This document shows positions 1 through 64,000 of a stretch of 64,000 nt of DNA, in pieces. Each line of letters begins with the position of its first letter. The first letter of the stretch is position 1. The DNA is from an uncultured Verrucomicrobiae bacterium. Its GTDB lineage: Bacteria > Chlamydiota > Chlamydiia > Chlamydiales > Rhabdochlamydiaceae. Position numbers and translations under genes: made by a program. The stretch is taken from positions 288,001-352,000 of the forward strand of contig CAWFUG010000011.1 in the NCBI GenBank assembly GCA_963818965.1, read 5' to 3'. The notes under the pieces are model-generated. The model was given only the letters and a program-made list of their open reading frames with translations, was not told the origin of the DNA and did no database searches.

Positions 1-852
1 GAATTTTACGAGAGGGCGGAGATCAGGGATCTCATCGCCTATTTGCGCGTGATCGCCAATCCCCTCGACCAAGAAGCCCTTTTGAGAATCATCAATGTCC
101 CTAGACGAGGAATCTCCGATCAGACGCTCGATCGGCTGACTCAACTCAACCGACAAAAGGAGATCCCCCTCTGGACCATTCTCGAAGAGGTCGCCTCCCC
201 TCTCTCCTCTGAGCTCAAAAATGACCTCTCCTCTAGAGCGATTGAAGGGATCGCAGAATTCGTCGGGATTATCCGAGAGGCAAAAAACCTCTTTCACACG
301 CCGCCGCTGCATGAAGCCCTCGCGTGGCTCATCGATACGATCGATTACAGAAAGGCGATTGTCGATGATGTCAAGAGCGAGAAGATGCGCGACTTTAAGT
401 GGGAAAACGTCGCCCACTGCATCGATGCGCTAGCGATCTATGAGGAGGAACAAAAGGGGTTGGGTGCAGAGGATGCGATCTCTCTGCAACACTTTCTCGA
501 TCATTCGATGCTCGATCCAGACCACGCCCCACAGAGGGAAAAAAAGAAGCAAGAGGATAAGGTCAATCTCATGACGTTCCACAGCGCCAAGGGACTCGAG
601 TTCACGAGCTGCTATCTCGTCGGTCTAGAAGATCACATCCTCCCCCATGAAAAGAGCCTTCTCGAGACAGGGATCGAAGAGGAGCGCCGCCTCATGTACG
701 TCGCGATGACGCGCGCTAAGAAGCATTTGACTTTAAGCATGGCGCGCAATCGAAAGAAGATGGGAAAAGACCTCCAGACGACCCCCTCCCGCTTTCTGTT
801 TGAAATCCCCAAGGAATTCATCCGGATCACTTCCTGGCAAACCGTCGATTAG
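1..852 (+). CDS. uvrD: UvrD/Rep/PcrA superfamily 1 DNA helicase, C-terminal part (5' truncated by window edge)
   Basis: Frame is open from base 1 (EFYERAEIRDLIAYLR...); motifs INVPRRGI, LMTFHSAKGLEF, EEERRLMYVAMTRAK, PSRFL. Confidence 0.9.
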   Translation, partial: EFYERAEIRDLIAYLRVIANPLDQEALLRIINVPRRGISDQTLDRLTQLNRQKEIPLWTILEEVASPLSSELKNDLSSRAIEGIAEFVGIIREAKNLFHTPPLHEALAWLIDTIDYRKAIVDDVKSEKMRDFKWENVAHCIDALAIYEEEQKGLGAEDAISLQHFLDHSMLDPDHAPQREKKKQEDKVNLMTFHSAKGLEFTSCYLVGLEDHILPHEKSLLETGIEEERRLMYVAMTRAKKHLTLSMARNRKKMGKDLQTTPSRFLFEIPKEFIRITSWQTVD

Positions 853-877
853 GGCCTGGCGTTAAAAACCAAAAATT

Positions 878-955
878 AACCACAGAGAGCACAGAGGACA
901 CAGAGAGAAAAACAAAAAAATTTCCCTCTCTGTGTCCTCTGTGCTCTCTGTGGTT
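878..955. repeat. Palindromic element family A (CACAGAG-based), 30-bp perfect inverted repeat
   Basis: AACCACAGAGAGCACAGAGGACACAGAGAG (878-907) and its exact reverse complement (926-955), 18-nt loop; followed by TTTATGCAACAACGCCC, which resembles the ends of other copies. Confidence 0.95.
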
Positions 956-981
956 GTTATCTTCCCTTTATGCAACAACGC

Positions 982-1014
982 CCCAGAGCATTCCCAGAGC
1001 ATTCCCAGAGCACT
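982..1014. repeat. 11-bp tandem repeat x3 (CCCAGAGCATT)
   Basis: CCCAGAGCATT CCCAGAGCATT CCCAGAGCACT, directly after the family A element. Confidence 0.9.
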
Positions 1015-1874
1015 CATTTTTCCGCATTTGCCTCAGGCAAATGCTTGCGCAGCCACTCCGTTGCCTGACGCAACTCCTCCTTAAACTCTGGGGGTGCTTT
1101 GCGGTACGCCGCTTCAATATGGGTCCGAGCACCTGAGAGGTCGTTTTTCGAGAAGAGATGCTCTGCGATCATCCACTCTGCGCGCCACTCATTTTTTTTC
1201 TCTTTGAGTCGCAAGTACTGGAAAAGGGGTTTTAGGGCTTTTTTGGGATAATTTTTCCCCTTTGCTTTTCTCTGAAATTCCACAGCGGCTATGGCAAAGG
1301 GAAGGTCTTCGAAGGAGGCGCTCTTTCTCTGGAGCAGCTTTTTCTTGAAGGCGATAACCTTAGGATCTTTTGCCTTGTGCTTCTGCAAGAGAGCCGCGTA
1401 TTTCTGCAGGTGGAAGAAGGATCCTTTTTCTCGCTTAACCCCTTGATTGAGGATCACGTCCCGGTAACAAGTCGCAGAGAGCGCTGTTGCTTTCTCAAAA
1501 AGGTGCTTCCACCTCTCTTCATCAAACGGACCATTAGGGTGTTCTAGCGTGTGACAAATTTCTTCAAAATCTGCGATCAATCGATGGACCTTTTCTCCAT
1601 ATTCCCCTGCCTCTAAAGGCAACGCTCCCAAGCGAGCGAACTCTCTTCCCCTAGGGTCGAGGAGCAGAAGCATCGTCCCCTCTCTAGCCCCATACTGCTC
1701 TTTTTCTTCAGGGTTTAGCAGGCAAACCACTGTTTCCCCTTCAATTTTTTCCAGAAAATCGGGATGATGGAGGGCCTGTTCACAGAGAGCAACGATGACC
1801 TTGTTCTCTGGGCTCTCTAGGGCCCAGACGATAGGGATGTGGAACAGTAAAAGAAATAGCAGCTTCCAATTCAT
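1014..1874 (-). CDS. Exported hypothetical protein (possible degenerate thioredoxin-like region, C-terminal TPR-like helices)
   Basis: 286-aa ORF with a signal peptide (MNWKLLFLLLFHIPIVWA); TMLLLLDPRGREFARLG resembles a thioredoxin C-terminal strand; no CxxC. Confidence 0.5.
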   Translation of the reverse strand: MNWKLLFLLLFHIPIVWALESPENKVIVALCEQALHHPDFLEKIEGETVVCLLNPEEKEQYGAREGTMLLLLDPRGREFARLGALPLEAGEYGEKVHRLIADFEEICHTLEHPNGPFDEERWKHLFEKATALSATCYRDVILNQGVKREKGSFFHLQKYAALLQKHKAKDPKVIAFKKKLLQRKSASFEDLPFAIAAVEFQRKAKGKNYPKKALKPLFQYLRLKEKKNEWRAEWMIAEHLFSKNDLSGARTHIEAAYRKAPPEFKEELRQATEWLRKHLPEANAEK

Positions 1875-1894
1875 AATTAAATTTTATATATGAA

Positions 1895-2362
1895 ATGAGT
1901 CCTTTTCTTCCTACTCTTATTTTGAGACACCGCAAGGAAAACCTGAAAAAATGCAGCCTTAGAGGGTTAGAAACGCGGGGAGATTGTCTCTTTTGTACAT
2001 ATCCGAGAGATCCTCTGCCCGACCTCTCTGGCTATGCTCTCTTGACTTTGGACGCTCCTGTATTGGGAGAGGAAGATGGAGAATTAGGTCTTTTTTTAAT
2101 CGATGGAACCTGGCGCTATGCGGAGAAGATGTATCAGTCTCTTCCTCAACCCCATCGATTCCAAAAACGCTCTCTTCCCGCTCATTGGACGACAGCCTAC
2201 CCACGGAAACAGACGGAGTGTTCCGACCCGAGCCGAGGGCTCGCCTCGGTCGAAGCTCTCTATGCCGCCTATTGCGTGACAGGTCGCGACCCCAAGGGAC
2301 TGCTCGACCAGTACCACTGGTCAGAAGAATTTTTAATTCAGAATCGAGACTGGACATTTTAA
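1895..2362 (+). CDS. DTW/Tsr3-like RNA aminocarboxypropyltransferase family protein
   Basis: KKCS, LIDGTWRYA and GLASVEALYAA motifs. Confidence 0.65.
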   Translation: MSPFLPTLILRHRKENLKKCSLRGLETRGDCLFCTYPRDPLPDLSGYALLTLDAPVLGEEDGELGLFLIDGTWRYAEKMYQSLPQPHRFQKRSLPAHWTTAYPRKQTECSDPSRGLASVEALYAAYCVTGRDPKGLLDQYHWSEEFLIQNRDWTF

Positions 2363-2417
2363 TGAGTTTCTCTCTAGAATTTGGCGTATCATATTTGGCC
2401 GACGCGAAAGCTCTCGC

Positions 2418-2482
2418 GGTTCGATGAGCGCAAATGGGAGTAGTATTGCGTGGATACGTCTCCCATTTGCGCTCATCGAACC
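2418..2482. repeat. Palindromic element, 23-bp perfect inverted repeat
   Basis: GGTTCGATGAGCGCAAATGGGAG (2418-2440) / CTCCCATTTGCGCTCATCGAACC (2460-2482). Confidence 0.9.
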
Positions 2483-2543
2483 CGGGCTTAAGAAGTGGTC
2501 AAACATAGGATAAAGAAAAAATGGAGTCCTAAAAAACACACTA

Positions 2544-3800
2544 GTGAAACAGAAGACCTACCCCTTTGAAGAGCACCAGCTCAGCCTCGATAAAATCGAT
2601 CCAGACGCTTTGTATGTCATGGAAAAATTGCGCGCCAACGGATTTAACGCTTACCTCGTCGGCGGGAGCGTGCGCGATCTACTTTTGGACAAAAAACCGA
2701 AGGATTTCGATATCTCTACCTCTGCTGAACCAGAGGAAATTAAAAGACTTTTCCGTAACTCCATCTTGATCGGCCGGCGTTTTCGCCTGGCACATATCCG
2801 CTTTGGGAGAAAAATTTTTGAAGTGTCGACCTTTCGCTCAGGAGACATTGAAAGCGATACGCTCATTTTGCGCGATAATGTCTGGGGATCCCCAGAAGAA
2901 GATGCGATGCGCCGCGACTTTACGATCAACGGCCTTTTTTACGATTCTGCAACACAGGAGATCGTCGACTACGTCGATGGGTATCCCGATATCCAAAAAA
3001 GGGTCTTGCGCACGATCGGTCAGCCTTTCTTTCGCTTCAAACAAGATCCTGTTCGGATGTTGCGGTTGCTAAAATTTCAAGCCCGTTTCGGCTTCGACAT
3101 CGATCCCGACGCACACGTTGCCCTTCTCGAGTGCCGCAAAGAGATCATTAAAAGCTCCTCTGCGCGCATTCAAGAAGAGCTCTTGCGCATGCTCGAATCA
3201 GGCGCTGCTGAGTCTTTCTTTCGCCTCCTCACCGAGCATGGCTTCATCCACCTGATGATGCCTGCATTCGGGGAATACATGGAATCGAAGGAAGCGGAAG
3301 AGGTCTATGCCTACCTCAAAGAGATCGATACGACCTTCCACGATCCCACACGCCCCCCACTCTCTCGCTCTATCCTCCTCACCTGCTTGGTCTTTCCCCT
3401 ATTGGAAAAGAGGATCCAAACCCGCTTTCTCGACCGAGAAAAACTCCCCCATCTCGGGGAGATTTTCCGCGAGTCAGGAGATCAAATCAACGAGATCTTC
3501 GGCCCTTTCTTTGCCCTTTCTAGACGGCTGCGCGGGACGATGATGTCGATTTTGACCTCTCAATACCGGATCTCTCCTCTTGCTAAAAAGAAATACCACA
3601 AGTTAAGAGTTCCCAACGATCCCGATTTTCCTGAAGCGCTCAAATTCTTCGAAGTGCGCTCCAGCCTAGAGCCTGCTCTGCAGACGACCTGGGAAGAGTG
3701 GAACACAGTGATGCAAGCCGAACCCTCTGAGGAACAACCCCTCAGGCGCCGACGCAAGCGCAGACGACGTCCGCCTCGAGGAGAGGCTGCCAATGAGTAA
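2544..3800 (+). CDS. pcnB: Poly(A) polymerase I (class II nucleotidyltransferase)
   Basis: LVGGSVRDLLL, DFDI, RRDFTIN; PAP-type signature LIGRRFRLAHI; Arg-rich tail. Confidence 0.9.
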   Translation: MKQKTYPFEEHQLSLDKIDPDALYVMEKLRANGFNAYLVGGSVRDLLLDKKPKDFDISTSAEPEEIKRLFRNSILIGRRFRLAHIRFGRKIFEVSTFRSGDIESDTLILRDNVWGSPEEDAMRRDFTINGLFYDSATQEIVDYVDGYPDIQKRVLRTIGQPFFRFKQDPVRMLRLLKFQARFGFDIDPDAHVALLECRKEIIKSSSARIQEELLRMLESGAAESFFRLLTEHGFIHLMMPAFGEYMESKEAEEVYAYLKEIDTTFHDPTRPPLSRSILLTCLVFPLLEKRIQTRFLDREKLPHLGEIFRESGDQINEIFGPFFALSRRLRGTMMSILTSQYRISPLAKKKYHKLRVPNDPDFPEALKFFEVRSSLEPALQTTWEEWNTVMQAEPSEEQPLRRRRKRRRRPPRGEAANE

Positions 3801-4551
3801 CCTGCATCATTTGGACGAGATCGCTTTTTTAGGCCCTCCCACAAGTGCAGGTCCCCTCCCTGCTCTTTTTTATTTCTCACTCTCTGCGCGCGATAGCCTC
3901 ACCCTCGATCCCTTCAATCAGCCTGCGGCTTACCTCGAGCACTTGCCCATGAGGATCTTCTCCCTCACGCTTCCTGGTCATGAGAACAACCTCCCACCGA
4001 CACAAGCGCTCTACGTCTGGGCTCAGGAGCTAGGAAAGGGACACGACGTCATCGCTGCCTTTGTCGCAAAGGTCCAACAAAGCATCGCGCTCCTCTTAGA
4101 AAAGGGACTGATTTTTGAAGACAAACTCGCAGTTGCTGGTCTCTCGCGCGGCGCTTTTGTCGCAGCGCACGTCGCAGCAGCCATTCCACAGTTCCGCACA
4201 TTCTTGGGCTTTGCACCACTTACCCAGGTGAGCTTTGCCCAAGAGTTCGAAGCGATCGCCCGCAATCCACTCGTCGAAGCCTTAAGTCTCATGCACCTGA
4301 CCGATCGCCTGATCGATCGAAAGGTCCGCTTTTACATCGGCAATCTCGACACACGCGTCAGCACGCGGCGCTGCTTCGACTTCATCGAAAAACTCTCCCA
4401 AACCGCCTATGAACAACGGGTCCGCTCTCCCTCTGTAGAACTCTTCATCTACCCTTCGATCGGACACATGGGTCATGGAACGCCTCAGGCGATCTTTCAT
4501 CAAGGGGCACAGTGGATAGCTGATCAATTAGGGGTAAGCAATGCCGTGTGA
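3793..4551 (+). CDS. Alpha/beta hydrolase
   Basis: GLSRG nucleophile elbow, DTRV, GHMGH; overlaps both neighbouring genes. Confidence 0.75.
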   Translation: MSNLHHLDEIAFLGPPTSAGPLPALFYFSLSARDSLTLDPFNQPAAYLEHLPMRIFSLTLPGHENNLPPTQALYVWAQELGKGHDVIAAFVAKVQQSIALLLEKGLIFEDKLAVAGLSRGAFVAAHVAAAIPQFRTFLGFAPLTQVSFAQEFEAIARNPLVEALSLMHLTDRLIDRKVRFYIGNLDTRVSTRRCFDFIEKLSQTAYEQRVRSPSVELFIYPSIGHMGHGTPQAIFHQGAQWIADQLGVSNAV

Positions 4552-5677
4552 TCTCTATTTCTTTGCCGGAGAAACAAGCGGCGACTTACACGCGGAAGGA
4601 ATTATCCGTGCTTTAAAAGCACACAACCCAGATATCTGCATTGCAGGAGTCGCAGGCCCTAAAATGCGCGCTGCGGGTGTCGTCCACACGATTCCCATGG
4701 AGGCCTTTCAAGTGATGGGTTTTCTCGATGTCTTTTGGGCTCTTCCCCGTTTGATCCGACAATTTTACCAAGTTGTGAGAGAAATCGAGCGCCTACAACC
4801 CAAAGTCGTCGTCACCATCGACTACCCTGGATTTAATCTGCGCCTCATGCGCCATCTCAAGAAAAAAGGATTTAAAGGAAAGTGCATCCACTTCATCTCT
4901 CCCTCCGTGTGGGCATGGGGAAAAAAACGGATTCCTCTCATGGCACAAGTGCTCGATCAGCTCTTGACCATCCTCCCTTTTGAAAAAGCGCTGTTTAAAG
5001 AAACTCCTCTCGCAGTCACCTACGTCGGCCATCCCCTCGTCGAACGCCTACAGTCTCACACCTATCGCCCCCTCGCCCTCCCTGAAGGGAAAAAAATCGT
5101 CTCCCTTTTTCCCGGCAGCCGAAGAAAAGAGATCGAGCGCAACCTCCCCCTCTACCTCCGTGCCGCGAAAGATCTCGCTGCAGCGCATCCCGACCTCCAC
5201 TTCGCCCTCTCTGTCTCTGAAGAGCGGTTCCGCCCCTTGATTTTAGAGATCCTGAAAAAAGAATACGATCTGGAAAAAATCACCTTGGTAGATTCCGACG
5301 ACTCCTATGCGCTGATGCGCGCCTCCTACCTCGCGATTGCAAAGTCGGGGACAGTGACACTCGAGCTCGCTCTCCATCACATCCCCACCGTCGTCACCTA
5401 CGCGATCTCTCCCATCGATGTGTTCATCGCAAGAGACATCCTCCGGATCCGCCTCCCCCACTACTGCCTTGTGAACATCATCGCAGAAAAAGAGATCTTC
5501 CCCGAGCTCTTCGGCCCCGATTTTACTCTGGCCACCCTCAAACAAAATATCGAGACTCTGTTGCAACGAGAAACTTATGCATCTGTGCGGACTCAGTGCT
5601 CCCACCTCGTAGAACAACTCAGCTCTAAAAAGACCTCTGAAGAGGTCGCAGAAAGGATTTTATCATGGAACAATTAA
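4541..5677 (+). CDS. lpxB: Lipid A disaccharide synthase
   Basis: AGETSGD, IDYPGFN, SPSVWAW, YVGHPL, PGSR, KSGTVTLE. Confidence 0.95.
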   Translation: MPCDLYFFAGETSGDLHAEGIIRALKAHNPDICIAGVAGPKMRAAGVVHTIPMEAFQVMGFLDVFWALPRLIRQFYQVVREIERLQPKVVVTIDYPGFNLRLMRHLKKKGFKGKCIHFISPSVWAWGKKRIPLMAQVLDQLLTILPFEKALFKETPLAVTYVGHPLVERLQSHTYRPLALPEGKKIVSLFPGSRRKEIERNLPLYLRAAKDLAAAHPDLHFALSVSEERFRPLILEILKKEYDLEKITLVDSDDSYALMRASYLAIAKSGTVTLELALHHIPTVVTYAISPIDVFIARDILRIRLPHYCLVNIIAEKEIFPELFGPDFTLATLKQNIETLLQRETYASVRTQCSHLVEQLSSKKTSEEVAERILSWNN

Positions 5678-6132
5678 AAATTTACATCGACCGCTTTAAA
5701 GATGACCACAAAGAGCTTTTGAAAGAGAAACTCTCTCCTGCCCTTTTCGATATCGAAGATAAAGACCTCCACTTCCCGTCGCCCATTGAGATCGAAGCAG
5801 AAGTCTATCTAGCCAATGACCACCTCGTCATCCACTTTGATATAGAAACAACGGCCACCCTCCCCTGCTCGATCTGCAACCAACCCGCGCACTACCCCGT
5901 CTCGATCAAAAATTTGTACCTCACCAAACCCTTAAGCGAGATCCAAGGCGTCATCTACGACCTAACCGACGAAGTGCGCGAATCGATCCTCCTGCAAATC
6001 CCCCCCTTTGCCGAATGCAACACAGGCCAGTGCCCCGAACGGGAAAGTGTAAAAAAATACTTTAAGCCAACCACCGCTCCCCAGCAAAAAGGGGACACGC
6101 CCCACTTCCCATTTGCCGACCTCGATCGCTAA
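5665..6132 (+). CDS. YceD/DUF177 family protein
   Basis: CSIC and C..GQCP motifs, PFADL end, located upstream of rpmF. Confidence 0.8.
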   Translation: MEQLKIYIDRFKDDHKELLKEKLSPALFDIEDKDLHFPSPIEIEAEVYLANDHLVIHFDIETTATLPCSICNQPAHYPVSIKNLYLTKPLSEIQGVIYDLTDEVRESILLQIPPFAECNTGQCPERESVKKYFKPTTAPQQKGDTPHFPFADLDR

Positions 6133-6153
6133 TCTCTGAAAAATCTCAAAAGC

Positions 6154-6229
6154 TATATCCGGCGCGCTCAAATGCACCATCCTCAAGCGCGCGGGTTCAA
6201 TGGCCAACTTTTGAGTCACGTCGGGTATA
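6154..6229. repeat. TATA-ended palindromic element (imperfect TIR)
   Basis: TATATCCGGCGCGCTCAAA ... TTTGAGTCACGTCGGGTATA; the right end matches TATACCGAACGTGACTCAA at about 41589. Confidence 0.7.
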
Positions 6230-6279
6230 AAACAAAGACTTCACAAGTGTCGAATGATCCCTTGAATAATCCCGAAAAT

Positions 6280-6307
6280 CGACGAAAAATTTTACTGGGA
6301 TAGGTTC
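6280..6307. repeat. End of GAACCTATCC-family element
   Basis: Reverse complement matches 57644-57671 at 25/28 nt; a related end is at 41644-41658. Confidence 0.75.
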
Positions 6308-6383
6308 ATAGACTCATTTTTACTTTTAAAAAATGCCGTCTTTTTATATAAAGGACACATTCAATTTTGTGGAGTATCTACAC

Positions 6384-6566
6384 ATGGCAGTTCCTCGTAA
6401 TAGAACATCAAACGCTCGCAAAAATTCTCGCCGAGCGCATCACGCAAAGAAACCTAAGAACACCTCTTCGTGCCCTAATTGTGCAAAGCCCCATCTTTCG
6501 CACAGAATTTGTCCGCATTGCGGATTTTATGCAGGTCGCGCGGTGGTGCACGCGAAGGAAGGATAA
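6384..6566 (+). CDS. rpmF: 50S ribosomal protein L32
   Basis: MAVPRNRTSNARKNSRRAH, CPNC...CPHCG; GGAG SD upstream of ATG 6384. Confidence 0.95.
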   Translation: MAVPRNRTSNARKNSRRAHHAKKPKNTSSCPNCAKPHLSHRICPHCGFYAGRAVVHAKEG

Positions 6567-7575
6567 TATTTTAGCGGTCGGCATCGACTTACTAGGCGGC
6601 GATACCCCTCCTGAGGAGCTCCTTGAGTCGATCCTCGCAGAAGCCCCTCTTTCTGTGCAGTTGGTCCTTTTTGGAACAGAGGCCCTTTTCAAAGGGCATA
6701 GCCCCTGTTCCGATCAGATTTCCCTTTATCCGGTGAAGGAGATTATCTCGATGGAGGAGTCTCCTTTAAAAGCAGTTCGAAAGAAAAAAGATTCTTCGAT
6801 CTGCGTAGGCGTGCGTTTGCTAAAAGAGAAGAAGATCCAGGCGCTGATCTCACTTGGAAACACAGGTGCTCTAATGGGGGCCGCTAAGTGGGAATTAGAT
6901 CCCCTACCCAATGTCGAGCGCCCCGCCCTTCTCACCCTCCTTCCGACGCGAAAGAACGATCTCGCCGTCATCGACGTCGGCGCCAACACCACTTGTAAGG
7001 CAAAGTACTTGGTCGAACACGCTACCGTCGCCGTCGCTTACCAAAAGAGCCGCGGCATCACAGCGCCTAGGGTAGGCCTTCTCAACATCGGCTGTGAATC
7101 CTGCAAGGGGACACCTGAGTTAAAAGAAGCCTATCAACAACTGAAAGCTTGGGAAAAAAACCACCCTTCCGCCTTTTCTTTTGCAGGAAATATCGAAGCG
7201 CGCGATGTGTTTCATGGAGAGATCGACGTCCTCGTTACCGATGGATTTACGGGGAATATCTTTCTGAAGACAGCCGAGGGAATCGCCGCAGTCGTTCTCG
7301 AACAGAGCTCTTCCGATGATCCCAAGCTATACCACAGCCAGCTTGAAACTTCGAATTCGATCGCGCCAAATTCGAAGTTTCAAGCGGGCTGTGGTATAGG
7401 ACAGCGGCTGCATTACACAGAATACCCAGGAGCGCTTCTCTGCGGTGTCGATGGAATCATCATCAAATGCCACGGCAACTCGAGCGCACAGAGTCTGATC
7501 CGCAGCATCGCCATTGCATCTGATTTGATCCAAAACAACTTCCTCGACCAAATCAAAAAGACACTGACACTATGA
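6529..7575 (+). CDS. plsX: Phosphate acyltransferase (start uncertain: ATG 6529 or ATT 6568), with an in-frame palindromic insertion
   Basis: GIDLLGGD, GNTGAL, DVGAN, GLLNIG, TDGFTGNIFLKTAEG, IKCHG. Confidence 0.93.
   Translation: MQVARWCTRRKDNILAVGIDLLGGDTPPEELLESILAEAPLSVQLVLFGTEALFKGHSPCSDQISLYPVKEIISMEESPLKAVRKKKDSSICVGVRLLKEKKIQALISLGNTGALMGAAKWELDPLPNVERPALLTLLPTRKNDLAVIDVGANTTCKAKYLVEHATVAVAYQKSRGITAPRVGLLNIGCESCKGTPELKEAYQQLKAWEKNHPSAFSFAGNIEARDVFHGEIDVLVTDGFTGNIFLKTAEGIAAVVLEQSSSDDPKLYHSQLETSNSIAPNSKFQAGCGIGQRLHYTEYPGALLCGVDGIIIKCHGNSSAQSLIRSIAIASDLIQNNFLDQIKKTLTL
7327..7399. mobile_element. Palindromic MITE-like element inserted in-frame in plsX
   Basis: 31-bp arms with 1 mismatch (7327-7357 / 7369-7399), TA on both sides; removing 69 bp restores the frame. 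Confidence 0.85.
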
Positions 7576-8471
7576 CAAAACCCCTCTTCCGCTTAGCACA
7601 CCTCTCCGATCTCCACTTCTCCAAGATCACCTGGAACCCTGCCCAATTCCTATCCAAACAGTGGATTGGAAACCTCAACTGGATCTCCTCGCGCCAGCGG
7701 GAATTCACCCAAAGACCCCTCGAACTACTTCCCCCTTTACTCAAAGAATTGCAAGTCGATGCCGTATTGATCACAGGAGATCTCTCTTGCACCTCCCGAG
7801 AGACTGAATTCGAAATGGCCAAGCTATTCCTCGATAGCCTTAAAGAACAGGGAATGCGCATTTTCACACTCCCTGGCAATCACGACCAGTACACGCAAAG
7901 AGCCTACAGCACTCAGCGCTTCTACAATTTCTTCGATGCGACCTACGCTCCTGATGACTCCCCTCATGCCTTAAGCCTCAAAGAAGACAAGCTCACGAGC
8001 ACCTATCTCGGCCACCAGTGGTGGTTGTTTTCTCTAGATACAGCACTCGCTACTCCTCTGTTCAAATCCTCCGGCTATTTTTCTGAAGAACTCGAAGTAA
8101 AACTAGAAAAAGCACTCCGAGATATCCCCGCCCAAGATCGGGTCATCTTGATGAACCACTTCCCCCTCTTTTCCAACGAAACTCCCCGCAAAGAACTCGT
8201 ACGCAAAGAAGCCCTACAAGAGCTACTCAAACGATTTCCCTCGGTTACTTTTTATCTCCACGGACATAGCCACCGCCACGCGATCGCCGACCTCAGAAAT
8301 AGTCACCTCCCCATCGTCCTCGATAGCGGCGCCACAGCAAAAAAACGGGGCGGCACCTGGAATTTGATCGATCTAAATCCCAACGGCTGCACTATAGAAG
8401 CGTTTAGAAGTCGCTTGACACAAGAGGTGCCGACGTGGGAGACATTCTCTAAAATCCATTTTGGCTGGTGA
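7572..8471 (+). CDS. Metallophosphoesterase (CpdA/Icc-like)
   Basis: HLSDLH, ITGDL, PGNHD, HGHSH. Confidence 0.85.
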   Translation: MTKPLFRLAHLSDLHFSKITWNPAQFLSKQWIGNLNWISSRQREFTQRPLELLPPLLKELQVDAVLITGDLSCTSRETEFEMAKLFLDSLKEQGMRIFTLPGNHDQYTQRAYSTQRFYNFFDATYAPDDSPHALSLKEDKLTSTYLGHQWWLFSLDTALATPLFKSSGYFSEELEVKLEKALRDIPAQDRVILMNHFPLFSNETPRKELVRKEALQELLKRFPSVTFYLHGHSHRHAIADLRNSHLPIVLDSGATAKKRGGTWNLIDLNPNGCTIEAFRSRLTQEVPTWETFSKIHFGW

Positions 8472-8474
8472 TAC

Positions 8475-8903
8475 ATGGGAGAAAATAGTTGGTACAAAGA
8501 AGGGCTATCCTTCAAATGCACAGGGTGCGGACAATGCTGCACCGGATTTCCTGGCTATGTCTGGATAACCCCTGAAGAGATGCAAGCGATGGCAGAGGCG
8601 CTCGCTATCCCTCTCGAAGAATTCACAAAAAAATACACCCGCAAGCTCGGCAATCGCTACTCGCTCAAAGAGCGCCCCAAGACCTACGACTGTGTCTTCC
8701 TCCAGGGCAAAAAATGCACCGTCTACACGACCCGTCCCAAACAGTGCCGCACCTTCCCCTGGTGGCCAGAAAATATAGGCACTAAAGAGCAATGGGAAGA
8801 GACGGCTAAACTCTGCGAAGGGATCAACCACCCAGAAGCTACCACCGTCTCCTTCGAAGAGATCGAAGAACAACTCCTCATCCAGATAGGTAAGCCTAAA
8901 TAG
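8475..8903 (+). CDS. YkgJ family CxxCxxCC Fe-S/zinc protein
   Basis: CTGCGQCC, CVFL, CTVY..RPKQCRTFPWW. Confidence 0.88.
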   Translation: MGENSWYKEGLSFKCTGCGQCCTGFPGYVWITPEEMQAMAEALAIPLEEFTKKYTRKLGNRYSLKERPKTYDCVFLQGKKCTVYTTRPKQCRTFPWWPENIGTKEQWEETAKLCEGINHPEATTVSFEEIEEQLLIQIGKPK

Positions 8904-9017
8904 GGTGTGCGTATTTTGAAGATGGTCTGTATTGCAAGAAAATACAGCCACCCTTACCATACGCAGTTTCACGCTCCCCTTAAGCTCCCCTTTTTCAAAC
9001 AACTTGAAGGATAGGTC

Positions 9018-17771: not shown

Positions 17772-19466
17772 GTGAATCCAAACGATCAGTACCAGGTCAT
17801 CGCGCGAAAGTACCGCCCACAGAAGTTTTCCGACGTCGTCGGACAGGAAGCGATCATCACGACGCTGAAAAATGCGCTGCGCTGGAATCGCATCGCGCAC
17901 GCATACCTCTTTTGCGGCTGTAGAGGCACGGGGAAGACGACACTCGCGCGCCTATTTGCTAAAGTTTTAAATTGCGACAACCGGACTCAAGACTATGAGC
18001 CATGCGACGCGTGCCCTTCCTGTCTCGATATCAGAGCCTCTAGAGCCCTCGATGTTCTAGAAATCGATGGAGCCTCTAACCGCGGGATCGAAGACATCCG
18101 CCAGATCAACGAGACGATCGGCTATGCTCCCTCAGGAGGGCGCTACAAAATCTACATCATCGATGAAGTGCACATGCTGACGAAAGAGGCATTCAATGCT
18201 CTATTAAAGACATTGGAAGAGCCTCCCGCTCAGGTGAAATTCTTCTTTGCGACGACAGAGCCCCATAAAGTCCCACCGACGATCCTCAGCCGCTGCCAAC
18301 GGTTCGATTTAGGGCGCATTCCCTTAGATGCACTGGTCAAAAAACTCTCTGCAATCGCAGAGGATTTGAAGATCCCGTGTGAAGCGGAGATCTTCTCTCT
18401 CATCGCACAACTCGCAGAAGGGTCTCTACGCGATGCTGAATCCCTCCTCGATCAAGTGCTCTGTTATGGAGAGCCTCCACTCACCCTTTCAAAAACAGCA
18501 TCCATCCTCGGCATCCTACCCCAGACAGCGCTCTACGCCCTTGACCAAGCCTTCGCAGAACAGAATTTCTCTTTCGCCTTCGAACTAGCAGATCAGATCT
18601 TCACCTCTGGAAAAGAGATTTCCCACTTCCTAGATACCCTCCTCGAACATTACCGACGCATTCTCCGACACAAACTCGGCACTCCTACCCCTTTTTACAC
18701 ACCGAAGGAGCAGGAGCAGTTCTTAACCTCTGCCACGCTCTACACTCAAGAACAGTGCCTCTACATCCTTGACTACATCCTTCACTGGCAGCAACAACTC
18801 TCTAAGATCCCCTTCAAACGGATCACGCTCGAGATGATCCTCCTGCACATCCTCCACTCAAAACACCGCGTGACGCTCCCCTCTTTGATCAAACGCCTAC
18901 ACGACTTGCAGTCGCAAACAGTAGCAGAGCCAATTGTTGTAGAGAAAAAACCGGAATCGCCCGAGCGCACCCTCGCGTCTCGAATCCCAGAAGTGGCACC
19001 TGCGCTACCTCCTATTCCAGAACCTAGATCTGAGGAGACAGGCAAGGAAAAACAAGCTGAACCTCCCGAGCTGACCTTCCCCTCCCCAATCCCAGAAGCA
19101 GATGCTGCGCTACCTCCTATTCTAGAACCTGTCTTTGAAAAGACAGTCGAGGAAGAGAGGTCTGAACCGCCAGAACTGACACTCCCTCCTCTAAGCCCAC
19201 AAGCAAATACTGCGACACCCCCTATTCCAGAACCTATCTCTGAAGAGATGTCACTAGAAGAGTCTCTTCTGAAAAAAATGAAACAAAGACTCGAGGCTCA
19301 GCCGCCGCTCGAGCCTGAAACTAATTTACAGACACAAGCCCCTTCTGTTCCCCCGCTGCCAACACCAGCAGACGATCTGAAAAGTCTGGTGCGTCATGAG
19401 ACATTGATGCGCTTTGCCGCGGTTGAACTAGAAGGTGTTTTAAAAAAGGAGTCCCCTAATGGGTAG
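17772..19466 (+). CDS. dnaX: DNA polymerase III subunit gamma/tau
   Basis: ARKYRPQKFSDVVGQ, GCRGTGKTT, IDEVHML, SRCQRF; GTG start after GAAGGT. Confidence 0.95.
   Translation: MNPNDQYQVIARKYRPQKFSDVVGQEAIITTLKNALRWNRIAHAYLFCGCRGTGKTTLARLFAKVLNCDNRTQDYEPCDACPSCLDIRASRALDVLEIDGASNRGIEDIRQINETIGYAPSGGRYKIYIIDEVHMLTKEAFNALLKTLEEPPAQVKFFFATTEPHKVPPTILSRCQRFDLGRIPLDALVKKLSAIAEDLKIPCEAEIFSLIAQLAEGSLRDAESLLDQVLCYGEPPLTLSKTASILGILPQTALYALDQAFAEQNFSFAFELADQIFTSGKEISHFLDTLLEHYRRILRHKLGTPTPFYTPKEQEQFLTSATLYTQEQCLYILDYILHWQQQLSKIPFKRITLEMILLHILHSKHRVTLPSLIKRLHDLQSQTVAEPIVVEKKPESPERTLASRIPEVAPALPPIPEPRSEETGKEKQAEPPELTFPSPIPEADAALPPILEPVFEKTVEEERSEPPELTLPPLSPQANTATPPIPEPISEEMSLEESLLKKMKQRLEAQPPLEPETNLQTQAPSVPPLPTPADDLKSLVRHETLMRFAAVELEGVLKKESPNG
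18951..19250 (+). repeat. About 3 imperfect 105-bp (35-aa) Pro/Glu-rich repeats in the DnaX linker
   Basis: ATCCCAGAAG at 18984 and 19089; repeat unit IPE...ALPPI.EP..E.T......EPPELT. Confidence 0.8.
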
Positions 19467-19773
19467 TGGTTTTTCCAAGATGAAAAAACAAGCGAAGATG
19501 ATGGAGCAACAGCTCGAAGCAGCGCGCTCTGAGTTAAAAAACAAGCAAGTTACCGGAGTCAGTGGCGCGGGACTTGTGACCGTGGTCATGAATGGCGAAA
19601 AGGAAATGCTCTCCATCCAGATCAAGCCCGAATGTGTCGATCCGAATGACCTAGAAGGGTTACAAGACCTCATCAAAGACGCCTGCGAGCAAGCTTACGC
19701 CCAAATCGCAACCGAAGACCCCATGAGCCAGTTCTCTCTACCCGGCGGGATGTCTCTCCCATTCGGTCTCTAA
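19459..19773 (+). CDS. ybaB: YbaB/EbfC nucleoid-associated protein
   Basis: G.SGAGLVTV.MNG, D.EGLQDLI; follows dnaX. Confidence 0.9.
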   Translation: MGSGFSKMKKQAKMMEQQLEAARSELKNKQVTGVSGAGLVTVVMNGEKEMLSIQIKPECVDPNDLEGLQDLIKDACEQAYAQIATEDPMSQFSLPGGMSLPFGL

Positions 19774-19785
19774 CAGATCCCGCTT

Positions 19786-19812
19786 AATTGTCGTGACGCT
19801 GTCACGACAATT
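19786..19812. terminator. Hairpin between convergent genes, probable terminator
   Basis: AATTGTCGTGAC-GCT-GTCACGACAATT perfect 12-bp stem followed by TT. Confidence 0.5.
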
Positions 19813-19873
19813 TTCTGCACGCGCGATTTCAGGAAATTGAAAAGATATTCGAGAAATTCAGCACTAAAAAAGC

Positions 19874-21583
19874 CTAGTAACTACCAATCAGAGAGAAGTG
19901 GACCATGGATCCACCGCCAGGGAAGTGATCCCTGTGGATCTTGATCCCCCAGTCGAGGCGGAACGAGAGGTAGTTCTGCAGGGAGTAGCGGAGGCCGGGG
20001 CCGGTTCCCATCAGGTAATCGGTCTGCTTTTGTCCGGGGGGCTTGTGCCGGTCGTGCGAGTAGCCATAGTCGAAGAAGAGAAGGATCTCGAGGCGGTCTT
20101 TGAGGCGCCCCCGTTTGATGAAGTGAATAGGCGGAGAGTGGATCTCCGTGCTGACGAGGAGCCCATCATCTGCGTTCAGTTGCCGCTCGTCGTAGCCGCG
20201 CACTGTGTTATAGCCCCCGAGCCCAAATTGTTCGCTCGGCAGGAGTGTTTGGTTCGAGAGTTGCCCGGCGAAGAGGAGGGAGAAGCGAAACCGGTGGGGG
20301 AGGCGCAATTTGTAATTCAGAGAGGTCCGCCCATAGACGTAGATCGGATCTGCAAAAGGGTTTAACGATTGAAAATCGTGGTGGGACTGGTCGGGAATCC
20401 AGGAAAAGGGGGAAAAGAAGAGCTGGAGATCGAAACCTAACTTATGGCTTAAAGTGCCGGCATCCCTTTCTAAGCCTAAATTGTAGCCGCACATAAATTG
20501 TGTGAGATTGACCTGTTGGCCGATGAAAGGCACCGCCTCGACGAAGTTTAGCGTGTTATTCGAGCGCTTGAAATCAAATCCCACACTCCATTCGTGCAGT
20601 AGCCAAGGAGTTGGAACGATAGGGATCGTGTAGCGCGTACTCACCTGACTACTCGTCCCTTGTGTTTTCGAGGAATTTCTGACGTGCGCATGAGCTTGAG
20701 AATACCCTCCGAAGAAAAGTAGGATGTGTTGAATCGGAAGGGGGATCGTCCAGGTCCCTGTGAACGCGTAGAATTTCTCAGGATTGGGCGCTGCGGTGTA
20801 TTGTAAAGAAATGATCTGGTCCGCATCAAATGCATTGGCGCAGCTCGCCCCCACAAACCACCGGAGCCGATCAGTGTGGACAAGTCCCGTATTATCGACC
20901 CCTGCATAGATATTGGCAGGGTAAAAATCTTCAGCGATGATCTCGATATCTGTCGTATTGCTCTTCTCACCCGGTGCGTAGACGAGATCCGCTCTTCGGA
21001 ACGGGTTGCGGTTCAAAAAATTGAGGTCGTTAAGCAATTTGTGCTCATCGATCTTGTCTCCCTTTTTGAGCCGAATCGCATGCGCGTACCGCTCTTTGGA
21101 GAAGTATTTATTCCCATAAACTTTGGTCTCGCCGAGGACACTCTCGCGGACGATCAGCGTGAACTTTCCATCAGTGACATCTTGCTCGGGGATCTGGACG
21201 CTTACGAGCGGGTGGTTGTTATCGCGGTAGTACAAGATCACAGCGCGTTTCAAATCGAGCAAGTCATCGGCTGTCAAGGGGCGATAGAGGTAAGCTGCTA
21301 GAACATCTCTTAACCCCTCATCTCCGCCAGGAACCGGAAAGCTCGAGAAGAAAATGCCTCGGTCTGTCGCACGTAATTTCGTGACACTGCTGATCCGATC
21401 GACGACGTAGATCGATTTGATCTCAGGAATTAAGATCTTTTGAGGCAGTTTCTCTTTTTTCAAGGGAGTAGAACCCGTGCTCTCTTCCGCCCGATTTAAA
21501 CAGGGAGGCCAAAGCACAGGATGCGCAGAGAGGCACGTCTCACTCAACAAAGCACAAAGAAGTAAGTATTTCCCTAATTTCAT
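19874..21583 (-). CDS. TpsB (ShlB/FhaC/HecB) two-partner secretion transporter
   Basis: Signal peptide, POTRA-like region, EQFGLGGYNTVRGY motif, beta-barrel C-terminus. Confidence 0.9.
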   Translation of the reverse strand: MKLGKYLLLCALLSETCLSAHPVLWPPCLNRAEESTGSTPLKKEKLPQKILIPEIKSIYVVDRISSVTKLRATDRGIFFSSFPVPGGDEGLRDVLAAYLYRPLTADDLLDLKRAVILYYRDNNHPLVSVQIPEQDVTDGKFTLIVRESVLGETKVYGNKYFSKERYAHAIRLKKGDKIDEHKLLNDLNFLNRNPFRRADLVYAPGEKSNTTDIEIIAEDFYPANIYAGVDNTGLVHTDRLRWFVGASCANAFDADQIISLQYTAAPNPEKFYAFTGTWTIPLPIQHILLFFGGYSQAHAHVRNSSKTQGTSSQVSTRYTIPIVPTPWLLHEWSVGFDFKRSNNTLNFVEAVPFIGQQVNLTQFMCGYNLGLERDAGTLSHKLGFDLQLFFSPFSWIPDQSHHDFQSLNPFADPIYVYGRTSLNYKLRLPHRFRFSLLFAGQLSNQTLLPSEQFGLGGYNTVRGYDERQLNADDGLLVSTEIHSPPIHFIKRGRLKDRLEILLFFDYGYSHDRHKPPGQKQTDYLMGTGPGLRYSLQNYLSFRLDWGIKIHRDHFPGGGSMVHFSLIGSY

Positions 21584-21589
21584 ATAGAA

Positions 21590-24500
21590 TCAATAAAACG
21601 AATAAAATGGTCTGATTTTATTAAACTCTTTCCTGCGGCGAATCGATAATCCCTTGTCTGGGACCACTTCGAAACTCTGCAATCTACGTGTCGATCGCTC
21701 GTGAGCGTATGCCTCTCTCTGGAACGAGACATTAAATGTCGTCCACTCGAAAAAATCATAAAAGACGTAATCATTTAAATAATCAAGGTCAAAAAAGAGT
21801 TCTGAGGTAGCGATCGGATAGGGCTGTGGTCTGATGTGGTGAGGCGGCACGGGTGGCACGGGCGGCACATTGGTTTCTTTGTAGAAGATCGTAAATTTAG
21901 GGCCACCAAAGAAGGCATTGGGATAGTAGACGCCCCACTGCTCTTCATTCGAGTCGACAAACATAGGCCCAGGAACGAACGTCTCTCCATTGATCGGGAA
22001 ATTAATCGTATTTTGCACTCTGCGCGCTGTGAAGATCCGGACGGGCCCTCCGCCCACTGCCGTGATCAGTCCCCCGTTATTCAGCATGAAGCGCCCCGGA
22101 CCAATCCCTGGCGCCGTCGGGAAGTCATTGTCGACGACGAGAGTCAAAGATCCTGTCCCATTGACGGTGACATTTGCTGTATTATCGACTGTGATATCGC
22201 GTCCGGCAATGATGAGCAAGTTTCCGACTGCAGGGACAGCTACTGTCGATTCCGCGAGGAGGAAGACAGAACCGCCGGCTGTTAGCGTGAGATCGCTTCC
22301 GAATGTCTCAATCGAAACGGGAGAAGGGATGACAGCATCCCCGATAAGCGTACAGTTCCCTGCACACGTCACGGAGATATCCCCCGCTTGCGTCGTGATG
22401 AATGCGGGAGCGACACTCGTATTGCTCCCTGAGATTTGCAAATTAGCGCAGGAGAAAGAGATCGCACCCGATGTCGTGACATCCACTTGGGCGTTTGCCC
22501 CTGTTGCAACCCCGCTGATCAGGTTGGCATCTCCCGTTGCTGTGATCGTGATCGCTCCCGTTACCGTTTCAATTTTGGCGAGCGCGTTCGTGGCGCCTAC
22601 ACTGGAAGAACCGCCGAGTCCTAGAGGCCCTGTCGCAATCGTGATGGGAGAAGCGGGACCTGTCGTTGTAATGAGTGCTTGCTGGTTTGCTGTTGCCCCT
22701 CCGGTCAGCTGCATCGCTCCCGTTAGAGTGATGTCAATCGATCCCCCTGAAGGGCCTGTCGTAATGGTGACGTTATTCGTCCCCGTATTTCCCCCTGCGG
22801 TATTCGTCATCGTGCCGCCCGTCATCGCGATCGTCCCTACCCCTGAGGTCTCACTGGCGTAGATTCCCGTCAACGTGGTGCCCGTGCTCGTCCCTCCCGT
22901 GAACTGATAATTTCCCGTAATCGTCGTCGCGATATTGGCAGCCATTTGCGTGACAAGACGCGCTCCACTGACACTGCCCCCATTGAGGATTAAATTACCG
23001 ATCGGTGAGAGATTCCCGACGACTAAAGGCCCTGAGAAAGACTGGATCTCAGCAAAACTCGTCGTCGCACTGCCCCCTGTGAGCAGAAATGAGCCGGGTC
23101 CATTGATCGTCACTCCTTCTGTCGCAGAGATCCGCGCATAGCTATTTGTCGCAGCAAGGGTCGTTGTCCCATTGAGATCGAGGCCGACTCCGATGGACAT
23201 ATCCACTGTGCCGGGAGATAAGACCTCTGCGAAGGCGTTCGTCGCATTGCCCCCATTGGCTGTAAAAGTGCCGCTGCAGTGGATCCCAATCGAAGAGCTG
23301 CCGCTCGTCGTCCCGATAGAAGCAGAGCCATTGGTCCCCGTGGTGGCTGAAGAGCCTTGCACTGTCAAATCATCGCAATAGATGGAGATATTGCCCGAGA
23401 CAGAAGAGAGAATTTGGGCATTTGTATTGGCAAGACTCCCCGCCGTTACATTGATAGCGCCAGAGAAGGGATTGAGAGCTGTTCCAATCGTGATATCTCC
23501 CGCCTGCGTCAGGATCCCTGCCACTGCAGAGGCTGCCGTAGTCGAACTGCTGATCCCCAGACTCTGTCCTAAGATAGTGATCGAAGAGGGAGTGGCGCTC
23601 TGCGTCTGGATATAGGTGTTTTGATTGGCACTACCACCTGCTGTCAACTGGATCGCCCCATTCACATCGATCTGGATCGTTCCGCCCGCTGTCCCCGTCG
23701 CAATCTGTGCGCCGTTTGACCCCGTACTAGCTCCCGAGAGCAACGTGAGCGTATTGCCTGAGGTCAGCGCATCGAGAGTGATGTTTCCTGTACCCGATGT
23801 AAATCCCGAATAGAACCCCGCACGCGCATCTCCGACAGAACTTCCCGCCGTAATCCCGTAATTGCCATTGATCGCCGAGACGATATTGCCTCCCACATCC
23901 GTCAAGATGACAGCGCGCGCATTGACGGCTCCCGTTCCCCCTTGCATCGAAATCCCCGTCGGCAATAGCGTTCCCGCCGTCTGTCCGATTCGGATCACAT
24001 CAGTAGCAGAAGTCTGGGCATTCGTCGTTGTGAGAATTTGCGCAGAGCTCGTCTGGCCGAGCAAACTGATTACCCCCGACGTGGTTGCCGTGCCATCGAT
24101 GGTGAGCATTCCTCCCAAGGAGATGATCTCTGCATCTGTGCCACTTGCCACCCCTCCCGTCAGCGCCAATCCCCCCATCCCGATACCGATCGTATTCGCA
24201 CTGCTGCCGACATCGACCCGAGAATAGTTCCCCGTCGCATTCCCGCCCGTCAATGCGATCTGTCCCGTCGCAGAGAGGGAGATGTTTCCATTTGACGTCG
24301 AAATTTCCGCAAAGGAACCCGTCCCCGCCCCTGTTCCTGCCTGCATCGTGAGGTTACCTCCCGAACTGATCGCAATCGCACCCGCTCCTGCGCTCGTTCC
24401 GATCGAAACAGACGATCCCACAGATGTCCCCGCCGTCATATTTAAAAAGCTGCTGAGCGTTACAGCGATATTCCCCCCATTCTGCGTCGTCAGGCTTGCT

Positions 24501-26194
24501 GTTGCTGTCGCCGCGTAACTCCCCTGTAGCGTCAAACTTCCCGATCCCGGGCTGATTTGGATCCCTCCACTCAATGTCTTAAGTCCGCAGTTTGTCGTAC
24601 TCGCTGTCGAGCCGATCCGGATCTCAGGCGATGCGACTAAGAGGACAGGGGTTGTGGCGGCGTTGGTTGTAAAGGAAGAAGTGATGAGATCATTGATTGC
24701 GATAAAACTTCCTACGTCGGTTGCTGTGAGAGTCAGCGAGGTCGGTGCATTCCAAGTGATGGGGCTATTGACCGTGATGTTTCCCACCGGTGCGGAACCC
24801 GATGCGGAAGCATCGACCACGACGCTACAGGTGCCCAAATGCGTCCCTAGAGCCACGCTATCGATCGTCACAGCCCCTCCGACAAAGGTATAAGTCCCTG
24901 TGGGACACCCATTGAACGGATCTGTTCCCCCCGCTTGAATGGTCACAGCACAAGGGTCTAACCACAAAGTCCCCGCTGTCCCGTGCGGGGCCAGCGCGTG
25001 CACTAGACCATTGGGCGCTAAAAACCCATGACTCGACACCTCGACAAATCCCCCATCGCCAGAAGAAGCTCCGCCCCGCGCGAAAATCGAGCCAAAAAAC
25101 CCATTCCACTCGTCTGCCCAAAGGGCGATCCGTCCTCCGTTACCAGAGTCTAGAGCATCGGCAGAGAGCATAGCTCCCGGCGCGACATAGACCGTCTTTG
25201 CATTGGGAATGGCAGGGTTATTCCCTTGGAAGTCTCCCCCGACGAGCACCCGCCCACCGCCTGTTCTCCCTGAGACGTCGACATAGGCCTCTGATTCCAG
25301 GGTGACTTTTTCCGCTAAGAACCGGATTTCTCCCCCTATCCCTTCAGAGTTTTTTGCTACGTATTGACCAGAAGCGCTTAAAACCCCTTCCTCAGCACAG
25401 AGGTAGATCCTCCCTCCCCTTTCTTGAGTCGACAAGGCGTCAATCCGGCCACTGTCTTTAATCGCATACTGGTAGGCATTTCCATCCGCCTTGAGCTCTG
25501 CTTTGAGCGCCGTGATCCATCCGCTATTCTCGATCCCCCCATCCCCTTTGATAGAAGAGGCGCTTGCCCGGATCAAAATCCGCTCTGCATCTCCTTGTTG
25601 GATCAGACACTCAGAACCGCTCGCAAGACCCACGAGCCCCTGTTTCGCTTCAAGACTCCCTCGGTTCTCTAGACGATACCCGATCAAGATCAAATCCCCA
25701 TCCCAAGCAGAGATCTTTCCTAAGTTGATGATGCTCGCCTGCGAATCTCCCTTGAAGAGAAGATCTCCCCCTTTAAGAAAATCTGCATCGCACGCATCGA
25801 GGGTCGATGCAAAGAAACTCGCCGTATCCACGACCGCCCCTTCCCCAAACAACACTCCCTTCGGATTGATCAGATAGACCTTTCCATTGGCCTTGAGCGT
25901 CCCGAGAATCTCACTCGCATTGCCCCCCATGACCCGATTTAAGACAGCAGCTCCCTTCCCTGGCATTATAAAGCGCGTCGTCTCCCCCTTCCCAATCGAA
26001 AAATCGTCCCAATGGATGACAGCACGCTCTCCCGTCTCGATGGACACCGTCGATCCAGAAGAAACGGGAGGTTTTGCTTCGCCCGCCACGAGCCGAAACC
26101 CCTTCGGGCTCGCCTCTAAACAGGGCAACCAGAAAATAAATGCGCAAGAACTCAGCGCAAAAGAATAGAAAAAATGAACTCTAGACATCGCCAT
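21590..26194 (-). CDS. TpsA filamentous haemagglutinin-like exoprotein
   Basis: TPS domain IHWDDFSI...VLNRV.G...S.I.G.L.ANG.VYLINPKG; GGFVEVS, GTLWLDP; long G/T/A/S-rich beta-helix repeats. Confidence 0.9.
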   Translation of the reverse strand: MAMSRVHFFYSFALSSCAFIFWLPCLEASPKGFRLVAGEAKPPVSSGSTVSIETGERAVIHWDDFSIGKGETTRFIMPGKGAAVLNRVMGGNASEILGTLKANGKVYLINPKGVLFGEGAVVDTASFFASTLDACDADFLKGGDLLFKGDSQASIINLGKISAWDGDLILIGYRLENRGSLEAKQGLVGLASGSECLIQQGDAERILIRASASSIKGDGGIENSGWITALKAELKADGNAYQYAIKDSGRIDALSTQERGGRIYLCAEEGVLSASGQYVAKNSEGIGGEIRFLAEKVTLESEAYVDVSGRTGGGRVLVGGDFQGNNPAIPNAKTVYVAPGAMLSADALDSGNGGRIALWADEWNGFFGSIFARGGASSGDGGFVEVSSHGFLAPNGLVHALAPHGTAGTLWLDPCAVTIQAGGTDPFNGCPTGTYTFVGGAVTIDSVALGTHLGTCSVVVDASASGSAPVGNITVNSPITWNAPTSLTLTATDVGSFIAINDLITSSFTTNAATTPVLLVASPEIRIGSTASTTNCGLKTLSGGIQISPGSGSLTLQGSYAATATASLTTQNGGNIAVTLSSFLNMTAGTSVGSSVSIGTSAGAGAIAISSGGNLTMQAGTGAGTGSFAEISTSNGNISLSATGQIALTGGNATGNYSRVDVGSSANTIGIGMGGLALTGGVASGTDAEIISLGGMLTIDGTATTSGVISLLGQTSSAQILTTTNAQTSATDVIRIGQTAGTLLPTGISMQGGTGAVNARAVILTDVGGNIVSAINGNYGITAGSSVGDARAGFYSGFTSGTGNITLDALTSGNTLTLLSGASTGSNGAQIATGTAGGTIQIDVNGAIQLTAGGSANQNTYIQTQSATPSSITILGQSLGISSSTTAASAVAGILTQAGDITIGTALNPFSGAINVTAGSLANTNAQILSSVSGNISIYCDDLTVQGSSATTGTNGSASIGTTSGSSSIGIHCSGTFTANGGNATNAFAEVLSPGTVDMSIGVGLDLNGTTTLAATNSYARISATEGVTINGPGSFLLTGGSATTSFAEIQSFSGPLVVGNLSPIGNLILNGGSVSGARLVTQMAANIATTITGNYQFTGGTSTGTTLTGIYASETSGVGTIAMTGGTMTNTAGGNTGTNNVTITTGPSGGSIDITLTGAMQLTGGATANQQALITTTGPASPITIATGPLGLGGSSSVGATNALAKIETVTGAITITATGDANLISGVATGANAQVDVTTSGAISFSCANLQISGSNTSVAPAFITTQAGDISVTCAGNCTLIGDAVIPSPVSIETFGSDLTLTAGGSVFLLAESTVAVPAVGNLLIIAGRDITVDNTANVTVNGTGSLTLVVDNDFPTAPGIGPGRFMLNNGGLITAVGGGPVRIFTARRVQNTINFPINGETFVPGPMFVDSNEEQWGVYYPNAFFGGPKFTIFYKETNVPPVPPVPPHHIRPQPYPIATSELFFDLDYLNDYVFYDFFEWTTFNVSFQREAYAHERSTRRLQSFEVVPDKGLSIRRRKEFNKIRPFYSFY

Positions 26195-26262
26195 AATGAT
26201 ACATGTTTTTCTTTCCGTATATCAAAATGGGAAATAAATAAATTAAAAATCTTAAATTATTA

Positions 26263-27984
26263 TCATTTTAGTACTTGGACTCGAGAATCTACCTTAGGTA
26301 AGCGTAAGCCTTTCCTTTTGAAATCAGCACCGATGATGTTGAACGTGGTGAGCCTTTGCAAGTTGCGCATATCCTTTGGCAGGGAGAATAGGTCATTGTT
26401 ATTCAAGAGAAGCTCTTCGAGGTTTCCCCACTCCTGAATGTCTGTGTCAGTTAATTCCTGCATGTTGTTATGGGAAAGATCGAGCTTTTTAAGCCTCTTC
26501 GGTTCACCAGCGAGCTTTTTTGGTTCTCCTTCTTCTGTCAGCCATTTCAAGGCATTATAGCTCAGATTGAGCTCTTCTAGTTTGGGTGTGTCAAAGATCT
26601 CTGGACGCAATTTAGCTAATTGGTTATGCGATAAATCCAACTCTGTTAATTCCTCTAATTTATCGATGCCAGGAGGAAGTTCAGTCAACTGATTATGAGA
26701 CAAATCGATTTTTTTTACTTTTTTCATGAAGTCCCATTGGAATAATTCAGCTGGCAGCGCTGTTAAGCCAAAGTCATTAAAATCTAACTCATCACGCTCA
26801 CCCATGAGACACTCATCCATCTGCTTGCAAACCGCATAGCGCTTCTGTTGTTCTCTTGGATGGCAAGCTTTTATCCAAGCATCCCAGCGACTGAACATGT
26901 CTTGAGTTTTTGCTACAGCTTCTGGTAAGCCCTCTAATGATGACGGTATTTTAAACTGATTACCCGATACATTAAGCCATTGAAGTTTCTGTGCACATTC
27001 ACAAAGCTTCTCTGGTAGTTCTTCCAGTTTGTTATGACTCAGATCGCACCATTCAAGCATATTGTTACCAAATCCACGTAGCCCTGGTAACGCTGCCAAT
27101 TGATTATAGCTCAGATTCAGCCGTTTAATGGACAATTGGAAAAGTTGACTCGGAACTTTTTCGATGCTATTGTGGGACAAATTAAGCGATTTTAATCTTT
27201 CAAGGGTTTCGATATTGTCAACCAGATCTGAAATCCCCTCGTCGTCGAAGCGGTTTTTAGACAAATTAAGTGATTCCAATTTCTCTAATTTCCCGATAGT
27301 GTCAGGCAGCTCTTGCAATTGATTCCCAGAGAGATCGATTTTTTTCACTGTTTCCATACGAGGAAGCAGGAATAATTCAGGGGGCAGATTCGTTAAACCA
27401 AAGCCGGTAAAATTCAAGTCATTCCGCTGCCCTGTTGTACAGCGAACAGCCTGAGCCATAGCCGCTTGGCGCATCCCCCTCTCTTGGTCAGGAGCCGCTC
27501 CTACCCACTTCTGAACCTCCTTAAAGTTAGGATCTTTCTCTAACTCTTTGAGTCTCTCCTCCTGTACAGCCGTACAGAACTTGCCAACTTCCGCTTTGAC
27601 CCTCTTAAGTTTGCTAAATACCTCTTGAGCAGGACTTATACCCCAGAAGTTGGGCTTAGCAACAGCTGTAACATGCCCTGTTGTCCCTTTAGGTGGAGAT
27701 GTCACTTTCTCAAATAGGGTATCGCCCCTTGTCTGCTTTGGGCTGTCTATTACCTCAAAAGCCTCTGCCCCCTTGCTTACATACTCGAGAACATGGAACT
27801 CGTCTACACCTTTACGTTTATCTGTTACAAAATGACTTAGATTATCCAGAGCTGTGTCTAAGACCTTGAGCTCTTCAGGGGTCAATTGCTCCAAATGCTT
27901 CGAATCGTATCGGTTCGGTTCGCGATTATCCACCCATTGCTCGAGAATATACTGAGCTGTGTGCCCAACAGGATCAACGGGCAT
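26263..27984 (-). CDS. Leucine-rich repeat protein with two IpaH/YopM-like cap+LRR modules; putative T3SS effector
   Basis: LxxLxLSxNxLxxLP repeats; two W...R..A....C.....L.F..FGLT.LP caps; ATG 27984 after GGAGGGG. Confidence 0.85.
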   Translation of the reverse strand: MPVDPVGHTAQYILEQWVDNREPNRYDSKHLEQLTPEELKVLDTALDNLSHFVTDKRKGVDEFHVLEYVSKGAEAFEVIDSPKQTRGDTLFEKVTSPPKGTTGHVTAVAKPNFWGISPAQEVFSKLKRVKAEVGKFCTAVQEERLKELEKDPNFKEVQKWVGAAPDQERGMRQAAMAQAVRCTTGQRNDLNFTGFGLTNLPPELFLLPRMETVKKIDLSGNQLQELPDTIGKLEKLESLNLSKNRFDDEGISDLVDNIETLERLKSLNLSHNSIEKVPSQLFQLSIKRLNLSYNQLAALPGLRGFGNNMLEWCDLSHNKLEELPEKLCECAQKLQWLNVSGNQFKIPSSLEGLPEAVAKTQDMFSRWDAWIKACHPREQQKRYAVCKQMDECLMGERDELDFNDFGLTALPAELFQWDFMKKVKKIDLSHNQLTELPPGIDKLEELTELDLSHNQLAKLRPEIFDTPKLEELNLSYNALKWLTEEGEPKKLAGEPKRLKKLDLSHNNMQELTDTDIQEWGNLEELLLNNNDLFSLPKDMRNLQRLTTFNIIGADFKRKGLRLPKVDSRVQVLK

Positions 27985-28158
27985 AACCCCTCCAAAAAAA
28001 TAAATAAGATCACCCTTATAATACAAATTATAACAACGTTTAATTTAAATTAAATAAAAATGACTTATTCTTAGAATAAAATGAATAAACATAACAAAAT
28101 TAGAGCAAAAACAATAAACCTGTTGAAATTAAACGTCTTCTGAATAGGCAAAAATCAA

Positions 28159-29925
28159 CTAGGTATCTGTCGAGCGCTGTGCATCCAGGAGAGTCTGGTA
28201 GATCTCTTCCGTGGAATCGAGGCTGAGGACCCTTTCGGCGAGCGAATAGGCCCTGAGGAGGGTGGTTTTACGAACGGTTCGCTTGACCAAGGGAATATAA
28301 CGAGGGGAACAGGAGAACTGGTGGATCCCTAATCCGAGCAGGAGAGGGATAAATAGGGGGTTAGAAGCCATCTCGCCACAGAGAGTGAGGCTTTTTTGGT
28401 ACCGATTTGCGTCGGAGCAGATCAGGTGGATCATCCGGGCGATGCTGGGGTGGGATAGGTACCAAGAATCACTCATTCCAGGATCGCTCCGATCGACCCC
28501 TAGGGTATACTGGACTAGATCATTGGTGCCGATCGAGAGAAAATCGCTGCCACGCGCGATCGCATCGCAGAGAAGAACAGCGGAGGGCACTTCGATCATG
28601 CTCCCCAGCGGCACGTTCTGCGCAGCGGGGATCCCCTTTTCAAGAAGAAATCGACCTTCCTCCGCAATGAGCGCTTTCGCCTCATCCAGCTCTTTCATAT
28701 CGCCCACGAGGGGGAGTAGAATCCGGACATCGCGGTTGAGCGCAGCGCGTAAAATCGCACGCACTTGAGTCCTGAAGATCTCAGGATGGCGCAGCAAAAA
28801 GCGGATCCCACGACACCCCAGCATCGAATTGGACTCTTTCTTCCCTTGAGAACTCTGCGAAAAAGGCTCCAGGACTTTATCACCTCCGATATCGAAGACG
28901 CGGATCACGACGGGAACGTCTCCCGCCTTCTCGATCATTTGAGAATAGGCGTAATACTGTTCCTGTTCAGAAGCGAATAGGTGCTGTCTTTCGAAAAAGA
29001 GGTATTCTGTGCGGAATAATCCGATCCCCTCGGCTCCGAGCGTCTGAAAATTTTCTAGATCTTGGAAGTCTCCGACATTGGCAAAGATCTTGACCTGCCA
29101 GCCATCGATTGTCTCTGCATCGTATTTGAGCTCTTTCTGTAAGATATGTTGGGAGGTCTTAAGAGAGGTTCTGCGGTGTGTGTAAATCTTTAGCGTCTCA
29201 GGACTAGGATTGAAAATCACCTCTCCCGTTTGTCCATCGACGATGATCGATTGAGCTCCGATCATCTGTGCTTCAGAGATATCGATGCAGGAGACATAGG
29301 GGATTCCCTTGGCCCTAGCGATGAGCGCAGCGTGGGAATTCCCGCCTCCCGATTGCGTCACAAAAGCAGACACCCGGGCAGTATTAGCCACAGCTGTGTA
29401 GGAAGGGATGAGTTCTTTGACAAAAACGATCGAATTGAAAGGCACGAGAGGAAATTGGGGCTTTTTCTGAGGATAGAGATGCCCAAGAACTCTCTTTGCC
29501 AAGTCCATCACATCGACCGATTTCTCCTGAAAGGCGGGATCTGTGTTTTTAGAAAATCGGCTCTCGTAGTCGGAAATGACATGATGGAAGACAGACTCTG
29601 TATTGTGCAGCATCTGTCGGATCTTTTCTTCCATATGGGTCGTGATCAAGGGATCTTCGAGCATCTGGATATGAGTATCGATGATCGTCGCAGCATCTTT
29701 AGATCCTTCATCGAGCAGATTCGAATGGATCTGTCTCAAATCCTCTCTGCTAAAACAAAGAGCCGTTCGATACCGATCAATTTCATTATCGACCTCTTTT
29801 AAGGTAATAGGAAATGAGGGAATTTCTTCTTCGAAACAAGGGAGAAAATAAGGCATCCCAATTGCGATCCCTTCGCTGACCGGAATCCCCTGAAATCTCC
29901 TTTCCTCATACTCTGTCATTGACAT
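28159..29925 (-). CDS. ptsI: PTS enzyme I
   Basis: GGGNSHAALIARA, GIGLFRTE, FDIGGDK, MIEVPS, SIGTNDL, CGEMA. Confidence 0.95.
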   Translation of the reverse strand: MSMTEYEERRFQGIPVSEGIAIGMPYFLPCFEEEIPSFPITLKEVDNEIDRYRTALCFSREDLRQIHSNLLDEGSKDAATIIDTHIQMLEDPLITTHMEEKIRQMLHNTESVFHHVISDYESRFSKNTDPAFQEKSVDVMDLAKRVLGHLYPQKKPQFPLVPFNSIVFVKELIPSYTAVANTARVSAFVTQSGGGNSHAALIARAKGIPYVSCIDISEAQMIGAQSIIVDGQTGEVIFNPSPETLKIYTHRRTSLKTSQHILQKELKYDAETIDGWQVKIFANVGDFQDLENFQTLGAEGIGLFRTEYLFFERQHLFASEQEQYYAYSQMIEKAGDVPVVIRVFDIGGDKVLEPFSQSSQGKKESNSMLGCRGIRFLLRHPEIFRTQVRAILRAALNRDVRILLPLVGDMKELDEAKALIAEEGRFLLEKGIPAAQNVPLGSMIEVPSAVLLCDAIARGSDFLSIGTNDLVQYTLGVDRSDPGMSDSWYLSHPSIARMIHLICSDANRYQKSLTLCGEMASNPLFIPLLLGLGIHQFSCSPRYIPLVKRTVRKTTLLRAYSLAERVLSLDSTEEIYQTLLDAQRSTDT

Positions 29926-30188
29926 TCCCCAAATTCATTTTCAAATGCAAAAAGGATCTTATCCATGATCTCTTGAGCATCCTCCCCTTCGACCGCAACA
30001 GTGATCAGAGAGTTTTTTGTCGCAGCGAGCATCAAAATGTTCATGATGCTACGGGCATTGACCGTCTCTTTGCGAAGCGTAAAAAAAACGGACGAACGGC
30101 TTTCTTGCAATAATTTTGCAATGACAGTTGCTGGCCGAGCGTGAAGCCCAAGCGCATTTTTAACGCGTACTTTGCGCATGAGCTTCAC
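29916..30188 (-). CDS. ptsH: Phosphocarrier protein HPr
   Basis: GLHARPA (His15), NARSIM (Ser46). Confidence 0.93.
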   Translation of the reverse strand: MKLMRKVRVKNALGLHARPATVIAKLLQESRSSVFFTLRKETVNARSIMNILMLAATKNSLITVAVEGEDAQEIMDKILFAFENEFGECQ

Positions 30189-31134
30189 GGATTCTCTTCC
30201 CCTTTTCTTGCTTTTTGGAAATCGTCTCTAAGAGTTTGACGTTGAATTCTTTTGCAGAATTATATCCCATCTCCTTCAATCGGTGATTGAGAACGATGGT
30301 TTCGATGAGAAGGATGACATCCCTTCCCGGCTTTAAAGGCAGGATGTGGTAAGGGATCTTGACCCCCAACAAATCGCAAAAACGCTCATCGAGCCCCACT
30401 CGATCGTAAAAGCAATGGTCATCCCATTCTTCGAGTTTGACGATGAGATCGATTTTTTTATCATCGCGCACACACACCGCACCATAGAGGTGCGCCACAT
30501 TGATGATCCCAATGCCTCGGATCTCCATGAGATGGCGTGTGAGCTCAGGTCCCGACCCTTCGAGACTCGTCCCCTCTCTCAAACGCACGCGAACGACATC
30601 GTCAGAGATCAGCCGATGCCCCCGTTCGATCAAACCCAACGCCGCCTCGCTCTTTCCCACGGAGGAATCCCCCTGAATCAAGACACCGACCCCAAAGGCC
30701 TCTACCAACGTTCCATGACAGGTCATCGTCGGTGAAAATTCCTCCGCCAAAAAAAGGGTCATTCTATTCAAGAGACTAGTCGTCGGCACATCTGTATTGA
30801 AAAGAGAGATCCCCTGTTCTTCGCAAACGACGATGAGCTCCTTCACAGGACGGTAGCGCCCCGCAACGATGACAGCAGGCGTCTGCTTAGAGAGAAGATC
30901 GCGAAGTCGCTTTAAGCGCGTTTCTTTGTTCAGATCCCTCAAGTACGCACTCTCGACGTTGCCGAAGATCAAAAGGCGCTGACTGTCGTAATTCTTCAAA
31001 TACCCTGACAAACTCAAACCCGGGCGATGCGCTTCTGGCACCTTAATCGTCCGTTTCAATCCATCCTTTCCCGCGATCAATTCTAATCCCAAGGGCTCTT
31101 TGACTCGATCGAAAAAGTTTTGAACGACGTACAT
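30160..31134 (-). CDS. hprK: HPr kinase/phosphorylase
   Basis: RPGL.L.G, GDSSVGKSE, GHRLISDD, MEIRGIGIIN. Confidence 0.95.
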   Translation of the reverse strand: MYVVQNFFDRVKEPLGLELIAGKDGLKRTIKVPEAHRPGLSLSGYLKNYDSQRLLIFGNVESAYLRDLNKETRLKRLRDLLSKQTPAVIVAGRYRPVKELIVVCEEQGISLFNTDVPTTSLLNRMTLFLAEEFSPTMTCHGTLVEAFGVGVLIQGDSSVGKSEAALGLIERGHRLISDDVVRVRLREGTSLEGSGPELTRHLMEIRGIGIINVAHLYGAVCVRDDKKIDLIVKLEEWDDHCFYDRVGLDERFCDLLGVKIPYHILPLKPGRDVILLIETIVLNHRLKEMGYNSAKEFNVKLLETISKKQEKGKRIREAHAQSTR

Positions 31135-31231
31135 AACACCCTGGTTTTAGCTGTTTGCCACACAAGAGAGGGGGAGATTATAGACCCTTCAAGAATTAAT
31201 TGTAAGCACAGAATGCGTTTTCGCGGAGCAC

Positions 31232-31372
31232 ACCCAAACGCAGATAAAAACCACAGAGAGGCGAAACCACAGAGAGGAATTTTTCAAATAGCTTTTCTGA
31301 TCAAGAAGTTCTCTTAGGTATAAATTTTCTCTCTGTGGTTTCCCCTCTCTGTGGTTTTATCTGCCTTTAGGT
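31232..31372. repeat. Family A palindromic element variant
   Basis: GCAGATAAAAACCACAGAGAGGCGAAACCACAGAGAG ... CTCTCTGTGGTTTCCCCTCTCTGTGGTTTTATCTGC. Confidence 0.85.
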
Positions 31373-31484
31373 AACAATGTTATGGCGCGCCATCCCGTAT
31401 TGGTGACGGTAGCCGTAACGGTAAAAAAACGCCATTGCATTTTATTTCTGTTTGGCAAAAATCTAAATCATACCCTGGACGGAC

Positions 31485-32741
31485 ATGACACACACAAAAG
31501 TGGTAATTATCGGCGGCGGCTTTGGCGGACTCAATGTCGCAAAATCGCTGCATAAAACAGATCTCGACATCTTGATGATCGACAAGACCAACCACCACCT
31601 CTTTCAACCTTTGCTCTATGAAGTAGCGACAGCTGCCATCTCTCCCGGAGATATAGCTACCCCGTTGAGAGAAATTTTGCGTGAGCAGCAGAATACGACT
31701 GTCATCATGGGAGAAGTCGTCCAGATCGATACGGAGAAAAGACAAGTCATTCTCGTTAACGAGATGAGCATCCCCTACGACTATCTCGTGATCGCCATCG
31801 GAGCGCGCCACTCTTATTTCGGACACGACGAATGGGAAACCTTCGCGCCCGGACTTAAAAACATCCGCGATGCCCTCAACATCCGCGAACAAATTTTACT
31901 CTCTTTCGAAAAAGCAGAACGACTCAATAACAGCGTCGAAGCGGAAAAATACCTAAACTTCGCCATCATCGGAGGAGGCCCCACCGGAGTCGAAATGGCC
32001 GGTGCAATCGCTGAGATCGCCCACAAGACGCTCTTTGAAAATTTCCGCCGCATCAAACCGGAGACATCAAAGATCTACCTCATCGAAGCACTCCCCAATA
32101 TCCTCCCCATGTACCCTTCCAAGCTCGCCGATCGCGCGAAGAGAGATCTGGAAAAGATGGGCGTCAAAGTGCTTACAGGAACAAAAGTGACGAACATCAC
32201 AGGTGAAGGAGTCCAAATCGAGGGCGAATTCATCCCCTGCCAAAACATCATCTGGGCGGCGGGCAACCAAGTCTCCCGCCTACTGCAATCACTCAACGTC
32301 CCACTCGATCGAGCGGGTAGAGCCATCGTCGAGCCTGACCTCACGATCCCCGGCCACCCGGAGGTCTTCGTGATCGGCGATGCGGCGAGCTGCACATCTA
32401 AAGAGGGCAAACCCCTGCCGGGAGTCGCCCCTGTCGCCATCCAAGAAGGGCACTACGTCGCTCACATCCTTAAAAACAACACCCCCAAAGAAAAGAGAAA
32501 GCCGTTTGTCTACTTCGACAAAGGCAGCCTAGCTACGATCGGCAAAGCAAAAGCGATCGCTTGTGTAGGAAAACTGCAAATCGCCGGCTTTTTAGCCTGG
32601 CTCATGTGGGCCTTCGTCCACATCGTCTATCTCATCGGCTTCCGCAACCGACTCACCGTCTTGATCGAATGGGCTGTCGCCCTGTTCAGTGGACGGCGTG
32701 GGGTCCGGATCATCAACAAATCGATCGACACGCCTAAATAA
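31485..32741 (+). CDS. ndh: Type II NADH dehydrogenase
   Basis: GGGFGG, FQPLLYEVAT, GGGPTGVEMAG, IWAAG, FVIGD. Confidence 0.93.
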   Translation: MTHTKVVIIGGGFGGLNVAKSLHKTDLDILMIDKTNHHLFQPLLYEVATAAISPGDIATPLREILREQQNTTVIMGEVVQIDTEKRQVILVNEMSIPYDYLVIAIGARHSYFGHDEWETFAPGLKNIRDALNIREQILLSFEKAERLNNSVEAEKYLNFAIIGGGPTGVEMAGAIAEIAHKTLFENFRRIKPETSKIYLIEALPNILPMYPSKLADRAKRDLEKMGVKVLTGTKVTNITGEGVQIEGEFIPCQNIIWAAGNQVSRLLQSLNVPLDRAGRAIVEPDLTIPGHPEVFVIGDAASCTSKEGKPLPGVAPVAIQEGHYVAHILKNNTPKEKRKPFVYFDKGSLATIGKAKAIACVGKLQIAGFLAWLMWAFVHIVYLIGFRNRLTVLIEWAVALFSGRRGVRIINKSIDTPK

Positions 32742-32881
32742 GAGCAACTTACAACCTTATTTCAAATAAAGAAATAATGATTTTTTTGATTTTATTAATT
32801 AAAAATAAAATTACATCTTATAAATAAAAACTATTTTTGCTATTATACAATACATATTAACACAAATAAAACAGGTTTTAT

Positions 32882-34593
32882 ATGAGTACTCGTTCATTAT
32901 CTTCTAGTCAAAGCCCATGTCAGGGCTCCTCTTATTCCTCTAGCCCTAGATCTGCAGAACCGGGATCTGCAGAACCGGCAAACTCCCCCACTCTTCAACG
33001 ATTATCTCTCTTTCCAGGACCCTATGAGCCTTTTTCTAAAGAGCTCTCTCTTCTGATTGAGCGAGTAGATCATCTTTATACTCAAGGGCAAGCCCTCTCA
33101 GAAGAAGCGTCTGCAACACTGTGCAGAGATCAGATTCAAAATTGTGCCACGGTAGAAGAAGCTGTCAGTGTTCTCGAAAAAAACTGTACAGGCATCGACC
33201 AAACCATTCTCTACAACCTCATCAATCTAGCGCAAAAAAGCGGCACTAATGCTGAGTTAAACTACCTATTAGCATCAGGGAAAAATGCAAATCTCATCTC
33301 AACTCCCACAGAACAAATCGATCGACTCTATTGGCAAGGAAGACGCCTTCCCCCAGAACAATCCCACGGTGTTTGCGAAAAAATCTTAAAATATAATGAC
33401 CTAGGAAAGGCCTTGAGCTTTTTGGAACGAAAAAATATCGCGGTCGATTTCGATATCCAACAAACCCTTTCTGAGATCGCTTACAACAACGGGGCATTAG
33501 ATGAGTCGCACGCGATCATTGACTGGGGCTTTGAACGAAAAATTAACTGCACTGAATCTTATAAATGGCAAGAGGAGGGAATCCCAGAAAAGCATCTCTA
33601 TCTGCTCAATCGCCATCTCGCAGCGCAAGATCTCCTTTCCCTTCCACAGCGGATCGATGAACTCTTTATGCAAGGAGACCGCCCTTCAAAAAAATTATCC
33701 CTTAGAATCAGTGCGCACATCCGAACCTGTGAGAGCTTAGAAGAGGCGATCTCTTTTTTGGAAATAAGCGATATCAAGATAGATAAGCGGATCTTCGATC
33801 ATCTCATGAAATGCGCTGAAAAGACGGACACATGGGAGCTAGTAGATTGCCTGTTTAAAAATGGAAAAAAAAATCGACTATTGAACTCTAACCATTACAC
33901 GGTATTCATTCGCCTTGCCTACAAAGCCGGTCAATTTAAGAGCGCACAAGAGGGGCTGGATTTGTTACAGAAAGATAGGGTTCCTCTAAACCCTTATAGC
34001 CTCATGACCCTCATGCAATTCGCTGGGAAAACTGGCAATTTTGAAGATTTGAGGCAGCTATTTGAACTGGGAAAGAAAAAGCGAATCGTAAACGACCATC
34101 ACTTTGCCACCTTGATTCATTTCATGCCGCTATCTCAAGAGCAACTCGATCTTCAGGACTTTAGTGAAAACACGAATCCTGTCATCAGCCGAATCGTCGT
34201 TAATAATTTAGTGGAAAGCAATAGACTAGCTGAAGGGCTCCAAGTCCTAAGAAAACGCGCTGCGCAGTCCCTCGCCGCCACCAAGAAGCATCCTCTCTTG
34301 AAACCCCAGTCTTTGATCTACACCACATGAACTATGGAACAGCTCTTTTGGCGACACTGGATCTGAGCAAAACTCATTTTTCTTTTACCGTGATTACAGG
34401 GGTAGGAAAACATGCACGAAATCCTTATTTACACCTGAGAACTAAGCTCCTCCAAGGAATCGAGCAGCATGCGCCCCATCTTGAGACCCAAGTCACCCTC
34501 AAAAATCCAGGACGCTTAAAGATTTCGACAAAAAGAAAGATGGCTCCAGAGACTGGTGGGGCTCAGAAGCGAGAGAAAAGAGCGCGTCATTAG
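32882..34593 (+). pseudogene. PPR-like repeat protein with C-terminal Smr domain, split by a 1-nt frameshift near 34252-34255
   Basis: ORFs 32882-34330 and 34327-34593 together align with the intact paralog at 34745-36622; the Smr motifs FDLHHM..VITGVGKH..NPG are in the shifted frame. Confidence 0.8.
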
Positions 34594-34744
34594 AGTCTGA
34601 AAATCGACATTCCTAAACAAGAGCGTCTTATGATCTCGTTCAGGGGTGTCGAATATTTTTTTTAAAAAAAATCGATATTGCAAAATAAGTAAAACCACGT
34701 TAATATATTTGTTATAAATAAACAAATTAACCAAGGTATTTTTT

Positions 34745-36622
34745 ATTACTAATCCAATATCTTCAAATCAAAGTTATTACTCTTCATTCAGTTCTAGATC
34801 GGAAGAGGCAGAGCACACTAACGTTCCAGCAGGATCAGAGAACTCTCCCAGTGGAGAAGATTCTCTTTTAGAATCCCCTAGATTCCCCGTGCTTTATCAT
34901 CCTTTTCCTAGAAAATATTCTCTTCTCTCTGAGCGACTAGACGATCTTTGCGCCATGGGTAGATTGCTCTCAGAAACAGCCTCTGTTGAACTGAGCAAAA
35001 CCCTGAGTGAAAAGTGGCGTACGGTAGAGGAAGCGGTCTCCTTTCTCGAAAGAGCGGAGATCTGTATGGATAAACTCATCCTCCAGAGCCTTATCGAGGT
35101 GGCAAAAAAAAGTAATGACGTCGCTAATGCAAAGCAGCTCTTTGCACTGGGAAAAAACTCAATGCTCCTGCCCACAAATCCTGTAGAGCAACTGGAAGGA
35201 CTTTATTCGCAAGGAAGAGAAGTCTCAGAAGAAGAATCCAGCGCTCTTTGCGAGAGAATCCTACGATGCACTGGACTACCAATGGGCTTGTGCATTTTAA
35301 AGCAAGACAATGTCGCGCCCGATTTTGCTATCCAACAAAGCATTTCTGAGCTCGCCTTCAAAGTCGGACAAATCGAATTAGCCCACGCAATTGTCGGTTG
35401 GGGCCACGAAAAAGGAATCATCGGTAGGCAATTCCAGAAATGGAACTACGAAGGGTTCTCAGAAGAACAGCTCGAAATGCTAGAGCACCATCGCAGCGGA
35501 CGCGATCGCCTTCGTGAGCGGATCGATTCACTCTTTCTAGAAGGAGAGAGCCCCTCCCAAAAATTCTCTATTGCCACCCGTTCGCACATCTCAACCTACA
35601 AAAGCCTAGAAGCCGCAGTCTGCTTTTTAGAAACAAGTGATATTAAGCTAGATATGTATATCCTCAACTCTCTCATGGACGGCGCAGGAAAGACTGAAGG
35701 ATTTGAGCTAGTAGATCACCTTTTTAAGCGGGGAAAAGAACATGGGCTACTGAGCCCCAACAATTACGGGGTATTTCTTCGCTACGCCTGCGAGTCTGGT
35801 CATTTCAGGAGCTTAGAAGAGGCACTGGATTTCTTGGAAAAAGAAGGGGTTGATATAAACTCTTTTGACCTGAGAACTCTCATGGATTTCGCTAAGAAGA
35901 CAGGCGATTTTGGAAATTTCATGGATCTATTTGAACTGGGAAAACAAAAGGGAATACTAAGCTCCCACAATTACACGACATTCCTTGGCTATGCCTGCGA
36001 GTCTGGTCATTTCCAGAACGTGGAAGAGGCCTTGAATTTCTTGAAAAATGAGGAGGTTGATCTATGCTCTTTTGACCTGACAATCCTCATGAAATTCGCT
36101 GGGAAGACAGGCGATTTTAAAGCTTTAACGCATCTATTTGAACTGGGAAAGCAAAAAGGAATCTTAAACAAGTATCATTCTACCAGCTTGCTTCGTTTTG
36201 CTCCGACACTTCAAAACGAACTGGATGTTCAAGCTCTCACTCAAAATATGGATACAGATTCTATCTTCTTCCAAGTCCTCATTAATAACTTAGTGGAACA
36301 AAATAGGATGGAGGAAGCGCGCCAACTTCTAGAACAAACGGACTGCGCATCCACTCGCTTTGCCAGAGAGGACCACTACTTTAGGGGACCGACCTTCGAT
36401 CTACACGAAATGAACTATGGAACCGCTCTTTTGGTGACGCTAGATCTCAGTAAAACATACTCTTCTTTTATCGTGGTTACAGGGATAGGAAACCATTCAA
36501 ACAACCCTTATTTACAGCTGAGAACCAAGCTCATCGCTGGAATCAAACAGCATGCACCCCATCTTAAGATCGAGCTCAACCCAAGAAATCAAGGGGTCGT
36601 AAGGATTTTGAGAACAGAATAG
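34745..36622 (+). CDS. PPR-like repeat protein with C-terminal Smr domain (start uncertain: ATT 34745 or GTG 34889)
   Basis: Alternating 35/34-aa helical repeats that fit the PPR consensus; 207-bp internal duplication (35761/35968); FDLHEM...VVTGIGNHS...NQG Smr motifs. Confidence 0.8.
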   Translation: MTNPISSNQSYYSSFSSRSEEAEHTNVPAGSENSPSGEDSLLESPRFPVLYHPFPRKYSLLSERLDDLCAMGRLLSETASVELSKTLSEKWRTVEEAVSFLERAEICMDKLILQSLIEVAKKSNDVANAKQLFALGKNSMLLPTNPVEQLEGLYSQGREVSEEESSALCERILRCTGLPMGLCILKQDNVAPDFAIQQSISELAFKVGQIELAHAIVGWGHEKGIIGRQFQKWNYEGFSEEQLEMLEHHRSGRDRLRERIDSLFLEGESPSQKFSIATRSHISTYKSLEAAVCFLETSDIKLDMYILNSLMDGAGKTEGFELVDHLFKRGKEHGLLSPNNYGVFLRYACESGHFRSLEEALDFLEKEGVDINSFDLRTLMDFAKKTGDFGNFMDLFELGKQKGILSSHNYTTFLGYACESGHFQNVEEALNFLKNEEVDLCSFDLTILMKFAGKTGDFKALTHLFELGKQKGILNKYHSTSLLRFAPTLQNELDVQALTQNMDTDSIFFQVLINNLVEQNRMEEARQLLEQTDCASTRFAREDHYFRGPTFDLHEMNYGTALLVTLDLSKTYSSFIVVTGIGNHSNNPYLQLRTKLIAGIKQHAPHLKIELNPRNQGVVRILRTE

Positions 36623-36644
36623 AGAACCCAACAGGTTAAAAGCC

Positions 36645-36733
36645 GGCTGTGGTATAACTCGACTTTGTACATTTGTTGACCTATAGCTGCAAGCGATTAT
36701 AAGTCAACAACTTGCAAAAAGCGCAAAGTCGAG
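36645..36733. repeat. Nested palindromic elements
   Basis: GGCTGTGGTATA (identical to the right end of the plsX element) abutting CTCGACTTTG...CAAAGTCGAG, with an inner TTGTTGAC/GTCAACAA stem. Confidence 0.75.
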
Positions 36734-36861
36734 ATTAAGAGAAAAAACGCGTCATTTTCAGCGGTGGGCACGGTGTGCGGCTCATCGACACTCCTAAGAA
36801 TCTATCTTAGTAAAACCTCCCACCTCTTTTCAGTAATAAATTAAAAAAATTATTACACTAA

Positions 36862-36890
36862 TTGACAGAATAGAAATATTTTAGTATAAT
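36862..36890 (+). promoter_or_regulatory. Perfect sigma70/sigma66 consensus promoter
   Basis: TTGACA-17 nt-TATAAT upstream of ORF 36935. Confidence 0.8.
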
Positions 36891-36934
36891 AATTTACATT
36901 AAACTTTAACATTAATTAAAACTAAGGAATTCTT

Positions 36935-39900
36935 ATGAGCGTTAATCGAAAATCTTATCCTAACCGTTCCAAATCAGAACATCCTCATCCGGCCCAAGCC
37001 TCACGAACAAGAGCCCCCCATGGCAGGGAAGAAAACACCGCCCTAGCACAGCGGATCGACAAGCTCTTTACCCTTTCTAAAAAAAATGACACCGCCGAAT
37101 ATACGATCGATGAAATTTGCGTAAAACTCAATAGATACGATGACTTAAAGGCTGCCATCTGCTTCTTGGAAAAAATGGGGGTACCGATGGATGCCACTAT
37201 TCTCGAAAACCTCATGGAATGCGCTGCCAGGAACAATGATTTGGGCGCATTGAAGAGACTATTTAAAATGGGCAAGGACATCCTGAATGATAAACACCGC
37301 AACATTTTCCTTTTTCATGGGCAGCGTTTGGGTTGTGATGAAGTCGTGAGAGAAAACCTGGACTTTTTAAAAAATAAGGAGATCCCGCTAGGAGATACGT
37401 ATCTGTCCAGTTTGATGAACTCGGCTACCCGACTAAAAGACTTTCCCATTATGAAAAGACTGTACAAGATAGGGGAAAAAAGAGGTGCCTTAAACGAAAT
37501 CCACAAGTATCTTTACCTTTCTTTTGGAAGACGCTTCAATTACCCAGAAGTCTTAAACAAGGGGGTGAGCTGTGTAGCGAGCAAGCCATCACTGCACATT
37601 GATTTGTTAACTCAATTGCTGACTTTTGTTGGTGAATCCAATGTTAACAAAACCAAAAAATTTGAAATGCTACAAGAGCTCATTCAAATCGGAAAAGACA
37701 AAAAATCAGTAACAGCTCTTCATCAAAAAATTTTTCTCGATTCAGCAATTAAACTGAATCATCCTGAGGTTATAACCGAGGGCGTGAGTTTCTTAGCCTA
37801 CCAGAAGATAAACACCAGTCCATGGTATCTGTCTGAGCTGATGCATCTCACGGTCGAGTACAAACGGTTTGACTTATTGGTAGAGCTGTTCAAAATAGGA
37901 TTTAAAAAAGGAGTTTCAGATTCTAATCACTTAAATCTATTTCGTACACTCGCAATGAAATTCGGTACTGAGGAAGCAGAAAAAGCGGAACAGATCATAA
38001 AGGAAGAGAAAACACCTGCTTCTTGCAAACAACCGAGCTTCGTATTAAAAAAAGAACAGATCAATAAAGACGATCCCTTAATCCAACGGATCGATAAGCT
38101 CCTCCCTGCACCTGATTCAAAACGCTCACGGAACGTTTCCTATAGAATCGATGAGGTGCGTCGCCATCTCTATGAGTGCAAGACCCTAGCAGATGCGCTC
38201 TCTTTCTTAGAAAAGCACCACTTACCGATAGATCATATTACCCTCAATGCCCTCTTAAAATGCTGTACAAAAAGTGGCTCATTTGAGTACGCAGCTTATC
38301 TATTTGATCGAGGAAACGAGCTTAAGCTAGTAGAGATCATTCCCCATTCCATTTCATTCCTTGAGTGTGCTTACGCATCAGGTCATTACGCATGCGGAAA
38401 AGAGGAATTAGATCGTTTAATACAAAACGGGGAAATATTAACCCCTGCTGCACTCCATATTTTGATGAAATCTGCTGATAAAAACGGCGATTTTGAAGAG
38501 CTCCATGAGCTGTATAAAAGAGGACATATCATGAAAATTATCACTCCCTCTCATCGTCTGTTTTTTCTTTTGTCTGGATGTCGATTAGAGCGTCTGGAGG
38601 TCCTAAATGAAGGAATGTCTTTCTTAGAAAATGCGAGCACCCCGGTCACTCCAGACGATCTAACGCAGCTGATCCCTTTTTTTGGCAATACCGGCAATGT
38701 TAATCTATTAAAAATTCTTAGAAGTGGAGGGCGTAACAGAGGCATCCTCACTACAGAGCACGGAAAAAAGATTAGGCAATACATTCAACAAATCAAAGGA
38801 GATGGCGCGCCAGGGCTCCCACAGACTGTGGGATCGACAATAACACGTCGAGGAGCACCGCGTAAACAGCCCCAACCTACCCGACCCATTTTTGAAACCC
38901 GAACCCAGACGCAACCTAAACTCACCCATTGGAGCTCTGATGAGGAAGAGGGGGAAGTACGCGAGGAGAGAGGGCCTACTAGACCCATTTTTGAAACCCG
39001 AACCCAGACGCAACCTGAACCTACCCATTGGAGCTCTGACGAGGAAGAGGGGAAAGTGCGCGAGGAGAGAAGGCCTACTAGACCCATTTTTGAAACCCGA
39101 ACCCAGACGCAAGCTGACCCTACCCATTGGACCTCTGATGAGGAAGAGGGGGAAGTGCGCGAGGAGAGAGGGCCTACTAGACCCATTTTTGAAACCCAAA
39201 CCACTACTCAACTCGATCCCCTCCCTGTGTTTCCCAATGAAGAATCGGAGGAACTGAGCAGACAGATGGAAGCTGCAGCTGAGTTCCCCTGGTTTACAGC
39301 AATCAAAAAACTGTATGAAACAGGAAAAGGAAAAGGCATTCTAACCGATCAACACAAATCTCTGTTTCTTTTCTATGGGAAAAAGCACGGACATCACGAA
39401 GTCTTGAATGAAGGAGTGGGTTTTCTAGTAAACGAAAAACTGCTAAGTGCTAAAGAACTCAATGAACTATGCCAATTTGCTTTCAAAGCCGGTAACTTTG
39501 AAGCATTGCAAGAACTGATGGAAGTGGCAAAAGGTAGGGGCCAAGCGACCGACTTTTTCCGCAATCAATTTCTCACTCTGGCACTTGACCTCGGTCATCC
39601 CGAAGCGATCAACGAAGGGGTGAGTTTCTTGGCCAATAAAAGTATCCCTCTGCCTGCCTACCGTTTGCGCGGTCTCATGCACATAGCACGCACTTGCGAA
39701 AATTTTGAAATCTTGAAAGAGCTATTTGAAATAGGAATCGAAAGAAAGATCATCAATCCATTTGAGCACGACAATCTCCTGCTATTCTTCGGCTTTGCAG
39801 ACGAATTGGGTCATGCAGAAGAAGCTGAACAGATCATCGAAAAGGCAACGGGACAGATCGTAAGGAAGAAAACTTTAAGCAGCAATGCACTCTCCTCTAA

Positions 39901-40000
39901 TACGCAAACGACGACGACCACGACGACGACTCAAGCTAAAAGAGCTCGCGACAATGAAACCATAGCGAGCGATCCACAAGGGAAAAAAGCGCGCCGTTAA
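36935..40000 (+). CDS. Large PPR-like helical repeat protein with acidic tandem repeats and a basic tail (no Smr)
   Basis: Same repeat unit as the upstream paralogs (L..LM......GDF..L.ELF..G...GIL...H..FL); C-terminal poly-Thr, KRAR and GKKARR. Confidence 0.75.
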   Translation: MSVNRKSYPNRSKSEHPHPAQASRTRAPHGREENTALAQRIDKLFTLSKKNDTAEYTIDEICVKLNRYDDLKAAICFLEKMGVPMDATILENLMECAARNNDLGALKRLFKMGKDILNDKHRNIFLFHGQRLGCDEVVRENLDFLKNKEIPLGDTYLSSLMNSATRLKDFPIMKRLYKIGEKRGALNEIHKYLYLSFGRRFNYPEVLNKGVSCVASKPSLHIDLLTQLLTFVGESNVNKTKKFEMLQELIQIGKDKKSVTALHQKIFLDSAIKLNHPEVITEGVSFLAYQKINTSPWYLSELMHLTVEYKRFDLLVELFKIGFKKGVSDSNHLNLFRTLAMKFGTEEAEKAEQIIKEEKTPASCKQPSFVLKKEQINKDDPLIQRIDKLLPAPDSKRSRNVSYRIDEVRRHLYECKTLADALSFLEKHHLPIDHITLNALLKCCTKSGSFEYAAYLFDRGNELKLVEIIPHSISFLECAYASGHYACGKEELDRLIQNGEILTPAALHILMKSADKNGDFEELHELYKRGHIMKIITPSHRLFFLLSGCRLERLEVLNEGMSFLENASTPVTPDDLTQLIPFFGNTGNVNLLKILRSGGRNRGILTTEHGKKIRQYIQQIKGDGAPGLPQTVGSTITRRGAPRKQPQPTRPIFETRTQTQPKLTHWSSDEEEGEVREERGPTRPIFETRTQTQPEPTHWSSDEEEGKVREERRPTRPIFETRTQTQADPTHWTSDEEEGEVREERGPTRPIFETQTTTQLDPLPVFPNEESEELSRQMEAAAEFPWFTAIKKLYETGKGKGILTDQHKSLFLFYGKKHGHHEVLNEGVGFLVNEKLLSAKELNELCQFAFKAGNFEALQELMEVAKGRGQATDFFRNQFLTLALDLGHPEAINEGVSFLANKSIPLPAYRLRGLMHIARTCENFEILKELFEIGIERKIINPFEHDNLLLFFGFADELGHAEEAEQIIEKATGQIVRKKTLSSNALSSNTQTTTTTTTTQAKRARDNETIASDPQGKKARR
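38876..39202 (+). repeat. 99-bp coding tandem repeat, about 3.3 copies
   Basis: Units start at 38876, 38975, 39074 and 39173; they encode PTRPIFETRTQTQ...HWSSDEEEGEVREERG. Confidence 0.95.
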
Positions 40001-40019
40001 GACTCTTTGTGCTATAAGT

Positions 40020-40050
40020 GCCTGCCTTGTGCTTTACTAGGCAGGCTTTT
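40020..40050 (+). terminator. Probable intrinsic terminator
   Basis: GCCTGCCT-11 nt-AGGCAGGC followed by TTTT, just after the ORF 36935 stop. Confidence 0.5.
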
Positions 40051-40055
40051 CTTAC

Positions 40056-41588
40056 ATGCACCGAGCACTTACAGAGATCTTAAGATACCGCTCCTTCTTC
40101 TCCTCCTTCTGGGAGCGCCATCCTGCCCTTTTTTTGGGGTTCTCTAGTTTGTTGGGAACGGCTATAGCGATCCGCTCTCTCCCTCTCTCCTATCCCCTCA
40201 GCAGTATCTTCCTCTTTCTTCTCCTCTCTATCGAGAAGAAAAAACTCTTCATTTTAGCGGCCCTTTTCTTCCTTCTCGCCCTGGTGACCACACCCCTCCG
40301 CCACCCTGTCATTTCTCTTCCGCCGTCGAAAATCGAGGGGACGGGCCATTTTCACATCGAGACTATTAAACCCATGGCTTCCGCCTTTCACCGCTCACTT
40401 CTGTACAAGGGTAGGTTACTCTCCTTTCACACAAAGGAAGGCCTTCTTCTCCAAAACCTCCCCACTCATATCTACCTGCCCCTCAACGCCCCCCTTCCCA
40501 AGAACCCTTGCGACTATGCGATCGAAGGGACATTGCAGCAAAAGGGGGACCATTTTTTCGTTCTAAAGCCTCTTAAAAACACCGCCTGGAAGGAAATCGA
40601 AAATACCCACACCCTCTCCCTATGGCGCTACCAACTCAAACAGAAACTAAAAAATCTGATCAAAAAAGAGATCAAAGATAAATCAGCCCAAACACTCCTC
40701 TCCGCGCTGGCGACAGGAGATGTCGATGAGCGTCTGATCTCTTTAGAATTTGGCAAAATCGGACTCCAACACATCTTAGCCATCTCTGGCTTTCACTTTG
40801 CCCTCGTCGCCCTCTTTTTAAGGGGCATTTTCCGCTCCCTTTTCCCCTTCTCTTGGGGCTATAGCCTCTTGCTCTTATCTCTTACGGCTTACTATCTCTT
40901 TTTAGGGAATGCCCCCTCGATTCAAAGAGCCTATCTCGCAATCGCTTTCCTCATTCTCGGGAAGTTTTTCTCTTTGCGCCTTTCCGCACTCAATGCACTC
41001 GGCGCCGCGCTTCTCGTAGAAATAGCACTCAATCCCCTTTGCGTCACAGAACTCAGTTTTCAACTCACCTTTCTCTCTACCTTAGGGATCCTTCTCTTTT
41101 ATGCTCCTTTAAACGCCTTGTGTAAAAAGGGCTGGATCGAGCATTCCCCTTCCCAAATCGCGCAATTCTCTCTCTTTGAAAAACAGGGCTATCTCCTCTC
41201 TTGCTTCCTGCGCCAATCGCTTGCGATCAATTTAGCCGTAAGTCTCGTTTCTCTACCCGTGCTTTTGCACCTCTTCCACCGTTTTCCCCTTCTCAGCATC
41301 GCCTACAATCTCTTTTTTCCCCTCTGCATCTCTCTCTCTTTTTTGCTTTTATGTCTCGCCCTGAGCTTAATGCCCTTTTTCCCTCCGTTAAGCCACTGGA
41401 TCCATGCGCTCAACGACACCTGGACGACACACCTGCTCCACATCACTTCCAATCCCCCCGCCGCTCTCGATTTCATCCTCCGCACCGACCAGATCAGCTT
41501 CTCTTCTGCGGTAGTGATCTTAACGCTGATGCTCCTCCTGGCGATTCTCTTCCACGCGAGAACGCAGGCCTCTAAGAACCTATCCTAA
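40056..41588 (+). CDS. comEC: ComEC/Rec2 competence family membrane protein (no MBL domain)
   Basis: GLQHILAISGFH, PSIQRA, SFQLTFLS; multiple TM segments. Confidence 0.88.
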   Translation: MHRALTEILRYRSFFSSFWERHPALFLGFSSLLGTAIAIRSLPLSYPLSSIFLFLLLSIEKKKLFILAALFFLLALVTTPLRHPVISLPPSKIEGTGHFHIETIKPMASAFHRSLLYKGRLLSFHTKEGLLLQNLPTHIYLPLNAPLPKNPCDYAIEGTLQQKGDHFFVLKPLKNTAWKEIENTHTLSLWRYQLKQKLKNLIKKEIKDKSAQTLLSALATGDVDERLISLEFGKIGLQHILAISGFHFALVALFLRGIFRSLFPFSWGYSLLLLSLTAYYLFLGNAPSIQRAYLAIAFLILGKFFSLRLSALNALGAALLVEIALNPLCVTELSFQLTFLSTLGILLFYAPLNALCKKGWIEHSPSQIAQFSLFEKQGYLLSCFLRQSLAINLAVSLVSLPVLLHLFHRFPLLSIAYNLFFPLCISLSFLLLCLALSLMPFFPPLSHWIHALNDTWTTHLLHITSNPPAALDFILRTDQISFSSAVVILTLMLLLAILFHARTQASKNLS

Positions 41589-41658
41589 TATACCGAACGT
41601 GACTCAAGAATCGGGATTGGGCCGATTTGAGTATCAGAAATTTTATTAGGATAGGTTC
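41576..41658. repeat. GAACCTATCC-family element with 15-bp perfect TIR
   Basis: GAACCTATCCTAATA (41576-41590) / TATTAGGATAGGTTC (41644-41658); overlaps the comEC stop. Confidence 0.8.
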
Positions 41659-41720
41659 AAAGCCCTATCCCACTCTTAGTAACTTATAATTAGAGTGTTA
41701 CAATTTTTCTGGTCGGCGTT

Positions 41721-41749
41721 TTGACTATTATTGGATCTCATCCTATAAT
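41721..41749 (+). promoter_or_regulatory. Sigma70-type promoter, probably giving a leaderless mRNA
   Basis: TTGACT-17 nt-TATAAT-7 nt-ATG (41757). Confidence 0.65.
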
Positions 41750-41756
41750 AGCCAAT

Positions 41757-42959
41757 ATGTGGATACAACGCGATTTATTCCAGTTTTTGCAAAAGCATAC
41801 CGGGACTACGCTCCCTGTAAAAGTCCTAAGAGGCCCTAGGCAAGTAGGCAAGACCTCTTTGCTCAATCATTTGGGTACCCATAAGTTAGTTTTATTCGAC
41901 GATTTGAGTATCAGAAATTTTGCCCAAGAAAATCCTGCACTTTTTTTCGAAGAATTCACAGGCCCCCTTATTTTGGATGAGGCCACTCTCGCACCTCAAA
42001 TTTTCCCTGAGTTAAAAAGACGCATCGATATAGAACGGATGCGTCGTCAAAAAGAGGCTGTTCCCCTTTCATCCGATATCTGGATTACCGGCTCTAATCA
42101 GACGCTTTTGCAAAAAGAGGTACGTGAATCGCTAGCAGGTAGAGCTAATTATTTTCTCCTCAACACTCTGTCTATTCACGAATGGGAAAATAGCTTTTCC
42201 CAGCCCGTTTCTCTGCGCACAATGTTTATGCGAGGAGGTTGGCCCGAACTCCATGCCTCTCCAGAACTAAATCCGGTGCAATACCTCAACGATTTCATTG
42301 CGACTTTCATCGAAAAAGATATCGTCGCCGCAGCGGGCATTGAAAAAAGGGCGGCATTCAGTAAGACGTTGCAACTAGCAGCTGCTCGAGTTGCGCAACT
42401 TTTAAACTATTCAGACATAGCAAAAAATGTCGGAGTCGATACGACGACTGTCCAGGCATGGATTGCCTTATTGGAACAAAATGGTATCATACGTATTGTT
42501 CAACCTTACTATACCAATCTCAATCAAAGATTAATCAAAACTCCCAAAATTTATCTGGAAGATACGGGGCTCGCTGTCCGATTACAAGGATGGAGCGAAT
42601 TTGAGCCTGTGCTATTGAGCCCCTATTTTGGTAACTTGTTGGAAAATTTGGTCCTCGCTGAAATAACGCGCTTTTTCATCAACCGAGGTGTTCTGCCACA
42701 AGTTTATTTTGTGCGCTCCAAAGAACAAGTAGAAATAGACTTTTTGATCGAACTCCCCAATCAGCAATTCATTGCCATCGAAGTCAAAACAACTCCTGTG
42801 CCTATGAGCACTGCGCAGTTGTCTTTACTCGATTCTCTTAAGTTAAATATCGTAGAGAAATGGATCGTTTCCTCTACGGGATCTACAAACTTCGCTCATA
42901 CACGTCTTGTTCTCTACAACCAAATTTTCCAGAACCTCGAGAGAGTACACACTTCCTAA
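41757..42959 (+). CDS. AAA_14/DUF4143 ATPase with C-terminal PD-(D/E)xK-like motif
   Basis: GPRQVGKT, LILDE, ITGS, ESLAGR, GGWPE, KTPKIYLEDTG, EIDF...IEVK. Confidence 0.88.
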   Translation: MWIQRDLFQFLQKHTGTTLPVKVLRGPRQVGKTSLLNHLGTHKLVLFDDLSIRNFAQENPALFFEEFTGPLILDEATLAPQIFPELKRRIDIERMRRQKEAVPLSSDIWITGSNQTLLQKEVRESLAGRANYFLLNTLSIHEWENSFSQPVSLRTMFMRGGWPELHASPELNPVQYLNDFIATFIEKDIVAAAGIEKRAAFSKTLQLAAARVAQLLNYSDIAKNVGVDTTTVQAWIALLEQNGIIRIVQPYYTNLNQRLIKTPKIYLEDTGLAVRLQGWSEFEPVLLSPYFGNLLENLVLAEITRFFINRGVLPQVYFVRSKEQVEIDFLIELPNQQFIAIEVKTTPVPMSTAQLSLLDSLKLNIVEKWIVSSTGSTNFAHTRLVLYNQIFQNLERVHTS

Positions 42960-43035
42960 GAAAAGGAAATCTTGAAAAAAATAGCATCGAACCTGATGAT
43001 GGGGACTCGTCCACATATTTTAAAAGGGAACGATT

Positions 43036-44103
43036 ATGAAAAAGCGATATTTAGGACAGTGCGTATTCTGCTTCACGGCATTCTCTTTTTGTGCACATGC
43101 GGACGATCTGCCCGCATCGAGACAAGGACAAGAATCGAGCGGATTCGTCAACCCCTCGAGTCGCTTTGAAGTCGATCGAGGCTGGAACCTCTTTCTGAAT
43201 ACAGAATTTCTCTGGTGGGTCGCTAAAGAAGATGGACTCTACTACGCACAGAGCCGCTATAGCAATGAAGCAACTACTGCCATCCCTTCCGATGGGACGT
43301 TCGATTTCAAAGGCCACCTCCAAAGGGTCAAGCCCCTCTGGCAGCCCGCGTTCCGCTTAGGCTTTGGCGGAAATATGAGTTACGATGAGTGGGACCTCTT
43401 TTTGAACTGGACCTGGTTTTCCTCAGAAGCGAGAAATACGAGCAAAGGATCGCTCCTCGTGCTGTGGGGACACCCCGATATCGATGAAGTGGGATCTACT
43501 GCGAGAGCTGCCTATTATGCCAAAGGCAACTGGAACCTCCTCTACAATGTCCTCGATCTAGAGATGGGAAGATCATTCTGGGTCGGCAAACACTTCTCCC
43601 TACGCCCTTTTGTCGGCGTTCGCGGCGCTTGGATCGATCAACACTTTAAAGTGCGCTACCACTACGCGACAGCTCCGATGACGCATGGCCGTTTGAAGAT
43701 GAAATCTGACTTCGAAGGCGGTGGTGTCCGCGCCGGCGTCGATACCCGTTTTGCTCTTCTGAATGGATGGAGTTTTTACGGCATCGCTTCCGTTGCAGCG
43801 CTCTATGGTTTTTTCGACTGCGACTTTAGAGAAAACTGGCAAGGGACGCAGATCGCAAAGACCCGCGATGGATTCCACCAAGCGACGTCTGCCCTACAAA
43901 TGGCCTTCGGCGTCCGTTGGGATACTTATGTGCATCGAGACCGCTACCACTTCGGCATCTATGCAGGATGGGAACAGAATATTTGGTACGCTGTGAATAA
44001 GATGAACCACTACTTTAATTCCCTCGACCAAGGAAACCTCCAACAGCTCAATGCCGATCTCTGTCTCCAAGGAGGCACATTTGGCGTTCGTTTCGATTTT
44101 TAA
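43036..44103 (+). CDS. MOMP-like/Lpg1974-family outer membrane porin
   Basis: Signal peptide, FLWW, DLEMG.SF...SLRPF.G.R...IDQ, GWEQ, terminal Phe. Confidence 0.8.
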   Translation: MKKRYLGQCVFCFTAFSFCAHADDLPASRQGQESSGFVNPSSRFEVDRGWNLFLNTEFLWWVAKEDGLYYAQSRYSNEATTAIPSDGTFDFKGHLQRVKPLWQPAFRLGFGGNMSYDEWDLFLNWTWFSSEARNTSKGSLLVLWGHPDIDEVGSTARAAYYAKGNWNLLYNVLDLEMGRSFWVGKHFSLRPFVGVRGAWIDQHFKVRYHYATAPMTHGRLKMKSDFEGGGVRAGVDTRFALLNGWSFYGIASVAALYGFFDCDFRENWQGTQIAKTRDGFHQATSALQMAFGVRWDTYVHRDRYHFGIYAGWEQNIWYAVNKMNHYFNSLDQGNLQQLNADLCLQGGTFGVRFDF

Positions 44104-44112
44104 AGGAGCCCT

Positions 44113-45147
44113 ATGAGATTTATCGCTACTACAGCCTGCACACTGCTCTCCAGCACTTTGCTTTTCTCCCATAGCTCTTTTGAGCCAGACGACCGGGTGA
44201 ACTATTCGAGCAACTATCAAGTGGAAGCGGGGGTCGATCTCTTTGTCTCCGGAGACTACCTCTATTGGACCGCTCGAGAGGATGGACTCAATTACGCCCA
44301 CACGGGAAAAGGCAGCGGAACGGCGACGATCCCTGCGATACAGAATGGAAATTTCGATGGACACCTCAAAAAGGTCACCCCCGGCTGGGAAAGCGCCTAT
44401 CGCGTCGGCCTAGGATTGAATTTCCCGCGCTCTGGATTTGACCTCGTCGGGATATGGACCCATTTCGATTCCCATGCCAAACACTCGGTTCATTCTGCAG
44501 AGGGAACCCTCTTTCCCGTCTGGGCGCACCCCGATGCCGCAGCCACAGCAAATGCGACAAGTGCCCAGGGTAAATGGAACCTAGAGCTCAGCACTATCGA
44601 TATCGAATGCGGGAAATCCTCCTGGTTTGGAGGCGACTTCTCTTTAAGACCCTTTTTTGGCATCCGTTGGCTCTGGATCGATCAGACTCTCCGTAATCAC
44701 TACACCTATGCGACGAGCCCTGCTGTAACGGGAAGACTCCGTTCCGCTTCCGATTTTGAAGGGGGCGGCATCCGCGCAGGCGCTGATCTGCGCTACGCGT
44801 TCGGTGCCGGTTTTTCTCTGGGCGCTGTCGCCTCGGGAGCGCTACTCTATGGAGAAACAGGGACGCATTTTCGCCTGAAAGAAGGGGAAACACTCATCGC
44901 GAGTGCAAAAGATCATCCCCTGGAAGGGATGACCACCCTCCAGACGAGCCTAACGCTCGGCTGGGATGGCCATTTCTGCAGCGATCGGTGCCATTTAGAG
45001 CTACATATCGGCTGGGAACAGAACATCTATTTCGATGCCAACCGCATGAACCACTACCTCTCATTCATCGGCCAAGGCAACTACTTCCAGGAGAAGGGAA
45101 ACCTCTACCTCCAAGGACTCATCGCCGGTGGCCGATTCGACTTTTAA
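44113..45147 (+). CDS. MOMP-like/Lpg1974-family outer membrane porin (paralog)
   Basis: Same motifs as 43036-44103; ends RFDF. Confidence 0.8.
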   Translation: MRFIATTACTLLSSTLLFSHSSFEPDDRVNYSSNYQVEAGVDLFVSGDYLYWTAREDGLNYAHTGKGSGTATIPAIQNGNFDGHLKKVTPGWESAYRVGLGLNFPRSGFDLVGIWTHFDSHAKHSVHSAEGTLFPVWAHPDAAATANATSAQGKWNLELSTIDIECGKSSWFGGDFSLRPFFGIRWLWIDQTLRNHYTYATSPAVTGRLRSASDFEGGGIRAGADLRYAFGAGFSLGAVASGALLYGETGTHFRLKEGETLIASAKDHPLEGMTTLQTSLTLGWDGHFCSDRCHLELHIGWEQNIYFDANRMNHYLSFIGQGNYFQEKGNLYLQGLIAGGRFDF

Positions 45148-45845
45148 TGGGTATCTGTTGGGGGCGCGAGATCGAGCAGTTGGTATCTCGGGTGTTGGCC
45201 TTGTAGCACGAGTGTTACGTTGTCCCAATGTCTTGGATACATAGGAGTCCCACAAAGCTTCTGAAGGTTGGCCGGTGTACTACACCACATTGGCGAGCGA
45301 AAAGTAGGGACATGTTTTTGAAAAAATGTCGCAATGCACTTCTTATTTTCGTTTGCGCTGTCACAGATCAACATAGCAAAAAATAATCTGCCCTTTACAT
45401 CCCTTCCCATTCCAATCGGCTGTGTTTTTTCTTTAAAAATCTCTGGGAACTTAAAGTCTAAATTAAGATAGTCGTTGTCATAGTCCCCGATGTCGAGAAT
45501 CGGGTAACTGCGAATCTTCTCTTTCGCTCCAAAAGTGTCGATCACTTTTTGCAAACTCTCTGTGTATTCTTTATTCCCCTCCACAAAAACAGCGAAGAGA
45601 ATTCTGCCATGCTCATCCATATAAACTCGTTTTATGCTAGAGAGCGGCTCGCAGCAAGACTCATAGAATGCCGTGCACGTCAAAGCCAGACTGGACACTT
45701 TCCCGGCAAGGCCACGGAGCTCCTCTGGTGGGATCGGAAGAAGACTCTGCTCTTCGCAAGCGCTGATAGAATAGGGGGCCACAACAAAATCGAAACAATG
45801 GCAGAGTACCTCTCTAGGGAAATCGGAAATTGAAGCTGGTAACAT
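45144..45845 (-). CDS. F-box-like protein, copy 1
   Basis: N-terminal ISDFPREVLCHCFDFV...SSLALTC..FY. Confidence 0.6.
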   Translation of the reverse strand: MLPASISDFPREVLCHCFDFVVAPYSISACEEQSLLPIPPEELRGLAGKVSSLALTCTAFYESCCEPLSSIKRVYMDEHGRILFAVFVEGNKEYTESLQKVIDTFGAKEKIRSYPILDIGDYDNDYLNLDFKFPEIFKEKTQPIGMGRDVKGRLFFAMLICDSANENKKCIATFFQKHVPTFRSPMWCSTPANLQKLCGTPMYPRHWDNVTLVLQGQHPRYQLLDLAPPTDTH

Positions 45846-45938
45846 AAATTCTCCTGATTTTTACATAAATTTAACTAAGGCAACTATACTGCGCCCGGTC
45901 AGGCTCCAAGGACTCATCGCCGGTGGCCGATTCGAGTT

Positions 45939-46643
45939 TTAATGAGTGTCTGAATGAGTGTCTGTTGGAGGCATGAGATCGAGGAGTTGGTATCTCGGGT
46001 GTTGCCCTTGTAGCACGAGTGTTACGTTGTCCCAACTTTCTTCTCCCATAGGAGTATCGCAAAGCTTCGGAAGGTTTCCCGGTGTGCTACACCACAGTGA
46101 CCCCTTAGGCTGTCTCTGAAAAAATGTCGCAATGCGCTTCTCATTTTCATTCGCGCCGTCGCAAACCCACACAGCAAAAAATAGTCTGCCCATTATGTCC
46201 ATTCCCATTCCAATCGGCTGTGTTTTGTCTTTAAAAATTTCTGGGTAGTCACAATCAAGATCAGGATAGTCAGGGCGGTACTGCTCGATATCGAGAATGG
46301 GGTAACTGCGTATCTTCTCATTCCCTCCAAAAGTATCGATTATTTTTTGCAATTCTTGTGTGTATTCTTCTTTCCCCACCACAAAAACAGCTGCGAGAAT
46401 TCTGCCATGCTCATCCATATAAACTCGGTTTATGCTAGAGAGTGGCCCGCAGCAAGACTCATAGAATGTCGTGCACGTCAAAGCCAGACTGGACACTTTC
46501 CCGGCAAGGGCGCGGAGCTCCTCTGGTGGGATCGGAAGAAGACTCTGCTCTTCGCAAGCGCTGATAGAACAGGGCGCCACAACAAAATCGAAACAATGGT
46601 TAAGTATCTCTCTAGGGAGATCGGAAATTGAAGTTGGTAACAT
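45939..46643 (-). CDS. F-box-like protein, copy 2
   Basis: ISDLPREILNHCFDFV...SSLALTC..FY; tandem duplicate of 45144-45845. Confidence 0.6.
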   Translation of the reverse strand: MLPTSISDLPREILNHCFDFVVAPCSISACEEQSLLPIPPEELRALAGKVSSLALTCTTFYESCCGPLSSINRVYMDEHGRILAAVFVVGKEEYTQELQKIIDTFGGNEKIRSYPILDIEQYRPDYPDLDCDYPEIFKDKTQPIGMGMDIMGRLFFAVWVCDGANENEKRIATFFQRQPKGSLWCSTPGNLPKLCDTPMGEESWDNVTLVLQGQHPRYQLLDLMPPTDTHSDTH

Positions 46644-46842
46644 AAATTCTCCTGATTTTTATATAAATTTAACTAATGAATAAAAGTATTATAAAATACC
46701 GTGCGATTAAATAAAATACACTAAAATATTTAAACGATTGAACCCTGACCCTTTGTACAATTAAAATTATAATTTAACAAACCACCCGCCGATCGCATTA
46801 AATGACTTAATACCAGAGACTTAAGCACTTATCAGGTTAAAA

Positions 46843-46871
46843 TTGACCCAAAATGGGGATTCGAGTAAACT
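46843..46871 (+). promoter_or_regulatory. Sigma70-type promoter of tRNA-His
   Basis: TTGACC-17 nt-TAAACT. Confidence 0.6.
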
Positions 46872-46895
46872 CTGGCTTCTTTTGAGCTCTTGTAT

Positions 46896-46970
46896 GGCGA
46901 TCGTAGCTCAGTTGGTTAGAGCGTTGGATTGTGGTTCCAAATGTCGCGGGTTCGATCCCCGTCGATCGCC
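46896..46970 (+). tRNA. tRNA-His (GTG)
   Basis: Acceptor stem GCGATCG/CGATCGC with G-1:C73, D-arm AGCTCAGTTGGTTAGAGC, anticodon stem TTGGA/TCCAA with GTG at 46931-46933, GTTCGAT T-loop. Confidence 0.95.
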
Positions 46971-47091
46971 CATCTTTCTATAAATTCTTTTGTGTGTTAT
47001 ACCAAATCTGAATTCCCGCTGACGAGTCGCGCACGTGTCTATATACCAGGTTGGCGTGAAAAGAGCTCCCGCGGCCAAACTTTGAGGTCAT

Positions 47092-47868
47092 TTGGGTATC
47101 ATCGAAGCATTTCTCTTCGGACTTCTTCAGGGATTGACGGAATTTTTGCCCATCAGTTCTTCTGCACACATGAAGCTGGCAAAAATCTTGTGCGGGGTTG
47201 AACATTCTGAGGCGCAGGTCGTCTTCGATTTGATCTGCCATTTGGGCACGCTCTTAGCGGTTCTTCTCTTTTTCAAACGGGAGATCTTCTCTTTGTTTTT
47301 CGAAGAGAGGCGCAAACTCTACTCCCTCATCCTCGCTCTCTTTCCCTTGATCCCCTGCTATTTTTTACTCAAACCCCTGCGCACGTTCGCTTCCCAGCCC
47401 CAATTTTTGGGAATCTGTCTCATGATGACTGCGCTGATTTTATTTTTAGGACAGAAAATTCGGCTAGAGCGTGTCCCCAAACGCTATAGCGATGCGCTTT
47501 GGATCGGGGCGATGCAATCGGCTGCGCTGATCCCGGGAATTTCGCGGAGCGCATCGACGATCTCCTGCGCGCGCATGCTCGGTTGGGAAGTGAAAGATGC
47601 CGTGCGCTTTTCCTTTCTCCTCTCGATTCCCACCATCATCGGAGGCAATGCGCTCGAAATTTTAAAACTTAAAGTCTCTCACACACCGATTCCCTCTCTT
47701 CCCTTTTCCACTTATATGGTCGGGTTTTGCGCTTCCTTTTTCTTCGGCTGGCTCATCATCCGTTTTGCGATCGCCTTTTTAGAAAAGGGGAATTTAAAAC
47801 CCTTTGCATGGTATTGCTTGAGTATGGGAATCTTAAGTACGCTCTATCTCACCTTTGGAGGTGGTTGA
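47092..47868 (+). CDS. uppP: Undecaprenyl-diphosphate phosphatase
   Basis: QGLTEFLPISSSAH, PGISRS, FSFLLSIP; TTG start after GAGGT. Confidence 0.93.
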   Translation: MGIIEAFLFGLLQGLTEFLPISSSAHMKLAKILCGVEHSEAQVVFDLICHLGTLLAVLLFFKREIFSLFFEERRKLYSLILALFPLIPCYFLLKPLRTFASQPQFLGICLMMTALILFLGQKIRLERVPKRYSDALWIGAMQSAALIPGISRSASTISCARMLGWEVKDAVRFSFLLSIPTIIGGNALEILKLKVSHTPIPSLPFSTYMVGFCASFFFGWLIIRFAIAFLEKGNLKPFAWYCLSMGILSTLYLTFGGG

Positions 47869-50234
47869 TGGCAAAAAAAACACCAGAACTAGAAAAAAAA
47901 CCATCTAAAGAACACTTCGAATGGAAAGGGCTGCTCGCCCTTGGCTTTTCTCTCTTTCTTGTTTTAAGTCTCGTCAGTTTTGATTCGCAAGAGCCCCACA
48001 AAAATTGGCTCGGTCTCGTCGGGTGGGGATTGAGCTTTGGATTTACCTTTCTCTTTGGGCTGTGCAGTTATTTTTTCGTGCTTTTCTTCGGATGGCTCGG
48101 CTGGCGCTATCTCGTGGATAAAGAGCCGATCTCTTTAAGTGCGAAGATCGCCTACTTTTCGATTTTCACCTCTTCCTGTGCCATTCTCTTGAGCCTCTAC
48201 GCAGAACGGGATCTGTTTTTTCCTTCCTTTCTCGATCATTGGGTCTATAGCGAATCCCACTTTTTCGACTTCCCCTACCCGCACCAAGCCACACGCCACT
48301 ACTTAGGCGGCATGCCTTTTTATTTCCTCTACTGCGATCTTCCCGTTTTAAATCTCCAGCACCTCTTGAGCGATGTGGGGACCTGTCTGACTTTTTCCAT
48401 CACAGCCTTCGCTTCCTTCCTCCTGCTCACAAAAATGCGCTTGAACCGCCTCCCCTCTCTTTTGAAAAAATGGACCGCTTCGCTTAAGGAAAAATGGACC
48501 GCTTCTCGAGAAAAAGAAGAAGAGAGCGAGGCATTACACTCTCCTCAAGAGATCGAAGAGAGCTTAGCAAAACGGATTTCTCCGCTCTACGCGCCCCCTC
48601 CTCGCTTAGAAAAACCCTCAGAACCCCGTATTGAGCCTAGGATCCGCCTCTCCCCCGAGCGCCCCGTTCAAGAGCGTGGGGTTAAAGAAGAGCTTTCGCG
48701 CAAGCAAGTGGCGATCAATGCCCAAAGAGTGGTCAATGGAGACTTTACGACCTATCGCCTCCCGCCTCTTTCTCTTTTGAACCAACCTAAAAAAGTCGAC
48801 CAGCCCTCACTGAAAAAAGAGCTGAAAAAACAGGCTTCCAATTTGGAAGAGACCCTACTCAGTTTCGGGATCGAAGCGAAGGTAGGCGAGATCCACTGCG
48901 GGCCGACGATCACTTCCTTCGAAGTCCACCCCGCGATCGGTGTCAAAGTCCAAAAGATCAAGACGCTAGAAAACGATATCGCACTCAATCTCCAAGCCAA
49001 ATCGATCCGCATCATCGCTCCCATTCCCGGTAAAGCCGCGGTCGGTGTGGAGATCCCCTCCCTCTATCCCCAAGAGGTTAGCTTTAGAGAGCTCTTAGCG
49101 AACTACCATCAGGGCTCGCGCAAGATGACGATTCCCCTTCTGCTCGGTAAGGGAGTCTCAGGAGATCAGGTGGTCAGCGATTTGAGCAAGATGCCCCACT
49201 GCCTCATCGCAGGAGCTACGGGATCGGGAAAATCGGTCTGTATCAACACGATCATCCTATCGATCCTGATGAACGCGCGTCCCGACGAGATCAAACTCGT
49301 GATGATCGATCCGAAAAAAGTAGAGCTCACTCCTTACACCAATCTGCCGCACATGATCGCTCCCGTCATCACAGAAGCCCATGGAGCCTACGCCGCCTTG
49401 AATTGGCTCGTGAAAGAGATGCAGACACGTTATGATGTCTTAAAACAACTCGGTGTGCGCAACATCTCTGCCTTCAATAACCGGCAGATCAATAAAGAAC
49501 TCGAAGCCTCGCTCAATATCCCTATCCCTGCCAGGATGCACGGGATCGTCGCCATCATCGACGAATTCGCCGATCTCATGATGGCATCGAGCTCTGATCT
49601 CGAGACCCCCATCGCCCGTATCGCACAAATGGCACGCGCCGTCGGCATCCACCTCATCCTAGCGACCCAGCGCCCCTCGCGTGAAGTGATCACAGGCCTG
49701 ATCAAGGCGAACTTCCCCACGCGACTGGCCTTCAAGGTCTCCAGCAGGATCAACTCTCAAATCATCCTCGACGACGTCGGTGCAGAGAGCCTGCTCGGCA
49801 ATGGAGACATGCTCTTTTTACCTCCCGGCACCTCCTCTTTGCTACGCGCTCAGGGAGCTTACATCAGCGACGAAGAGATCAACCGCGTCGTGCAGTTCAT
49901 CTGTGAACAAGCGCCCCCGAATTACCTGATCGAATCGTTTGACAAGATGCGCTTTGAGGAAGGAGGCGGTGGAAGAGAAGAGGACAGCCCCAAAGATTCT
50001 CTCTACGAGCAGGCTAAAACCCTCGTCGTCGAGACGCGCGTCGCTTCGACGACCTATCTCCAGCGCAAACTGAAGATCGGCTACGCAAGAGCGGCTTCTC
50101 TCATGGATGAATTAGAAATGAAAGGAATCATCAGCACGCAAGAGGGCGCAAAACCCCGTCGCATCCTGCTCGATGGAAAATCCCCCGCAAACCCGAACCA
50201 GGTACCCTATGAAGAACAAGAGCTTTTTGAGTAG
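47868..50234 (+). CDS. ftsK: DNA translocase FtsK
   Basis: N-terminal TMs, PHCLIAGATGSGKS, IDEFADLM, ATQRPS, LQRKLKIGYARA; ATG overlaps the uppP stop. Confidence 0.95.
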   Translation: MAKKTPELEKKPSKEHFEWKGLLALGFSLFLVLSLVSFDSQEPHKNWLGLVGWGLSFGFTFLFGLCSYFFVLFFGWLGWRYLVDKEPISLSAKIAYFSIFTSSCAILLSLYAERDLFFPSFLDHWVYSESHFFDFPYPHQATRHYLGGMPFYFLYCDLPVLNLQHLLSDVGTCLTFSITAFASFLLLTKMRLNRLPSLLKKWTASLKEKWTASREKEEESEALHSPQEIEESLAKRISPLYAPPPRLEKPSEPRIEPRIRLSPERPVQERGVKEELSRKQVAINAQRVVNGDFTTYRLPPLSLLNQPKKVDQPSLKKELKKQASNLEETLLSFGIEAKVGEIHCGPTITSFEVHPAIGVKVQKIKTLENDIALNLQAKSIRIIAPIPGKAAVGVEIPSLYPQEVSFRELLANYHQGSRKMTIPLLLGKGVSGDQVVSDLSKMPHCLIAGATGSGKSVCINTIILSILMNARPDEIKLVMIDPKKVELTPYTNLPHMIAPVITEAHGAYAALNWLVKEMQTRYDVLKQLGVRNISAFNNRQINKELEASLNIPIPARMHGIVAIIDEFADLMMASSSDLETPIARIAQMARAVGIHLILATQRPSREVITGLIKANFPTRLAFKVSSRINSQIILDDVGAESLLGNGDMLFLPPGTSSLLRAQGAYISDEEINRVVQFICEQAPPNYLIESFDKMRFEEGGGGREEDSPKDSLYEQAKTLVVETRVASTTYLQRKLKIGYARAASLMDELEMKGIISTQEGAKPRRILLDGKSPANPNQVPYEEQELFE

Positions 50235-50580
50235 ACTAAAGCCCAGCTCTGAGAAAAAAGCAATCGATCCCGAAGTCGAACTCAAAATGCTCCCCCGCCT
50301 AAAAGCTGTCGCTTACGCCTTTCTCCTCTGCGGCCTTTTTTCCTTCTCCTATGCGCTCATTCCCTATGAAGCGGAAGCCCTCGGTTCAGCCGAGTCCCCC
50401 TTGCAGGTAGAGCTCTACGCAGGCCTCGGCATAGAATCTGAGGAGCCCCTCGCAGAGCTCCACCCTAAAGCAGTGCTCAACTTCTACGTCGTCAGCGCAA
50501 TTTTCACCTGCATCGGCGGCGCGGTCCTCTTCTTGGCGCGTTACAAGCGTAAGCGCTTGAGCTCGTTAATTTACAAATAA
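50209..50580 (+). CDS. Small two-TM hypothetical membrane protein
   Basis: Two hydrophobic segments; overlaps the ftsK end. Confidence 0.6.
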   Translation: MKNKSFLSRLKPSSEKKAIDPEVELKMLPRLKAVAYAFLLCGLFSFSYALIPYEAEALGSAESPLQVELYAGLGIESEEPLAELHPKAVLNFYVVSAIFTCIGGAVLFLARYKRKRLSSLIYK

Positions 50581-51665
50581 AGCGCTGCAGAACGCTTTCT
50601 CACCTCTTGGTTCCACCGTCCGAGCTCAATGCGCGCTTTCCTAGGCTCCAAGCTGCGGAGGTAACAAATCTTATTCGTATCGAATGCCAGGATTGCCGCA
50701 ATCTCTCCACCTCCTTGCGCTTTGAATTCCTCTAGATTCAATTGATGGGTGGCGAGTTGCTCTGCGCGCTCGAAAAAGTCTTTGCCTTCTTCTTGCATGA
50801 CTAGCTGTTTTTGACGCTCTCGATAGCTCTCTCCCAAAATCTTGCCCCCGATAGGTTCTGCATTGTACTCTTCGAGCAATTTCTGAGAGATCTCCTCTCG
50901 GGTCATCCCCTGGGCGGAAAGTCCCAAGGTCGTAAACCTTTCCTGCCCAGGTGTGGCATCGCAGCAAATGGTCCAAAATCCTTGAGCATCCCCATTATGA
51001 TTCTTTAAGACATAACCAGGGACATTCTTGAAATAAACCATCTGCCCTTTGACTAAAGCCTGAGAAAAATCATCTATGCTTCTCTGTAGGCCACTAAGGG
51101 GATTGAATGGATGGGACATTCCGATTAAAAAATGATTCACTCCTTTTCCGGCAGCAAAATTCTCCCAGGTTGTGGGACCAAAGACCTCATTGAACTTTGG
51201 CTCCCCGAGCACCAATTTTAAAGCTTCATGATAGGTGATTTGACACAACTCACCGCATCCCGTAAAGGAACGTCCCTCTTTTATCTTTTGAAGCCCTGTA
51301 CTTGCAGAAACCCCTGGTCGGAGTACGAAGCAATTCATGACTACCTCAGTTACTCTGTCAGGACAGGGGATCATTCCAAATGCTTCTTCCGGCGCGACTC
51401 CATGGAAAAAATTTCCCTGATCGAGATGCTCCGCTAGGGCTGCTGTATCTCCATTCGCCTCAGCCACTTTAAAGTATTCATTCCCATAAAAAATTCCTGC
51501 TGTGGGCGCCGGCCCCCCTTGTCTAAATGCATCCATGCGTTGGATACTATCGGCGACTATCTGTTGCACCGTCTTAACCACTGTCGTGTTGAGCAAATTG
51601 TCGATGACTTGGATCATTCCAGGAGTTGGAGCAGGAATATTACTAACAGCATTAACCTTTAACAT
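50571..51665 (-). CDS. Hypothetical protein, Tgl-like transglutaminase/papain-fold candidate
   Basis: NCFVLRPGVSAS..L..I...FTGC...CQI.Y.EAL..VLGEPKFN..F, GQMVYFKN; paralog of 53260-54360. Confidence 0.55.
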   Translation of the reverse strand: MLKVNAVSNIPAPTPGMIQVIDNLLNTTVVKTVQQIVADSIQRMDAFRQGGPAPTAGIFYGNEYFKVAEANGDTAALAEHLDQGNFFHGVAPEEAFGMIPCPDRVTEVVMNCFVLRPGVSASTGLQKIKEGRSFTGCGELCQITYHEALKLVLGEPKFNEVFGPTTWENFAAGKGVNHFLIGMSHPFNPLSGLQRSIDDFSQALVKGQMVYFKNVPGYVLKNHNGDAQGFWTICCDATPGQERFTTLGLSAQGMTREEISQKLLEEYNAEPIGGKILGESYRERQKQLVMQEEGKDFFERAEQLATHQLNLEEFKAQGGGEIAAILAFDTNKICYLRSLEPRKARIELGRWNQEVRKRSAALYL

Positions 51666-51914
51666 GAAAACCTCAATTAATTTATGTTATTTTAAATCTA
51701 TGATTATTATTATAACAATAAACAATTCTAATGTAAATGTAAAAAATAACTTTATCTTTATGTTTTTAACAAATCAATTTCACCATAAACAACGCAGACG
51801 ATTTAAATTAACGCATACATTAAAAATATTTTTATTCTTAAGACCTTTTCATCTAGCGAAAATAAAAAAAATTCAATATACCCTTGATTATAAGAACCCT
51901 TAGAAAAATCCTTT

Positions 51915-53255
51915 ATGCGCCAAGGCAAAGAGAAACACAAGATCCTGATCGCCGATCCCGATCGCACGATGGCTACCCTTATCAAGAACATAAAGGGGAG
52001 CGAGCGGTACCATTTTGAAGTGGCAAAGGATGGATTTGAGTGTTTGGCTAAGATCGAGAAATTTCAGCCCGATCTGCTCTTGATCGAGCTGATGCTCCCA
52101 AAGATTCACGGGATCGAGATCTTGAGAAAAATCAAGACCGATCCGCGCACGAAAGAGATGGGGGTCATCCTGATGACAGCGCAGGCCCTGATCCAAAATT
52201 ACCAGGCGGCTGTCAATCAGCACTGCGATTACTTCTTGCAAAAGCCGTTTAAAGAGACGAAGATCCACGCCCTCATCGCTGATTTTTTCACGAGCAACCT
52301 AAAACCAGAGCCTTTTTCTGGCTTTCAATCGAGTGTAACCGAGGGAAAACACTGCTACCTCCCCAAACGCCATGCTGCGGATTCCTACATCAAATTTTGG
52401 GGAACGCGCGGCTCTAATCCCGTCTCGGGTGCCGAGTATGTCCGTTTTGGGGGTAACACATCTTGTCTCGAAGTGCGCCATCACGACGATTTGATCATCG
52501 TCGATGCAGGGACGGGCATTCGCCCCTTCGGTGGGATTTTGGAAGAAAAAAAAGTCAAACAGGTCCATCTCTTGATCGGCCATACCCACTGGGATCACCT
52601 TGCGGGATTCCCCTTCTTCGCTCCTATTTATAACGCAGACTGTCAGGTGACGATTTGGAGCCCGATCGGCTATGAACAGACGACGAAAGAGCTATTTAAA
52701 GAGATGCTCGCGCACGCCTATTTTCCCGTCCGCCTCGACGACATCCAAGCGCGCCTCATCTTCAAAGATATCCACGAAAACGACCCCTTCTCGATCGGCG
52801 GGATCACTGTAGACACCCACTACGCCAATCACCCAGGAGCTACGCTCTGCTTCAAGTTTCAGATGGGGAAAAAGAAATTCGGCTACGCGACAGATAATGA
52901 ATTCTTGATGGGCTACCACGGCAATCCCAATGAGATCACAAAGACACATCCCGAACTCCATGCGTACCGCAGCCAGGTCGAATTTTTCAAGGGGTGCAAT
53001 TTTCTGATCCACGAAGCGCAATACACCCCGATGGAATACCAGACAAAAGTCGGCTGGGGGCATTCCTCAGTTTCTAACGCAGCAATTCTGATACGCCATG
53101 CGGAAATCGAAGAATGGATCATCACCCATCACGACCCGAAACACACCGATATGGATCTTCTCAATAAGATTCAATTGCAGTTCGACATCCTAGATGATTG
53201 CCAGATGGCAGTCCGACCGCGCATGGCCTTCGATCAGTTGACTATTCCGCTATAA
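51915..53255 (+). CDS. Atypical receiver domain fused to an MBL-fold metallohydrolase
   Basis: REC ILIAD..PDLLLIELMLP..G..KPF; MBL FWGTRGS, GGNTSC, DAGTG, HTHWDH, HEAQY, GHS. Confidence 0.88.
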   Translation: MRQGKEKHKILIADPDRTMATLIKNIKGSERYHFEVAKDGFECLAKIEKFQPDLLLIELMLPKIHGIEILRKIKTDPRTKEMGVILMTAQALIQNYQAAVNQHCDYFLQKPFKETKIHALIADFFTSNLKPEPFSGFQSSVTEGKHCYLPKRHAADSYIKFWGTRGSNPVSGAEYVRFGGNTSCLEVRHHDDLIIVDAGTGIRPFGGILEEKKVKQVHLLIGHTHWDHLAGFPFFAPIYNADCQVTIWSPIGYEQTTKELFKEMLAHAYFPVRLDDIQARLIFKDIHENDPFSIGGITVDTHYANHPGATLCFKFQMGKKKFGYATDNEFLMGYHGNPNEITKTHPELHAYRSQVEFFKGCNFLIHEAQYTPMEYQTKVGWGHSSVSNAAILIRHAEIEEWIITHHDPKHTDMDLLNKIQLQFDILDDCQMAVRPRMAFDQLTIPL

Positions 53256-53259
53256 GAAT

Positions 53260-54360
53260 CTATGTTCTCTGCTGAAATCTGAGCTTGGTATTCCATAGAG
53301 AGAGCTGTTTTTGTGCTGCTAGGGGATCTAACTGAATGAGATCATAAATCTTATCTCTATCTAATTCGAAGATTTCATCGATCCCCCCTCCGCCTAATTC
53401 CTTAAAATCGCTCGACGTGAGTTGATCCTCGGCAAGGCTTTCCGCTAATTGCATCCCTTCTTTGCCACCCAACCAGCTAAACAAACGCCTTTCCAGATCA
53501 CTGTCTGCTGCGAAATCTTTGACGAATCTCAAATTGTCGCGCGTGACCAGAGGTTCTTGATTGTATTCATCAAGAAACAGTTGAGACATCTTTTCCTGAG
53601 TCACTCCATTGGTTCCTAGACCTATGAACTTCTCCTGTCCTCGAACAGCATCCTCAGAGCAGATCACCGAGTGCCCTGGATAGGGGCCTCTCAGGTGTTT
53701 CTCACGATATTTTTCGATGTTGCCGAAATGGACGAATTGATCTTTGGCCACGTCTGAAGTAGTAGGATAAAAGCGCGTCAGGCTGTGTAGTGGATCGTAT
53801 AAGTAGAGATCTCCGCCCACTCCTATTTCAAAGCGATTGGGCCCTTCTGGAGCAAAGACCACATCAAAAAAACTCTCCTCAGAATTAGAAACACTCTTGT
53901 CGAACACTTTTTTCAACGCTTCATAACACGCAATTTGACACACTTGACTACAGTCGAGAATGGAAGGCCCCGCCTGAATACTCGCAAGGCCTTCGCTAGC
54001 AGAGATGCCTTTTCGGAGTAAAAAACAATTAAAGACATATCCAGTAACTGATTCAAGGTCGCGGACTTTTTTAAATTCGAATTCAGGCGCCCGTCCGTCA
54101 TGAAAACTGCCATCCATTTGAAATTCGACGAGCCGATCATCGCACATATCTTCGAAAGCTAACAAACAATCCCGATCGTAAAAAATCCCCTGATCAAACA
54201 CCGATGAGTCACCCTCTGTTCTAAATCTCTCCATGCGAGAAAAATGCTCGGAGGCGATCCGTTCGACCGCTTCGATGGCCGTCGTAGTGAGCAGGGTTTT
54301 GATTTCCTCTTTGCTCATCACAGGATTCTGGGAACTTGTAGAACCATTAACTGCTGACAT
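53260..54360 (-). CDS. Hypothetical protein, Tgl-like candidate (paralog)
   Basis: NCFLLRKGISASEGL..I....ILDCSQVCQIA.YEAL, VHFGN, FIGLG. Confidence 0.55.
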   Translation of the reverse strand: MSAVNGSTSSQNPVMSKEEIKTLLTTTAIEAVERIASEHFSRMERFRTEGDSSVFDQGIFYDRDCLLAFEDMCDDRLVEFQMDGSFHDGRAPEFEFKKVRDLESVTGYVFNCFLLRKGISASEGLASIQAGPSILDCSQVCQIACYEALKKVFDKSVSNSEESFFDVVFAPEGPNRFEIGVGGDLYLYDPLHSLTRFYPTTSDVAKDQFVHFGNIEKYREKHLRGPYPGHSVICSEDAVRGQEKFIGLGTNGVTQEKMSQLFLDEYNQEPLVTRDNLRFVKDFAADSDLERRLFSWLGGKEGMQLAESLAEDQLTSSDFKELGGGGIDEIFELDRDKIYDLIQLDPLAAQKQLSLWNTKLRFQQRT

Positions 54361-54478
54361 AAAAACCTTCTATATTTTATTTAAATTATATAATAATTAT
54401 AGCAAAAATGGTAATTATAATGTGAAAAAAATCAAAGCCGATAAGTAAAGCTACATTAACTATTGATTTTCAGAAGGT

Positions 54479-54676
54479 TAAGATTCTATCTACAATCTGA
54501 AGAGGCTTTATTGTGTAATTCATGAGGACCTAATCCAGCTCCCCATCACTCCATTCTGAATATATGCAATTTCACCACAGAGAGGGAAAACCACAGAGAG
54601 GAAGTTTTTTAATAGGAACTTCCTCTCTGTGGTTTTCCCTCTCTGTGGTGAAATTCAGCTATTTATGCAACAGGTC
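54479..54676. mobile_element. Composite: family B end plus family A element with a 39-bp perfect inverted repeat
   Basis: TAAGATTCTATCTACAATCT (54479-54498); GGCTTTATTGTGTAATTCATGA; arms 54568-54606 / 54617-54655; end TATTTATGCAACA. Confidence 0.88.
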
Positions 54677-55452
54677 TGGTTAAAGAAAATCGGCCGGCTC
54701 AATTGCTCTTGGAAAGCGATCGATACCTCTGTCGCAGCGCCCAATTGCTCGAGCTTCTCCCGGATGATCTTCAAGGCGAGCTCTTCTGCATTACACTCTG
54801 AAGAAAGGTGGGCCAAGTGGATGTGCTTTAACCCTGGATGGTAGATCTTTTCGATCAGCTGCGCGCATTCTTCATTGGAGAGATGCCCCTGGCGCCCTAA
54901 CACTCGGTCTTTATAGACTTTCGGCCGTGCACTGGAATGGACCATCGAAGGGTGGTGGTTCGCCTCGACATAGAGATAATCGCATAAGAGCAACTGAGAG
55001 GCGACAAGTGAGCTGACATGCCCCAAATCAGCGCAAAATCCCAGTTTGAAATGCTGATAGCGGATCGTAAAGGCAACGGGATCGATCGCATCGTGAGATA
55101 CTGTAAACGGATGAATCTCGAGATCCTTAAATACAAACGCCTCTCCCGTCGAAAAAATCTGGAACTGAGGAGATGCAGCGAAAAGAGAATCGATAGCAAT
55201 CGCTGTATCGCTGTTGCAAAAAATCGGAATTCCGAGCCGACACCCCAACTGATCTAAAGAGCGCACATGGTCGATATGTTCATGTGTGATCAGAATCGCA
55301 TCGATCTCTTCCAAACGCACACCGATCTCACTTAAACGCGCTTCGATCTTCCTGCGACTGATTCCCGCATCGATTAAGATCTTCGTTTGAGGCGTTCCGA
55401 CGTAGATGCAATTTCCCTTCGATCCTGAAGCCAGAGGACAAAATCCGATCAT
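54655..55452 (-). CDS. MBL-fold hydrolase, YycJ/WalJ family
   Basis: LASGSKGN, IDAG, THEHIDH, SHDA, EANH, GHLSN, LAHLS; ATG at 55452. Confidence 0.88.
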   Translation of the reverse strand: MIGFCPLASGSKGNCIYVGTPQTKILIDAGISRRKIEARLSEIGVRLEEIDAILITHEHIDHVRSLDQLGCRLGIPIFCNSDTAIAIDSLFAASPQFQIFSTGEAFVFKDLEIHPFTVSHDAIDPVAFTIRYQHFKLGFCADLGHVSSLVASQLLLCDYLYVEANHHPSMVHSSARPKVYKDRVLGRQGHLSNEECAQLIEKIYHPGLKHIHLAHLSSECNAEELALKIIREKLEQLGAATEVSIAFQEQLSRPIFFNQTCCINS

Positions 55453-55644
55453 GTACCACCTTAAGATTATATTTTCGGCGCATTGTGAAATAAGATGATG
55501 TTTGTTGGCAAGTGAGAATTTGAGACACAGTATAAACAAAAGAAAACAGAAAGTGTTGACGTAATTTACACGAAAGTGATTAATAAGAGTTATGGAACAA
55601 AGAAATAAAAGCTTAATAAATTCACAAGATCTGAGAGGGAAGTT

Positions 55645-55992
55645 ATGATAAAAACACACGAAGAAATACTGGCAGATATCGACAAAACACTAGATCAATT
55701 AATCAATAATTCTAGTGTATTCAATCAAATGCCGATCAATTCTCTATTCACTACAGAAATCGACGCCCTCCAAAAAACGCAAGAGAGTTTGCTGGCTAGA
55801 CTCGTTCACATGCAAGATCTCTTAAAGAAGAACAAAACACAACCGCACCGTTTTGCCAAGATGGAAAAAAAGATCCTCCGTCTGGGCAAACTCAATGGAA
55901 AGATGATCCATCACTTCGCCCAAGGTCTGGAAAAGATGCAACGCCCCCGAGCGCCTCGCATCGGCAGAAATCGCAAGAAAGACCCTTCCTAA
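55645..55992 (+). CDS. Hypothetical helical protein
   Basis: 115-aa ORF with GAGGG SD. Confidence 0.6.
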   Translation: MIKTHEEILADIDKTLDQLINNSSVFNQMPINSLFTTEIDALQKTQESLLARLVHMQDLLKKNKTQPHRFAKMEKKILRLGKLNGKMIHHFAQGLEKMQRPRAPRIGRNRKKDPS

Positions 55993-56064
55993 TATACCGC
56001 ACAGTCGACAAATAACGACACACCTGTATAATCGACAACTCGATATTTTAAAGAATAGACAGCT

Positions 56065-64000: not shown

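Follow-up and report, generated by a model that had tools for sequence, protein, structure and literature searches.

Pentatricopeptide repeat (PPR) proteins are usually regarded as RNA readers of eukaryotic organelles. The window analysed here, a 64,000-nucleotide stretch of a chlamydial genome, contains three tandem genes that a first reading of the DNA letters (the sequence-only reading) had taken to encode PPR proteins, two of them ending in an Smr domain. What are such genes, and what might they do, in a bacterium, when one account, in its available text, describes bacteria as lacking PPR proteins (PMC4029402)?

A lineage-specific insertion between ndh and comEC

Three open reading frames lie in tandem on the + strand (32882-34330, 34889-36622 and 36935-40000; Table 1). 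In five of the five relatives checked, including a genome of the same genus, the flanking genes ndh and comEC are adjacent, spaced by 20-200 nt, and the PPR cluster is missing between them. The 7.3-kb cluster is a lineage-specific insertion at this site; its GC content is 0.41-0.46, compared with 0.48 in the flanks. Genes 1 and 2 are 45% identical over 368 amino acids (E = 4e-103) and gene 3 aligns to gene 2 in four stretches, which together with the ORF positions bears out the earlier claim of three tandem paralogs. They are rapidly diverging members of a eukaryote-like PPR protein family. A sigma-70-like site upstream of gene 3 matches perfectly, and the total number of such sites in the region (10 found, 9.4 expected) is not above chance.

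Table 1. Features of the PPR cluster and its flanks
Feature	Coordinates	Strand	Evidence or remark
ndh, NDH-2 type NADH dehydrogenase gene, left flank	31485..32741	+	Pfam Pyr_redox_2 2.4e-52, NDH2_C; synteny
Gene 1, PPR part, 482 aa; 7 repeats of 34/35 aa detected after a polar, S/P-rich N-terminus	32882..34330	+	
Gene 1, Smr part, other reading frame; open from ~34237, ATG ORF 34327-34593 (88 aa)	34237..34593	+	
Gene 1, break between the two frames	34240..34260	+	Site length differs between assemblies or strains
Gene 2 (PPR-Smr); 577 aa from first canonical start, GTG 34889	34745..36622	+	Open frame upstream
Gene 2, tandem duplication, 207 bp = 69 aa = two repeats	35748..36162	+	TRF: 2.0 copies, 80% match
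Gene 2, Smr domain (FDLH..., VTGIGNH, N.G)	36395..36622	+	
Sigma-70-like promoter, TTGACA-17-TATAAT, ~45 nt upstream of gene 3	36862..36890	+	12/12 positions
Gene 3, 1021 aa; three blocks of PPR-like repeats (18 detected), without Smr domain	36935..40000	+	
Gene 3, tandem repeat, 99 bp x 3.3	38876..39202	+	TRF, 92% match, in frame
Gene 3, C-terminal tail, two basic clusters (KRAR ... KKARR), bipartite-NLS-like	39932..39997	+	Translation
comEC-type competence membrane protein gene, right flank	40056..41588	+	Pfam Competence 3.9e-36; synteny

The three genes are organized differently. PPR and Smr parts share one polypeptide in gene 2; gene 1 has both parts, in two frames; and gene 3 and a fourth paralog, located elsewhere in the genome on contig C1, are long PPR-only versions. 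The claim that genes 1 and 2 both end in an Smr domain is therefore true of gene 2 and fails for gene 1 as a single ORF. The Smr part of gene 1, 77% identical in nucleotides to the Smr region of gene 2, nevertheless carries DLH and TGVG motifs followed by a basic tail. Such tails are visible in the translations of both gene 1 and gene 3, as first reported; that of gene 3 we take to resemble a nuclear localization signal (NLS) of the classical bipartite consensus. The counterpart of gene 1 in another assembly (P0002) goes out of frame at the same position, but is differently frameshifted. One metagenome contig, from a strain comparison set of short contigs at low depth (2-3.5), has a length difference at the break, so that the break may be strain- or assembly-specific.

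In gene 2, the frame upstream of the GTG is open and homologous to the N-terminus of gene 1. Where genes 1 and 3 have their ATG, the aligned codon of gene 2 is no start codon; a candidate for a non-canonical start is the ATT at 34745. The polar N-terminus ascribed to all three genes is thus present in gene 2 but lies upstream of its first ATG, GTG or TTG. Of seven strain differences upstream of the GTG, five are synonymous in frame, and long open frames are maintained at dS 0.35-0.57 between paralogs or units. Open frames and synonymous bias both suggest that the genes are still under coding constraint. The dN/dS of about 0.6 would be equally compatible with relaxed constraint and with diversifying selection, and we count it against the explanation preferred below.

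PPR repeats and a eukaryote-type Smr domain

The repeats are PPR repeats and the C-terminal domain is an Smr domain. A profile seeded on five gene-2 repeats detects 49 repeats of 34/35 amino acids, with 7 in gene 1, 8 in gene 2, 18 in gene 3 and 16 in the fourth paralog. In phmmer searches against PDB sequences, all rows are PPR-type (23/23 for gene 2, best E 1.4e-19; 13/13 for gene 1, 7e-18; 5/5 for gene 3, 4.4e-5), at less than 30% identity to any solved PPR protein. The whole-protein model of gene 2, built from a single sequence, is poor (pLDDT 52.2); it has helical hairpins throughout, and the top 30 or more rows of a Foldseek search with this low-confidence model are PPR proteins. The first TPR protein in that search comes at rank 37, and its 50 rows contain no ankyrin; these rankings and the PDB matches favour PPR over TPR or ankyrin. 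In the protein atlas, every look-alike is a eukaryotic cluster of PPR or PPR-Smr proteins (scores 0.86-0.93).

The Pfam models, which the sequence-only reading had proposed as a check, did not reach threshold for either domain. With the PPR models (PF01535/PF13041), gene 2 scores 26.6 bits for PPR_2 against a cut-off of 30, and genes 1 and 3 come nowhere near. With the Smr model (PF01713), genes 1 and 2 give no match at E<=1, and 4 of 14 aligned family members match weakly (best 5.4e-4). The Smr domain has a beta-alpha-beta-alpha-beta-beta fold that superposes on solved Smr domains. Both copies have intact catalytic-type motifs (DLH and TGIG in gene 2, DLH and TGVG in gene 1), and the DxH and GxG columns are invariant in 14 aligned sequences; in the available text of two papers, these motifs are tied to cleavage (PMC10897456, PMC3858433). 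With DxH plus TGxG, the two Smr domains belong to the eukaryotic subfamily-2 type and not to the bacterial HGXG type. The claim of bacterial PPR-Smr genes is thus upheld for both the 35/34-residue repeats and the Smr domain, with eukaryote-type motifs in the latter.

Known Smr proteins differ from this arrangement in several respects. Bacterial Smr nucleases of ribosome quality control have HGXG where the cluster genes have TGXG, and E. coli SmrB, yeast Cue2 and C. elegans NONU-1 owe their recruitment to N-terminal hooks, CUE or KOW domains rather than to PPR arrays. Compared with the plant and algal PPR-SMR proteins (GUN1, pTAC2/PAP2, SOT1, SVR7), the cluster is bacterial, with no organelle transit peptide evident, and comprises tandem, fast diverging genes whose repeats, alternately 35 and 34 residues long, are mostly non-canonical at the specificity positions.

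Repeat duplication and the PPR code

The family diversifies by gene duplication and, as had been proposed, by duplication of repeats: there are tandem arrays, gene 2 has its 207-bp duplication, and modules have been duplicated both in gene 3 and in the fourth paralog. A further in-frame repeat of gene 3, of 99 bp, codes for an acidic 33-residue repeat linker. The duplication in gene 2 had been called recent, and in this it was misjudged, because the two units are only about 78-80% identical in nucleotides. At 78% nucleotide and 65% amino acid identity (dS 0.35, dN/dS 0.66), they differ at 35% of their residues, and the differences are scattered along the unit and not confined to two sites.

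The sequence-only reading went further, to programmable effectors analogous to TAL effectors, which would read host RNA base by base, cut it with the Smr domain and be retargeted by repeat gain. The PPR plus Smr layout with DxH and TGxG retained, and the duplication of repeat units and modules, are what this model would predict. However, only 6 of the 49 repeats of the four paralogs have a canonical specificity pair (N/T/S at position 5 with D/N/S/T at position 35), and 17 of 49 have N/T/S at position 5. The near-identity of repeats typical of TAL arrays is also lacking: the closest units are those of gene 2, others are far more diverged, and repeats differ along their whole length. The proposed extraction of residues 5 and 35 accordingly yields mostly non-canonical pairs and no predictable target. 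Recognition is probably not by the canonical code of one base per repeat, and we regard the full model as unlikely. In relatives, 69 of 84 repeats have N/T/S at position 5 (position 35 being unreliable there because of register), so RNA reading may persist in the family at large.

Proposed action inside the host cell and its alternatives

The genome encodes a non-flagellar type III secretion system (one FHIPEP/SctV match at 734.8 bits and three secretins), and flagellin was not found in it at 87.9% completeness. It also has four matches to TLC nucleotide transporters and falls in the same GTDB order as a MAG named Anoxychlamydiales. Of 400 genomes sampled from the phylum, 53 (about one in eight) carry PPR or PPR-Smr genes, often in tandem arrays; the carriers span 41 of 212 genera, and our reading of the search table is that matches extend into the Smr part in 25 other genomes of the phylum. 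There are five consecutive PPR-Smr genes in one genome (G284) and two in another (G124). Relatives also occur in Legionella and Piscirickettsia, and one relative is a PPR-Smr protein fused to a CE-clan (Ulp1/RickCE) protease domain. The family is thus spread over Chlamydiae, Legionella and Piscirickettsia, a distribution across host-associated bacteria that would fit effectors.

Polar, S/P-rich N-termini take the place of a hydrophobic signal peptide, and the cluster proteins look like proteins destined to act inside the host cell; an effector role is plausible. Our best explanation, which we consider somewhat probable, is that the insertion carries three tandem eukaryote-like PPR paralogs that are exported and act on host RNA or ribonucleoprotein. 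Export would most likely proceed via the type III system, through the N-termini. RNA, or a ribonucleoprotein such as the ribosome, could then attach to the degenerate PPR array as its binding platform, and the Smr domain, with its cleavage-linked residues kept, would cut or grip the bound RNA. Part of the family may reach the nucleus by means of the basic tails seen in genes 1 and 3.

The earlier statement that no such system was known needs partial correction. According to the available text of the sources, PPR-SMR proteins in two Legionella longbeachae strains were noted in 2013 (PMC3858433), the L. longbeachae proteins Llo1404 and Llo2643 are PPR or PPR-SMR proteins among putative secretion substrates (PMC2824747, PMC3858433), and the Ralstonia type III effector RipL has PPR motifs by prediction and an NLS at its C-terminus (PMC10654456). 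Like the present organism, Legionella, an intracellular bacterium of protists, has eukaryote-like PPR or PPR-Smr proteins, and the Smr-domain protein P0104 of L. cardiaca aligns with the cluster Smr domain at about 23% identity in the Smr region. It belongs, however, to another phylum and has Dot/Icm rather than type III secretion, and a three-gene tandem cluster is not reported for it in these sources. RipL, by its description, matches the proposed layout of gene 3 in its PPR motifs and NLS, but it is an effector of a plant pathogen, has only four PPRs by prediction next to a large unrelated region, and lacks an Smr domain. For chlamydial PPR-Smr genes, no description was found in the papers searched on pentatricopeptide and chlamydia (subscription journals were outside its scope).

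The proteins could instead work within the bacterium as RNA-processing or ribosome-rescue factors, with the Smr domain sensing collided bacterial ribosomes in the manner of SmrB or MutS2 and the PPR array as an accessory binder of RNA or ribosomes. Bacterial Smr proteins do act on collided ribosomes, according to the available text of one study (PMC10897456), and the Pfam Smr model has no above-cut-off match elsewhere in the genome, so that the cluster proteins could be its only Smr proteins. However, a core function is unlikely given the absence of the cluster from all five relatives and the gene 2 search, which gave weak matches only, in 2 of 40 relatives. The TGXG motifs, the tandem and fast-evolving paralogs and the wider family in host-associated bacteria also argue against such a role, which we hold to be improbable. 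It is quite improbable that the cluster is what is left, decaying and functionless, of a gene acquired from a eukaryotic host. The frameshift of gene 1 in two assemblies, the missing conserved ATG of gene 2, the dN/dS and the weak Pfam scores would fit this, but are opposed by the retained frames of 577 and 1021 codons, the synonymous strain differences, the whole motifs of both Smr copies, a possibly strain- or assembly-specific break in gene 1 and a family retained and expanded in many genomes.

If the proteins are not exported, the cluster would represent an unusual eukaryote-to-bacterium transfer that has been retained and expanded. If they are, they would belong to a nuclease family that is directed at host RNA or ribosomes and common to several intracellular bacterial lineages, and would form a natural set of PPR-nuclease fusions relevant to the engineering of RNA tools. 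A bolder version of host-cell action, possible but on balance doubtful, is that Chlamydiae and, in parallel, Legionella and Piscirickettsia captured a eukaryotic PPR-Smr gene and turned it into a large and quickly diversifying family of injected endonucleases, of which this cluster is a young, still-duplicating locus. The endonucleases would bind and cut particular host RNAs or ribosomes, whether cytosolic, nuclear or organellar, and intracellular bacteria would then possess an undescribed post-transcriptional route by which to reprogram host gene expression.

Genomic setting and gene layout

The three tandem genes lie downstream of ptsI, hprK and an NDH-2 gene and upstream of comEC. The gap between ndh and comEC is 20–200 nt in all five genomes compared (four family relatives and a genome of the same genus), which marks the 7.3 kb between the two genes in the source genome as a lineage-specific insertion. 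The cluster has a GC content of 0.41–0.46, against 0.48 on either side. We looked for the borders of a mobile element and found none: there is no tRNA gene in 28000–44000 and no integrase among the window ORFs scanned, and the direct repeats present in 32600–40200 are copies of paralogs or repeat units, none of them flanking the insert.

Genes 1 and 2 share 45% identity along 368 aa (E = 4e-103) and are evidently paralogs, and gene 2 matches gene 3 in four stretches, in agreement with the three tandem repeat-bearing paralogs described in the sequence-only reading. A word-indexed protein search returned two proteins at E ≤ 0.001 among 7,999 scored, gene 2 itself and gene 1. The assembly (2.24 Mb in 12 contigs, 87.9% complete) also contains a fourth paralog, P0004, a 907-aa protein within a 920-codon open frame on another contig, which shares 36–51% identity with gene 3 in several blocks. 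Its gene is about 4 kb from one of three secretin genes.

The genome has one FHIPEP/SctV match alongside the three secretins, and flagellin was not found in it at 87.9% completeness; the type III secretion system presupposed by the sequence-only reading is thus present. Four TLC nucleotide-transporter matches were also detected, and Chlam_PMP (PF02415) was not found in the same 87.9%-complete genome, an absence that carries no weight for taxonomy. Elsewhere in the window are a two-partner secretion pair, a protein with eukaryote-like leucine-rich repeats close to the cluster, tandem outer membrane protein genes and tandem paralogs with eukaryote-type kinase domains.

Positions of the cluster genes and of other features, in window coordinates unless a contig is named
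Feature	Position	Strand	Description
Two-partner secretion pair	19874–26194	−	ShlB/FhaC-type transporter (568 aa) and TPS-domain TpsA-type exoprotein (1533 aa)
Leucine-rich-repeat protein	26263–28026	−	586 aa; LRR_8 1.8e-35
Gene 1	32882–34330	+	482-aa ORF
88-aa ORF	34327–34593	+	different frame, overlaps the 3′ end of gene 1
Gene 2	34889–36622	+	577-aa ORF, length from GTG
Gene 3	36935–40000	+	1021-aa ORF
Legionella major outer membrane protein family genes	43036–44103 and 44113–45147	+	PF05150, 1.9e-30 and 1.4e-34
Kinase-domain paralogs	56065–57645 and 57841–59445	+	Pkinase in C-terminal half, 1.7e-23 and 5.1e-19
Fourth paralog, P0004	G000:C1:283539–286262 (L038 5540–8263)	−	PPR-only, 16 detected repeats
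Secretin gene near P0004	C1:290193–290699
PPR array of a second genome of the phylum, G284	G284:C1:2736000–2760000 (L039, L040)		seven ORFs of 352–970 codons in 24 kb, tandem

The repeats and the C-terminal domain

Pfam models and AlphaFold with Foldseek had been suggested as checks on the assignment of the repeats to the PPR family and of the C-terminal domain to Smr. The Pfam models lent this assignment little: PPR_2 came near its cut-off in gene 2 only (26.6 bits, cut-off 30), where ankyrin matches were also sub-threshold, genes 1 and 3 had no useful PPR match, and the Smr model was without a match in genes 1 and 2. Against the sequences of solved structures, every match was PPR-type: 23/23 rows at E ≤ 10 for gene 2, 13/13 for gene 1 (best 7e-18) and 5/5 for gene 3 (best 4.4e-5). 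The best matches of gene 2 were consensus or designer PPRs (1.4e-19), followed by natural PPR10 and the PPR-SMR protein pTAC2/PAP2 (E = 7e-4). A 35-column repeat profile, seeded with five gene-2 repeats and iterated, detected 49 repeats (7 in gene 1, 8 in gene 2, 18 in gene 3 and 16 in the fourth paralog), with units of two flavours in which 35 residues alternate with 34.

From the gene 2 sequence alone, AlphaFold produced a low-confidence model (mean pLDDT 52.2; residues 250–425 at 65–80) that is built of helix pairs. Its first 36 Foldseek rows are PPR proteins, the earliest TPR protein comes at rank 37, and the best 50 rows include no ankyrin protein. Look-alikes in a protein-language-model atlas, taken as a lead only, were exclusively eukaryotic PPR clusters (scores 0.86–0.93), one of them a diatom 'Smr domain-containing' PPR cluster. 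We rejected an ankyrin or TPR reading, as Ank_2 and Ank_4 of Pfam matched below cut-off only, whereas the structure-sequence matches and Foldseek rows were PPR. We conclude, in agreement with the original assignment, that the repeats form PPR arrays of a divergent kind and belong to none of the TPR, HEAT or ankyrin families.

The sequence-only reading had gone further and proposed arrays that read RNA base by base, an RNA analogue of TAL effectors. With repeat positions assigned by alignment to a consensus PPR, the canonical combination of N/T/S at position 5 and D/N/S/T at position 35 occurs in 6/49 repeats. N/T/S stands at position 5 in 17 of the 49, compared with 69 of the 84 repeats taken from 36 further proteins of the same search; position 35 cannot be relied on in the latter, since the register shifts with their 34-residue repeats. 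Little of the canonical RNA code is therefore left in the cluster, and no target can be read from its repeats. Programmable base reading is unsupported, and the full TAL-like model is improbable.

The Pfam Smr model gave no match to genes 1 and 2 at E ≤ 1, whether as proteins or in a six-frame genome search. Across the whole 87.9%-complete genome its best score was 14.9 bits, with no match over the cut-off, so no canonical SmrB/MutS2-type Smr protein was found with this query. Other searches were more informative on the C-terminal domain. HMMER with gene 2 against 1.84 billion representatives returned 145 proteins at E ≤ 1e-3, of which 23 reach 1e-10 and 4 reach 1e-30; these four are the query, its two neighbours in the cluster and the fourth paralog. 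Many of the weaker matches extend to the C-terminus of gene 2, and phmmer with its last 97 residues showed that about 25 of the HMMER matches share a homologous C-terminal domain. When 14 such domains are aligned, D24, H26, G31, G52, G54 and G89 do not vary and N87 hardly does, with the consensus LDLHG...(V/I)TGKGxH...NxG; Pfam Smr touches four of the 14 (best 5.4e-4).

Predicted with this alignment, the 97-residue domain has a pLDDT of 83.1 and the order beta-alpha-beta-alpha-beta-beta. Smr domains fill seven of its eight top Foldseek rows (probability 0.99–1.00, E 2e-3 to 3e-2), represented by MutS2, NEDD4BP2/B3BP, YdaL and human Smr. In a structure search they stood lower (B3BP Smr 8.4, human Smr 7.8, PAP2 7.7, YdaL 7.5, SmrB 6.7), with Alba-type folds at 8.4–8.8 interspersed among them. 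Profile A1 was uninformative on Smr when run against the PDB, since PPR chains dominate the rows.

The motifs are FDLH and VTGIG in gene 2 and FDLH and ITGVG in gene 1. PMC3858433 gives LDXH and TGXG for eukaryotic subfamily-2 Smr domains and HGXG for bacterial MutS2 and stand-alone Smr proteins, and PMC10897456 connects mRNA cleavage by SmrB, Cue2 and a plant protein with the motifs DxH and GxG. The TGXG of genes 1 and 2 thus differs from bacterial MutS2 and stand-alone Smr. Together with the structure searches, these published motifs identify the domain as an Smr of eukaryotic motif type that keeps the cleavage-linked residues. A function inside the bacterium, for example on its own collided ribosomes, sits less easily with the eukaryotic motif type; we consider it about as doubtful as the TAL-like model.

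State and tempo of the cluster

Both genes 1 and 2 had been described as ending in an Smr domain. This holds for gene 2; in gene 1 the Smr sequence is in another frame. The PPR frame of gene 1 stops at 34330 and its Smr frame does not open before about 34237, which places the break within about 34240–34260. P0002, which is gene 1 from another assembly (472 aa), is identical up to the break and then continues in the third frame, and the peat-metagenome run X1 yielded one 151-nt contig (depth 2.1) that differs in length at the break and by four substitutions. The site therefore varies between strains or is error-prone. This A-rich stretch has three lengths in the window, the P0002 assembly and the metagenome contig; strains that differ, slippage or an error in sequencing could each account for this. 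A programmed frameshift is unlikely, as no classical slippery heptamer was seen by eye and the two assemblies differ at the break.

Upstream of its GTG, gene 2 has a further 57 codons of open frame, through a polar stretch homologous to the gene 1 N-terminus. In the aligned 5′ regions genes 1 and 3 have ATG, and gene 2 has a non-start codon and then ATT at 34745. In a strain-variant contig from metagenome run X2, five of seven differences upstream of the GTG fall on third positions of the gene-2 frame and are synonymous; these seven sites suggest translation of the stretch, perhaps from the ATT. Gene 3 is intact. A 99-bp × 3.3 repeat in it encodes an acidic linker, and its translation ends in a tail with two basic clusters. 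A sigma-70-type promoter match at 12/12 positions lies 45 nt upstream of gene 3, the region total of 10 matches against 9.4 expected being at chance level. Near-identical contigs occur in six DNA runs from peat and soil metagenomes, in small shares (0.05–0.13) and at low depth, and coverage gaps are uninformative; no RNA run with near-identical sequence was listed among the sequencing runs.

Gene 2 does contain the 207-bp duplication, but the claim that it is recent does not hold: its copies are 78% identical in DNA (80% by TRF) and 65% in protein, with a dS of 0.35 and a dN/dS of 0.66. Between genes 1 and 2, dS is 0.39 for the Smr parts (dN/dS 0.61) and 0.57 for the PPR parts (dN/dS 0.60). 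The duplication is thus about as old as that of the genes (0.35 versus 0.39–0.57). The cluster proteins change fast with long open frames kept, and a decaying relic, for which the broken gene 1 might speak and the intact gene 3 does not, is the least credible of the alternatives.

The wider family and proposed function

Gene 2 alone as query gave weak matches in 2/40 relatives only, and a gene 2 pattern search of the genome contigs gave 35 pattern matches, none confirmed. A PPR-plus-Smr profile matched 53 of 400 scored phylum genomes at E ≤ 1e-5 (41/212 genera; one further genome is outside the count). By reading of the table, the matches extend into the Smr part (profile positions about 262–350) in 25 genomes besides the source genome. 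In the tandem array of G284, five of the seven PPR ORFs end in a homolog of the gene-2 Smr domain, and G124, a genome of the same family as the source genome, has two adjacent PPR-Smr genes. The homologous protein P0008 (937 aa) combines a PPR array, nearest to the G124 genes (45–50% identity), with a weak Smr match and then a Ulp1/RickCE-type cysteine protease domain (PF22179 5.9e-13, PF02902 5.6e-7). Its three-part architecture is of effector type, and the protease domain is sensible only against a eukaryotic host.

A pattern search reaching outside the phylum, with a 5-row alignment as query, confirmed 20 loci, with several matches reaching the end of the query's Smr domain. They include loci from MAGs titled Chlamydiae, Anoxychlamydiales and Verrucomicrobia, from three Legionella species and from Piscirickettsia salmonis; the homolog P0104, from Legionella cardiaca, bears the name 'Smr domain-containing protein'. 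In P. salmonis, a fish pathogen, one locus (L051) is on a plasmid and another (L048) on the chromosome, and the plasmid match spans query residues 139–491, Smr end included.

The sequence-only reading knew of no such system. For chlamydial PPR-Smr genes this stands, in that no description was found in the literature searched, a scope outside which most subscription journals fall; for bacteria at large it does not. In four papers, PPR-SMR proteins of two L. longbeachae strains are ascribed to horizontal transfer (PMC3858433), Llo1404 and Llo2643 are PPR proteins among eukaryote-like candidates (PMC2824747), the Ralstonia type III effector RipL has four predicted PPRs and a C-terminal NLS (PMC10654456), and rhizobial effectors have predicted PPR-like arrays fused to a polymerase-like unit (PMC13667924). 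Bacterial PPR effectors and PPR-SMR proteins are therefore already on record, their mechanism being putative, and the cluster belongs with the known eukaryote-like PPR-SMR proteins of bacteria.

On balance we lean towards eukaryote-derived proteins that act in the host. Their export is plausible. In this reading, RNA or a ribonucleoprotein is what the degenerate PPR solenoid would bind and the active-type Smr domain would cut or clamp, and some copies may reach the nucleus by means of their basic tails. The main reason for interest is that the family is common and expanding in Chlamydiae.
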